From assembly GCA_021814825.1 (NCBI GenBank), contig JAKAHS010000001.1:16697-51113 (forward strand): a stretch of DNA of 34,417 nt. Reading direction: 5' to 3'. Made by a program: the position numbers and the translations under genes. Every line of letters starts with the position of its first letter. Positions within the stretch are counted from its first letter, which is position 1. Positions 1-34,417 of the stretch are shown one piece after another. The notes under the pieces were generated by a model, which did not search any database, had not been told where the DNA came from, and was given only the letters and a program-made list of their open reading frames with translations. This DNA comes from a bacterium (GTDB lineage Bacteria > Patescibacteriota > Minisyncoccia > Phycocordibacterales > SBAW01).

Positions 1-27
1 TTACTAATGTATCGGGCTTGAGCACTC
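1..27 (+). rRNA. rrl: 23S rRNA, extreme 3' end (partial; the gene runs off the left edge)
   Basis: TTACTAATGTATCGGGCTTGAGC resembles the conserved terminal 23S segment (E. coli ...GGTACTAATGAACCGTGAGGCTTAACCTT-3'; Bacillus ...ATACTAATCGGTCGAGGACTTAACC). Only about 25 nt are visible, so this is tentative. Confidence 0.4.
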
Positions 28-392
28 TGATGTGCATTGCGCCGACTGCAATCTACCTATCCGCACATGAGCGAGCGAGAGACGGTCGTAGTGGAGCGTT
101 AAGCTCCGCACGAGCGCCCGATGCTCATCCATATGCGAACGCTTGGTAGGTAAGGGAGAGAAGACTGAGTTTCTGTCGTAAGCAGCCATGAAGGGACGAG
201 GCCATTCAGTACGTTCACACACTCACAACTGAACACGCACGTGGGAAAGCACACTACTAAAAGTGCGCACCCTGTTTCTGCCTATTCAATTGTCAACGAG
301 CGATCCGTCGCAGCCGTGCGGTCGTTCCTGAAATGCGGTATGCAGCTTTCATAGAAAGTATACCGTTTTCAAGACACCACGGGCAAACGACC

Positions 393-700
393 TTCTGTGG
401 ACAACAAAATCGGCGCTCTGGGCGCTCGTGATCTCGTTGTTACAGAGTATACGCATCGTACGGCAAAATGGGCTCAAAAGCAAGTCTCCGCTCGGGTTTA
501 TTGCGAAAAGACCGCCGTATTTTTCTGCTGAAAAATCGGCTCACTCTCGCGCCGTCGCGCTCCGAGAGTCTTTCCGCAAAAACCCTCGCTCCGTACGGAA
601 TAAACCAAAAACCAACACAACTATGCCGAAGCCGAGCTTCTGCTGAAAAATCGGCTCTGCTCGCCCCGTCGGGCTGCGCAAGGCTTCCCTCGCCAGGAAG
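393..700. repeat. Degenerate tandem repeat units (period about 115-126 nt) in non-coding DNA
   Basis: The exact 20-mer TTCTGCTGAAAAATCGGCTC occurs at 523-542 and 638-657. A degenerate copy, TTCTGTGGACAACAAAATCGGC, lies at 393-414. Each copy is followed by a short GC hairpin: GCGC-TCTGG-GCGC at 413-425, GCGC-CGTC-GCGC at 549-560 and GCCC-CGTC-GGGC at 663-674. The last two differ by a compensatory pair. CGTACGG-containing blocks also recur at 457-463 and 592-598. Confidence 0.5.
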
Positions 701-728
701 CTCGCTCACATCATTCGACAAAAAACCA

Positions 729-1466
729 CTAATTCGGTACGTAGACGCTCCAACGTCGTTCTCCTTCCTTACGGACAAGACCGCGGCTGATAAGGGTATT
801 GAGTTCGCGTTGGATGGTCTTTTCGCTGCAGTTCTTCACTACCTTGGATATGTCTTTTATGGAAACTCTTTTTTGTTCAAGAACTACTTTCAAAATGGCT
901 GATGTTCTTACTCGTTCGCTGCTGTCTGATAGCGCGTTGGGTTGCGAAGCGCGCTGTTCTTGAGTGTGCGATGTTGCATGTCCTTTAGTGTCCTTTATCT
1001 TCGCAGTACGCAGGTAAGCTGGCAAGGATACTGCGGGTTCCGCGGCCAGCGATGGAACCGAGAGATCTTCGAGGGACAGGAATGGAGAAGCTTGTTTCCC
1101 AAGGGAAACTTTTTCTACTACCGACTCATACTCATGCACTAGCAATTCTGCGTTGTTTTCCTCAAGAAGATGGTACGAAACGGAGAGACGGATGAGTGAG
1201 AGTGCTTCATAGAGATCAGCGAGAAGTGATTCTTCGTCGTACTCACTGGCTGCAAAACGCACGACCATGGCGGGTATCGCCGAACTCACGCGTGCCAAGC
1301 CGGAAGAGACCTGGTCTTCGTTGGATCTTGATTCATGAAGGAGATGTGCGATCGCATGTGCGATCTTTTCTGACTTAAGATAGCAAAAATACAAATCAGG
1401 TCGTCCTTTAAAAAGGCTTGATTTTAGCGACGCTTCGTGGAAGCTTTTATTGGACATATCAGACAT
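729..1466 (-). CDS. DNA-binding protein with a helical N-terminal domain and a C-terminal winged-helix (DeoR-like) HTH
   Basis: 245-aa ORF. The C-terminus, VSIKDISKVVKNCSEKTIQRELNTLISRGLVRKEGERRWSVY, is a typical wHTH. The N-terminal half is predicted helical and I could not assign a family. Confidence 0.6.
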   Translation of the reverse strand: MSDMSNKSFHEASLKSSLFKGRPDLYFCYLKSEKIAHAIAHLLHESRSNEDQVSSGLARVSSAIPAMVVRFAASEYDEESLLADLYEALSLIRLSVSYHLLEENNAELLVHEYESVVEKVSLGKQASPFLSLEDLSVPSLAAEPAVSLPAYLRTAKIKDTKGHATSHTQEQRASQPNALSDSSERVRTSAILKVVLEQKRVSIKDISKVVKNCSEKTIQRELNTLISRGLVRKEGERRWSVYVPN

Positions 1467-1675
1467 TGTCTTTTGTGTGTCCTATTGTGTCTTTTATGAC
1501 GATATCGGTCATTTGAGACATTCAAGGACGCGTTGTCTTTTATTGTAGCCCGCTGCGTGTACGGAGCAAGATTGACGATGGCCCGTATGCAGTTCGCAGT
1601 TTAGAAATAGTCAGCGATTCTTAGATCTGGCCGCAATTTTCGCACGCTTTGTTTGTCTCATGGTATTATTTCTCC

Positions 1676-3997
1676 ATGGCACAAAAGAAAAAAACGAAAC
1701 TTCCCCTTCCTTCTTTTTCATCGATACCTGATCACACGCGCCAATCGATCTGGTCGATCCTGCTCATCATTGTGGGTCTTTTCTTGGCTCTTGCCGCATT
1801 CGGTACTGCAGGACCTGCTGGCAATGATGTCTATGGTCTGCTCGCTTATTTGCTCGGCTTTGGCTACTTCATTGTTCCTCTCCTCTTTCTCATTCTCGGT
1901 GCGAGCGCACTTTCAGAGGATCGGCCGGCATTCGAGCCGCTCAAGCTGATCGCAAGCGTCATCTTCGTGGTGACTGGTCTTGGCTTCGTGGAAGCGGTGA
2001 GCGGCCATGGCGGTCTGCTCGGACATCTGATCGCTGGACCGGTCGTGCAACTCTTTGATATCTACGCTGGCAGCATCATCCTCGGAGGCCTTCTCCTCAC
2101 ATCACTTCTCATCGTACTCGAAGGACGCATCTCGCTCGAAACACTCAAGGCGGTCTTTCGCCCGCTCGCCTGGATCGGCGGGTTCATTGTAGATGGGATC
2201 AGAGGCGCGATCGAGAGCGGGAGAGAGAGGCGCGAAGCTCGCCGGGCGGCGCGCGCAGCTGAAGCCGACATGGGGCCGGATGAAGAGGTCGTCGAGCATG
2301 AAGAAGAAGTTCCTGCCGCGGCACTCGCTTCATCCGAAGACACTGGGAGCGAGATTGAGAAGGAACCGGTCATCCGCGATAGCTCGAAGCACGCGGAGGA
2401 CAGCGCACCGACAGCAAGCTCGAGCAAGGGACGCTCGACCGCCGACATTCTCAGATCACTGCTCGGCGAATATAACAATCCCCCGCTCTCACTGCTTGAA
2501 CGCGATCGCGGCAAAGCGAGCGTCGGCGACATCAAAGCCAACGCGAACATCATCAAGCGTACGCTTCAGAACTTCGGCATCATCGTCGAGCTCGATGAGA
2601 TATCGGTCGGTCCGTCCGTGACCCGTTACGCCATAAAACCAGCCGAAGGGGTGCGGCTCTCGAAGATCGTCGCGCTCCAGCAAAATCTTGAACTCGCTCT
2701 CGCCGCTCATCCGGTCCGCATCGAAGCACCGATCCCTGGCAAATCGCTCGTTGGCATCGAAGTGCCGAACTCGGCGAAGGTCACCGTCGGCCTCGGCACG
2801 ATGCTCGCTGCTCCTGAGTTCGCGAGTTCCGACAAGCCGCTCCTCGTAGCGCTCGGCCGCGACATCACCGGCGGTTCGCATTTCGCCAATCTCGCGAAGA
2901 TGCCGCACCTCCTCATCGCCGGTACCACCGGCTCCGGCAAGTCGGTCGCCATCCACACCCTCATCACCTCACTGCTCTATCGCAACGGTCCGCAGACGCT
3001 CCGCTTCATCATGATCGACCCGAAGCGCGTGGAGCTCACGCTCTACAAGCCGCTCCCTCACCTGCTCTCGCCGGTCATCACCGATCCGAAACGTGCGATC
3101 GCGGCGCTGCGCTGGGCAGGAAAAGAAATGCAGCGGCGCTACGACATTCTTGAGAGCGAGCGCGTGCGCGATATCGGCTCGTATCATTCAAATGTGCTGA
3201 AACCGGCGCTTGAGCGCATCGCGAAGAAAGGGCTTGCAGAGGGCGAAGAAGCGCCTGACGCACTCCCCTACATCGTGATCGTGATCGATGAGCTCGCCGA
3301 CATCATGCAGACATTCCCGCGAGAACTTGAAGCGGCGATCGTCCGCCTTGCGCAAATGAGCCGCGCGGTCGGCATCCATCTTGTGCTTTCGACGCAGCGC
3401 CCGTCGGTGAATGTCATCACCGGTCTCATCAAAGCGAACGTGCCGTCGCGCGTCGCACTTCAGGTGGCGTCGCAGATCGACTCGCGCACCATCATCGATC
3501 AGGCGGGCGCCGAAAAACTCCTCGGCGCCGGCGACATGCTCTATCTTTCGAGCGACATGGGCAAGCCGGTGCGTTTGCAGAGCGCCTACATCGGCGAGGA
3601 CGAGGTCAAACATGTCGCAGATTACATCTCGAAGCACAATGAGGTGCAGTTGCCGATCGACCTCGGCATGCCGACCGCGCTCAGCGCTGAAGGCGGGTCA
3701 GGAGGTTCTGGCGAGAGCTTCAGCGGCGATATGGGCGGTGGTTTCGACGAAGATGTCGATGATGACATGTATGAAGCGGCAAAAGAAGCGGTCATCGAGG
3801 CCGGCAAGGCGTCGACGTCGTACATCCAACGCAAACTCCGCATCGGCTATTCGCGCGCAGCGCGCATCATGGACATTCTCGAACAACGCGGCGTGATCGG
3901 TCCGCAGGATGGTGCGAAGCCGCGCGAGATCCTTCTCGGCAAGACGACCGGAGCAGACGCCGGGTCAGAAGGAGCTGGCGAAGAAGACCCTGAATAG
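1676..3997 (+). CDS. ftsK: DNA translocase FtsK/SpoIIIE
   Basis: Several N-terminal hydrophobic helices, an acidic/Ser-rich linker, Walker A GTTGSGKS, Walker B VIVIDELAD, and a C-terminal gamma wHTH (YIQRKLRIGYSRAARIMDILEQRGVIGP). ATG 1676 (MAQKKK) is preferred over the ORF-track TTG at 1649. Confidence 0.9.
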   Translation: MAQKKKTKLPLPSFSSIPDHTRQSIWSILLIIVGLFLALAAFGTAGPAGNDVYGLLAYLLGFGYFIVPLLFLILGASALSEDRPAFEPLKLIASVIFVVTGLGFVEAVSGHGGLLGHLIAGPVVQLFDIYAGSIILGGLLLTSLLIVLEGRISLETLKAVFRPLAWIGGFIVDGIRGAIESGRERREARRAARAAEADMGPDEEVVEHEEEVPAAALASSEDTGSEIEKEPVIRDSSKHAEDSAPTASSSKGRSTADILRSLLGEYNNPPLSLLERDRGKASVGDIKANANIIKRTLQNFGIIVELDEISVGPSVTRYAIKPAEGVRLSKIVALQQNLELALAAHPVRIEAPIPGKSLVGIEVPNSAKVTVGLGTMLAAPEFASSDKPLLVALGRDITGGSHFANLAKMPHLLIAGTTGSGKSVAIHTLITSLLYRNGPQTLRFIMIDPKRVELTLYKPLPHLLSPVITDPKRAIAALRWAGKEMQRRYDILESERVRDIGSYHSNVLKPALERIAKKGLAEGEEAPDALPYIVIVIDELADIMQTFPRELEAAIVRLAQMSRAVGIHLVLSTQRPSVNVITGLIKANVPSRVALQVASQIDSRTIIDQAGAEKLLGAGDMLYLSSDMGKPVRLQSAYIGEDEVKHVADYISKHNEVQLPIDLGMPTALSAEGGSGGSGESFSGDMGGGFDEDVDDDMYEAAKEAVIEAGKASTSYIQRKLRIGYSRAARIMDILEQRGVIGPQDGAKPREILLGKTTGADAGSEGAGEEDPE

Positions 3998-4019
3998 GTA
4001 GCGTGCGCATTGATAAAGC

Positions 4020-4388
4020 ATGACGACGCGCCTTAACATCATTCTCGCCCGAAGCGCCGTCGCCTTGGCGGTCGTCATCATCGTTTGCTATGGACTCTTT
4101 GAAGCACGCCGACTGGTAGGCGGTCCAGAGATTGTTTTGACGCAACCGCAAGACGGCAGCACGGTATCAGGACCGGTCGTACATATACAAGGCACGGTGC
4201 AGAACGCGGCATTCATCACGATTGACAGCGAACGCGCCTATGCTGATGAGCAAGGCAATTTCAGCAAGACCATTTCGCCGCCCGCCGGATTTGCAGCACT
4301 CACGGTCTCCGCAACCGACCGCTTCGGCCGTACGCAAACGCGCACCGTCCGCATCATCGTCGTGGATTACTGCCCCGCCCGTGCTTAA
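4020..4388 (+). CDS. Small membrane-anchored protein with an Ig-like beta-sandwich ectodomain (hypothetical)
   Basis: 122-aa ORF. N-terminal TM helix ([15 protein letters not shown]), then ...[18 protein letters not shown]...[20 protein letters not shown], a typical bacterial Ig-like pattern. Confidence 0.5.
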
Positions 4389-4494
4389 GGTCGAGTCTGA
4401 TAAAGGCCTTCCTTGCGCACACGACTTGGCGATTTCGTATATAATGACAAAACACGAGGAATCCATTCCCTTTTATTCGCTTATATCTATACCC

Positions 4495-5586
4495 ATGGCA
4501 GTAGCAAAAAAGAAACCGGCAGCAAGCACTAAAACAGATCCATCCAAAGGAGGCAGCGCGATCGAGGCCGCTATCCGCGAGATCCAAACGAAGTTCGGTG
4601 ATGAAGCGATCATGAAGCTCGGCGATGCGCCGAAGGTCGGCATCGACGCGATCCCCTCAGGCTCGGTCGGCCTCGATTGGGCGCTCGGCATCGGCGGCTA
4701 TCCGCGCGGACGCATCATCGAGGTCTTCGGACCGGAATCATCCGGTAAGACAACCCTCACCCTCCATGCGATCGCCGAGGCGCAACATCGCGGCGGCATA
4801 TGTGCTTTCATTGACGCAGAGCACGCGCTCGATCCGGAATACGCGAAACGTATTGGCGTGAATATCAATGAATTGCTGGTGTCGCAGCCGGACACCGGCG
4901 AGCAGGCGCTCGAGATCGTTGAGTCGCTCGTCCGATCAGGCAAGATCGACATGATCGTTATCGACTCAGTTGCCGCGCTCACGCCGAAAGATGAAATTGA
5001 GGGCGACATGGGTCAAGCCCATGTCGGCAAGCAGGCACGACTCATGTCTCAAGCACTGCGCAAACTCACGGCGATCACCGCAAAATCGAAGACTGTCGTC
5101 ATCTTCATCAACCAGATCCGCATGCAGATCGGCGTCATGTTCGGCAATCCGGAGACGACGCCGGGCGGCAAAGCACTGAAGTTCTACACCTCGGTGCGCC
5201 TCGATATCCGCCGTATCGCGCAGATCAAGAAGGGTGAGGAGGTGGTCGGCGGCCGATGCCGCGTGAAGGTGGTGAAGAATAAGGTCGCTCCCCCATTTCG
5301 CACCGTTGAATTCGATCTCATGTACAACGAAGGCATCTCGCGCGAAGGCGAAATGCTCGCGCTCGGCGAGAAGCTCGGCTGCGTGCAGAAGAGCGGCGCC
5401 AGCTACGCCTTCGGCGAGGAGAAGCTCGGCCGCGGCTACGATGCCTCGCGTACGTATCTGCGTGATAATAAAAAGACTGCAAAAAGCCTGCTTACCGAGA
5501 TCCGCAAGCGGCTTGCCGCAGCAGCATCAGGCGAAACCGTCCCGAAGAGCTCCGACGAGAACGACGGCGAAGAACCGGAGGAATAG
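4495..5586 (+). CDS. recA: Recombinase RecA
   Basis: [19 protein letters not shown], Walker [42 protein letters not shown]. The start is set at ATG 4495 (MAVAKKK); the longer ORF from 4222 overlaps the previous gene and has no RecA-like N-terminus. Confidence 0.95.
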
Positions 5587-5608
5587 CAGGACATAAAATA
5601 ACCATACT

Positions 5609-5639
5609 AAAAGGGCGCCGGCGAAGCCGGCGCCCTTTT
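5609..5639. terminator. Bidirectional intrinsic terminator (recA on +, 111-aa gene on -)
   Basis: AAAA-GGGCGCCGGC-GAA-GCCGGCGCCC-TTTT: a perfect 10-bp GC stem flanked by an A-run and a T-run. Confidence 0.85.
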
Positions 5640-5664
5640 AAATTCCTCAATTCCTCCATTCCTA
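5640..5664 (-). repeat. Three tandem 8-nt units (AGGAAUnn on the minus strand) between stop codon and terminator
   Basis: ATTCCT occurs at 5642-5647, 5650-5655 and 5658-5663, an exact 8-nt period. The array lies 7 nt downstream of the stop codon of the 5671..6006 gene and abuts the terminator hairpin. Confidence 0.7.
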
Positions 5665-5670
5665 GTATCT

Positions 5671-6006
5671 TTATCCAAGCACCGGTACGGCGCGGTGCTG
5701 AGCAGAAAGTGCATGCATCGTGTCGCGTGCGAGAAGCACCAGCGACATGCCGCCGAGCACGACCGCGATCTGCACCAGCAGCTTGGTCTTTATGAGCGCC
5801 AAGAAAAGGAACATTACGATACTTGAGGCGCCGCCCTGCGCCACGGTCATGAAATTCGCCACCACATGCGGCACCGACACCAGCGCCATCGTGCCGGCGA
5901 CCGAGGCGATGAAGGCATAGACCTTGAGCGCGATCCCGCTTACGAGCATCCGCACCGCGTAGATGACGCGCACTCCGGCCATGATGTTCTGTTCAAGTAT
6001 AGTCAT
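5671..6006 (-). CDS. Small polytopic membrane protein, possibly the partner or anti-sigma of the upstream ECF sigma factor
   Basis: 111-aa ORF, about 3 hydrophobic helices, 17 nt downstream of the sigma-factor gene on the same strand. I recognise no catalytic motif. Confidence 0.5.
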   Translation of the reverse strand: MTILEQNIMAGVRVIYAVRMLVSGIALKVYAFIASVAGTMALVSVPHVVANFMTVAQGGASSIVMFLFLALIKTKLLVQIAVVLGGMSLVLLARDTMHALSAQHRAVPVLG

Positions 6007-6023
6007 AAATATTATGTCGGTGG

Positions 6024-6713
6024 TTAGATCTTGCCTTCTAATGTCTTATAAACTTCGCGGAACTCTTTTTTGGCGCGGTGCACCCTCGTCTTTATTGAAC
6101 CAACGGAAACGCCTTCACGTTTCGCGATCTCGTCTTGCGAAAGTCCGTCAATGAAGAACGCAGAGAGAACGCGGGCGAAGATCGGCGACATGCGCGAAAG
6201 GACGCTGGCGACCAGGTCGGTCATTTCCCCTTTCTCGAACTGCCGCAGATCGCGATCCGGCACCAGCGCCCAGATCTCTTCATCGAGTTGTACTGCCATG
6301 CCGTTCTTTCGCTTCTGTTTCGCGTAGTGCGTGAGCGATGTGTTGATGAGGATCCGCCACGCCCACGACGAGAACTGCGCGCCATCCTGTTTTTTGAACT
6401 TAGCAGCATTGAGATATATCTTGGTGAACGTCTCTTGCACGATGTCTTCCGCCTCTTCGCGACTGTACACGATCGATTCCGCCTTGCGCAAAAAAGGCGC
6501 CTCGTACTTGCGCACGAGCAACGCGAAGAGCGACGGACGCTTCAGCGAAAGCGCCAGCACCTCCTCATCCGGACGCTCCTCTACTCCTTCAGATCCTGCG
6601 AATTCCTCCATGGCGATACTGTATATCATATCGGCTTCACTTGCTACAACTGCCATTTTGCCGCAGAGGTTACCGTGCGTATATTCTTGCTTAAAGCCGT
6701 TTTTCAAGTACAA
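6024..6713 (-). CDS. RNA polymerase sigma factor, sigma-70/ECF family
   Basis: Region 2 (EAEDIVQETFTKIYLNAAKF...FSSWAWRILINTSLTHY) and region 4 HTH (LSQDEIAKREGVSVGSIKTRVHRAKKEF). The true start is probably an internal Met (for example MAVVAS at 6656), so the 5' end is uncertain. Confidence 0.8.
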   Translation of the reverse strand: MYLKNGFKQEYTHGNLCGKMAVVASEADMIYSIAMEEFAGSEGVEERPDEEVLALSLKRPSLFALLVRKYEAPFLRKAESIVYSREEAEDIVQETFTKIYLNAAKFKKQDGAQFSSWAWRILINTSLTHYAKQKRKNGMAVQLDEEIWALVPDRDLRQFEKGEMTDLVASVLSRMSPIFARVLSAFFIDGLSQDEIAKREGVSVGSIKTRVHRAKKEFREVYKTLEGKI

Positions 6714-6751
6714 TGCGTGAATACCAGTGCAATTAAATACATTTTCAAGGT

Positions 6752-7318
6752 ATGGCGGTATTAGATTACAACGAAATAACCCCGAAGAAGATCATCCTTC
6801 TTGAAGGCACTCCCTATGAAGTGCTTGAGTCGCACTGCTTCCGCAAGCAAAAGCGCAAGCCGGTCAACCAGACGAAGCTGCGCAACATTCTCACTGGGCG
6901 CGTGACCGAGCAGTCGTTCCACGCCGCAGAAAAAGCAGAAGAAGCGGAACTATCCACCCGCCAGATCAAATTCCTCTATGAGAACAAGGGTGCGTACTGG
7001 TTCTGCTCGCCGAAGGATCCGAGCGATCGTTTTGAACTCTCAGCCGACATTGTCGGTTCTGCCGGCCGCTTCCTCAAAGCCAACACCGAGATCGACGCGC
7101 TCGTGTTCGATGACGGCATCATTTCCGTGCGCATTCCGGTCAAGATGGATCTCAAGGTCAAAGAAGCGCCGCCAGCTGTCCGTGGCAACACGTCGCAAGG
7201 AGCACTGAAACAGGTCGTGCTTGAGACCGGCGCGACGGTCAATGTCCCGCTCTTCATCAACGAAGGCGACACGATCCGCGTGAACACCGAGACCGGCGAT
7301 TACGTCGAGCGTGCGTAA
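6752..7318 (+). CDS. efp: Translation elongation factor P
   Basis: 188 aa, EF-P length and layout: ...LLEGTPYEVLES..., KLRNILTGR, GNTSQGALKQVVLETGATVNVPLFINEGDTIRVNTETGDYVERA. Confidence 0.9.
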   Translation: MAVLDYNEITPKKIILLEGTPYEVLESHCFRKQKRKPVNQTKLRNILTGRVTEQSFHAAEKAEEAELSTRQIKFLYENKGAYWFCSPKDPSDRFELSADIVGSAGRFLKANTEIDALVFDDGIISVRIPVKMDLKVKEAPPAVRGNTSQGALKQVVLETGATVNVPLFINEGDTIRVNTETGDYVERA

Positions 7319-7344
7319 GGCAGCTAGCGGGTGATAGTTTGTAG

Positions 7345-7378
7345 AAAACCTCTTGAAGCACGGCTTCGAGAGGTTTTT
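7345..7378. terminator. Intrinsic terminator after efp (also faces the 490-aa minus-strand gene)
   Basis: AAAA-CCTCTTGAAG-CACGG-CTTCGAGAGG-TTTTT: a 10-bp stem with one G-U pair, nested in an outer GTAGAAAA/TTTTCTAC repeat. Confidence 0.8.
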
Positions 7379-7404
7379 GTTTTTCTACGGCCTGACGACT
7401 TCTC

Positions 7405-8877
7405 CTAGATCTCCATCGTCTGCGGCACCAGCCCCACATTGAACGAGCTGCTATAGATGGTGCCATCAAGCCCCGTGCATGAGAAGGTGAACGTGCTGGC
7501 GACAGTGATCGGCGGGGTGGTAACGGTGCCGCTGCTGTTGGTGGTATTGGTGATAGCTTGATCTAAACCGCCGGTACCCGTCAGGTGGCACGTGTTGGGC
7601 TGCATGTTGACGACACTCCAGTTTGCAGTAATGGTCGAACCGGACTGTACTAAAGGCGGTCCCACGGGGGCGACGGTAATGGACGGCTGTCCGCTGACCG
7701 TAACGGTCTTCGAGTCGGAAGCGGAGCCGCCCGGACCTGAGCAGGTCACCGTGAAAGTAGTGCTGCCCAACGTATCAAGTGTAACGCTGGTAGTGCCCGT
7801 GACGGCTCCGCCAGTGCTAAAACCTGTTCCCGTGCATGACGTGGCGTTAGTTGAGAACCATGATAGAGACGTGGTCTTTCCCACTCCGTAGAGAATGGAG
7901 GGGTCCGCGGTGATGGTCACAGTGGGAGCGGCGCTCGTTACTGAACAGCTCTGGAACACATACGAGCCACTCAGCGTGCCATTAGTGCACGTGCGGGTCT
8001 GGGAGACACAGGTCGAGGGAGACGTTACCGAGGATGATTGGTACGCGGTGACTGAGGAGCCGTCATTGATGGTGCCGCCCCACGGGAGACTACAAGGTGC
8101 GGCGGTGACATTAACCGTCACCGATTGGAGCGGAGACGTGCCGCCTGGACCGGTACACTGGAAGGTGAAGGTGGTGTTCGAATAGAGCGGGTTAGTCAAG
8201 CCGCTACCTGAGAGCGTGCCAGAATTGCTCCAGGGGCCACCGGCAGTACAAGAAGTCGCACCAGTTGAAGACCAGGTGAGTGTTGGACGACCGCCTGAAG
8301 TAACGGGGTTGGGAGAAGCGGAGAGGGAGGCCGTGGGCGCAGCGACAGAAAACGCCCCGGTCACACCAGAGAAATCGATCCAGCCTAAATCACTTGACCA
8401 GGCATAGCCAGAGAGATTCGACCCGGAGATCGTGATACCGTATCCTGAACCGGAGAGGCTTACCCATCCGTCGAATCCGCCGCCATTAGCCGCTAGGAAT
8501 CTCGCCCAGCCGTTTATGGCGCTGCCGTTCCTGTAGGCCGCACAAGTGCCCGATGGGCACCCACCGAGATCGGAAGAATTAAAAGAAAGCCAGCCATAAT
8601 TCTCGCTCCACGCGTAGCCGGAGAGGTTGCCATTCGTTGTAGGGACGGTCACGCCATAGGTCGTGGCCGAGCCATCACTTGAGCTATTGAAGCTGATCCA
8701 GCCGATGCCCGGGTACGCTCCGTCTGATGATGAAGTGCCGCCCCAAGCATAACCCGACGCATTCCCACCAGACGCCGCGTGTGCAATGGAGTGACTGAAC
8801 GCCATCGAAAATGATAGAACAGCGACGAATCCGATCGCTAAGCCGAGGAAGGTCTGCACGCCGGTGAAAGATTTCAT
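7405..8877 (-). CDS. Secreted repeat protein: signal peptide, GYAW..GW(I/L)xF repeats, Cys-rich module and three Ig-like domains
   Basis: 490 aa. Signal peptide ending ...SIAHA-ASGG. Repeats SGYAWGG...GIGWISFNS, LSGYAWSENYGWLSFNS and LSGYAWSSDLGWIDFSG. Ig-like units have the pattern TLTWSSTGATSC...TFTFQCTGPGG, SLSWFSTNATSC...TFTVTCSGPGG and ...TFTFSCTGLDG. Confidence 0.75.
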   Translation of the reverse strand: MKSFTGVQTFLGLAIGFVAVLSFSMAFSHSIAHAASGGNASGYAWGGTSSSDGAYPGIGWISFNSSSDGSATTYGVTVPTTNGNLSGYAWSENYGWLSFNSSDLGGCPSGTCAAYRNGSAINGWARFLAANGGGFDGWVSLSGSGYGITISGSNLSGYAWSSDLGWIDFSGVTGAFSVAAPTASLSASPNPVTSGGRPTLTWSSTGATSCTAGGPWSNSGTLSGSGLTNPLYSNTTFTFQCTGPGGTSPLQSVTVNVTAAPCSLPWGGTINDGSSVTAYQSSSVTSPSTCVSQTRTCTNGTLSGSYVFQSCSVTSAAPTVTITADPSILYGVGKTTSLSWFSTNATSCTGTGFSTGGAVTGTTSVTLDTLGSTTFTVTCSGPGGSASDSKTVTVSGQPSITVAPVGPPLVQSGSTITANWSVVNMQPNTCHLTGTGGLDQAITNTTNSSGTVTTPPITVASTFTFSCTGLDGTIYSSSFNVGLVPQTMEI

Positions 8878-8935
8878 ATCTTGTTGTTCTTTTATGGTCT
8901 CGAGCGTGCAAAACCGGTGAGACTTGGAGAGGGGG

Positions 8936-9505
8936 CTATTTCCAGCAGATATACGAAGTAGAACTTGGATTCACGCTGTAATTACCCGCGAATTGAGCCG
9001 TAAATCCTGATGGACACGAACAGCCGTGAGTGGCCGGGTTGGGTTGCACACAACCACCATCTATGCCATAGAATCCACCGAATTGGAGACTGCCACTGCT
9101 GCCTCCCAACTGACTCACCCATTTACCCATTGAACCTATATAATAATCATTCGCGACAACATCAGTGTATCCATTCACCGCCCGATTCATCACATAAAAC
9201 CACCCGTTCATGGTTGCAGCCACGTTAGAACCATCGCTATACATGGCATTCCCATCGCTCCAACGCATGGTACTACCCAAACCCAATCCGTTGATATTGC
9301 TTGTCGTGAGACCGCCGACCGTAAGCGCTCCAGTCTTCGTCTGCGCAGTAGCGCTCGTGGTGATCGGTCCGGCGACATTCCCGCTCGGGGGCGAACCAGC
9401 GGGAGCAGTCCATGCGTAGGCCTGTACCACATAGAAAGTGAGCACAGTGAAGAGCGATACGACGAACATTTTCAAGGTAGATGCGATCTCTTGTTTTGTA
9501 TTCAT
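8936..9505 (-). CDS. Secreted protein of unknown function (mature N-terminus 'AWTAPAGSPPSGNVAGPI')
   Basis: 189 aa. Signal peptide (...FYVVQA-YAWTAP). Gly/Thr-rich mature part. C-terminal Cys cluster GGCVQPNPATHGCSCPSG...YICWK. Confidence 0.65.
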   Translation of the reverse strand: MNTKQEIASTLKMFVVSLFTVLTFYVVQAYAWTAPAGSPPSGNVAGPITTSATAQTKTGALTVGGLTTSNINGLGLGSTMRWSDGNAMYSDGSNVAATMNGWFYVMNRAVNGYTDVVANDYYIGSMGKWVSQLGGSSGSLQFGGFYGIDGGCVQPNPATHGCSCPSGFTAQFAGNYSVNPSSTSYICWK

Positions 9506-9525
9506 AATGAATGTGATTATAAATC

Positions 9526-10083
9526 TTACTTCTCGACCAGTATCTCGTTCGCGACGAACTCTCCCTCGGTCTTTATATTCTCCGCAGCAGAGACGGTGAC
9601 CTTATCTCCCGCAGCAATGTCGGCAGCGCTTGCGGCGGTTTGTGTGAACGGCTGGGGCAGCTGCGTTCCGGAACCCTTGTTCGCCTGCGTCGATTCCGTA
9701 AAAGCAGCCAGCTTCCCCTGGATAACGCTTTGCGTGTTTTGCGTCACAGTGAAGATCTTTGTGCCTGTTGATATATCGATAATACGATCCGTGAGGCTCG
9801 CATCGGCGAAAGGATCGGTGGGCGTAGTGCGAACCGTGATCTTGTCGCCATTCACCGCCGCCACCGTTCCTGAAACTGAACGGACGTCAGAAGGAGAGAT
9901 CATCGTGCCGAAACTGCTTGCCATGACAAGCCGTTCCGCTGCGCTAAAGCCAGCTTGATAGCCCTTCTTCGCGTTGCTTAAGGAAGCCGGAAGATACGGG
10001 TCAGTGAACATTCCTAAGACTGCTCCGACCAGGAGTAACCCGACACCTATCCCTGCATATCTGAAATTTTGTGGTGTTCCCAT
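9526..10083 (-). CDS. Membrane-anchored protein of unknown function
   Basis: 185 aa. N-terminal TM helix (YAGIGVGLLLVGAVLGMF). Two GTVAAVNGDKITV / AAGDKVTVSA-type beta segments. Confidence 0.6.
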   Translation of the reverse strand: MGTPQNFRYAGIGVGLLLVGAVLGMFTDPYLPASLSNAKKGYQAGFSAAERLVMASSFGTMISPSDVRSVSGTVAAVNGDKITVRTTPTDPFADASLTDRIIDISTGTKIFTVTQNTQSVIQGKLAAFTESTQANKGSGTQLPQPFTQTAASAADIAAGDKVTVSAAENIKTEGEFVANEILVEK

Positions 10084-10223
10084 ACATCTATCATTCTACT
10101 ACGCGCTTATAAAAAGGTTCTGCACCCTTTCATTTGTACTGTGCATAACTCTTGCATAGACGTCTGTCTGAATCCTACCGTATTTATTAGTATGCCTATT
10201 GAAAAGTGCCGTCATGGTCTTGC

Positions 10224-10268
10224 GCGCAATGCAAAACGCCTCGCAGAGCGGGGCGTTTTGCATTGCGC
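10224..10268 (-). terminator. Long hairpin downstream of rpsR (probable operon terminator)
   Basis: GCGCAATGCAAAACGCCTCGC-AGA-GCGGGGCGTTTTGCATTGCGC: 21 pairs with one G-U, beginning 15 nt after the rpsR stop. No clean U-run follows on the minus strand. Confidence 0.55.
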
Positions 10269-10282
10269 ATTGATCGGTTATG

Positions 10283-10489
10283 TTATCGCACCACGTACGG
10301 GATGAGTGCCATGAAGCGCGCTCTCTTGATCGAGGTTGCCAGCGCGCGCTGACCTGACGCCGAAAGGTTAGTGCGGCGGCGCGACAGGATCTTGCCGTGC
10401 GGGTTGATGAAGCGCTTGAGCGTTTCGACATCTTTGTAGTCGAATCGTTCGCTCATCTGGATCTTTTCTTTTTTGTTTTTCTTTTCCAT
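10283..10489 (-). CDS. rpsR: 30S ribosomal protein S18
   Basis: [50 protein letters not shown] matches the S18 signature. Confidence 0.9.
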
Positions 10490-10515
10490 AACTATTTGTT
10501 ACTACGTTCTATGAA

Positions 10516-10950
10516 CTAAAATGGTATGTCGTCCGGATTGACCTCCTGCGTCGGGTAGGCGATCGACTCTTCCTTCGAAGCTGCAGCCGGTGCCGCTCCT
10601 GTGGGTGAACCAGCGCTTGCACCGCCAGTGCGCGCTGCGCCGAACTGCACCTGCTCCGCAATGATCTCGGTTCGATACTGTTTGCCCTTTTCGCCATCCC
10701 AGCTGCGGGTGTGGAGCCGGCCTTCAACGAATATCGAGCTCCCCTTTTTGAAGTACTGATGAACGAACTCTGCACTCTTGCCGAACACGACGACATTGTG
10801 GAAGTCCGCTTCGTCCACCCACTGTTCGTTGCGCTTAACGCGGCGGTTCGTCGCAACACCGAACTCTGCGACCGACACACCCGACGGGAGCGATTTGAAT
10901 TCCGGATCGCGCGTCAAATTGCCTGCCAGGAGAACTTTGTTGAGGTTCAT
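10516..10950 (-). CDS. ssb: Single-stranded DNA-binding protein
   Basis: MNLNKVLLAGNLTRDPE...FHNVVVFGK...FVEGRLHTRSW OB-fold pattern, Gly/Ala-rich linker and acidic tip ...DDIPF. ATG at 10950. Confidence 0.9.
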   Translation of the reverse strand: MNLNKVLLAGNLTRDPEFKSLPSGVSVAEFGVATNRRVKRNEQWVDEADFHNVVVFGKSAEFVHQYFKKGSSIFVEGRLHTRSWDGEKGKQYRTEIIAEQVQFGAARTGGASAGSPTGAAPAAASKEESIAYPTQEVNPDDIPF

Positions 10951-10954
10951 ATGA

Positions 10955-11470
10955 TTATGATACCAATGAGTCGATCGACTTATCAAGCTCCTCTTCGGAT
11001 ACTACGGTCTTCTTTTCTTCCGCGGCAACGACCGCCGGTTTCTCGATGGTCTTGCCTTCGAGGCGATCCGATGAGAACACGACACGCGGCGTAAAGGTGA
11101 TCGCCTCGCGCGTCGTGTGAATGATGATGAAGCGGAGGATCTCCGTCATTTCGTGCAGGTCGTGCTCAATCTGCTTAGCGACGCCTTCAGGCGCTTCGAA
11201 CTTTATCCAACCAAAATAGCTTTCGGTGTATTTCTCGCGTCGGCCAGCGACCGGTCGCTCAATGCGGTATGCCAGCTGCATACGCTTCGGCATTTCTTGC
11301 GCAATGATCGAACCGCCCACTTTCTCAATACTAGTACGAACACGTTCAACGACGGCACCCACCTCGGCTTCCGCCACGGTCGGCACTATATGAAAGCCGG
11401 CTTCTAATACGGCCTTCTCGTCGCTGATCGCCTGGGTAAAGGAGCCTTGCTCCTGCGATGAATCAGTCAT
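10955..11470 (-). CDS. rpsF: 30S ribosomal protein S6 (with N- and C-terminal extensions)
   Basis: RMQLAYRIERP...YFGWIKFEAPEGVAKQIEHDLHEMTEILRFII is S6-like. The rpsF-ssb-rpsR order is classical. ATG 11470 (MTDSSQ). Confidence 0.8.
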   Translation of the reverse strand: MTDSSQEQGSFTQAISDEKAVLEAGFHIVPTVAEAEVGAVVERVRTSIEKVGGSIIAQEMPKRMQLAYRIERPVAGRREKYTESYFGWIKFEAPEGVAKQIEHDLHEMTEILRFIIIHTTREAITFTPRVVFSSDRLEGKTIEKPAVVAAEEKKTVVSEEELDKSIDSLVS

Positions 11471-11560
11471 GCGGACACAGTAGCACAACGCGGCGGTCGG
11501 CGCAAGAAACGAGCCGTTGCCGAAGGTTGTGGAGGTCAGATCTCAACAGCCTTACACGGC

Positions 11561-11968
11561 TTAGTGGAGCGTCGGGGGTACCTCCTCTTCCCATGCGGGG
11601 TATTCGCCTTCTTCATCCTCGGCTGCCTGACGTTGTATCTGAGCATAAATGAACTCCATCGTCTGCGGATCATCCATATTGATCCTCGTGTGAGCTTGGT
11701 CGAGTTCATCGATCCAATTGCGGAATGCCTTGCCGTACTTTTCTGCCCACACCTTCATAGCGCTGTCGCGGATCTGCATATCGACGGTCTCTGGCGCGAG
11801 CGGATCGAGAGTTTTGGCAAAATCAAAATGTATAAATCGATACGACATGAGCGCAAGTCTTTGCTGCAACTCGACTTGCTCCTCCATCGATTCAAGCGAA
11901 GCGACATGCGGACTATGCGACTGCGCTTCCGCTTGTGGCGCTGGTGTGTGGCTCTCTGGTCTGAACAT
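11561..11968 (-). CDS. Hypothetical acidic protein
   Basis: 135-aa ORF in the operon direction, 18 nt downstream of tatD. No motif recognised. Confidence 0.45.
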   Translation of the reverse strand: MFRPESHTPAPQAEAQSHSPHVASLESMEEQVELQQRLALMSYRFIHFDFAKTLDPLAPETVDMQIRDSAMKVWAEKYGKAFRNWIDELDQAHTRINMDDPQTMEFIYAQIQRQAAEDEEGEYPAWEEEVPPTLH

Positions 11969-11986
11969 GCCTCTATCGTACTATTT

Positions 11987-12778
11987 TTACAAATTAAATA
12001 CCATCCGCGCATTCTGCACGGTCGTAAGAGCGATCTCGTCTGCAGGCGCGGCCTTTATCTCTGCGATGCGGCCGATCGATTCGGCCACAAAGGCTGGCTC
12101 GTTGCGCCTGCCGCGATGAGACTTCGGCGCCGCATACGGCGAGTCGGTTTCGACGAGCAGCCGATCAAGCGGCGTGGCGCGTACGGCATCGTCATACATA
12201 TCGGTGAAGGTGATGACGCACGGAAAAGAGATATAGCAGCCAAGCGCAAGATAGCGCTCCATCAATTCACGCGAGCCGGTGAAGAAGTGAGCGATAGCGC
12301 TTATGTCGGGATATTTCGCCCGCGTATTCGCAAGCAGCGCGAGCAGATCATCGTGCGCGTCGGTAGTGCCGGCACTCGGTCGGCAGTGGATGATGAGCGG
12401 CTTGCCGACCTTGTGCGCAAGCTCGACATGCTTCTCAAAGCGATCTTTCTGCGCCTCGCGCATGGCCGCAGTCGTTTCTCTGAAATAATCGAGGCCGCAT
12501 TCGCCTATGCCGACCACTTTGGGATCAGCAGCGAGTGCTTCGAAAGCCGGCACGTCAAAAAGCTCGTCGAGATTATCGTTCGGGTGAAGCCCGACCGCTG
12601 CCCACAAAAAATCGTGCTGCCGTGCCAGCTCGACCGCCGCCTTGCTTGAGGCGAGATCAGTACCGACCACCACCGCACCGATCTTTTGTTCTTTCATCCG
12701 CGCAAGCACCTCTCCCCTGTCCGCATCAAAATCCGAGAATTGAAGGTGGCAGTGCGTATCGAAAGCAAAGAAGGTCAT
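11987..12778 (-). CDS. TatD-family metal-dependent hydrolase
   Basis: FDTHCHLQF, GLHPND, GECGLDYF, IIHCR, VETDSPY. Start set at ATG 12778 (MTFFAFDTHCHL), because the upstream ORF extension is Arg-rich and overlaps metG. Confidence 0.85.
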   Translation of the reverse strand: MTFFAFDTHCHLQFSDFDADRGEVLARMKEQKIGAVVVGTDLASSKAAVELARQHDFLWAAVGLHPNDNLDELFDVPAFEALAADPKVVGIGECGLDYFRETTAAMREAQKDRFEKHVELAHKVGKPLIIHCRPSAGTTDAHDDLLALLANTRAKYPDISAIAHFFTGSRELMERYLALGCYISFPCVITFTDMYDDAVRATPLDRLLVETDSPYAAPKSHRGRRNEPAFVAESIGRIAEIKAAPADEIALTTVQNARMVFNL

Positions 12779-12818
12779 ATGGCTACGATAGCACAAAGCG
12801 ACACGCCGCTGAGGGAGA

Positions 12819-14249
12819 TCATTCCTTGCGCGGAAAGAGATTCTCGGGCTTTTTATTTTCCTTGATCGCCGCAAGGATCTTCTCACTCGTCTGCGGCATG
12901 AATGGCGCGAGCATAGTCGCGATGGCGTGGAGCTGTTTAATACAGGAAAGGATCATTTCCTTCCCTTGTTCTGGCTCATCTTTCACAACCGCAAAGGGCT
13001 TCTCGCTAGCAATATACTCATCAAGCCCCGTGACATGTTCCCAAATGAAATCCATCGCTTTGTTGAACTGAAAGTCATCCATGGCGTCGACACGGACGTG
13101 AGGGGTTTCCATTCTCGCAATGTCGCTCGGCTCTAGGTGTGTCTCCGCGAGTTTCATTACGCGCGCAATCAAATTGCCGAGGCCGTTGGTGAGGTGGGCG
13201 GTGTAGTATTCGTGCACCGCATCAAGCGTGAGATCGGAATCTTCGGTCGGGCTCACATGACGCAGGAGAATGTAGCGCACCGCATCAGTACCATATTTCT
13301 CGACGAGGTCGAGCGGGTTGATGACATTCCCGAGCGACTTACTCATCTTCTGCCCGCCCGAGGTAATGAAGCCATGATAGAAGACGGTGTCAGTATTCTT
13401 GATGTCGGCCGACATGAGCATCGCCTGCCACATGAGCGACTGGAAGCGCACCTGATCCTTCCCTGCCACCTGCAGAGTCTGCCCATCTGTCCAGAACTTC
13501 TGGAAATTACCTTCGACGTCCTTGGGCCAACCGAGTGTGGAAATATAATTTGTGAGCGCATCGAACCACACGTACATCACCTGCGATTCGTCATCGGGAG
13601 TGGGGATGCCCCATGAGAGCCGAGATGCCTCGCGCGAGATGCTGAAATCTTCAAGACCGCCCTTCACGAAATTGATCGCTTCAATGCGGCGCCACTCCGG
13701 AGTGATGACATTGGGTTGCTCAAGATATGCGAGAAGTCTCTCTTGGTAATTCGAGAATTTGAAGAAATAGTTCTCTTCAGAGATCTCCTTGAGCTCAGCG
13801 TTGGGATGGAGCGGGCACTTGCCACCCTCGCATTCTTTTTCCGTCTTAAAGGATTCGCAGCCGACGCAGTAAAGACCGGCGTAGGTCTTCTTGTAGATAT
13901 CGCCGCCTGCTTCGCAGCGACGCCAGATATTCTCTGCCGCCTTGATATGCGCCGGATCGGTCGTGCGAATGAACGCGTCGTTGCTCAAGTCGAGCGCCGC
14001 GCCAAGCTTCTGAAATTCGGTTGCGTAGTGATCGACATAGTCTTGGACGCTCTGCCCCGCCCTCTGCGCCGCCTCAAATATCTTCTGTCCATGTTCGTCG
14101 GTGCCGGTCGAGAAAAAGACTTCGTCGCCCTGCGCGCGTCGCGCACGAGCGAGTGTATCAGCCTGTACGAATTCGAGCGCGTGCCCCATATGCGGACTCG
14201 CGTTCACATACGGCAGCGTGGTGGTGATATAGAAAGGTTTTCCGCCCAT
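12819..14249 (-). CDS. metG: Methionyl-tRNA synthetase (short form)
   Basis: FYITTTLPYVNASPHMGHALE (HIGH-class motif), Zn knuckle CVGCESF...C, KMSKSLGN. Confidence 0.92.
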   Translation of the reverse strand: MGGKPFYITTTLPYVNASPHMGHALEFVQADTLARARRAQGDEVFFSTGTDEHGQKIFEAAQRAGQSVQDYVDHYATEFQKLGAALDLSNDAFIRTTDPAHIKAAENIWRRCEAGGDIYKKTYAGLYCVGCESFKTEKECEGGKCPLHPNAELKEISEENYFFKFSNYQERLLAYLEQPNVITPEWRRIEAINFVKGGLEDFSISREASRLSWGIPTPDDESQVMYVWFDALTNYISTLGWPKDVEGNFQKFWTDGQTLQVAGKDQVRFQSLMWQAMLMSADIKNTDTVFYHGFITSGGQKMSKSLGNVINPLDLVEKYGTDAVRYILLRHVSPTEDSDLTLDAVHEYYTAHLTNGLGNLIARVMKLAETHLEPSDIARMETPHVRVDAMDDFQFNKAMDFIWEHVTGLDEYIASEKPFAVVKDEPEQGKEMILSCIKQLHAIATMLAPFMPQTSEKILAAIKENKKPENLFPRKE

Positions 14250-14266
14250 AATATAGAAAGTGGGTC

Positions 14267-15310
14267 TTAATTGGCGCGGCGACCGGCTTCGACATCGTCG
14301 ACCAGCTCGCGCAGCGCCGCAGCAAGCGGAACCGCAAGCAGCACCCCGATGAACCCCGCCATCTTTGCACCGACGATGAGCGCGAGAATGACCAAGAGCG
14401 GCGGCACGCCGACGATCTTCTTCACAACCAGAGGATAGATGAGGTGGCTTTCAAATTGCTGGATGATGACGAAGAGACCTCCGACCATGAGCGCCATCGA
14501 CGTGCCGCCAGCAGCGAACGCTACGACGATCGCCGGTATCGCAGCGAGATATTGTCCGAAGACCGGAATGAGTTCGAAGAGCGCGGCGAGTACGGCAATG
14601 AAGAGCGCGTAGGGCACGGCAAGGATCACGAGACCGAGATAGAGAAGCACGCCCACCAAGAAGCCGAGCAGAAGCTGACCCTGCATCCACTTTCCTATCT
14701 TGTTCTGCGCGCGGCGCCAGAGGCCGACGACGTATTCCTGTTTTTTAGGCGGTGTCACGACGCGCAAGAAATCATCAACGCCGGTGTCTTGCACGCAGAA
14801 ATAGAACGAGAAGACGATGATAAGGATGAATGACTCGACGCCACCGAAGAACGTGGAGAGCCCGGACACGGCGCCTCCGGTCGAGCCGCCGAGGGACGTG
14901 CCGAGCGCACGCACCACATCAGCAGATGAAAGAAGCGACGCTATGTCGTCGATCGGAAGTTTCGAATTACTCGCAGAGGCCGACGAACTGAGCGCGTGAA
15001 GCGTGTCGGGGAGGCGCGCGATGAAACTCGCAGCGTCATCGAGCACCGGCGGAAGAAAGAACAACGCTATGCCGATGAGTACGCCGAGGACCGCGATATA
15101 CATAAGCGTGACCGCCCACACGCGCGACATGCCCCATCTGATGAACGCGCGAATGCCTGGTTCCATAGCCGACGCAATGACGATCGCCGTGAGCACGATG
15201 AGTACGATATCGCGCAGGAACCACAGCGCCGCGAAAAGCACGAGGAAAAGCAGGGCGGTGATGATGCTGCCGGAGGTGATGTGGACGTTGATGTCTTTGT
15301 GCGTCTCCAT
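14267..15310 (-). CDS. AI-2E family (PerM/UPF0118) membrane transporter
   Basis: 347 aa, about 7-8 TM helices, characteristic ...ALFELIPVFGQYLAAIPAIVVAF... segment. Confidence 0.75.
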   Translation of the reverse strand: METHKDINVHITSGSIITALLFLVLFAALWFLRDIVLIVLTAIVIASAMEPGIRAFIRWGMSRVWAVTLMYIAVLGVLIGIALFFLPPVLDDAASFIARLPDTLHALSSSASASNSKLPIDDIASLLSSADVVRALGTSLGGSTGGAVSGLSTFFGGVESFILIIVFSFYFCVQDTGVDDFLRVVTPPKKQEYVVGLWRRAQNKIGKWMQGQLLLGFLVGVLLYLGLVILAVPYALFIAVLAALFELIPVFGQYLAAIPAIVVAFAAGGTSMALMVGGLFVIIQQFESHLIYPLVVKKIVGVPPLLVILALIVGAKMAGFIGVLLAVPLAAALRELVDDVEAGRRAN

Positions 15311-15315
15311 GTTCT

Positions 15316-16692
15316 TTAGATCTTGCTCTTGATGAAGGAGGCGAGCTCCGCTATCTTCATGCGCGTCTGCTCTCCGCTGTCGCGGTCGCGCACCGTGACC
15401 GTATCGAGCAGCTCAGCCGTCTCACCCAGCGTATCGAAGTCGATCGTGATGCAGTACGGTGTCCCGATCTCATCCTGGCGGCGGTAGCGCTTGCCGATGT
15501 TGCCATTATCATCCCATGCGATCTGCGGGATCTCTTTCTTCAGCGCCTGGTACACCTCGCGCGCTCTTGCGACCAGCTCCGGCTTGTTCCGCAGAAGCGG
15601 CGAGACCATAGCCTTGACCGGCGCCAGCTTCGGGTGGAGTTTCAAAACAACACGCACCTCGCCGCCGAGATCATCCTCATGATAGGCATCTGCAATAACC
15701 GCAAGGAAGAGCCTGCCCATGCCCATCGAGGTCTCAAGGATCCACGGAATATATTTCTCTCCATTCTCCGGGTCGGTGTAGTTGAGATCGACGCCCGAGA
15801 ATTTCATGTGCTGCGTGAGATCATAATCGCTGCGATCATGAATGCCTTCGAGCTCGTCGAAGCCCCACGGAAATTTATATTCGACATCCCACGCGTCTTT
15901 GGCGTAAAAGACGAGATTCTCATGCTGCTTGAGGCGGAGATTCTCTTCTTTGATCCCGATCGAGAGGAACCAATTCCACCGATCTTTCTTGAGCGCCTCG
16001 TACGCCTCCTTGTTCTCGTGAGGTTTTATGAAAAGCTGCGTGTCTGCCTGCTCGAACTCGCGGCAGCGGAAAAGAAAGTTGCGCGGGCTGATCTCGTTGC
16101 GGAACGCTTTGCCGATCTGCGCGACGCCGAACGGGATCTTCGGCTGCATCGTGTCGACGATGTTCTTGTAGTCGAGGTAGATACCCTGGCACGCTTCGCC
16201 CGGAAGATAGACTGGCTCCGTCCCTTCGGAAGTGAAGTCGCCAAGATTCGACTTCACGAGAAGATTAAATTTCTTTGCTCGAGAAAAGTCATGTGCGCCG
16301 CATTTAGCGCAGGCGATCTGCGCGCGATGCGCGTCGAAGAGCGCGTTGATCTCGTCCTCACTCATCTTTTCATCGGCCGTGACGCCGATCGCCTCAAGCG
16401 CCTTGTCGACACGAATGCGTGTGTTGCACTTCTTGCACTCTGCCATCGGGTCGGAAAAGCCGGACGTATGCCCGCTCGCTTCCCACGCGCGCGGATTTTT
16501 GAACATGCCGGCATCAAGGCCGTAGTGATTCTCCTTGTCGTAGACATTCGCCTGCCACCAGGCTTTCTTGAGATTGTTCAGAAGTTCAACGCCGCGCGGG
16601 CCGAAATCGTAAATACCGGCCAGACCGCCGTAGATCTCGGAGCCAGGATAGACGAAACCGCGGCGCTTGCACAGCGACACGATCTTTTCCAT
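15316..16692 (-). CDS. glyQS: Glycyl-tRNA synthetase (homodimeric class II type)
   Basis: MEKIVSLCKRRGFVYPGSEIYGGLAGIYDFGPRGVELLNNLKKAWW and FRNEISPRNFLFRCREFEQ (motif 2). The start could instead be ATG 16716 (MELETSNGMEK...). Confidence 0.9.
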   Translation of the reverse strand: MEKIVSLCKRRGFVYPGSEIYGGLAGIYDFGPRGVELLNNLKKAWWQANVYDKENHYGLDAGMFKNPRAWEASGHTSGFSDPMAECKKCNTRIRVDKALEAIGVTADEKMSEDEINALFDAHRAQIACAKCGAHDFSRAKKFNLLVKSNLGDFTSEGTEPVYLPGEACQGIYLDYKNIVDTMQPKIPFGVAQIGKAFRNEISPRNFLFRCREFEQADTQLFIKPHENKEAYEALKKDRWNWFLSIGIKEENLRLKQHENLVFYAKDAWDVEYKFPWGFDELEGIHDRSDYDLTQHMKFSGVDLNYTDPENGEKYIPWILETSMGMGRLFLAVIADAYHEDDLGGEVRVVLKLHPKLAPVKAMVSPLLRNKPELVARAREVYQALKKEIPQIAWDDNGNIGKRYRRQDEIGTPYCITIDFDTLGETAELLDTVTVRDRDSGEQTRMKIAELASFIKSKI

Positions 16693-16930
16693 CCCGTTAG
16701 AAGTTTCTAGTTCCATAAAATTGAATGCATAAACCAACCAAATGCGGCTTATTCCGCTATCACGTCACAGACTCCGCTCGCGAACTTCTAACGGGATCCA
16801 TGAGATTCTCCTCCATATACAGCACACAGTATCACAACGAGACGACCGGCACTAGAACCCGCCTCTTGAGAGGCTGGTCACAACTCTGCAGCAAAAATCA
16901 GTTATGGAAGTCAAACTTTTTCTCTTGAAT

Positions 16931-18238
16931 CTAGGCTGATTGTATGGCAGTGGTGTGATACTGACCACCCGCAACGCTCGACCAGATCGTGCGCGCACCG
17001 ACCTGCACAGGGGAAGAGCGGTCGACGGTATTGCCAAGACCGAGCTGGCTGTAATTGTTATATCCCCATGCCCAGAGTGTGCCGTCTGTCTTTATGGCGG
17101 CGGTATGAAACCAGCCGTTCGCGACCTTCGACCACGTGGTGAGGGCGCCTACTTGCACCGGGGAGGAGCGGGTGGTGGTGTCGCCGAGACCGAGCTGGCC
17201 TCGACTATTAGACCCCCATGCCCAGAGCGTGCCATCCGTCTTGATGGCGGTGGTGTATACAGAGCCATTCGCAACGCTTGACCAGGTCGTAAGCGCTCCT
17301 ACTTGGACCGGGGAAGAGCGGTTGACGGCGTCACCAAGACCGAGTTGACCTGAGCTGTTGGCCCCCCATGCCCAGAGCGTGCCATCGGTCTTAAGGGCGG
17401 TGGTATGTCTAAGACCTCCCACAGCGCTCGACCAAGTCGTGAGAGCACCGACCTGCACCGGAGAGGAGCGATTGACGGTGTCGCCGAGGCCGAGCTGGCC
17501 GTAGGTGTTGTACCCCCAGGTCCAGAGGGTGCCGTCTGTCTTGATGGCGGCGGTGTGTTCGGCGCCATTCGCAACCTTCGACCAAGTCGTGAGAGCGCCT
17601 ACTTGGACCGGGGAGGAGCGGGCGGTGGTGTCGCCGAGGCCGAGTTGGCCGTTGCCGTTGTATCCCCAGGTCCAGAGGGTGCCGTCGGTTTTGATGGCGG
17701 TGGTGTGTACAGCGCCATTCGCAACGCTTGACCAGGTCGTAAGCGCTCCTACTTGGACCGGGGAAGAGCGGCTGACGGCGTCACCAAGACCGAGCGCACC
17801 TAAACTGTTGAGCCCCCACGCCCAGAGGGTCCTGAGGAGTGGGAAATTCGCCGCCACCTGCTGGCCGTACCAGGTAGTGCCCGCGTTGGCGGTGTAGAAA
17901 CGGAGCAGATCGGTGCTCCCTCCCGTGGTCGAGAGAGTTGGCGCCGCAGCTCCCGGCCACACCACGCTCGTTGGCCAGGTCGCCAGCCGGCTGCCAATGC
18001 TGTCCTGCGTCAGAAAGAGCGCGATCGTGCCGGTCTTGCCACTCGCCGGCGGGTTGGTGAACGTGAAGGTGCAGTTGCCCGTGAGCGTTATGTGGAAGAC
18101 GTTGCCCTGCGAGAGGTCGATGGTGTAGGAAGTGCCTGAGTTGGCGGTCACCGCCGTGTATGAGTAGCTCCTCAGCTCCGCATTCTGCAGCTGCTCAAGT
18201 CCGATGTCGACGCGATTCTTTGAGATCTTGATGACCAT
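16931..18238 (-). CDS. RCC1-repeat beta-propeller protein with an unassigned ~135-aa N-terminal domain
   Basis: Six consecutive ~50-aa blades of consensus LW(A/T)WGxNxxGQLGLGDxxxRSSPVQVGALTTWSxVANGxxHT(T/A)AIKTDGT. No signal peptide. N-terminal domain: MVIKISKNRVDIGLEQLQN...TLTGNCTFTFTNPPASGKTGTIALFLTQDS... Confidence 0.85.
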   Translation of the reverse strand: MVIKISKNRVDIGLEQLQNAELRSYSYTAVTANSGTSYTIDLSQGNVFHITLTGNCTFTFTNPPASGKTGTIALFLTQDSIGSRLATWPTSVVWPGAAAPTLSTTGGSTDLLRFYTANAGTTWYGQQVAANFPLLRTLWAWGLNSLGALGLGDAVSRSSPVQVGALTTWSSVANGAVHTTAIKTDGTLWTWGYNGNGQLGLGDTTARSSPVQVGALTTWSKVANGAEHTAAIKTDGTLWTWGYNTYGQLGLGDTVNRSSPVQVGALTTWSSAVGGLRHTTALKTDGTLWAWGANSSGQLGLGDAVNRSSPVQVGALTTWSSVANGSVYTTAIKTDGTLWAWGSNSRGQLGLGDTTTRSSPVQVGALTTWSKVANGWFHTAAIKTDGTLWAWGYNNYSQLGLGNTVDRSSPVQVGARTIWSSVAGGQYHTTAIQSA

Positions 18239-18278
18239 GGTTTTATGGTATCACACGTCAAAAGCTGGAAACAGAGTT

Positions 18279-18299
18279 TACAGAGGGGAACCCTCTGTA
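18279..18299. repeat. Short palindromic element, sharing a 19-nt exact core with the palindrome inside folA
   Basis: TACAGAGGG-GAA-CCCTCTGTA (9-bp stem). ACAGAGGGGAACCCTCTGT at 18280-18298 is identical to 32723-32741. Confidence 0.8.
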
Positions 18300-18307
18300 G
18301 GCAGACA

Positions 18308-18340
18308 GGGCCACATGGAAGCTTCGCTTCCATGTGGCCC
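18308..18340. terminator. Strong hairpin in the RCC1 / 644-aa gene spacer
   Basis: GGGCCACATGGAAGC-TTC-GCTTCCATGTGGCCC: 15-bp perfect arms. A T-run follows on the + strand (GCCTCTTTTTTGCTTTTTT) and an A-run precedes it on the - strand, so it probably terminates the minus-strand 18417..20351 gene despite the orientation. Confidence 0.6.
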
Positions 18341-18359
18341 GCCTCTTTTTTGCTTTTTT

Positions 18360-18405
18360 ATTTCTCTATTCCTTCATTCCTATATTCCTATATTCCTTTG
18401 TTCCT
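18360..18405 (-). repeat. Six tandem 8-nt units (AGGAAUnn on the minus strand) between stop codon and hairpin
   Basis: ATTTCT at 18360. ATTCCT at 18368, 18376, 18384 and 18392. GTTCCT at 18400. The period is exactly 8 nt. The array starts 11 nt downstream of the stop codon at 18417-18419. Confidence 0.75.
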
Positions 18406-18416
18406 CGCAGCTTTTA

Positions 18417-20351
18417 CTACTGCCCCACGATCTCCATGCCACGGGAGAAGCCGGGATCGCTCGTGAGAAGCGTCGTGAGCGGGTCGGCGTTTGCTGTCAC
18501 TTGTGCCTGCGCGAAGCGATCTTGACCCTGGAAATGGATCGCTCCCGTGAGCGCCGGCACAGAGCCGACCTGCGAAAGCGACGGCGTCAGTGATACTTGG
18601 AACGCTGCTTGCCGCGCAGGACTCGTGTAGCCGACACCCGCCTCCACGTCGCCAAGTGCCCAGGTGACCGTGCGCGTACTGTCATCGTACGATACCTGCT
18701 CGCCGCCCGCCGTTCCGGCGCCGATGAATGAGACGTAGGGCGGCAGCACGGTGCTCATGGTCGCGCCGGCGAGCGTGTTGGATGAATTCTTCACAGAAAG
18801 AACGACTGCATAAGTGGTGGCCTGCCCTACCCGAGGAGGAAGCGGGCCGCTTTCACTAAACGGACCGGTGAAATGGAGCGCTTGCGCCGAAGCGGTAACT
18901 GCCGAGGCAAGCTCGATCTTCGTGCTAGCAACCGTCGTGATATCCTCCGGCACGCCGGCATCCTGGCGCGTCCCATGCACGGTGAGGTTCAGCGTCACTT
19001 CAGGATTAGAGAGCGGCACGCTGCCGGGCGGGAGCGTTGCAAGAGAGAATTGGAACGAACCGCCGGCGCCCGGCGCAACCGACGCGAGCTGTGAATTCTG
19101 GTCGCTCCCCCACGTAATCTGCTGTTTGTTGGAATCATAGAAACCGTTGATCGCGTGCACCGACGATCCGTCGATCGCGGAGCCGGAAAGCGACAGCGTG
19201 AACGTTACGTTCGATATGGTCTCCGTCAGATTATTCTGCCATGCGATGTTGCCCGAGATCCCTCCGCCAAGCGGCTCCGCGATCGTCGCCCCCGTATTGC
19301 CACCCAGCGAGATCGTCGCGCCGATGAATGGCTTGCGCACGGTGACCGTCTGCGGGGCCGAGAGGAGCGGGACCGCAAGCGATGTTTCGGTCGGATCGCT
19401 TTCCGTGCCGGCGAGGAAATGGAACACGCGCTCGTCGCCGTCTTCGCCAGTGAGCACGCCGGAGATGTGTATGGTCTGGCTGCCACCCGGCTCGAGCGTG
19501 CCCAAATGCCAGAGCGTGTTCCCCGGTGCCGCCGCCGGCGACACTGAGCTCACCGCGAAGCCGAACGGGTACTGCACTTCGACCGCCACATTCGGAAGCG
19601 GCGAGGTGGCGTTGGATGACACCTCGACGTCAAGCGAGAATGGCTGTCCTGAGATCGCTTCGGTGGGCGATGAAATAGACACGGAGATCGGCGATGATCC
19701 GATCGTGAACATGGTATCGACCTGTTTGACGAAGACCGAGTTGGAACCGGCGAGCTGATATTCGAGCGTGACCGACACTTTTTCTTGCGAGCCGCTCGCG
19801 CCGAAGAACAGCGCCGATGATGTTTGTTTGATCTGTTGCCCGGGCGTTATTGTGCCAAGTGAGATGCGCTCATTGGGCAGCGCCACCGTCGGATCATTCT
19901 CTGAGCGCGTGCCGTCTGGATAGGTGACCACCAGATCGGCCGCAAGAAGGGACGTGTTGTTGCGATTCTGAATGATGTACTGGAGCGTCGCGCCCTTTCC
20001 GCTGTCGATAAGCGATGGAGCGACGATCTGGACATCGATGTTCTGCGGAGATATGGTGTTGAGTCCGCCCCACAGCGCCCATCCCGCGACCGCCGCCGCG
20101 ATGACGAAGAACACGAATGAGCCCCACAGGAAGTACCATGCGGCGGTATGTTTTGGTGTGCGTTTCTCCATAAGCGTAAGCGGTGCGAGCGGCTTTTCTG
20201 GCGCTTCTTCTTTCATACCATCCCACGAGCGAGGCGCTTCTTTGCGCATCGAAGAAAGCGGTGAGCGCGCGGTCGGTTCGACCTCCGGCGCCTGCGTGCG
20301 TGAATATAATTTACTTTTGAGCCTTTCGACTGGCGGTTCCCGATCGGGCAT
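18417..20351 (-). CDS. Membrane-anchored protein with multiple extracytoplasmic beta-sandwich (DUF11/CARDB-like) domains
   Basis: Cytoplasmic N-terminus (MPDREPPVERLKSKLYSR...), one TM helix (YFLWGSFVFFVIAAAVAGWALWG), then about 540 aa of Ser/Thr/Gly/Val-rich beta-type sequence. ATG 20351 is preferred over the ORF-track start at 20375. Confidence 0.6.
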   Translation of the reverse strand: MPDREPPVERLKSKLYSRTQAPEVEPTARSPLSSMRKEAPRSWDGMKEEAPEKPLAPLTLMEKRTPKHTAAWYFLWGSFVFFVIAAAVAGWALWGGLNTISPQNIDVQIVAPSLIDSGKGATLQYIIQNRNNTSLLAADLVVTYPDGTRSENDPTVALPNERISLGTITPGQQIKQTSSALFFGASGSQEKVSVTLEYQLAGSNSVFVKQVDTMFTIGSSPISVSISSPTEAISGQPFSLDVEVSSNATSPLPNVAVEVQYPFGFAVSSVSPAAAPGNTLWHLGTLEPGGSQTIHISGVLTGEDGDERVFHFLAGTESDPTETSLAVPLLSAPQTVTVRKPFIGATISLGGNTGATIAEPLGGGISGNIAWQNNLTETISNVTFTLSLSGSAIDGSSVHAINGFYDSNKQQITWGSDQNSQLASVAPGAGGSFQFSLATLPPGSVPLSNPEVTLNLTVHGTRQDAGVPEDITTVASTKIELASAVTASAQALHFTGPFSESGPLPPRVGQATTYAVVLSVKNSSNTLAGATMSTVLPPYVSFIGAGTAGGEQVSYDDSTRTVTWALGDVEAGVGYTSPARQAAFQVSLTPSLSQVGSVPALTGAIHFQGQDRFAQAQVTANADPLTTLLTSDPGFSRGMEIVGQ

Positions 20352-20456
20352 AGCACTATCATACCGCACCAACACAAAAGCTGAACATCAAAGCCCGGTA
20401 TATCCTCCATAAGGACTCGGCCTGTTTGTTGTCAGACTCCAGCCGAGGACGCTCTA

Positions 20457-21056
20457 TCACAACCCAGTCGCGCTGAGCGACTCGTTGATCGATCGGATGA
20501 GCGCGCTGCGTGAAGTGGCAGCCTGCGCGGCAAGTTCCATCGACAGAGCGCTGTCGCCGATGAATGGCGCAAGCTCCGGCGTCTTCGGAAGATAGCCGAG
20601 ATGGTGGAGCGTGCGGAGCACGAGCACCGACTCGATGCCGTCGACCTCTTCGCGCGTACGCGCCGAAAGCAGAAGACTGATGCCTTCTGCAACTTGATCA
20701 AAGAGAACAGGCGAAGGCTCTTCGCCATGAATGAGGCGCGTGAGAAGTTGCAGGATCTTACCGATCGCATGCCGCGCGTAGCGCGAACTTTCTGCGAATT
20801 GCGTGCGGTCCTCCTCGCATCGGTGGCCGTTCACGATCTTCCACTCATGCTTGCCGCGCACCAGCGAAAAGCGCGCGACGGTAAGCGGTTCGAGAAAATA
20901 GCGCAACTTCGATCGTGAGAGGCGGCTGCTCTGTGCTTTGGCATACAGAAGACCGCGATCGCGCGTGAAGAGCGCCACGAGCGTGTTCGCTTCTCCGACG
21001 CCGCGCTTGCCAAGCACGATCCCGGAAGTGGTAAGAATGGTGTGACCGAGACTCAT
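20457..21056 (-). CDS. recO: DNA repair protein RecO
   Basis: N-terminal OB-like segment GIVLGKRGVGEANTLVALFTRDRGLLYAKAQSSRLSRSKLRYFLEPLTVARFSLVRGK plus a helical C-domain. Its start overlaps the ileS stop (ATGA at 21053-21056). Confidence 0.7.
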   Translation of the reverse strand: MSLGHTILTTSGIVLGKRGVGEANTLVALFTRDRGLLYAKAQSSRLSRSKLRYFLEPLTVARFSLVRGKHEWKIVNGHRCEEDRTQFAESSRYARHAIGKILQLLTRLIHGEEPSPVLFDQVAEGISLLLSARTREEVDGIESVLVLRTLHHLGYLPKTPELAPFIGDSALSMELAAQAATSRSALIRSINESLSATGL

Positions 21057-24000
21057 CGTGTGAGAGTGAAGCGCACGGGCATGTTGAGCGATGGATGAAT
21101 GGGAAGATCGGCAGCACGCATGATCTCAAGCGCGCCGAGACTGGTCTGCACAAGGAAGTCAGCTTTGTGCGACTCGAAGAACGCTTCCCACTCTTCGTCC
21201 GCGTCGATGCGCAACGTCGGCCGGTCTGCGACCGAGAGGCCTTCCTTTTTGCGTAGATCTTGTATGACTCGCACAACGTCGCGTACCAGCCCCTCCTCGC
21301 GCAGCTCATCGGTGATCGCAATGTCGAGCCACACATCCTCTTCCATGTCAGTGTCGGTCTCGATGACCTTCACGTTCACTTCATCGGCGATGATGGCGCG
21401 CAGCACTTCGTCGTCCGGAAGCTCGCGCACCTTAAGAAGTGCGAGCGGCTGGCGCACCTTGATGCCGGCATCGTCGCGACGCTCAAGCGCGCGTGATGCC
21501 ACCGCGCGAACGATTGCCATGTCCGCGAGGATCTTCTCATCAACCGCGATATTCTCCGGCCATCTCTCCAAGTGGACGCTCTCCTTCTCCCCGCCGACTC
21601 CTTGATACATACTTTCGGCGATAAATGGCATCAGCGGTGCCACGAGTTTTGCGAGCGCAAGCAAGATCTCGCGCTGCGTTGCGAGAGCGAACTGCTTGTC
21701 GGTGGCATCCGCACCAGCACGCACGCGGTCGCGCGAGCGGCGCACATACCACGTCGAATAATCTTCGATGAACGGGCGCAGTGCTCGCACGGAGCGCGGC
21801 ATGTCGTACGCTTCCATCGCGTCGGTCATCTCGCGCACAAGCTCTCCCAAGCGCGAGCGAACCCAATGATCAAGCGGATGCGGGCTGTTCTCGCTTTCGG
21901 TCACTCCGTCGTATTCCTCTTTATAGAGCTCGAAGAATTTATATGAATTCCACAAGATGCCGATGACGCGGTTGTGCGCCTCGCGTACGTCTTCATCGCG
22001 AAATGCGAAATCCTCGGCCTGCATCACCACGCTTCCCATCATGTAAAGGCGTAGTGCATCGGCACCGTATTTATCGAGCAGCGCGAGCGGATCGGTGTAG
22101 TTGCCCTTGCTCTTGCTCATCTTGGAGCCGTCGGCGGCAAGCACATTGCCGGTCACGACCGCAGCGCGGAACGACAGGCGATCGAAGAGCGCGACCGCCA
22201 TCGCATGCATATAGTAGAACCACGCGCGCGTCTGCCCCACATACTCGGCAACGAAATCACCCGGGGCGCGCTTCTCGAATGCTTCCGTGTTCTCGAATGG
22301 ATAATGATATTCGGCGAACGGCATGACGCCCGACTCCGCCCAGCAATCGATGACTTCCGGAATGCGGGTGTACTCTGCGCCATCGTCTCCAAGGAGCGTG
22401 ATCGAGTCTATGTACGGACGATGCAGGTCGAGATCGAATTTCGCGTTGAGCGGAAGCGGCGCGAACGGGATCTCCATCACTTCGCCCGGCGCTGCCGCGA
22501 GATTCACTTCGCTCATGAGGTCGTCGCCGCGCGCGCCAGAGAGTACTTCGAGGAGTGACTTGAAGCCGACCGCGTGCGACACTATGACCACCGTCTTGTC
22601 CGCGTACGTTTTTTCATAGCCGTAGATCGCTTTGCCGAAACGGATCTTCGCTTCTTCAAAGCTTTCGCCGTGATCAGGATGCACGGTGTACCAGTCAGGC
22701 CGCGCAAGCGCGCTTATCCACTCCGATTTCGGACGGCCGTCATATTCGCCGAAATTGAATTCAGCGAGCTGTGGGTCGATGACGATCGACTGTTCATCAA
22801 GACCAAGCTCATGCGCCATGATCTGCGCAGTTTCGCGCGCGCGGCGCACCGGTGAGGTAACGAGCACCAGCGATTTCTCCGGCGCTGCCGCCGTGCTCTC
22901 GCGGATGGTGTGCGCCGCGCGCGCCGCCTGCTCCCGACCCTTTTCCGTCAGCGGGTAGATGCCTTCGGGGTCGGCGGTGTAGATGCCCTTGCTCATATAT
23001 TCCGACTCGCCGTGGCGCACGATGAAGTAGCGATTGCCGGCGGTCTTCGCGCGCTGCTTGAGCTCCTCCAGAGAGCCGACCACCATGTAGCGACCGCTCT
23101 GCGCTTTCCAGATCGGCAAGGGAGAGGCCCAGAAACGATTGCGCGAAATGGTCCAGTCGGGCGCGTTGTCGACGATATGTTTGAAACGACCGTGCTTGAG
23201 ATGCTCCGGCACCCATGTGATCTTTTCATTCTCCGAGAGCAGCTTCCCTTTTATCTTTTGGATATTGATGAACCACGACGAGACCGCGTTGTAGACGAGC
23301 GCGGTCGCGCAGCGATAGCAGTGCGGATATGAGTGTGTGTGCTCCGCTTTCGCAAAAAGCAGCTCGCGCTTCTCGAGATCTTCGATGATATGCTTGCCGC
23401 CCTTTTTGTAATACATGCCGACGATGAACTCCGGCGCCATCGAATTGTACGAACCGCTCGCGTCGAGCAGCTGGATCATCGGCAACCCTTCGCGTGCTCC
23501 GAGCGCGAAGTCGTCTTCGCCGTACATCGGCGCGATATGCACGATGCCGGTGCCCTCTTCGGTCGTGACGAAATCGCCCGCATACACGCGATGTGCCACG
23601 CCCGACTTTTCTTCGCCCGCAAAGTCATAGAGCGGTTCATATTCGAGACCGAGAAGATCGATGCCAGAAAATTCGTAGCCAGCATTCGGGTCTGACAAAC
23701 CAAGGGCCGACATTCTGTCTTTGGCGACGAGATAATATTTCCCACTTTCATATTGAACGGCTCGATATGAAATATCTTTACCAACCGCAAGCGCCATGTT
23801 TCCCGGCAACGTCCACGGCGTGGTCGTCCATGCAAGGATCTGAACATCCGAACCCATACCAAGACTAAACAATTCGGGCGTCGGTTTCAGTTTGAACTTC
23901 ACCGTCACCGCCGTATCCGTCACATCCTTGTACGTGTTATCCATCGCGATCTCCGCTTTTGCCAGCGGCGTCTCGCAGTGTGGACAGTACATGAGCACCT

Positions 24001-24541
24001 TGCGGCCTTCATAGAGAAGCTCCTTCTCATGCAAACGCTTCAGCGACCACCACACGCTCTCGATGTACGAGTTGTCCATCGTCTTGTACGAGTTCTTGAA
24101 GTCGACCCATCGTCCGATGCGCTCGACATATCTCTCCCACTCGCGCTCGAACTCAAGCACGCTTGAGCGCGCCGCTTCGTTGAACGCCGCGATACCTACC
24201 TGCTCGATATCTTTTTTGGTCTTGAGTCCGAGCCGCTTCTCAATGAGCGATTCGATCGGAAGGCCGTGGCAGTCCCACCCCCACCGACGGCGCACGCTAT
24301 ACCCGCGCATCGTCTTATAGCGCGGCACGACATCCTTCACGATCGACGACAGCAGCGAGCCATAGTGCGGAAGCCCGGTCGCAAAGGGCGGGCCATCATA
24401 AAACACGAACTCGCCGTGCGGCGCATCTTTCCCTACCGACTTTTCGAAAATTTCGCGCTCCTTCCAAAACGCGAGCACAGCCTCCTCGCGCTGTGCTATC
24501 TCCGTCTTTTCTTGCGTCTTTGTTTTCTCCCCCTCAGTCAT
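21053..24541 (-). CDS. ileS: Isoleucyl-tRNA synthetase (type 2-like) carrying an inserted histidine-phosphatase domain
   Basis: FYDGPPFATGLPHYGSLL (HIGH-class), WGWDCHGLPIE, TTPWTLPGN (editing domain), DWTISRNRFWASPLPIW, KMSKSKGN. ATG 24541 (MTEGEK...) is preferred. Codons covering roughly 22436-23039 encode the inserted domain described in the findings. Confidence 0.93.
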   Translation of the reverse strand: MTEGEKTKTQEKTEIAQREEAVLAFWKEREIFEKSVGKDAPHGEFVFYDGPPFATGLPHYGSLLSSIVKDVVPRYKTMRGYSVRRRWGWDCHGLPIESLIEKRLGLKTKKDIEQVGIAAFNEAARSSVLEFEREWERYVERIGRWVDFKNSYKTMDNSYIESVWWSLKRLHEKELLYEGRKVLMYCPHCETPLAKAEIAMDNTYKDVTDTAVTVKFKLKPTPELFSLGMGSDVQILAWTTTPWTLPGNMALAVGKDISYRAVQYESGKYYLVAKDRMSALGLSDPNAGYEFSGIDLLGLEYEPLYDFAGEEKSGVAHRVYAGDFVTTEEGTGIVHIAPMYGEDDFALGAREGLPMIQLLDASGSYNSMAPEFIVGMYYKKGGKHIIEDLEKRELLFAKAEHTHSYPHCYRCATALVYNAVSSWFINIQKIKGKLLSENEKITWVPEHLKHGRFKHIVDNAPDWTISRNRFWASPLPIWKAQSGRYMVVGSLEELKQRAKTAGNRYFIVRHGESEYMSKGIYTADPEGIYPLTEKGREQAARAAHTIRESTAAAPEKSLVLVTSPVRRARETAQIMAHELGLDEQSIVIDPQLAEFNFGEYDGRPKSEWISALARPDWYTVHPDHGESFEEAKIRFGKAIYGYEKTYADKTVVIVSHAVGFKSLLEVLSGARGDDLMSEVNLAAAPGEVMEIPFAPLPLNAKFDLDLHRPYIDSITLLGDDGAEYTRIPEVIDCWAESGVMPFAEYHYPFENTEAFEKRAPGDFVAEYVGQTRAWFYYMHAMAVALFDRLSFRAAVVTGNVLAADGSKMSKSKGNYTDPLALLDKYGADALRLYMMGSVVMQAEDFAFRDEDVREAHNRVIGILWNSYKFFELYKEEYDGVTESENSPHPLDHWVRSRLGELVREMTDAMEAYDMPRSVRALRPFIEDYSTWYVRRSRDRVRAGADATDKQFALATQREILLALAKLVAPLMPFIAESMYQGVGGEKESVHLERWPENIAVDEKILADMAIVRAVASRALERRDDAGIKVRQPLALLKVRELPDDEVLRAIIADEVNVKVIETDTDMEEDVWLDIAITDELREEGLVRDVVRVIQDLRKKEGLSVADRPTLRIDADEEWEAFFESHKADFLVQTSLGALEIMRAADLPIHPSLNMPVRFTLTR

Positions 24542-24621
24542 ACATAAGAATATATAGGTTATTAGCCCAAAACAAAAGCCGCGCCAAACACCTACCAAAA
24601 GAAAGCTGCTGCGCTCTCCCA

Positions 24622-24675
24622 TGTCTCACCCACACTTATAATTCACGAACGTGAATTATAAGTGTGGGTGAGACA
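24622..24675. repeat. 54-nt perfect palindrome (P1) between the PaaX-like gene and ileS
   Basis: TGTCTCACCCACACTTATAATTCACG-AA-CGTGAATTATAAGTGTGGGTGAGACA: 26-nt perfect arms, with a TATAAT hexamer in each arm. Confidence 0.9.
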
Positions 24676-24691
24676 ACGAATGAAGGGTGGG

Positions 24692-25258
24692 TCATCGTAG
24701 ACCAAAGATCTTCTTGAGATCGTTCCCGCCCTCTAACTCCTCGACGATCATGTACAACAGCTGCTTACCAGTGCGCAGATCATGCTTAAGCAGTGTCACC
24801 ACATCTTCACAATCATATGGATAGATCCAGACACTATTCTGCAGAAGAACAAACCCCATATCTCGTAACGTAAAGCGTACTTTATCCCGAAGCGATCTAC
24901 GAGTCTCGGGGATATCGAAAATGAGCACCCGCCATTTACCATCCCATCGTTTCGATTTTTTCAGTTTATATTCCGAATATTCAAGATGGGCGAGGTATTT
25001 CCTACCTTTCGAGGTGACGCGCAAATGTCCGCCGACTCGCTCAAGATATCCACTATGCAGAAGGCGATCGCGCGAGCGGTTGATGACCTCCTTCTGTCGC
25101 TTGTGCGGCATGAGTCCGGTCTTTTCCATAAGACCAAGCACCTGCGGAACGACAAAAGCTGTCCCGACCATCCCAGTGACGGCAGCAGAGGCAAGAATGA
25201 ATTTACCGACAGAATGCCGGCGCGCCCTTTGTCCTGATCTCTTCTCAAGATTGCCCAT
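24692..25258 (-). CDS. PaaX-like / Cas2-fold-like putative transcriptional regulator with a hydrophobic N-terminal segment
   Basis: wHTH-like RDRLLHSGYLERVGGHLRVTSKGRKYL, followed by WDGKWRVLIFDIPETRRSLRDKVRFTLRDMGFVLLQNSVWIYPYDCEDV, which is the PaaX C-terminal/Cas2-like pattern. ATG 25258 (MGNLEK). Confidence 0.65.
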   Translation of the reverse strand: MGNLEKRSGQRARRHSVGKFILASAAVTGMVGTAFVVPQVLGLMEKTGLMPHKRQKEVINRSRDRLLHSGYLERVGGHLRVTSKGRKYLAHLEYSEYKLKKSKRWDGKWRVLIFDIPETRRSLRDKVRFTLRDMGFVLLQNSVWIYPYDCEDVVTLLKHDLRTGKQLLYMIVEELEGGNDLKKIFGLR

Positions 25259-25296
25259 ACACTTATAGTACACGTTCGTGAATTATAAGTGTATGG
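25255..25296. repeat. 42-nt imperfect palindrome (P2), related to P1, overlapping the start codon of the PaaX-like gene
   Basis: CCATACACTTATAGTACACG-TT-CGTGAATTATAAGTGTATGG: 20-nt arms with 2 mismatches. It shares the exact 16-mer CGTGAATTATAAGTGT with P1 (24650-24665 vs 25277-25292). Confidence 0.85.
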
Positions 25297-25402
25297 TTGT
25301 AGGAGTAAGAATGTGAATAAAAGTGAAAGCGGTCGACCGCATAGTGAGGACTGCTTGAGATTTCTTGGAATATGCCGCTGTGCATGGCGGTACCGGTAGC
25401 GG

Positions 25403-25440
25403 AAAATTAAAAGGCGGTACGTTTCTCAACGTTCCGCCTT
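25403..25440 (-). terminator. Intrinsic terminator (minus strand)
   Basis: Minus strand reads AAGGCGGAACGT-TGAGAA-ACGTACCGCCTT followed by TTAATTTT: 11 pairs with one A.A mismatch. Confidence 0.7.
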
Positions 25441-25660
25441 CTTGATCAGATCGGTCCTTTTTCGACCTTGAACCTACCAGGCATGCCTGCCGTACGAGGT
25501 TCCTAAGAGTTCTGATCACGGGGTGCCGAATCCCCACTCTTGTGCCGGATGGTATGTCCGGCCGCTACTTCGCTTTCTGAAGAACATGGCGTCTCCCTAT
25601 ATTGATGATCGTGGCGATCACTGAAAACTTACTAACAATAGTTAAGCACGACCGTAGTAA
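25441..25660 (-). ncRNA. Unclassified structured RNA candidate, or a long structured argS 3'UTR
   Basis: About 220 nt with no credible ORF between the argS stop (25678) and the terminator at 25403-25440. Minus-strand hairpins: TGATCG-CCA-CGATCA, GCCGGA-CATACCA-TCCGGC, AAGAGT[GGGG-ATTCGGCA-CCCC]...ACTCTT, CAGGCATGCCTG and GGTC-GAAAAAG-GACC. I could not match it to RNase P, SRP, tmRNA, 6S or T-box consensus. Confidence 0.25.
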
Positions 25661-25677
25661 AAAGTCAAGCTTTTCGG

Positions 25678-27351
25678 CTACATCTCATCGGGTGCGGAAA
25701 TACCGAGCAGCCACAAGCCGTTTTTGAGCGTTTGGCGCACGGCACTCACGAGTGCGAGTTTGTCTGCAGCATCTGGCGTGCCGAGGATACGCTCCTGCGC
25801 ATACCAAGAGTTGAAGGCGCTTGAAAGCTCGATGAGGTACTGTGCGACGAAGTGAGGTTCGTACAGCTCTGCAGCGCGCTCCACCACCTCCGGGAAACGC
25901 GGCAAGAGTCGCTCGATGTCGGGCGCGATGCCGCCGCGAACATGCGCGGACGACGCAACGTTCTCCTCTTCTGCCTTCTTGAGCACGGACACGCAGCGCG
26001 TATGCGCGTATTGGATGTAGGGGCCGGACTCGCCTTCCAGCGAAAGTGACTTCTCCGGATCGAAAATGATGTTCTTACCCGCGCCCTGCTTGAGCACGGA
26101 GAACTTTATCGCGGCGACCGCGATCTGCCGTGCGACCTCCTCGGGGTTCGCCACGCCGCGCTCCCCCATCTTTTCTTTCGCCGCCATGATCATCTCATCG
26201 ACGAGCGACTCGCCGGTGATGACGTTGCCTTTGCGCGACGACATCTTGCCTGACGAGAGTTGCATCATGCCGTGATGGATGTGCTCGAAGATATCCTTCC
26301 ATTCAGGATGCACGAGGCCAAGTGCCACGAACACCACATTGAAATATGCTTCTTGTTCAAGCGCGGTCACGGTGATCGAGCGATCGAATGTGCGGCGCTC
26401 GCGCTTCATTTCGGCGAGACCGATCTCTTTCGCTTCGTAGGTCGGCAATCCTTGCTTGTTGATGAAGACGCGGGTGTGAAGCTTCGGGTCATGCTCTTCC
26501 CCATGGAAAACTATCGCGCCGGCGCTCTCCACGAACAACTCCGGATGAGCGCGCACGACTTCAAGACCTCGCGGTCCGGTCTCGCTTTCGAAAAAGTATT
26601 CATCAAAAGTTGTTCCGAGAAGCGCATAGATATCTTCAAAATGCTTCAGGGTCTCCTCGCGTCCCCAGACGTAGAGCGCGTTGATCTTTTCATCGCTCTT
26701 TTCATACACTTTCTTATTGATCTCTTCAATCTCGCGCTTCGCGTCCGCACTCTCTTCGTAAGCGGTGGCGCCGCGCACATATGCTGCGCTGATCTGCGCG
26801 ACCGTCGGCTGCGTGAGATCTTCCTGCAGGAGCCCCCAGATCGCTTTGGCGACATGCGGGCCGACATCGCCTTGGTAGTTCGCGCGGATGACAGCGGCGC
26901 CCGAGCGCTCAAGGAGCCGCGCGACGCTCTCACCGATGGCATTACTCATGAGGTGACCGATATGAAATTCTTTGAACGGATTCGGATCGGTGTATTCGAC
27001 CATGATCGTCTTGTCCGACCAAGCGTCATTGCTCCCCCACCGGTCGCCTTTTTCGCGCGCCACTGCGATCGCGGCGGCGCGTGACTCGCTTGAGAGGAAG
27101 ATGTTGAGAAAACCAGGACCGGCGATCTCGATCTTTTCCACGCCAGGGATATGCGCCTCCTCAAGCGCCGCGCGCATGGCGACTGCAACATCGCGCGGGT
27201 TCTGACCGAGCTTTTTTCCTGCAACCAGCGCCGCATTACAGGCGTAGTCCGCACCGGTCTCCGCAGGCGGATATTCAACGACAAAAGCCTCATCGGGAGC
27301 ACCCAACTGCGCGAGCGCCTCGCGTACCGCCGCTTCTATCTTTTCTTTCAT
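25678..27351 (-). CDS. argS: Arginyl-tRNA synthetase
   Basis: PNPFKEFHIGHLMSNAIGES (HIGH), GKMSSRKGN, C-terminal DALR-type anticodon-binding domain ending ...APDEM. ATG 27351 (MKEKIE). Confidence 0.92.
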   Translation of the reverse strand: MKEKIEAAVREALAQLGAPDEAFVVEYPPAETGADYACNAALVAGKKLGQNPRDVAVAMRAALEEAHIPGVEKIEIAGPGFLNIFLSSESRAAAIAVAREKGDRWGSNDAWSDKTIMVEYTDPNPFKEFHIGHLMSNAIGESVARLLERSGAAVIRANYQGDVGPHVAKAIWGLLQEDLTQPTVAQISAAYVRGATAYEESADAKREIEEINKKVYEKSDEKINALYVWGREETLKHFEDIYALLGTTFDEYFFESETGPRGLEVVRAHPELFVESAGAIVFHGEEHDPKLHTRVFINKQGLPTYEAKEIGLAEMKRERRTFDRSITVTALEQEAYFNVVFVALGLVHPEWKDIFEHIHHGMMQLSSGKMSSRKGNVITGESLVDEMIMAAKEKMGERGVANPEEVARQIAVAAIKFSVLKQGAGKNIIFDPEKSLSLEGESGPYIQYAHTRCVSVLKKAEEENVASSAHVRGGIAPDIERLLPRFPEVVERAAELYEPHFVAQYLIELSSAFNSWYAQERILGTPDAADKLALVSAVRQTLKNGLWLLGISAPDEM

Positions 27352-27388
27352 ATTCACAAAGTAGCAGGATTTCACTCAAATCGCCATC

Positions 27389-28486
27389 TTAGAGCGTCGT
27401 CGATGAAAGCGTCGGCGACGTCGTGCTTGGTATGACATCGAACGAGACGCGGCCGATGAGCGCACCGCTTTCCGTCTCCACGTCGCAGCGCCACTGCCCC
27501 GGAATGATGTTCTGCTTCATGCTGTACCCGCGGTAGCCTTCTTCGCGTCCGCCGGAGATCGGAAATTCGACGACTGCGATCGTGTTCCATGTTTGCGTCG
27601 GCGCGTCATAGAGCTCCCATCGATGGCGGATCGGCGTGCCGAGCCCGGTCGGCGCAAAGACCGATGACCAGCAGTAGGCGTCGCTTCCCGCTCCAGCGGT
27701 GAAGATGTCGGAGGTGGTGTGCCAGAATTGCCACGAAGGGGCCTGCTCATACTGCGCACCATAGGAACCATCCGCGTTGCGCACGATGAGATGATAGATG
27801 CCGTCATCGCGCAGTGCGAGCGGAACCGGCGGAATGATGTTCGTGAAATACAGCAGGTTGAACAGCGCGAGCACGCTCGCGATCATGAGGAGCGCGTGCG
27901 TGAGATGTCGGCGCCCTTCACGCCCGCTGAAGATCCGCGTCGTACCATGGAGCACGATGATGAAGACAAGCGCGACGACCAAGCTGACCGCATTGCTTTC
28001 AATGAACGCTGCCGTGCCGATGTCGTGTACGATCCATGTCGGCACCGCGATGACGCAATAGGTCAGAAGGAGCACATACCACACGCTCATATTGAAACGG
28101 AGCTGATCATATTTGGTTTTGAGAAATTCATTACCGATGAGCATCGCCACCAGGACGCCCAAAAAGAGCAGGCTGCCCGCCGGCGTGCCGCTCTTGCCGT
28201 AGAGGATGAGCATGTTGCTCGCAAGGCCGCCGAAGGCGAACTTCATCGAGAGGATCGGCGCCAGTGTGGTCGCCGGATCTTTTGACGCACGCCGCGACGG
28301 CCGCGCAAGATACACGATCACGCCGGCGGATATAAGCAGGTAAGAGAGGAGCAACACGTTCACGAAGACGCTATCGGGGCGCTTCGCGATAATGAGATCG
28401 AAACAAAAGCCGCCGACCATGGTCGCGACCGACACCGCGCGCTCATGACGATCCAAAAATGCTAGGAACCCATCTGGCCGAGACAT
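27389..28486 (-). CDS. Polytopic membrane protein with a C-terminal DUF2914-like domain
   Basis: About 8 TM helices, then ...IRHRWELYDAPTQTWNTIAVVEFPISGGREEGYRGYSMKQNIIPGQWRCDVETESGALIGRVSFDV, as I recall the DUF2914 pattern. Confidence 0.6.
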   Translation of the reverse strand: MSRPDGFLAFLDRHERAVSVATMVGGFCFDLIIAKRPDSVFVNVLLLSYLLISAGVIVYLARPSRRASKDPATTLAPILSMKFAFGGLASNMLILYGKSGTPAGSLLFLGVLVAMLIGNEFLKTKYDQLRFNMSVWYVLLLTYCVIAVPTWIVHDIGTAAFIESNAVSLVVALVFIIVLHGTTRIFSGREGRRHLTHALLMIASVLALFNLLYFTNIIPPVPLALRDDGIYHLIVRNADGSYGAQYEQAPSWQFWHTTSDIFTAGAGSDAYCWSSVFAPTGLGTPIRHRWELYDAPTQTWNTIAVVEFPISGGREEGYRGYSMKQNIIPGQWRCDVETESGALIGRVSFDVIPSTTSPTLSSTTL

Positions 28487-28521
28487 GACTGTAGTGTAAC
28501 AAAATATGCGTGCAAAAGTTT

Positions 28522-28549
28522 AGGCCGGCCGCTGGTGTGCGGTCGGCCT
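28522..28549 (-). terminator. Hairpin downstream of glyA (possible terminator)
   Basis: AGGCCGGCCGC-TGGTGT-GCGGTCGGCCT. On the minus strand it is followed by AAACTTTTGC, a weak U-run. A second imperfect hairpin lies at 28550-28588. Confidence 0.4.
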
Positions 28550-28677
28550 CTTGCAGAGCGCGGCCCGATAAGGCGGCGCTGTGCAAGTGAAGACATCGTC
28601 TGGTAGGTCGACACCTTCGAGAAGCGCGCCCGCCCATGCAGCGGGAAACGCTTTGATCTTCTGAGAAGACTGTACCA

Positions 28678-29940
28678 TTAAATGAACGTTTCGGGGATCG
28701 GGAATTTATTGCACAGGGCTTGTATCTCGCTTTTGATCGCCGTGAGTTTCGCTTCATCACCGCGGCCATGCAGCGCCGCTATCATAAGCTCCGCAACGCG
28801 CGCACATTCCGCTTCCCTCAAACCGCGCGTGGTGATCGCCGGCGTTCCGAAGCGGATGCCGGATGGATCCATCGGTTTGCGCGGATCATCGGCGATCATA
28901 TTCTTGTTGAGCGTGATGCCGACTGAGTCGAGCACGGTCTCTGCTTCCTGTCCGGACACGCCGAGCGACTGCCACACATCGGCAAGCAAAAGATGATTGT
29001 CAGTACCGCCGGCGACGAGCCGCACGCCTGCATCTTTGAACACGCGCTCCATCGATTTCGCATTCTTGATGATCTGTGCCGCATACGTCTTGAACGACGG
29101 GTGGAGCGCTTCGCCGAAGGCGACCGCCTTCGCCGCGATGTTGTTCATGTGCGGACCGCCCTGAAGGCCGGGGAACACCGTCTTGTCGATCTTCTTCGCG
29201 ATGTCTTCCGATTCGCGCACGAGGATCATGCCGCCACGCGGTCCGCGCAGCGTCTTGTGCGTCGTCGTCGTCATGATGTCGAAACCATAGTCGAATGGAT
29301 TTCTGGCTGCGCCTCCGGCGATGAGTCCGGCGATGTGCGCGATGTCCATCACTGCGAGCGCACCGACGTCGCGCGCGATCGACACGAATTTCGCATAATC
29401 AAGTTCGCGCGGATACGCCGAGAAGCCGGCGAGAATTATCTTAGGTTTTTGCTCGCGCGCCACGCGCATCATGTCGTCGTAATCGATCTCGCCCGTCTCG
29501 ACATCCTTCATCTTGTAGCGCACGAAGTTGAAGATCTTGGTGATGTACGTCACCGGATGTCCGTGCGTGAGATGCCCGCCGTGGCTGAGGTCCATGCCGA
29601 GCACGGTGTCGCCCGGTTCAAGGAGCGCGAAGTACATCGCGATGTTTGCATTGGCACCGCCGAGCGGCTGCACATTGGCGAATTTCGCGCCGAAGAGTTC
29701 TTTGGCGCGCTCGATCGCAAGGCTCTCCACGACATCGGTGAACTGCTGGCCGCCGTAGTAGCGCTTGCCCGGATAGCCTTCCGAATATTTATTGGTGAGA
29801 ATCGAACCATTCGCTTCTCGCACCGCGCGCGACACATAGTTCTCCGACGGAATGAGTTCAAGCCCTTCCGCCTCTCTCCCCTCCTCGCCCATGAGCGCGT
29901 CGTATATTTTCTCGTCCTGTTCTTTGATGTGTTCGTACAT
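28678..29940 (-). CDS. glyA: Serine hydroxymethyltransferase
   Basis: LELIPSENYVSRAVREANGSILTNKYSEGYPGKRYYGG and the PLP-lysine motif TTTTHKTLRGPRGG. Confidence 0.95.
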   Translation of the reverse strand: MYEHIKEQDEKIYDALMGEEGREAEGLELIPSENYVSRAVREANGSILTNKYSEGYPGKRYYGGQQFTDVVESLAIERAKELFGAKFANVQPLGGANANIAMYFALLEPGDTVLGMDLSHGGHLTHGHPVTYITKIFNFVRYKMKDVETGEIDYDDMMRVAREQKPKIILAGFSAYPRELDYAKFVSIARDVGALAVMDIAHIAGLIAGGAARNPFDYGFDIMTTTTHKTLRGPRGGMILVRESEDIAKKIDKTVFPGLQGGPHMNNIAAKAVAFGEALHPSFKTYAAQIIKNAKSMERVFKDAGVRLVAGGTDNHLLLADVWQSLGVSGQEAETVLDSVGITLNKNMIADDPRKPMDPSGIRFGTPAITTRGLREAECARVAELMIAALHGRGDEAKLTAIKSEIQALCNKFPIPETFI

Positions 29941-30002
29941 AGTAAAAACGTTAGAAAGAATTAAATATGTACGACGCTAGATCATATAAGGTATAAGAAA
30001 TG

Positions 30003-30965
30003 CTATCCGTGTATCTTCTTATTATATCCGCCGGCGACCGTGAGTTCTGCCTTGATAGTCGCGTGCGGATCATAGTCATTCAACTGGACGAACTCCGGCT
30101 TGAAGGTGTCGAGCGAGTCGAACGACTCCGTGAATGAGATCGTCGGGAACGGTTTTGGTTCGCGCGCGAGCTGCTCAAGCGCCTGCTCCTTGTGGTTCTC
30201 ATAGATATGCACATCGCCGAAGGTGTGCACGAACTCGCCGGGGCTCCGTCCCAAGATCTTTGCGAGCACGATCGTGAGCAGCGCGTAGCTGGCGATATTG
30301 AATGGCACGCCAAGAAAAATGTCGGCGCTGCGCTGGTAGAGCTGGAGGCATACGCGGCCGTGCTTGATGTTGACCTGATAGAGGTTGTGGCAAATAGGAA
30401 AACGAGCCGCCTTGCCCGGAGCTGCCATTGCATAGAGATACTCCGGGTTCCACGAACTCACGAGGGTGTTGTGCGCGTCCTTGTCATGCCGCAATTCGTT
30501 GACCACCCAGCCAAGCTGGTCGACCGTCCGTCCGTCATGCGCCTGCCACCTGCGCCACATTTCGCCGTAGATATGCGGCAGCTCGCCGTAGGCCTGCGCA
30601 AACGCATCGTCGGTTTTGATGCGCTCGATGAACGCTTCTTTGGAAAGCTCCGGCACCTCGCCACGCTCCATCTTCTCTTTATAGATCTTGTAGGGATAGT
30701 CGTCCCAAATGTGCACCTCCTGATCGACGAGATACTTGATGTTGCTCTGTCCGGAGAGGAACCAGTAGAGCTCGTGCAACACGCCCTTCCAGTAGACGCG
30801 CTTAGTGGTGAGAAGCGGAAATCCTTGCGAGAGGTCGAAACGGATCTGACGGCCGAAGAGGCTGTAGGTCTTCACACCAGTGCCGGCGTCCACCTGCTCC
30901 TCCCCGTTCTCGAGGATTTCGCGCATAAGATCAAGATATTGGTACTCTGGGTGTCGCTTCTCCAT
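30003..30965 (-). CDS. thyA: Thymidylate synthase (ThyA, long form with ~50-aa insert)
   Basis: FPLLTTKRVYWKGVLHELYWFLSG, catalytic Cys in RFPICHNLYQ, DIFLGVPFNIASYALLT. Confidence 0.95.
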   Translation of the reverse strand: MEKRHPEYQYLDLMREILENGEEQVDAGTGVKTYSLFGRQIRFDLSQGFPLLTTKRVYWKGVLHELYWFLSGQSNIKYLVDQEVHIWDDYPYKIYKEKMERGEVPELSKEAFIERIKTDDAFAQAYGELPHIYGEMWRRWQAHDGRTVDQLGWVVNELRHDKDAHNTLVSSWNPEYLYAMAAPGKAARFPICHNLYQVNIKHGRVCLQLYQRSADIFLGVPFNIASYALLTIVLAKILGRSPGEFVHTFGDVHIYENHKEQALEQLAREPKPFPTISFTESFDSLDTFKPEFVQLNDYDPHATIKAELTVAGGYNKKIHG

Positions 30966-30977
30966 AGTGGTCGTCGA

Positions 30978-31604
30978 TTATCTTTTCTTCGAGGTCTTCT
31001 TTGAGACTTTCTTGACGGTCTTTTTCGCGGTCGGTTTGGTCGTTACTGTTTTCGAAGTCTTCTTCGCTTTCGCCGGGACGAAATGATTCCAGTTGTCCTT
31101 CGCATAGCGTCCGACATGGCGATAATTCTGGCGCGTCGGCGACGAAAGTTTTGAGAACGTGAGCTGCGCGATCGCCATACCCGGGCGCAGAATGATCGGC
31201 ACGTTGGAGAGGTTGCAGAGCTCGAAGGTGATGTTGAGGAAGTGGCCGGGATTGATGAGGCCGGCGGTGTTGTGGATCATGAGGCCGACGCGAGCAAGCG
31301 ATGACTTGCCGCCCACCTGGATGAGATAGTTGTCGGAGCCGAAATATTCTTTAGAGATGCCGAGCACTGACACGCCAGGGTGCAAAATGAATTCGCCGTC
31401 GTCGACCACGTTGATCTGGCGAGTCTTCGCATAGATCTTGCGAGCCGGATCGACGAAGTTGGTCTGCTCGGGTTCGTTCACCACGAACTGATTACCGAGG
31501 ATGATGTCGTAGCTCGCGGGGCTGAGGCGCGATTCGACGAACGGTTCGAGGGTGATCTCGCCGCTTTCAACTCCCTTGATGATATCGATGTCTGAGAGAA
31601 ACAT
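30978..31604 (-). CDS. dcd: dCTP deaminase (Dcd/dUTPase fold) with a Lys-rich C-terminal tail
   Basis: MFLSDIDIIKGVESGEITLEPF, SPASYDIILG, GKSSLARVGLMIHNTAGLINPGH. The C-terminal ~35 aa read AKAKKTSKTVTTKPTAKKTVKKVSKKTSKKR. Confidence 0.8.
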   Translation of the reverse strand: MFLSDIDIIKGVESGEITLEPFVESRLSPASYDIILGNQFVVNEPEQTNFVDPARKIYAKTRQINVVDDGEFILHPGVSVLGISKEYFGSDNYLIQVGGKSSLARVGLMIHNTAGLINPGHFLNITFELCNLSNVPIILRPGMAIAQLTFSKLSSPTRQNYRHVGRYAKDNWNHFVPAKAKKTSKTVTTKPTAKKTVKKVSKKTSKKR

Positions 31605-31639
31605 AATTAGGTTAGCGATTTATGATAAGGACAGCGCTA

Positions 31640-31766
31640 GTAGAACCTTCAGATCTGGATGCAATGCTAGGAGGGCATGAGGAGCGAACCGGGGAATACT
31701 GGGTTGGTATTGCGAGGGAGCACCGGAACGTCCGACAACGCAGGGCGCCAGATCTGAAGGTTCTAC
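31640..31766. repeat. 127-nt element closed by a 19-bp perfect inverted repeat
   Basis: GTAGAACCTTCAGATCTGG (31640-31658) and CCAGATCTGAAGGTTCTAC (31748-31766) are separated by 89 nt. The right arm contains the stop codon of the CYTH gene. The left arm ends 36 nt before the dcd start. Confidence 0.85.
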
Positions 31767-32449
31767 GTGATGGTGAAAACTTTGTCCGTCCCGTAATACT
31801 CCTCCCAATGTTCATTGTAATACTTGAACATGCGCTCAAGGCGGTCCTGCGGCAACTCATCGACGCCGCACTCTTCCATGACCGCGTAGATCTCGGTGCG
31901 CGCTTTCGCTACGTCAGCCTCATCGTCCACCATCTTTTCGAACTCGGCGAGCCAGCCGTAGCCAGCGTTATGATCAAGGCAAACCGTGATGTCGCGAAAA
32001 GCATATTCTTCACGCTCGCGCGACCACTTCGCTTGATAACGGAAACCGGAGCCGAGGATAAGTGCGTCGAGCGCGGCGAGCGGGATCGTGACCTTTTCAT
32101 CAAGCTCAATGCGCGCGATGCCGTTCTCGCTCGTCGTGTCGTCCACCGACGCCTTGATGACGAGATACACGCCGGTGTCTTTCTCGCGCGTGCGCACGGA
32201 AAAAGTTTTTGCACGTTTGGCGAGATCGTCGAACGTTATGCACTTCTCTTCCGAGAGACACTGATGCGCGACCGACTGAGCAAGGGCGTCGAGATTGCCG
32301 CCTTCGAAATAATGGTTGAGTTGCGCACTCTTGCCGATCAGACGCGTGTTCGGGTCGAGCTCGGTAAGTTTTGTACGCAGTTCATCTGCTTTTTCTTTCG
32401 TGCTAAGCAGCGACTTCACTTCGACTTCATATGAATGCATGAATGTCAT
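31763..32449 (-). CDS. CYTH-domain (triphosphate tunnel metalloenzyme / CyaB-like) protein
   Basis: N-terminal ExExK signature (YEVEVKSLL), then alternating beta-strand pattern with acidic/basic residues over about 190 aa. 228-aa ORF. Confidence 0.6.
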   Translation of the reverse strand: MTFMHSYEVEVKSLLSTKEKADELRTKLTELDPNTRLIGKSAQLNHYFEGGNLDALAQSVAHQCLSEEKCITFDDLAKRAKTFSVRTREKDTGVYLVIKASVDDTTSENGIARIELDEKVTIPLAALDALILGSGFRYQAKWSREREEYAFRDITVCLDHNAGYGWLAEFEKMVDDEADVAKARTEIYAVMEECGVDELPQDRLERMFKYYNEHWEEYYGTDKVFTIT

Positions 32450-32514
32450 TGTACGTCCTGCGCTGGGGGCACACCATACTGGATTGATCGCAGATATGTG
32501 GCATAGTAAGGCTC

Positions 32515-33015
32515 ATGATCCATATCATCGCCGCCCTAGGAAAGAACCGTGAACTCGGCAAAGATAATGCGCTGCTGTGGCATATCCCGGAGGATCTGCG
32601 GCACTTCAAGGAGCTCACGCTCGGACACCCGGTCATCGTGGGGCGCAAAACATCCGATTCGATCGTTGCTGCACTCGGAGGACCTTTGCCAGGGCGCACC
32701 AATATCGTGGTCACGCGCACCCACAGAGGGGAACCCTCTGTCCCAGAGGGTTCCCCTCTGTGGGTGCGGTCGCTTGAAGATGCATTGGCGCGAGCACAAA
32801 AAATTGACCGGGATGTCTTTGTGATCGGTGGAGCGCAACTATACGAACAAGCGCTGCCGCACGCCGACCTGCTCCACCTCACGCTCATCGACGACGCGCG
32901 AGATGCCGATTCATTCTTCCCGCCATACGAACATGAGTTCAAAGAAATGAGCACAAGCCAGTGGCATGAGCGCAGCGGCACGCGCTACCGCTTCGCGGAG
33001 TTTAAAAGGAACTAG
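32515..33015 (+). CDS. folA: Dihydrofolate reductase
   Basis: IHIIAALGKNRELGKDNALLWHIPEDLRHFKELTLGHPVIVGRKT, PLPGRTNIVV, VFVIGGAQLYEQALP. 166 aa. Confidence 0.9.
   Translation: MIHIIAALGKNRELGKDNALLWHIPEDLRHFKELTLGHPVIVGRKTSDSIVAALGGPLPGRTNIVVTRTHRGEPSVPEGSPLWVRSLEDALARAQKIDRDVFVIGGAQLYEQALPHADLLHLTLIDDARDADSFFPPYEHEFKEMSTSQWHERSGTRYRFAEFKRN
32716..32768. repeat. 53-nt perfect palindrome lying in-frame inside folA
   Basis: CGCACCCACAGAGGGGAACCCTCTG-TCC-CAGAGGGTTCCCCTCTGTGGGTGCG: 25-nt perfect arms. It encodes RTHRGEPSVPEGSPLWVR. Confidence 0.9.
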
Positions 33016-33025
33016 GCTCTAGAAA

Positions 33026-33060
33026 CACAAAAGGGCGCGGCTTCGCCGCGCCCTTTTGTG
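33026..33060. terminator. Bidirectional intrinsic terminator (folA on +, rplK on -)
   Basis: CACAAAA-GGGCGCGGC-TTC-GCCGCGCCC-TTTTGTG. Confidence 0.85.
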
Positions 33061-33083
33061 TTTGAATTTCATATCTTGTAGAT

Positions 33084-33506
33084 CTACTTCACATCCACCC
33101 CCATCGAACGTGCGGTGCCTGCGATGACCTTCATCGCCGCTTCCACGTCGTTGGCATTGAGATCCGGCATCTTCACCTCCGCGATCTCACGCAACTGAGC
33201 GGAGGAAAGCACGCCAACCTTCGACACGTTCGGCTTCTTCGAGCCGCTGTCCTTGCCGATCTTCTTGAGGATCATCTTGGATGCCGGCGGCGTCTTGAGA
33301 ACGAAATCGTACGAACGATCTTCGTATACCGTGATGTTCACTGGAATGATGTCGCCCATCTTGTCAGCGGTCGCCGCGTTGAATTTCGTAACGAAATCAC
33401 CGATGTTGATACCAGCCTGACCGAGCGCGGGCCCGAGTGGAGGCGCGGGGGTAGCCTTCCCCGCCGGCGCCATAACCTTTATTTTTTTGATGACTTTCTT
33501 CGCCAT
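33084..33506 (-). CDS. rplK: 50S ribosomal protein L11
   Basis: [39 protein letters not shown]...; 140 aa. Confidence 0.95.
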
Positions 33507-33533
33507 AATTTTAGAGTGTGGTCAGATACTACC

Positions 33534-34079
33534 TTATATTCGCTTAACCTGCAAGAAATCGAGCTCAACCGGCGTTTCGCGACCGAACATCGAGACCAGC
33601 ACCTTTACCTTGCCGCGTGCCTGATCGACCTCGCCGACCTTACCGTCAAGCTCCTTGAACGGACCGTCGGTGATGACGACCGTGTCGCCCTTCTGCAGGT
33701 CGATCGCATGTTTGACGCCGGTATCCTTCATGCGCGAGAGTAGCGCATCGACTTCGGCATCAGCGAGCGGAACCGCCTTGACGCCGCTCCCCACGAAACC
33801 GGTCACGCGCGGCGTATTGCGCACGACGTTCCACGACTCATCATCGACGACCATATCGACCAACACGTATCCCGGATAGATCTTCTCTTCTTCTTCGACG
33901 CGCTTACCGCCCTTCACTTTTACGGTGTGCTGCGTCGGCACGACCACGCTGAATATCTTGTCTTGCAGACCGAGTGATTCGATACGCTGCGTCAGATTGC
34001 GCGCGACGGCGTTCTCATAGCCAGCGTAGGTATGCACCGCATACCAATGACGACCGGCACTGACATCTTGTTTGGCCAT
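33534..34079 (-). CDS. nusG: Transcription termination/antitermination factor NusG
   Basis: NGN domain (HWYAVHTYAGYENAVARNL...) and KOW motif (GDTVVITDGPFKELDGKVGEVD). secE-nusG-rplK order. Confidence 0.9.
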   Translation of the reverse strand: MAKQDVSAGRHWYAVHTYAGYENAVARNLTQRIESLGLQDKIFSVVVPTQHTVKVKGGKRVEEEEKIYPGYVLVDMVVDDESWNVVRNTPRVTGFVGSGVKAVPLADAEVDALLSRMKDTGVKHAIDLQKGDTVVITDGPFKELDGKVGEVDQARGKVKVLVSMFGRETPVELDFLQVKRI

Positions 34080-34139
34080 AGATGATGATCGAAAGAAAAG
34101 AATGATAAAGATTCAACTCGCCTGTAGAACCGGTGGGAC

Positions 34140-34307
34140 TTAAATGATGCGCTGAATGACCTGAGAAAAACCGAAGTCGAGAATGCCGAGATACGCAGCG
34201 ATGCCGAACGACACGACAATGACCACGGCGGTGTATACGATCGTTTTGTTGCGCGACGGCCATGACACGTGTTTCATTTCCGCGCGGACGTTCTGAAGAT
34301 AGTTCAT
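34140..34307 (-). CDS. secE: Preprotein translocase subunit SecE (55 aa; below the ORF-track cutoff)
   Basis: My translation of the minus strand: MNYLQNVRAEMKHVSWPSRNKTIVYTAVVIVVSFGIAAYLGILDFGFSQVIQRII*. It has the E(M/L)KKV.WP motif plus a single TM helix and lies immediately upstream of nusG. Confidence 0.75.
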   Translation of the reverse strand: MNYLQNVRAEMKHVSWPSRNKTIVYTAVVIVVSFGIAAYLGILDFGFSQVIQRII

Positions 34308-34366
34308 AAGGCTTGGTCTAGGTGAATAAGGTATTTTTAAAAGCCCTCGCGGGCTTCCTTAATCGT

Positions 34367-34394
34367 ACTATACCAGACCGTTACAAAAACACAA
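34367..34394 (-). promoter_or_regulatory. Candidate sigma-70-type promoter for secE-nusG-rplK
   Basis: Minus strand reads TTGTGT (34394-34389), a 16-nt spacer, then TATAGT (34372-34367). A small hairpin AAGCCC-GCGA-GGGCTT (34341-34356) lies between it and secE. Confidence 0.3.
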
Positions 34395-34417
34395 GGGCGC
34401 GCTGGCTTCGCCAGCGC
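34394..34417 (-). terminator. Terminator hairpin of the upstream minus-strand gene (truncated by the window edge)
   Basis: ...AAGGGCGCGCTGGC-TTC-GCCAGCGC| has the same AAAAGGGCGC...GCGCCCTTTT architecture as the terminators at 5609 and 33026. The right arm is cut off. Confidence 0.5.

Follow-up and report, generated by a model that had tools for sequence, protein, structure and literature searches.

A histidine-phosphatase domain nested in the CP3 subdomain of a type-2 isoleucyl-tRNA synthetase of Patescibacteria

The isoleucyl-tRNA synthetase (IleRS) encoded in the window, the whole stretch of 34,417 nucleotides that was analysed, contains a complete, nested histidine-phosphatase domain of 199 residues and with it houses a further, apparently active catalytic centre from an unrelated enzyme class. 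Few enzymes are as highly conserved as the aminoacyl-tRNA synthetases, and lineage-specific additions to them have often pointed to new biology. The insert occurs in a sizeable proportion of a bacterial radiation that ranks among the largest and least understood. We assign a probability of about one half to the reading that the gene product is a genuine, inherited bifunctional protein, in which a working type-2 IleRS (IleRS2) would be combined with a small-molecule phosphomonoesterase placed in the CP3 subdomain, the fusion serving co-expression. The features of the gene are listed in Table 1.

Table 1. Positions of ileS in the window and of the elements recognized in its product
Feature	Position	Strand	Remarks
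ileS	21053..24541	(-)	1162 aa + stop; type-2 (eukaryote/archaeal-like) IleRS with nested phosphatase domain
Alternative ileS start	in-frame upstream ATG 24622	(-)	1189 aa product
IleRS N-terminal part, aa 1-502	23036..24541	(-)	aligns to 8c8u residues 11-478
HIGH signature, variant H-Y-G-S, aa 59-62	24356..24367	(-)	Ser at fourth position in 105/121 close homologues
CP1 editing-site motif WTTTPWTLP, aa 238-246	23804..23830	(-)	invariant in alignment
CP2-CP3 linker DWTISRNRFWA, aa 462-472	23126..23158	(-)	located in query sequence
Nested histidine-phosphatase (His_Phos_1) domain, aa 503-701, 199 aa	22439..23035	(-)	Pfam E 4.3e-29
RHG motif R509-H510-G511, H510 predicted phospho-accepting nucleophile	23009..23017	(-)	R in 120/121, H in 121/121 sequences
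R567 of S-P-x-x-R-x-x-E-T motif, phosphate pocket	22841..22843	(-)	121/121
E594, predicted general acid/base	22760..22762	(-)	121/121
H656, second active-site histidine	22574..22576	(-)	120/121
IleRS C-terminal part, aa 702-1162	21056..22438	(-)	aligns to 8c8u from residue 485 on
KMSKS signature, aa 807-811	22109..22123	(-)	K807, S809, K810, S811 invariant

The open reading frame spans 21053..24622 on the minus strand and yields 1189 residues when counted from the first ATG. From the second ATG, at 24541, where the 90%-identical orthologue described below also starts, it yields the 1162 residues given in the original prediction, and all peptide blocks quoted there are present. The TIGR00392 (ileS) profile is matched with 829.3 bits (cut-off 621.4) in two stretches that are split near profile position 507. 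Among the Pfam matches tRNA-synt_1 is interrupted by the insert, with Anticodon_1 (residues 891-1034) and DUF5915 (residues 1070-1127) located downstream. The enzyme is of type 2, the type associated with mupirocin resistance, as comparison with the IleRS2 structures 8c8u and 1ile yields E values of ~1e-204 to 1e-207 versus 1e-82 to 1e-86 for the IleRS1 structures 8c9e and 1ffy; its nearest relatives in the PDB are IleRS2 8c8u (E 4e-207) and T. thermophilus 1ile, whereas IleRS1 8c9e matches with an E value of 2e-86. The MupA and MupB models remained below cut-off for this IleRS. An AF2 model of the entire protein reached a pLDDT of 83.5, and its top Foldseek match was 8c8v (E 4e-74).

Residues 1-502 comprise the first Rossmann half, the CP core, the CP1 editing domain, CP2, the CP2-3 linker and the first half of CP3. 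Residues 702-1162 contain the second half of CP3, in which the Cys ligands are lost, the second Rossmann half with KMSKS, the anticodon-binding domain and the C-terminal DUF5915 domain. The subdomain names follow papers on ScIleRS and CaIleRS (PMC7955072 among the sources). The order of Rossmann fold, CP core, CP1 editing domain, CP2, CP3, anticodon-binding and C-terminal domains is that of the solved IleRS2 enzymes (Priestia megaterium 8C8U/8C8V, Thermus thermophilus 1ILE), to which the protein is homologous along its entire length outside the insert. It differs from them in the HIGH signature, which is HYGS, and in the loss of the CP3 Zn-knuckle cysteines (CEGC...CPVC in P. megaterium). The IleRS signatures of the host enzyme, H-x-G-S, KMSKS and the editing motifs, are intact, and the editing residues H335...D344 are likewise invariant in the alignment of homologues. 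No Rfam match was obtained near ileS, and no tRNA was found within the window.

The insert begins at an invariant N503 and finishes at a P-x-P-x-N motif; the sequence at the entry junction reads ...TAG/NRYF... and at the exit junction ...PLNAK/FDLD.... The coordinates originally predicted, 22436-23039, lie within 1-4 nt of the actual boundaries at each end but are not codon-phased. P. megaterium IleRS2 (8c8u) aligns to residues 16-498 and 703-1081 of the query, and only its residues 478-485 fall between the two blocks. At the position that holds the 199-residue domain, the solved IleRS2 structures have ~6 residues, which agrees with the claim that ~200 residues separate blocks that are normally close together. 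The spacing from P-x-W to E-V-x-D-x-W amounts to 50-88 residues in 33 insert-less relatives as compared with 240-269 residues in relatives with a single insert. The insertion lies in a surface loop, the hairpin of the connective-polypeptide subdomain CP3, where it separates the halves of the (former) Zn knuckle, and the termini of the insert enter and leave CP3 via short conserved junctions. The earlier assignment to the IleRS catalytic domain is correct insofar as the insert lies within IleRS, but it is CP3 that is interrupted and not the Rossmann core itself. The frame is continuous and the IleRS motifs resume after the insert, which bears out the interpretation as an in-frame domain insertion rather than a neighbouring gene. 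All four CP3 cysteines that would flank the insert have been lost in the clade of the query, whereas other insert-bearing lineages retain them.

The identity of the insert is supported by a match to His_Phos_1 (Pfam PF00300) with 102 bits (cut-off 21.7) over residues 506-671, in which the catalytic Arg, His and Glu residues align and are conserved; RHGES is encoded precisely at 23003-23017, as predicted. Profile, RHG motif, second Arg and His, acidic proton donor and the fold of the predicted model place it in branch 1 of the histidine phosphatase superfamily. Modelled alone with AF2, the domain adopts an autonomous alpha/beta fold (pLDDT 92.3, pTM 0.90), and Foldseek relates this model to PspA 4ij6, Rv3214 2a6p, GpgP 4qih, CobC 6nru and PhoE 1ebb with TM values of 0.73-0.78 over ~200 residues and a probability of 1.00. 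The insert is thus confidently modelled as a small phosphatase of the PhoE/CobC/PspA type. In fold, size and RHG/R/E/H residues it resembles PhoE (1EBB/1H2E), CobC (6NRU/6E4B), PspA (4IJ5), GpgP Rv2419c (4QIH) and Rv3214 (2A6P), although it shares only 21-26% identity with these small branch-1 phosphatases, which are free-standing rather than nested in another enzyme.

The description of the insert as phosphoglycerate-mutase-like (PGAM-like) holds at the level of the superfamily, but the equivalog models for phosphoglycerate mutase, CobC and PspA all scored far below their cut-offs. A phosphoglycerate mutase proper (dPGM/GpmA) was rejected (dPGM_arch 71.6 versus 225, PRK01295 39.3 versus 316, GpmB 30.9 versus 261), as were a CobC alpha-ribazole phosphatase (TIGR03162, 64.3 versus 162.9) and the PspA equivalog (41 versus 350); none of the models of characterised phosphatase subfamilies reached its cut-off with the insert sequence. 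With its 199 residues the insert is structurally nearer to phosphatases of ~200 residues than to mutases of 230-250 residues, and it has Met where Asn follows RHGE-x-x. An iPGM is encoded in one Nomurabacteria genome, other than the genome of the insert-bearing Nomurabacteria locus, which is weak evidence against a glycolytic mutase role. The solved structures do not single out a substrate: the best sequence matches (Shb17, TIGAR, PhoE, CobC) reach only E 5e-9, and the fold matches span many specificities.

The same protein occurs with 100% identity in the NCBI assembly GCA_021842985.1, and an orthologue with 90% identity and the same gene order is present in ENA ERZ27237541. Calculated against this orthologue, dN/dS is 0.21 for the insert, 0.16 for the N half and 0.25 for CP1. 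Between homologues the insert is only 34-42% identical, compared with 70-80% for the Rossmann core, yet its catalytic residues are invariant or nearly so; judged from these alignments, purifying selection acts on all five of them. All of the 120 best database matches (54-100% identity) combine PF00133 with PF00300, and in more than 180 homologues IleRS sequence flanks the insert on both sides. To the extent that database sequences reveal it, the architecture has been retained in much of the Patescibacteria, and hundreds of uncultured relatives carry it. It is not unique to this genome. No description of the nested arrangement was found in the literature searched on synthetases, phosphatases and CPR. 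Among 190 site-A copies, which diverge down to ~30% identity, ~99% possess the full catalytic set, and RHG is present in 186-187.

His_Phos_1 domains are also found at no fewer than three IleRS sites besides site A, one of which (site C) adjoins the anticodon-binding domain. Among 120 relatives of the valyl-tRNA synthetase (ValRS) type, 73 carry one to four copies, most of which occupy the CP3 site homologous to that in IleRS; this ValRS site is used in Peregrini/Gracilibacteria relatives. Copies at different sites or in different hosts share only 30-48% identity. The nearest 50%-cluster representatives of the insert (n=147) include 65 that are hosted by IleRS and four that are hosted by ValRS. 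Standalone phosphatases were encountered as well: in one locus (L056) the gene lies between argS and an ileS without insert, and in another (L083) it lies likewise between argS and ileS, on a contig that stops at IleRS residue 417, before CP3. The more distant standalone relatives P0030, P0033 and P0050 have no synthetase neighbours, and no phosphatase gene adjoins valS in three insert-less loci. The hosting by IleRS and ValRS, the ValRS copies at CP3 and the standalone copy beside ileS link the domain to IleRS beyond accident, and in combination they point to selection that keeps phosphatase and synthetases together.

To our knowledge the His_Phos_1 fold has no role in aminoacylation. A second unrelated enzymatic domain in an IleRS has a curated precedent in NCBIfam NF040702 (ileS_w_GNAT), from which the present protein differs in its score (311 bits versus a cut-off of 1999), in the lack of a GNAT domain among its Pfam matches and in having a phosphatase as the extra domain. 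Among the NCBIfam models the insert matches best the phosphatase half of the bifunctional RNase H/acid phosphatase PRK07238 (E 6e-23, profile positions 171-350), in which a nucleic-acid enzyme is likewise paired with His_Phos_1, and two close relatives of the insert (P0233, P0330) are such fusions. The score of 82 lies far below the cut-off of 326, and the PRK07238 fusion is end-to-end with RNase H as partner, whereas here the phosphatase is nested and its partner is a synthetase. The CP1 editing domain of class Ia synthetases is likewise nested: it interrupts the Rossmann fold in the connective-polypeptide region, and its ends lie close together. CP1, however, serves the fidelity of aminoacylation and is specific to synthetases, whereas the His_Phos_1 fold is that of phosphatases of general metabolism. 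Domain insertions are known to be frequent in synthetases (PMC13114784).

In the bifunctional enzyme that we favour, the IleRS part would charge and proofread tRNA-Ile as usual, and the insert would hydrolyse a phosphomonoester through a phospho-H510 intermediate, with the phosphate held by R509, R567 and H656 and with E594 acting as the general acid. A small phosphorylated compound, either a metabolite or a nucleotide, is the most likely substrate, more so than tRNA, because the inserts are acidic and the insertion sites scattered. The insert of the query has a pI of 5.3 and a net charge of -8, and the mean pI of the insert family is 6.1 as compared with 6.4 for standalone relatives; an RNA-binding signature was not found by charge, as the inserts are no more basic than the standalone relatives. 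The position of the domain relative to the tRNA 3' end does not appear critical, since the same domain occupies four scattered sites in IleRS, including the one beside the anticodon-binding domain. In our view the fusion serves to keep the phosphatase expressed together with a synthetase that a minimal genome cannot do without, and not to set up a precise geometric coupling with the site of aminoacylation. The nesting was probably preceded by a stage at which the phosphatase gene was a neighbour in the operon (argS - phosphatase - ileS); this scenario is drawn from the two loci L056 and L083 only, and the three insert-less valS loci that have no phosphatase neighbour count against it.

Co-expression alone should lead to hosts more varied than IleRS and ValRS, and the presence of as many as four copies in a single ValRS is hard to explain by gene economy. 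The conserved, confidently modelled junctions hint at a fixed orientation of the domain, and this could point to mechanical or catalytic coupling. A less probable reading, which takes up the speculation on coupling in the original prediction, is that the phosphatase acts on something that the synthetase makes or uses and that tethering is the point of the fusion. Candidate activities are the repair of damaged tRNA-Ile/Val by stripping off a terminal 3'- or 2'-phosphate, which would restore charging; the hydrolysis of AMP or PPi arising from activation and from the ATP-costly editing cycles common to IleRS and ValRS; and the removal from the synthetase of an inhibitory phosphate added by a toxin kinase. 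We know of no branch-1 histidine phosphatase that acts on RNA ends or PPi, which counts against coupling, as do the acidity of the inserts, which add no basic surface, the scatter of the insertion sites up to site C, and the many Patescibacteria and all other bacteria that lack the insert and do without it. In favour of coupling, the two editing paralogues are the only hosts seen among the nearest relatives, and the domain recurs at several sites in one to four copies, nearly all with intact RHG/R/E/H. A standalone copy is moreover retained directly upstream of ileS in two divergent lineages, and the best profile match is to the phosphatase half of a fusion with another nucleic-acid enzyme. 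CP3 is the principal insertion site in IleRS as well as in ValRS, and it immediately follows the CP2-3 linker, whose homologous stretch in yeast IleRS, 453-ARDWNVSRNRYWG-465, lines the tRNA-A76/reveromycin pocket (PMC7955072). It appears doubtful that an action on the reaction partners of the synthetase itself is the reason why Patescibacteria have repeatedly built the phosphatase into IleRS and ValRS. If coupling were true, it would constitute a new accessory function in translation, previously unknown for aminoacyl-tRNA synthetases; if not, the inserts would be a clear case of ultra-small genomes packing enzymes into permissive loops of essential proteins.

A non-catalytic role, either as a sensor of a phosphorylated ligand that tunes IleRS allosterically or as a structural brace of CP3 that replaces the lost Zn knuckle, would be in line with the missing cysteines in the query clade, with the conserved, confidently modelled junction residues and with the toleration of inactive copies, seen in two ValRS copies (P0336_d1, P0311_d2) that have lost Glu and/or the second His. 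It is rendered improbable by the retention of the full catalytic set at site A, which neither a brace nor a pure binder would need, and the insert did not arise as a replacement of the Zn knuckle since several insert-bearing lineages still have the knuckle. We regard it as very unlikely that the insert is a selfish or neutral element, which would be a mobile stretch, intein-like or transposon-borne, that spreads into tolerant loops of essential genes with no benefit to the host. Such an origin could account for the several sites in two host genes, for the patchy distribution of the insert on a crude, unsupported NJ tree of IleRS, and for a relative (P0245) whose IleRS contains in-frame IS200/REP-type tyrosine-transposase and GNAT domains in addition to His_Phos_1. 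The protein has, however, no Hint/intein or endonuclease domain among its Pfam matches, and the junctions, which read G-N and N-A-K/F, appear to lack the Cys/Ser/Thr nucleophiles for protein splicing, which led to the rejection of an intein. The GC content of the insert agrees with that of its flanks, the protein sequence is under purifying selection and has an enzymatic active site unrelated to mobility, and the low identity between copies at different sites or hosts argues against recent mobility. An artefact, that is a chimeric assembly or a frameshift that joined a separate phosphatase gene to ileS, has a negligible probability and was rejected, given that three independent assemblies share the nested arrangement and that the homologues with IleRS on both sides of the insert agree. 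Nothing was found in its favour; the loci L056 and L083 show that the two genes can be neighbours.

The finding also bears on annotation and phylogeny. Proteins with the insert are currently named only as tRNA ligases, the database names being confined to 'class I tRNA ligase family protein' or 'isoleucyl-tRNA synthetase', and the inserts matter wherever IleRS and ValRS are used as phylogenetic markers.

Because the 90%-identical orthologue of the query IleRS begins at the second ATG of the ileS open reading frame, the numbering of the 1162-aa protein was adopted. The original prediction of a complete histidine-phosphatase domain inside this enzyme was confirmed by Pfam and NCBIfam profiles. 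PF00300 (His_Phos_1) matched residues 506-671 (E 4.3e-29, 102 bits versus a cut-off of 21.7), the tRNA-synt_1 match was broken into two, with Anticodon_1 and DUF5915 downstream of His_Phos_1, and the NCBIfam ileS model TIGR00392 (829 bits, cut-off 621) aligned in two stretches with a break at profile position about 507. The peptide blocks cited from the frame were all found in its translation, and RHGES is indeed encoded at 23003-23017.

Coordinates of ileS, the nested domain and neighbouring genes in the window
Feature	Position	Strand	Remarks
MetRS gene	12819-14249	minus	476 aa
Class II synthetase gene with HGTP anticodon domain	15316-16737	minus	
RCC1-repeat protein	16931-18238	minus	435 aa; E 2e-75
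Protein adjoining the RCC1 protein	18417-20375	minus	652 aa; weak DUF11/CLIPPER-like match
recO-like gene	20457-21056		
ileS open reading frame	21053..24622	minus	1189 aa from first ATG; 1162 aa from ATG 24541
Insert (His_Phos_1 in IleRS)	22439-23035	minus	aa 503-701
HIGH signature of IleRS (H-Y-G-S)	24356-24367	minus	aa 59-62
PaaX central Cas2-like domain protein (PF20803)	24692-25273	minus	E 2e-22; directly upstream of ileS
ArgRS gene	25678-27375	minus	565 aa

The nested arrangement is not an assembly artefact, an explanation that retains practically no probability. The identical protein is also encoded on contig JAKBYI010000032.1 of NCBI assembly GCA_021842985.1, the insert and its flanks do not differ in GC content, and the gene order SHMT, EamA, DUF2914, ArgRS, IleRS, RecO is kept around the 90% orthologue in an ENA metagenome. 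When the full-length query was searched against 5.8 billion proteins, all of the best 120 matches (1092-1238 aa, 54-100% identity) had the same architecture of PF00133, PF00300, anticodon and C-terminal domains. Their named sources are Candidatus Kaiserbacteria, Paceibacterota, the Parcubacteria group, Minisyncoccia and the Patescibacteria group; their database names, only 'class I tRNA ligase family protein', 'isoleucyl-tRNA synthetase' or 'hypothetical', are silent on the phosphatase domain.

The query is a type-2 IleRS: among solved structures it comes closest to P. megaterium IleRS2 (8c8u, E 4e-207) and to 1ile, the IleRS of T. thermophilus, with type-1 enzymes at about 1e-85. Residues 16-498 align to 8c8u 11-478 and residues from 703 onward to 8c8u 485 onward, so that about 204 residues of the query stand where the crystal structure has about 6. 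By published domain maps the insertion point is the CP3 subdomain (ScIleRS: CP2 420-458, CP2-3 linker ARDWNVSRNRYWG, CP3 459-526; CaIleRS: CP3 473-534), a peripheral element of variable topology that forms the connection from CP2 to the second half of the Rossmann fold and that in T. thermophilus has a Zn-binding motif (PMC7955072, PMC7191050). Measured between the P-x-W and E-V-x-D-x-W motifs of related loci, the distance is 50-88 aa with no insert (33 loci), 240-269 aa with one (25 loci) and about 430 aa with two (4 loci). Since several insert-bearing enzymes (loci L012, L013, L015, L019, L023, L025, L031 and L033) retain CxxC on both sides of the insert, the insertion split the Zn knuckle of CP3 between its halves. 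In the query clade all four cysteines were subsequently lost.

Alignment of 121 homologues revealed the catalytic residues H510, R567 and E594 in all and R509 and H656 in 120, and the junction residues N503 and the C-terminal P-x-P-x-N are also conserved. The insert and the C-terminal domain are the fastest-evolving parts of the protein, with identities between homologues of 34-42% and 38-39%, respectively, as against 70-82% in the Rossmann halves. Between the query and the 90% orthologue, dN/dS was 0.21 for the insert, 0.16 for the N-terminal half, 0.25 for the editing domain CP1 and 0.06 for the C-terminal half. The insert is under purifying selection focused on the enzymatic active site. 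The IleRS part looks functional too: its KMSKS signature does not vary, nor do the editing motifs WTTTPWTLP and H335...D344. Its HIGH signature reads H-x-G-S in the query clade, with serine at the fourth position in 105 of 121 close homologues, and HYGH in most other type-2 IleRS loci, whether the insert is present or absent; a clade-wide loss of the second histidine of HIGH is unusual.

In a full-length AF2 model (pLDDT 83.5, pTM 0.74), which overall matches IleRS2 structures, the insert and its junctions form an alpha/beta domain at about 85-95 pLDDT, and the insert modelled alone with 24 homologues reached pLDDT 92.3 and pTM 0.90. Its Foldseek neighbours are branch-1 histidine phosphatases of ~200 residues (TM 0.73-0.78): PspA (4ij6), Rv3214 (2a6p), GpgP Rv2419c (4qih), CobC (6e4b/6nru), PhoE (1ebb/1h2e) and TIGAR. 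By sequence the insert is distant from these (best E 5e-9), and it reached the cut-off of no NCBIfam equivalog model, scoring 64 versus 163 for CobC, 72 versus 225 for dPGM_arch, 41 versus 350 for PspA and 82 versus 326 for RNase H/acid phosphatase. The neighbours and the missed cut-offs together characterize it as a complete small 'broad-specificity'-type histidine phosphatase. The designation PGAM-like holds only at the level of the superfamily; strictly speaking the domain is no phosphoglycerate mutase, and homology does not reveal its substrate. A cofactor-independent phosphoglycerate mutase is encoded near valS in a Nomurabacteria genome (GCA_020632445.1, locus L090, 1-654), which speaks weakly against the IleRS insert supplying the cell's mutase.

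When 1.84 billion cluster representatives were searched with the insert by itself, the 147 nearest with a scorable domain comprised 65 hosted by IleRS, 4 hosted by ValRS and 78 that were standalone, tandem or RNase H-fused. At least four insertion sites in IleRS could be mapped on the query: A in CP3 (498/703, about 190 sequences), A' in the second knuckle loop (715/726), B after HYPFEN (about 750/757) and C directly before the anticodon-binding domain (873/885). Some IleRS, reaching 1380-1490 aa, carry two domains, in tandem in CP3 or at the separate sites that follow HYPFEN and immediately precede the anticodon-binding domain (proteins P0218, P0223 and P0267, 1379-1419 aa, and P0274, P0302, P0313 and P0319; locus L030 and the Peregrinibacteria/Peribacteria loci L035, L047, L054 and L057, 1465-1487 aa). 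P0336 (1538 aa), with two His_Phos_1 domains, is a bona fide ValRS (849 bits, cut-off 704), and 73 of its 120 closest relatives contain one to four copies; P0311 is a further such ValRS and P0192 a ValRS fragment with four. Where their sources are named, these are Peregrinibacteria and Gracilibacteria, and the main ValRS site, between DWCISRQ.W.GH.IP.W and D.WFSSG, is the homologous CP3. The RHG/R/E/H residues are intact in almost all copies, the exceptions being the first domain of P0336 and the second of P0311. Among the 80 best type-2 IleRS loci of a GTDB scan, 39 have the insert (named lineages: Nomura-, Taylor- and Wolfebacteria, Paceibacteria and Peregrinibacteria); it was absent from the scanned loci of Magasanik-, Uhr-, Falkow-, Doudna-, Gottesman-, Nealson- and Staskawiczbacteria, DPANN archaea, spirochaetes and Latescibacteria. 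A crude NJ tree does not unite the insert-bearing IleRS cores in one clean clade, so that several gains or losses have to be postulated. P0245 (1066 aa), an IleRS fragment, contains an in-frame IS200/REP-associated tyrosine-transposase domain within its editing domain (aa 326-472, 81.3 bits, cut-off 80), then His_Phos_1 in CP3 and, beyond it, a domain of the GNAT acetyltransferase type; it may reflect stacked insertions or an artefact of gene calling.

An unfused phosphatase gene also occurs beside ileS. At Staskawiczbacteria locus L056, argS directly precedes a 213-aa standalone His_Phos_1 gene (2938-3579) located 5 nt upstream of ileS on the same strand; its product matches the insert HMM (E 7.8e-53) with all catalytic residues present, and the ileS there lacks the insert and has an intact CP3 CxxC...CxxC. 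An unrelated metagenome contig (L083) has the order argS, small ORF, standalone His_Phos_1 (P0020; 3913-4482), ileS, and ends at IleRS residue 417, short of CP3, so that it shows only the part of ileS before the insertion site. The two phosphatases share only 34% identity. In the window the order is argS, PaaX-like gene, ileS. The conservation of the argS-phosphatase-ileS neighbourhood suggests a functional association, and a neighbouring phosphatase gene is a plausible source of the nested copy. Three valS loci that lack the insert had no phosphatase neighbour, and no synthetase genes flanked the more distantly related standalone copies.

The query is an IleRS2, canonical in other respects, whose CP3 holds a complete phosphatase with an intact active site that is under selection. 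It would hydrolyse phosphomonoesters via phospho-H510, with E594 as the putative general acid. With a probability of about 0.5, the insert acts as an enzyme in its own right, its substrate being a small metabolite or nucleotide that bears a phosphate, and has been accommodated in a permissive loop because the host protein is essential and expressed constitutively. This is favoured by the acidity of the inserts (pI 5.3 and net charge -8 in the query; free relatives are at least as basic as the family), by the scatter of insertion sites, one of them far from the catalytic cleft, and by the structural plasticity of CP3. It is ranked slightly above a coupled enzyme whose target would be tRNA ends, AMP or PPi, or the synthetase, a tentative alternative for which the confinement of hosts to two proofreading paralogues, IleRS and ValRS, the recurrence of the domain at several sites in up to four copies and the persistence of the unfused gene beside ileS can be adduced. 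A role as sensor or brace is improbable, and a selfish insertion deserves very little credence; copies across sites and hosts are only 30-48% identical, which points to old events and not to recent mobility.

Nested accessory domains in synthetases are of a known kind (PMC13114784), and the NCBI-curated IleRS subfamily NF040702, whose extra domain is a GNAT domain, is a precedent. RNase H/His-phosphatase fusions, also modelled in NCBIfam, are joined end-to-end, whereas the query domain is nested, and no description of a synthetase with a nested histidine phosphatase was found in the literature searched. The nested phosphatase of IleRS is real and widespread.

The window encodes four aminoacyl-tRNA synthetases (MetRS, class II, IleRS, ArgRS) within 15 kb on one strand; MetRS and ArgRS matched neither the insert-family HMM, built from IleRS inserts, nor the Pfam profile His_Phos_1. 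The ATG of the recO-like gene overlaps the ileS stop (ATGA, 21053-21056), which suggests translational coupling, and the ileS-recO order recurs in the 90% orthologue. The PaaX-like gene also lies upstream of ileS in GCA_021842985.1 and was not called at L081, the locus of that orthologue. The RCC1-repeat protein and its 652-aa neighbour are probably surface or secreted proteins.

Follow-up and report, generated by a model that had tools for sequence, protein, structure and literature searches.

The folA gene and its palindrome

The stretch of DNA analysed here, which we refer to as the window, is 34,417 nucleotides long and comes from a patescibacterial genome. The open reading frame at 32515-33015 on the plus strand is folA, coding for a full-length dihydrofolate reductase (DHFR) of 166 amino acids that matched Pfam DHFR_1 with 151 bits over profile positions 1-159 of 159. 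The gene lies in the order thyA-dcd-CYTH / folA / rplK-nusG-secE, and the homologues of its product are found in Patescibacteria (Paceibacterota, Adlerbacteria, and Kaiserbacteria). Inside this intact ORF there is a perfect palindrome of 53 nt at 32716-32768 that is translated in frame as RTHRGEPSVPEGSPLWVR. An earlier note on this DNA had described two perfect 25-nt arms with a 3-nt loop lying in frame in folA and a 7-bp mini-hairpin within each arm. Both descriptions were confirmed by a repeat search and by the Pfam match, the arms being at 32716-32740 and 32744-32768, 25 nt each, 100% complementary and 3 nt apart, and the mini-hairpins, CAGAGGG-NNN-CCCTCTG, being at 32724-32740 and 32744-32760. 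The left arm reads CGCACCCACAGAGGGGAACCCTCTG. The palindrome is thus an inverted doublet of a repeat unit. The core of unit 1 is CAGAGGG-GAA-CCCTCTG on the plus strand (32724-32740) and just before it is CCCA, similar to the TTATCCA that flanks the transposase-linked copies described below; the central loop is TCC (32741-32743); and the core of unit 2, which is unit 1 inverted, is CAGAGGG-TTC-CCCTCTG (32744-32760, plus strand), followed by TGGG. The stem of the doublet has 4 extra paired bases per side (CGCA/TGCG) beyond the repeat units.

When this segment was folded alone, the RNA hairpin had an energy of -61.7 kcal/mol with a z of -9.75, which is very stable, and the DNA hairpin had an energy of -35.8 kcal/mol. 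From these models it is possible that the hairpin influences the expression of folA. In an Rfam search no family was above the threshold and there were only generic hairpin (miRNA) matches below it, and a tRNA search across the window found none. On the minus strand a 184-aa ORF at 32427-32981 overlaps folA and exceeds it in length. Because of the palindrome it reads nearly the same peptide there, RTHRGEPSGTEGSPLWVR, and this ORF could misdirect gene callers. We treated this ORF as spurious and not as a real gene, as it is antisense to the Pfam-verified folA.

Place of the palindrome in the DHFR protein

The earlier note had placed the segment in a variable region between a conserved strand and a helix. 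This agrees with an alignment of 25 DHFRs, in which only the palindrome segment is variable in length as well as in sequence, and with the AF2 model of the protein (pLDDT 88), which has a strand at 62-66, a loop at 67-81, a strand at 82-84, and a helix at 87-97. The model is confident except in the loop encoded by the palindrome (67-81), where pLDDT is about 58. The inner part of the palindrome is accordingly modelled as a surface loop between two beta strands, a surface loop or a beta hairpin being what the earlier note had proposed to look for. The outer arms, on the other hand, encode the near-invariant R68 and the following beta strand, and therefore the palindrome is not a clean insertion of 15-18 codons as had been thought; the net gain is only about 4-6 residues. 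The loop of the window DHFR is about 4 residues longer than that of solved DHFRs, many DHFR relatives in the alignment have a loop of the same length, and the shortest CPR homologues are 6 residues shorter.

The palindrome in related folA genes

The two nearest DHFRs (89% and 84% identity) share the palindrome at the DNA level, and the third-nearest (72%, DASVYR01) has unrelated sequence in its place. DASVYR01 is without the element in folA and also in dnaG, and since the sole palindrome-free folA is only 72% identical there is no close empty site for folA. In the three related folA lineages that carry it the palindrome has been kept perfect.

Palindromes can mislead assemblers, and one folA contig is indeed a mosaic with its breakpoint in the palindrome. 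In this contig (L005:374-874, ERZ27237538 k141_825717) the 201 nt to the left of the palindrome have 0 differences from the window, the sequence to the right is 20% divergent (50/247), and the first difference falls in the central loop, which is TTC. This folA may have arisen by natural recombination or it may be part of a chimeric contig, the breakpoint in either case being inside the palindrome, and for metagenome assembly it is of relevance that a contig is mosaic exactly at such a structure. However, the same palindrome was recovered independently in an ENA assembly of the window organism (L008), and a second species has it in five assemblies or samples (L001-L004 and L034). With independent assemblies and samples of two species in agreement, the suspicion of an assembly artefact that the earlier note had raised was rejected. 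A purely protein-level origin of the palindrome by convergence was also rejected, as synonymous sites are conserved and the reading frame of the same DNA changes from gene to gene, with further copies in non-coding DNA. We regard it as extremely improbable that either of these two accounts for the palindrome.

The sister species was represented by L001, which belongs to the same species as the GTDB representative WY3.bin67 (GCA_021812395.1 / JAKBZO01). Between the window and L001 the arms differ at 2 of 50 positions, compared to 13.6% in the rest of folA (binomial P=0.026), and at third codon positions none of 16 differ in the arms, compared to 24.7% elsewhere (P=0.011). Both arm differences belong to one compensatory change of a G:C pair to an A:T pair (left arm CGC to CAC, right arm GCG to GTG), which turns the near-invariant R68 into H and leaves the stem perfect. 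The palindrome of the sister species has a 26th pair, and its central loop is GGA, the reverse complement of the TCC in the window. From the coupled changes in the arms and the flipped loop it follows that the palindrome has been kept perfect at the DNA or the RNA level through speciation. What could have kept it so is suggested by several features of the three folA sequences on which the comparison rests: the pairing extends into native codons, the compensatory change was made at the cost of a near-invariant Arg, and the loop was flipped, all of which point to correction of one arm by the other through template switching or recombination. Quasipalindrome template-switch mutation and small inversions flanked by hairpins are established mutational mechanisms. 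Template switching would account for the coupled arm change and for the flip of the loop from TCC to GGA with the stem remaining perfect, although it explains the maintenance of a palindrome and not its origin. Selection on the folA hairpin may act in place of, or in addition to, such correction. The folA gene thus provides a natural perfect palindrome with 25-bp arms that was held through species divergence by coupled changes, and it would be useful for the study of how palindromes are maintained.

These same data can be read to mean that the palindrome was selected in folA as a cis-acting structure, for example an mRNA hairpin that slows translation or is a site for a double-strand RNase, or a DNA cruciform, the element having been co-opted and its likeness to other copies being secondary. 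The hairpins are very stable at both the RNA and the DNA level, the arms are conserved above the background of the gene, and the pair change is compensatory, all of which would be expected of such a structure. But template switching from arm to arm yields the compensatory change and the loop flip without any selection, no Rfam family was matched at threshold, and the repeat unit is present in many unrelated genes and spacers that have no common regulatory logic. We therefore consider a dedicated folA structure to be quite unlikely.

A dispersed repeat family in Paceibacterota

The 19-mer ACAGAGGGGAACCCTCTGT in the folA palindrome (32723-32741) is repeated exactly at 18280-18298. The earlier view that this recurrence is not due to chance held up, as five matches with 3 or fewer mismatches were found, compared to 0.01 expected from shuffles. 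Exact copies of the core number three in the 34-kb window. The one outside folA is a single unit with TA flanks, TACAGAGGGGAACCCTCTGTA, at 18279-18299, located in the intergenic region between two minus-strand genes, an RCC1-repeat gene (16931-18238) and a DUF11 gene (18417-20375), and it adjoins a terminator-like hairpin at 18308-18340. This hairpin has a 15-bp stem that is followed by a T run on the plus strand, the neighbouring genes being both on the minus strand, and downstream of it at 18359-18405 there is an 8-nt tandem repeat, TATTCCTA, in 5.9 copies. In an empty-site comparison of the copy at 18279-18299 with the sister genome (the region upstream of L011) the spacers aligned too poorly to be used.

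Copies of the 17-nt core, CAGAGGG-GAA/TTC-CCCTCTG, are dispersed in Paceibacterota genomes. When one genome of each GTDB species was scanned for this core, 40 loci were found. The sister genome WY3.bin67 has 13 exact copies on 9 contigs. The Vogelbacteria MAGs JACRKE01 and PCYI01 have nine and two exact copies, respectively, and a Paceibacterota MAG has one, and about 20 singletons of the core were in unrelated taxa, a number consistent with chance. A further 87 core loci came from JGI metagenomes, concentrated in a few groundwater samples. When 60 non-redundant copies with family-type flanks were counted using heuristic gene calls, 31 were intergenic, 19 were inside long ORFs, and 10 were near ORF ends. 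By these calls the intergenic share of 31/60 is far above chance for a dense genome, and yet 19/60 are inside long ORFs. In the sister genome one copy (L001:18129-18145) is near a 250-aa ORF (L001:16804-17556) that has a faint LAGLIDADG_3 match and adjoins rplS.

The sequences next to the core define several subfamilies. The core may be flanked as TA[core]TA with variable palindromic extensions, as GAGGAATA[core]TATTCCTC, as ACAATA[core]TGGATAT, or, in Vogelbacteria, as TTATCCACATA[core]TATGTGGATAA. The Vogelbacteria subfamily has perfect DnaA-box 9-mers on both arms (TTATCCACA ... TGTGGATAA), and copies armed in this way are at L010:1882-1920, L026:7010-7048, L036:5173-5211, and in L027, L079, L084, L098, and L101. 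In other subfamilies TTATCCA or TGGATA(T/A) abuts the core, as it does in the copies that flank transposase genes. Four copies on the Vogelbacteria contig JACRKE010000025 were considered as a possible DnaA-box cluster of an oriC, but as they fall in non-overlapping blocks of 8 kb a cluster is not apparent. Whether the 3-nt loop of the unit reads GAA or TTC does not depend on the sequence that flanks it; for example, the copies at L106:3432-3448 and 4172-4188 are both flanked by TTATCCA...GGAAA and have opposite loops.

Copies inside other genes

Genes that were verified with Pfam carry the repeat in frame either as doublets (dnaG, pheT, recJ, and a gene for a PEP-utilising enzyme) or as single units (pepA, ychF, tatD, mnmA, a GT4 glycosyltransferase gene, a class II aaRS gene, and uvrD), of which the copies in recJ, pheT, the PEP-utilising enzyme gene, mnmA, the GT4 glycosyltransferase gene, the class II aaRS gene, and uvrD are metagenomic. 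In WY3.bin67, dnaG has an inverted doublet that is read as HRGFPSVNTEGNPLYTE, pepA has a single unit that is read as YRGEPSV, and an RCC1-repeat gene has one unit at its C-terminus. An identical element of 41 nt is present in tatD and in ychF of two Vogelbacteria genomes and in both it is read as TYPHTEGSPLYVDK. From one gene to another the reading frame of the repeat DNA can differ, and some copies are non-coding. The earlier claim that this is a dispersed palindromic element absorbed into a coding sequence without breaking it is therefore supported, as in relatives of the window organism it is intergenic and is also within at least a dozen unrelated housekeeping genes.

The repeat unit and the folA palindrome have no stop codon in any of the six frames, the 39-nt element is free of stops in two of the three frames on each strand, and the unit encodes Gly/Pro-rich turn peptides (RGEPS / EGSPL). 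Coding copies would survive because the unit is open in every frame, because its peptides form turns, and because only those in permissive loops remain. For annotation and protein alignment this means that Gly/Pro-rich loop inserts such as RGEPSV, TEGSPL, and TYPHTEGSPLYVDK are derived from a repeat.

What the copies did to the length of the host protein varied from gene to gene. Compared to the H. influenzae protein YchF has a clean insertion of 14 residues, and compared to the B. subtilis protein DnaG has an insertion of 18 residues. At the nucleotide level 51 nt in dnaG take the place of 21 nt at the empty site in the nearest relative, DASVYR01, and no target-site duplication was visible when the filled and empty dnaG sites were compared. 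In PepA the net change is +2 residues and in MnmA it is 0. At the latter two sites (L012:4345 in pepA and L061:9329 in mnmA) the unit is in conserved parts of the gene with +2 or 0 residues relative to solved homologues, as in the alignment of SHTEGNPLYVI with QHGGDNAPWFVV, and to judge from the alignments the native codons appear to have been replaced rather than added to.

These length changes bear on the question whether folA received a ready-made doublet or a single unit around which quasipalindrome or template-switch mutation of native folA sequence built the rest in situ. A net gain of about 6 residues corresponds to one unit of 18-21 nt, perfect pairing runs 4-5 bp past the element into the conserved codons at R68, and the compensatory change has been kept, all of which can be explained by an origin in situ. 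Doublets with short spacers are, however, found ready-made in dnaG, recJ, pheT, and the gene of the PEP-utilising enzyme, and no folA allele with a single unit as an intermediate was found. An origin in situ, by fold-back copying of a single unit, is possible, if somewhat less likely than the arrival of a ready-made doublet.

A RAYT-like transposase next to the repeat in related genomes

In the Vogelbacteria locus L015 a 36-nt inverted pair that is 89% complementary and contains the core flanks an ORF of 229 aa, and in L106 two copies with TTATCCA flanks bracket a homologue of 223 aa that is 44% identical to the L015 ORF. The identity of these proteins as transposases rests on Pfam, NCBIfam, and a fold search. 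The L015 and L106 ORFs matched Pfam Y1_Tnp with 32.3 and 29.0 bits, respectively, the cut-off being 23, and the best NCBIfam match of both was REP_Tyr_transpos (NF047646) with 33 and 27 bits, respectively, which do not reach the cut-off of 80. The AF2 model of the transposase (pLDDT 88) gave as its top Foldseek match 4er8, the E. coli RAYT bound to a REP hairpin (E 6e-6), followed by the TnpA proteins of IS608 and ISDra2. In phmmer and profile searches against PDB sequences there were only marginal matches (E ~0.16, ISDra2 TnpA). Homologues number more than 7,900, the named ones being patescibacterial; across 39 homologues the HUH motif (N-H-F-H) and the tyrosine of YIHLNP are invariant. Because the scores are below the cut-off of the RAYT equivalog NF047646, the Patescibacteria transposase is best described from its sequence as a putative divergent RAYT-like clade.

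A second RAYT-like gene is at L126:10600-11348 (and also in L099). Its product is 36% identical to the L015 protein and it is flanked by a different palindrome, CCCGGTATCGGATACCAGGG, and the L126 contig also carries a copy of the CAGAGGG type inside an aaRS gene. There are thus several transposase/hairpin pairs per community or genome.

The DnaA-box-like arms raise another explanation for the family, which is that the repeats are binding sites of a host protein, DnaA or some other palindrome-binding regulator, and have been kept by selection and not spread by transposition. Several subfamilies have TTATCCACA arms, with perfect DnaA-box 9-mers on both arms in the Vogelbacteria copies, and TTATCCA or TGGATA abuts the core in others. 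The folA copy, however, has only CACCCA / TGGGTG, other copies are inside coding loops of unrelated genes, and the copies that flank the Y1 transposase gene make it more likely that the flank is a recognition tag for the transposase. That the repeats are host-protein sites is therefore very unlikely, and from the sequences the DnaA-box-like flank is probably what the transposase recognises.

Comparison with known repeat systems

The systems that are most like the present family are the REPs and REPINs with their RAYTs. REPs are 20-40 bp long, form head-to-head and tail-to-tail dimers, and can be embedded in longer palindromes (PMC3733652). Di Nocera et al. 2013 (PMC3733652) reported intragenic REPs in frame in genes for replication/repair and for aaRSs, of which more than half were dimers. 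Like REPs, the present units are G+C-rich hairpins of about 20-40 nt in many dispersed copies, either single or paired in inverted doublets able to form a single long hairpin (folA, dnaG, recJ, pheT, and the PEP-utilising enzyme gene). Some are within longer palindromes, and a minority are in frame in genes for replication/repair and for aaRSs. As with REPs, there is a Y1/HUH transposase gene with copies on either side, here in related genomes only (L015 and L106). Unlike REPs, the family is without the GTAG or CGTC tag; its flanks are the symmetric xTAC...GTAx, TA, or TTATCCA/TGGATA, and GTAG is seen only where a G happens to come after GTA. With the end tag absent, we rejected membership in the GTAG/CGTC REP superfamilies. 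Further differences are that the stem has only 7-9 bp and closes a 3-nt loop, that the transposase is about 220-230 aa compared to 165 aa for the E. coli RAYT, and that the host is a CPR bacterium. The literature that we searched had no paper linking RAYTs or REPINs with Patescibacteria. The kind of event is thus already known from the documented intragenic REPs, and what is new is the lineage, the Patescibacteria.

The precedent that the earlier note had invoked was that of the Rickettsia palindromic elements (RPEs), which are about 100-150 bp long and restricted to Rickettsia (PMC10969869). As an analogy for the mode of action this was apt, since in both cases palindromic selfish DNA is in frame in functional ORFs, at surface positions of the protein, and in a small genome. 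As to family membership it was not: the present unit is 17-21 nt (39-41 nt with arms), it forms a REP-type inverted doublet of 53 nt, its host is a patescibacterium, and it has no evident sequence relationship to RPEs and is not any of RPE-1 to RPE-10. Two of these, RPE-4 and RPE-6, have themselves been equated with CGTC-type REPs (Di Nocera et al. 2013, PMC3733652).

MITEs such as Correia/NEMIS, ERIC, and others are likewise non-autonomous, form hairpins, and are occasionally fused in frame to ORFs. They are 70-300 bp long with terminal inverted repeats of 15-30 bp and target-site duplications, whereas the present unit is far shorter and no duplication can be demonstrated, as TA flanks are ambiguous in this respect. 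With IS200/IS605 elements the family shares the fold and the HUH and Tyr chemistry of the transposase (IS608 and ISDra2 TnpA in Foldseek) and a gene of about 0.8 kb bounded by hairpins. It differs from them in that the ends of L015 are inverted copies of one hairpin, as in REPtrons or TIRYTs, and not distinct left and right ends, that there is no tnpB, and that the best structural match is a RAYT.

Origin of the folA palindrome

Since in two related genomes a Y1/HUH transposase gene lies between inverted or paired copies, the folA palindrome is probably a REPIN-like inverted doublet of a REP-type repeat that was spread by a RAYT, tolerated in a loop, and kept perfect since then. A probable course of events is that a REP-type hairpin repeat, usually flanked by TA or TTATCCA/TGGATA, became dispersed in Paceibacterota and Vogelbacteria, most likely because a RAYT-type Y1/HUH single-strand DNA transposase recognises the hairpin and spreads it, as such genes are flanked by copies in related genomes. 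Copies that landed in permissive surface loops of proteins would have survived. The doublet in folA would have been gained before the window organism and its sister species diverged, coming to occupy the variable loop between two beta strands, and its perfect upkeep afterwards may be due to intrastrand template switching or recombination, which would also flip the loop, and/or to selection on the hairpin. The association of the family with a RAYT-like gene was observed in the related genomes. A tblastn search for RAYT genes in the window and in about 72 kb of sister-genome loci found none, and for this reason we infer mobilisation in the folA lineage from more distant relatives. Most likely the folA palindrome is neutral or mildly costly selfish DNA and not a dedicated regulator of folA.

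Some of the data do not fit well with this explanation. In folA neither a target-site duplication nor a sharp boundary of the element can be defined, and plain insertion does not explain the gain of 4-6 residues in folA, of 2 in PepA, and of 0 in MnmA. The end tag of the described REP superfamilies, GTAG or CGTC, is absent from the family, and the greater conservation of the arms relative to the rest of folA also fits a selected hairpin function. One could go further and suppose that a large, undescribed clade of RAYT-like transposases of about 220 aa in Patescibacteria moves a hairpin repeat with a recognition flank (TTATCCACA) that imitates the DnaA box, that this repeat systematically alters surface loops of essential proteins (DHFR, primase, RecJ, YchF, and aaRS), sometimes by replacing codons without a change in length, and that the perfect doublets are not inert junk but are kept up actively and perhaps put to use, for example as pause sites in replication or transcription, as RNase targets, or as sites that titrate DnaA. 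This would be a more far-reaching conclusion and we think it unlikely. The REP-type doublet spread by a RAYT, which we prefer, already implies that CPR/Patescibacteria, with their streamlined genomes, harbour a system of the REP/RAYT type that looks active, and that they tolerate its hairpins in essential genes.

The folA gene of the Paceibacterota genome DASVYR01, which is without the palindrome, has in the same DHFR loop a perfect tandem repeat of 7 nt, CAAGAAT, in 4.3 copies (L006:2841-2870). Slippage of this repeat would cause a frameshift in folA, as its period is not a multiple of 3. This loop of DHFR seems to be a general sink for odd DNA.
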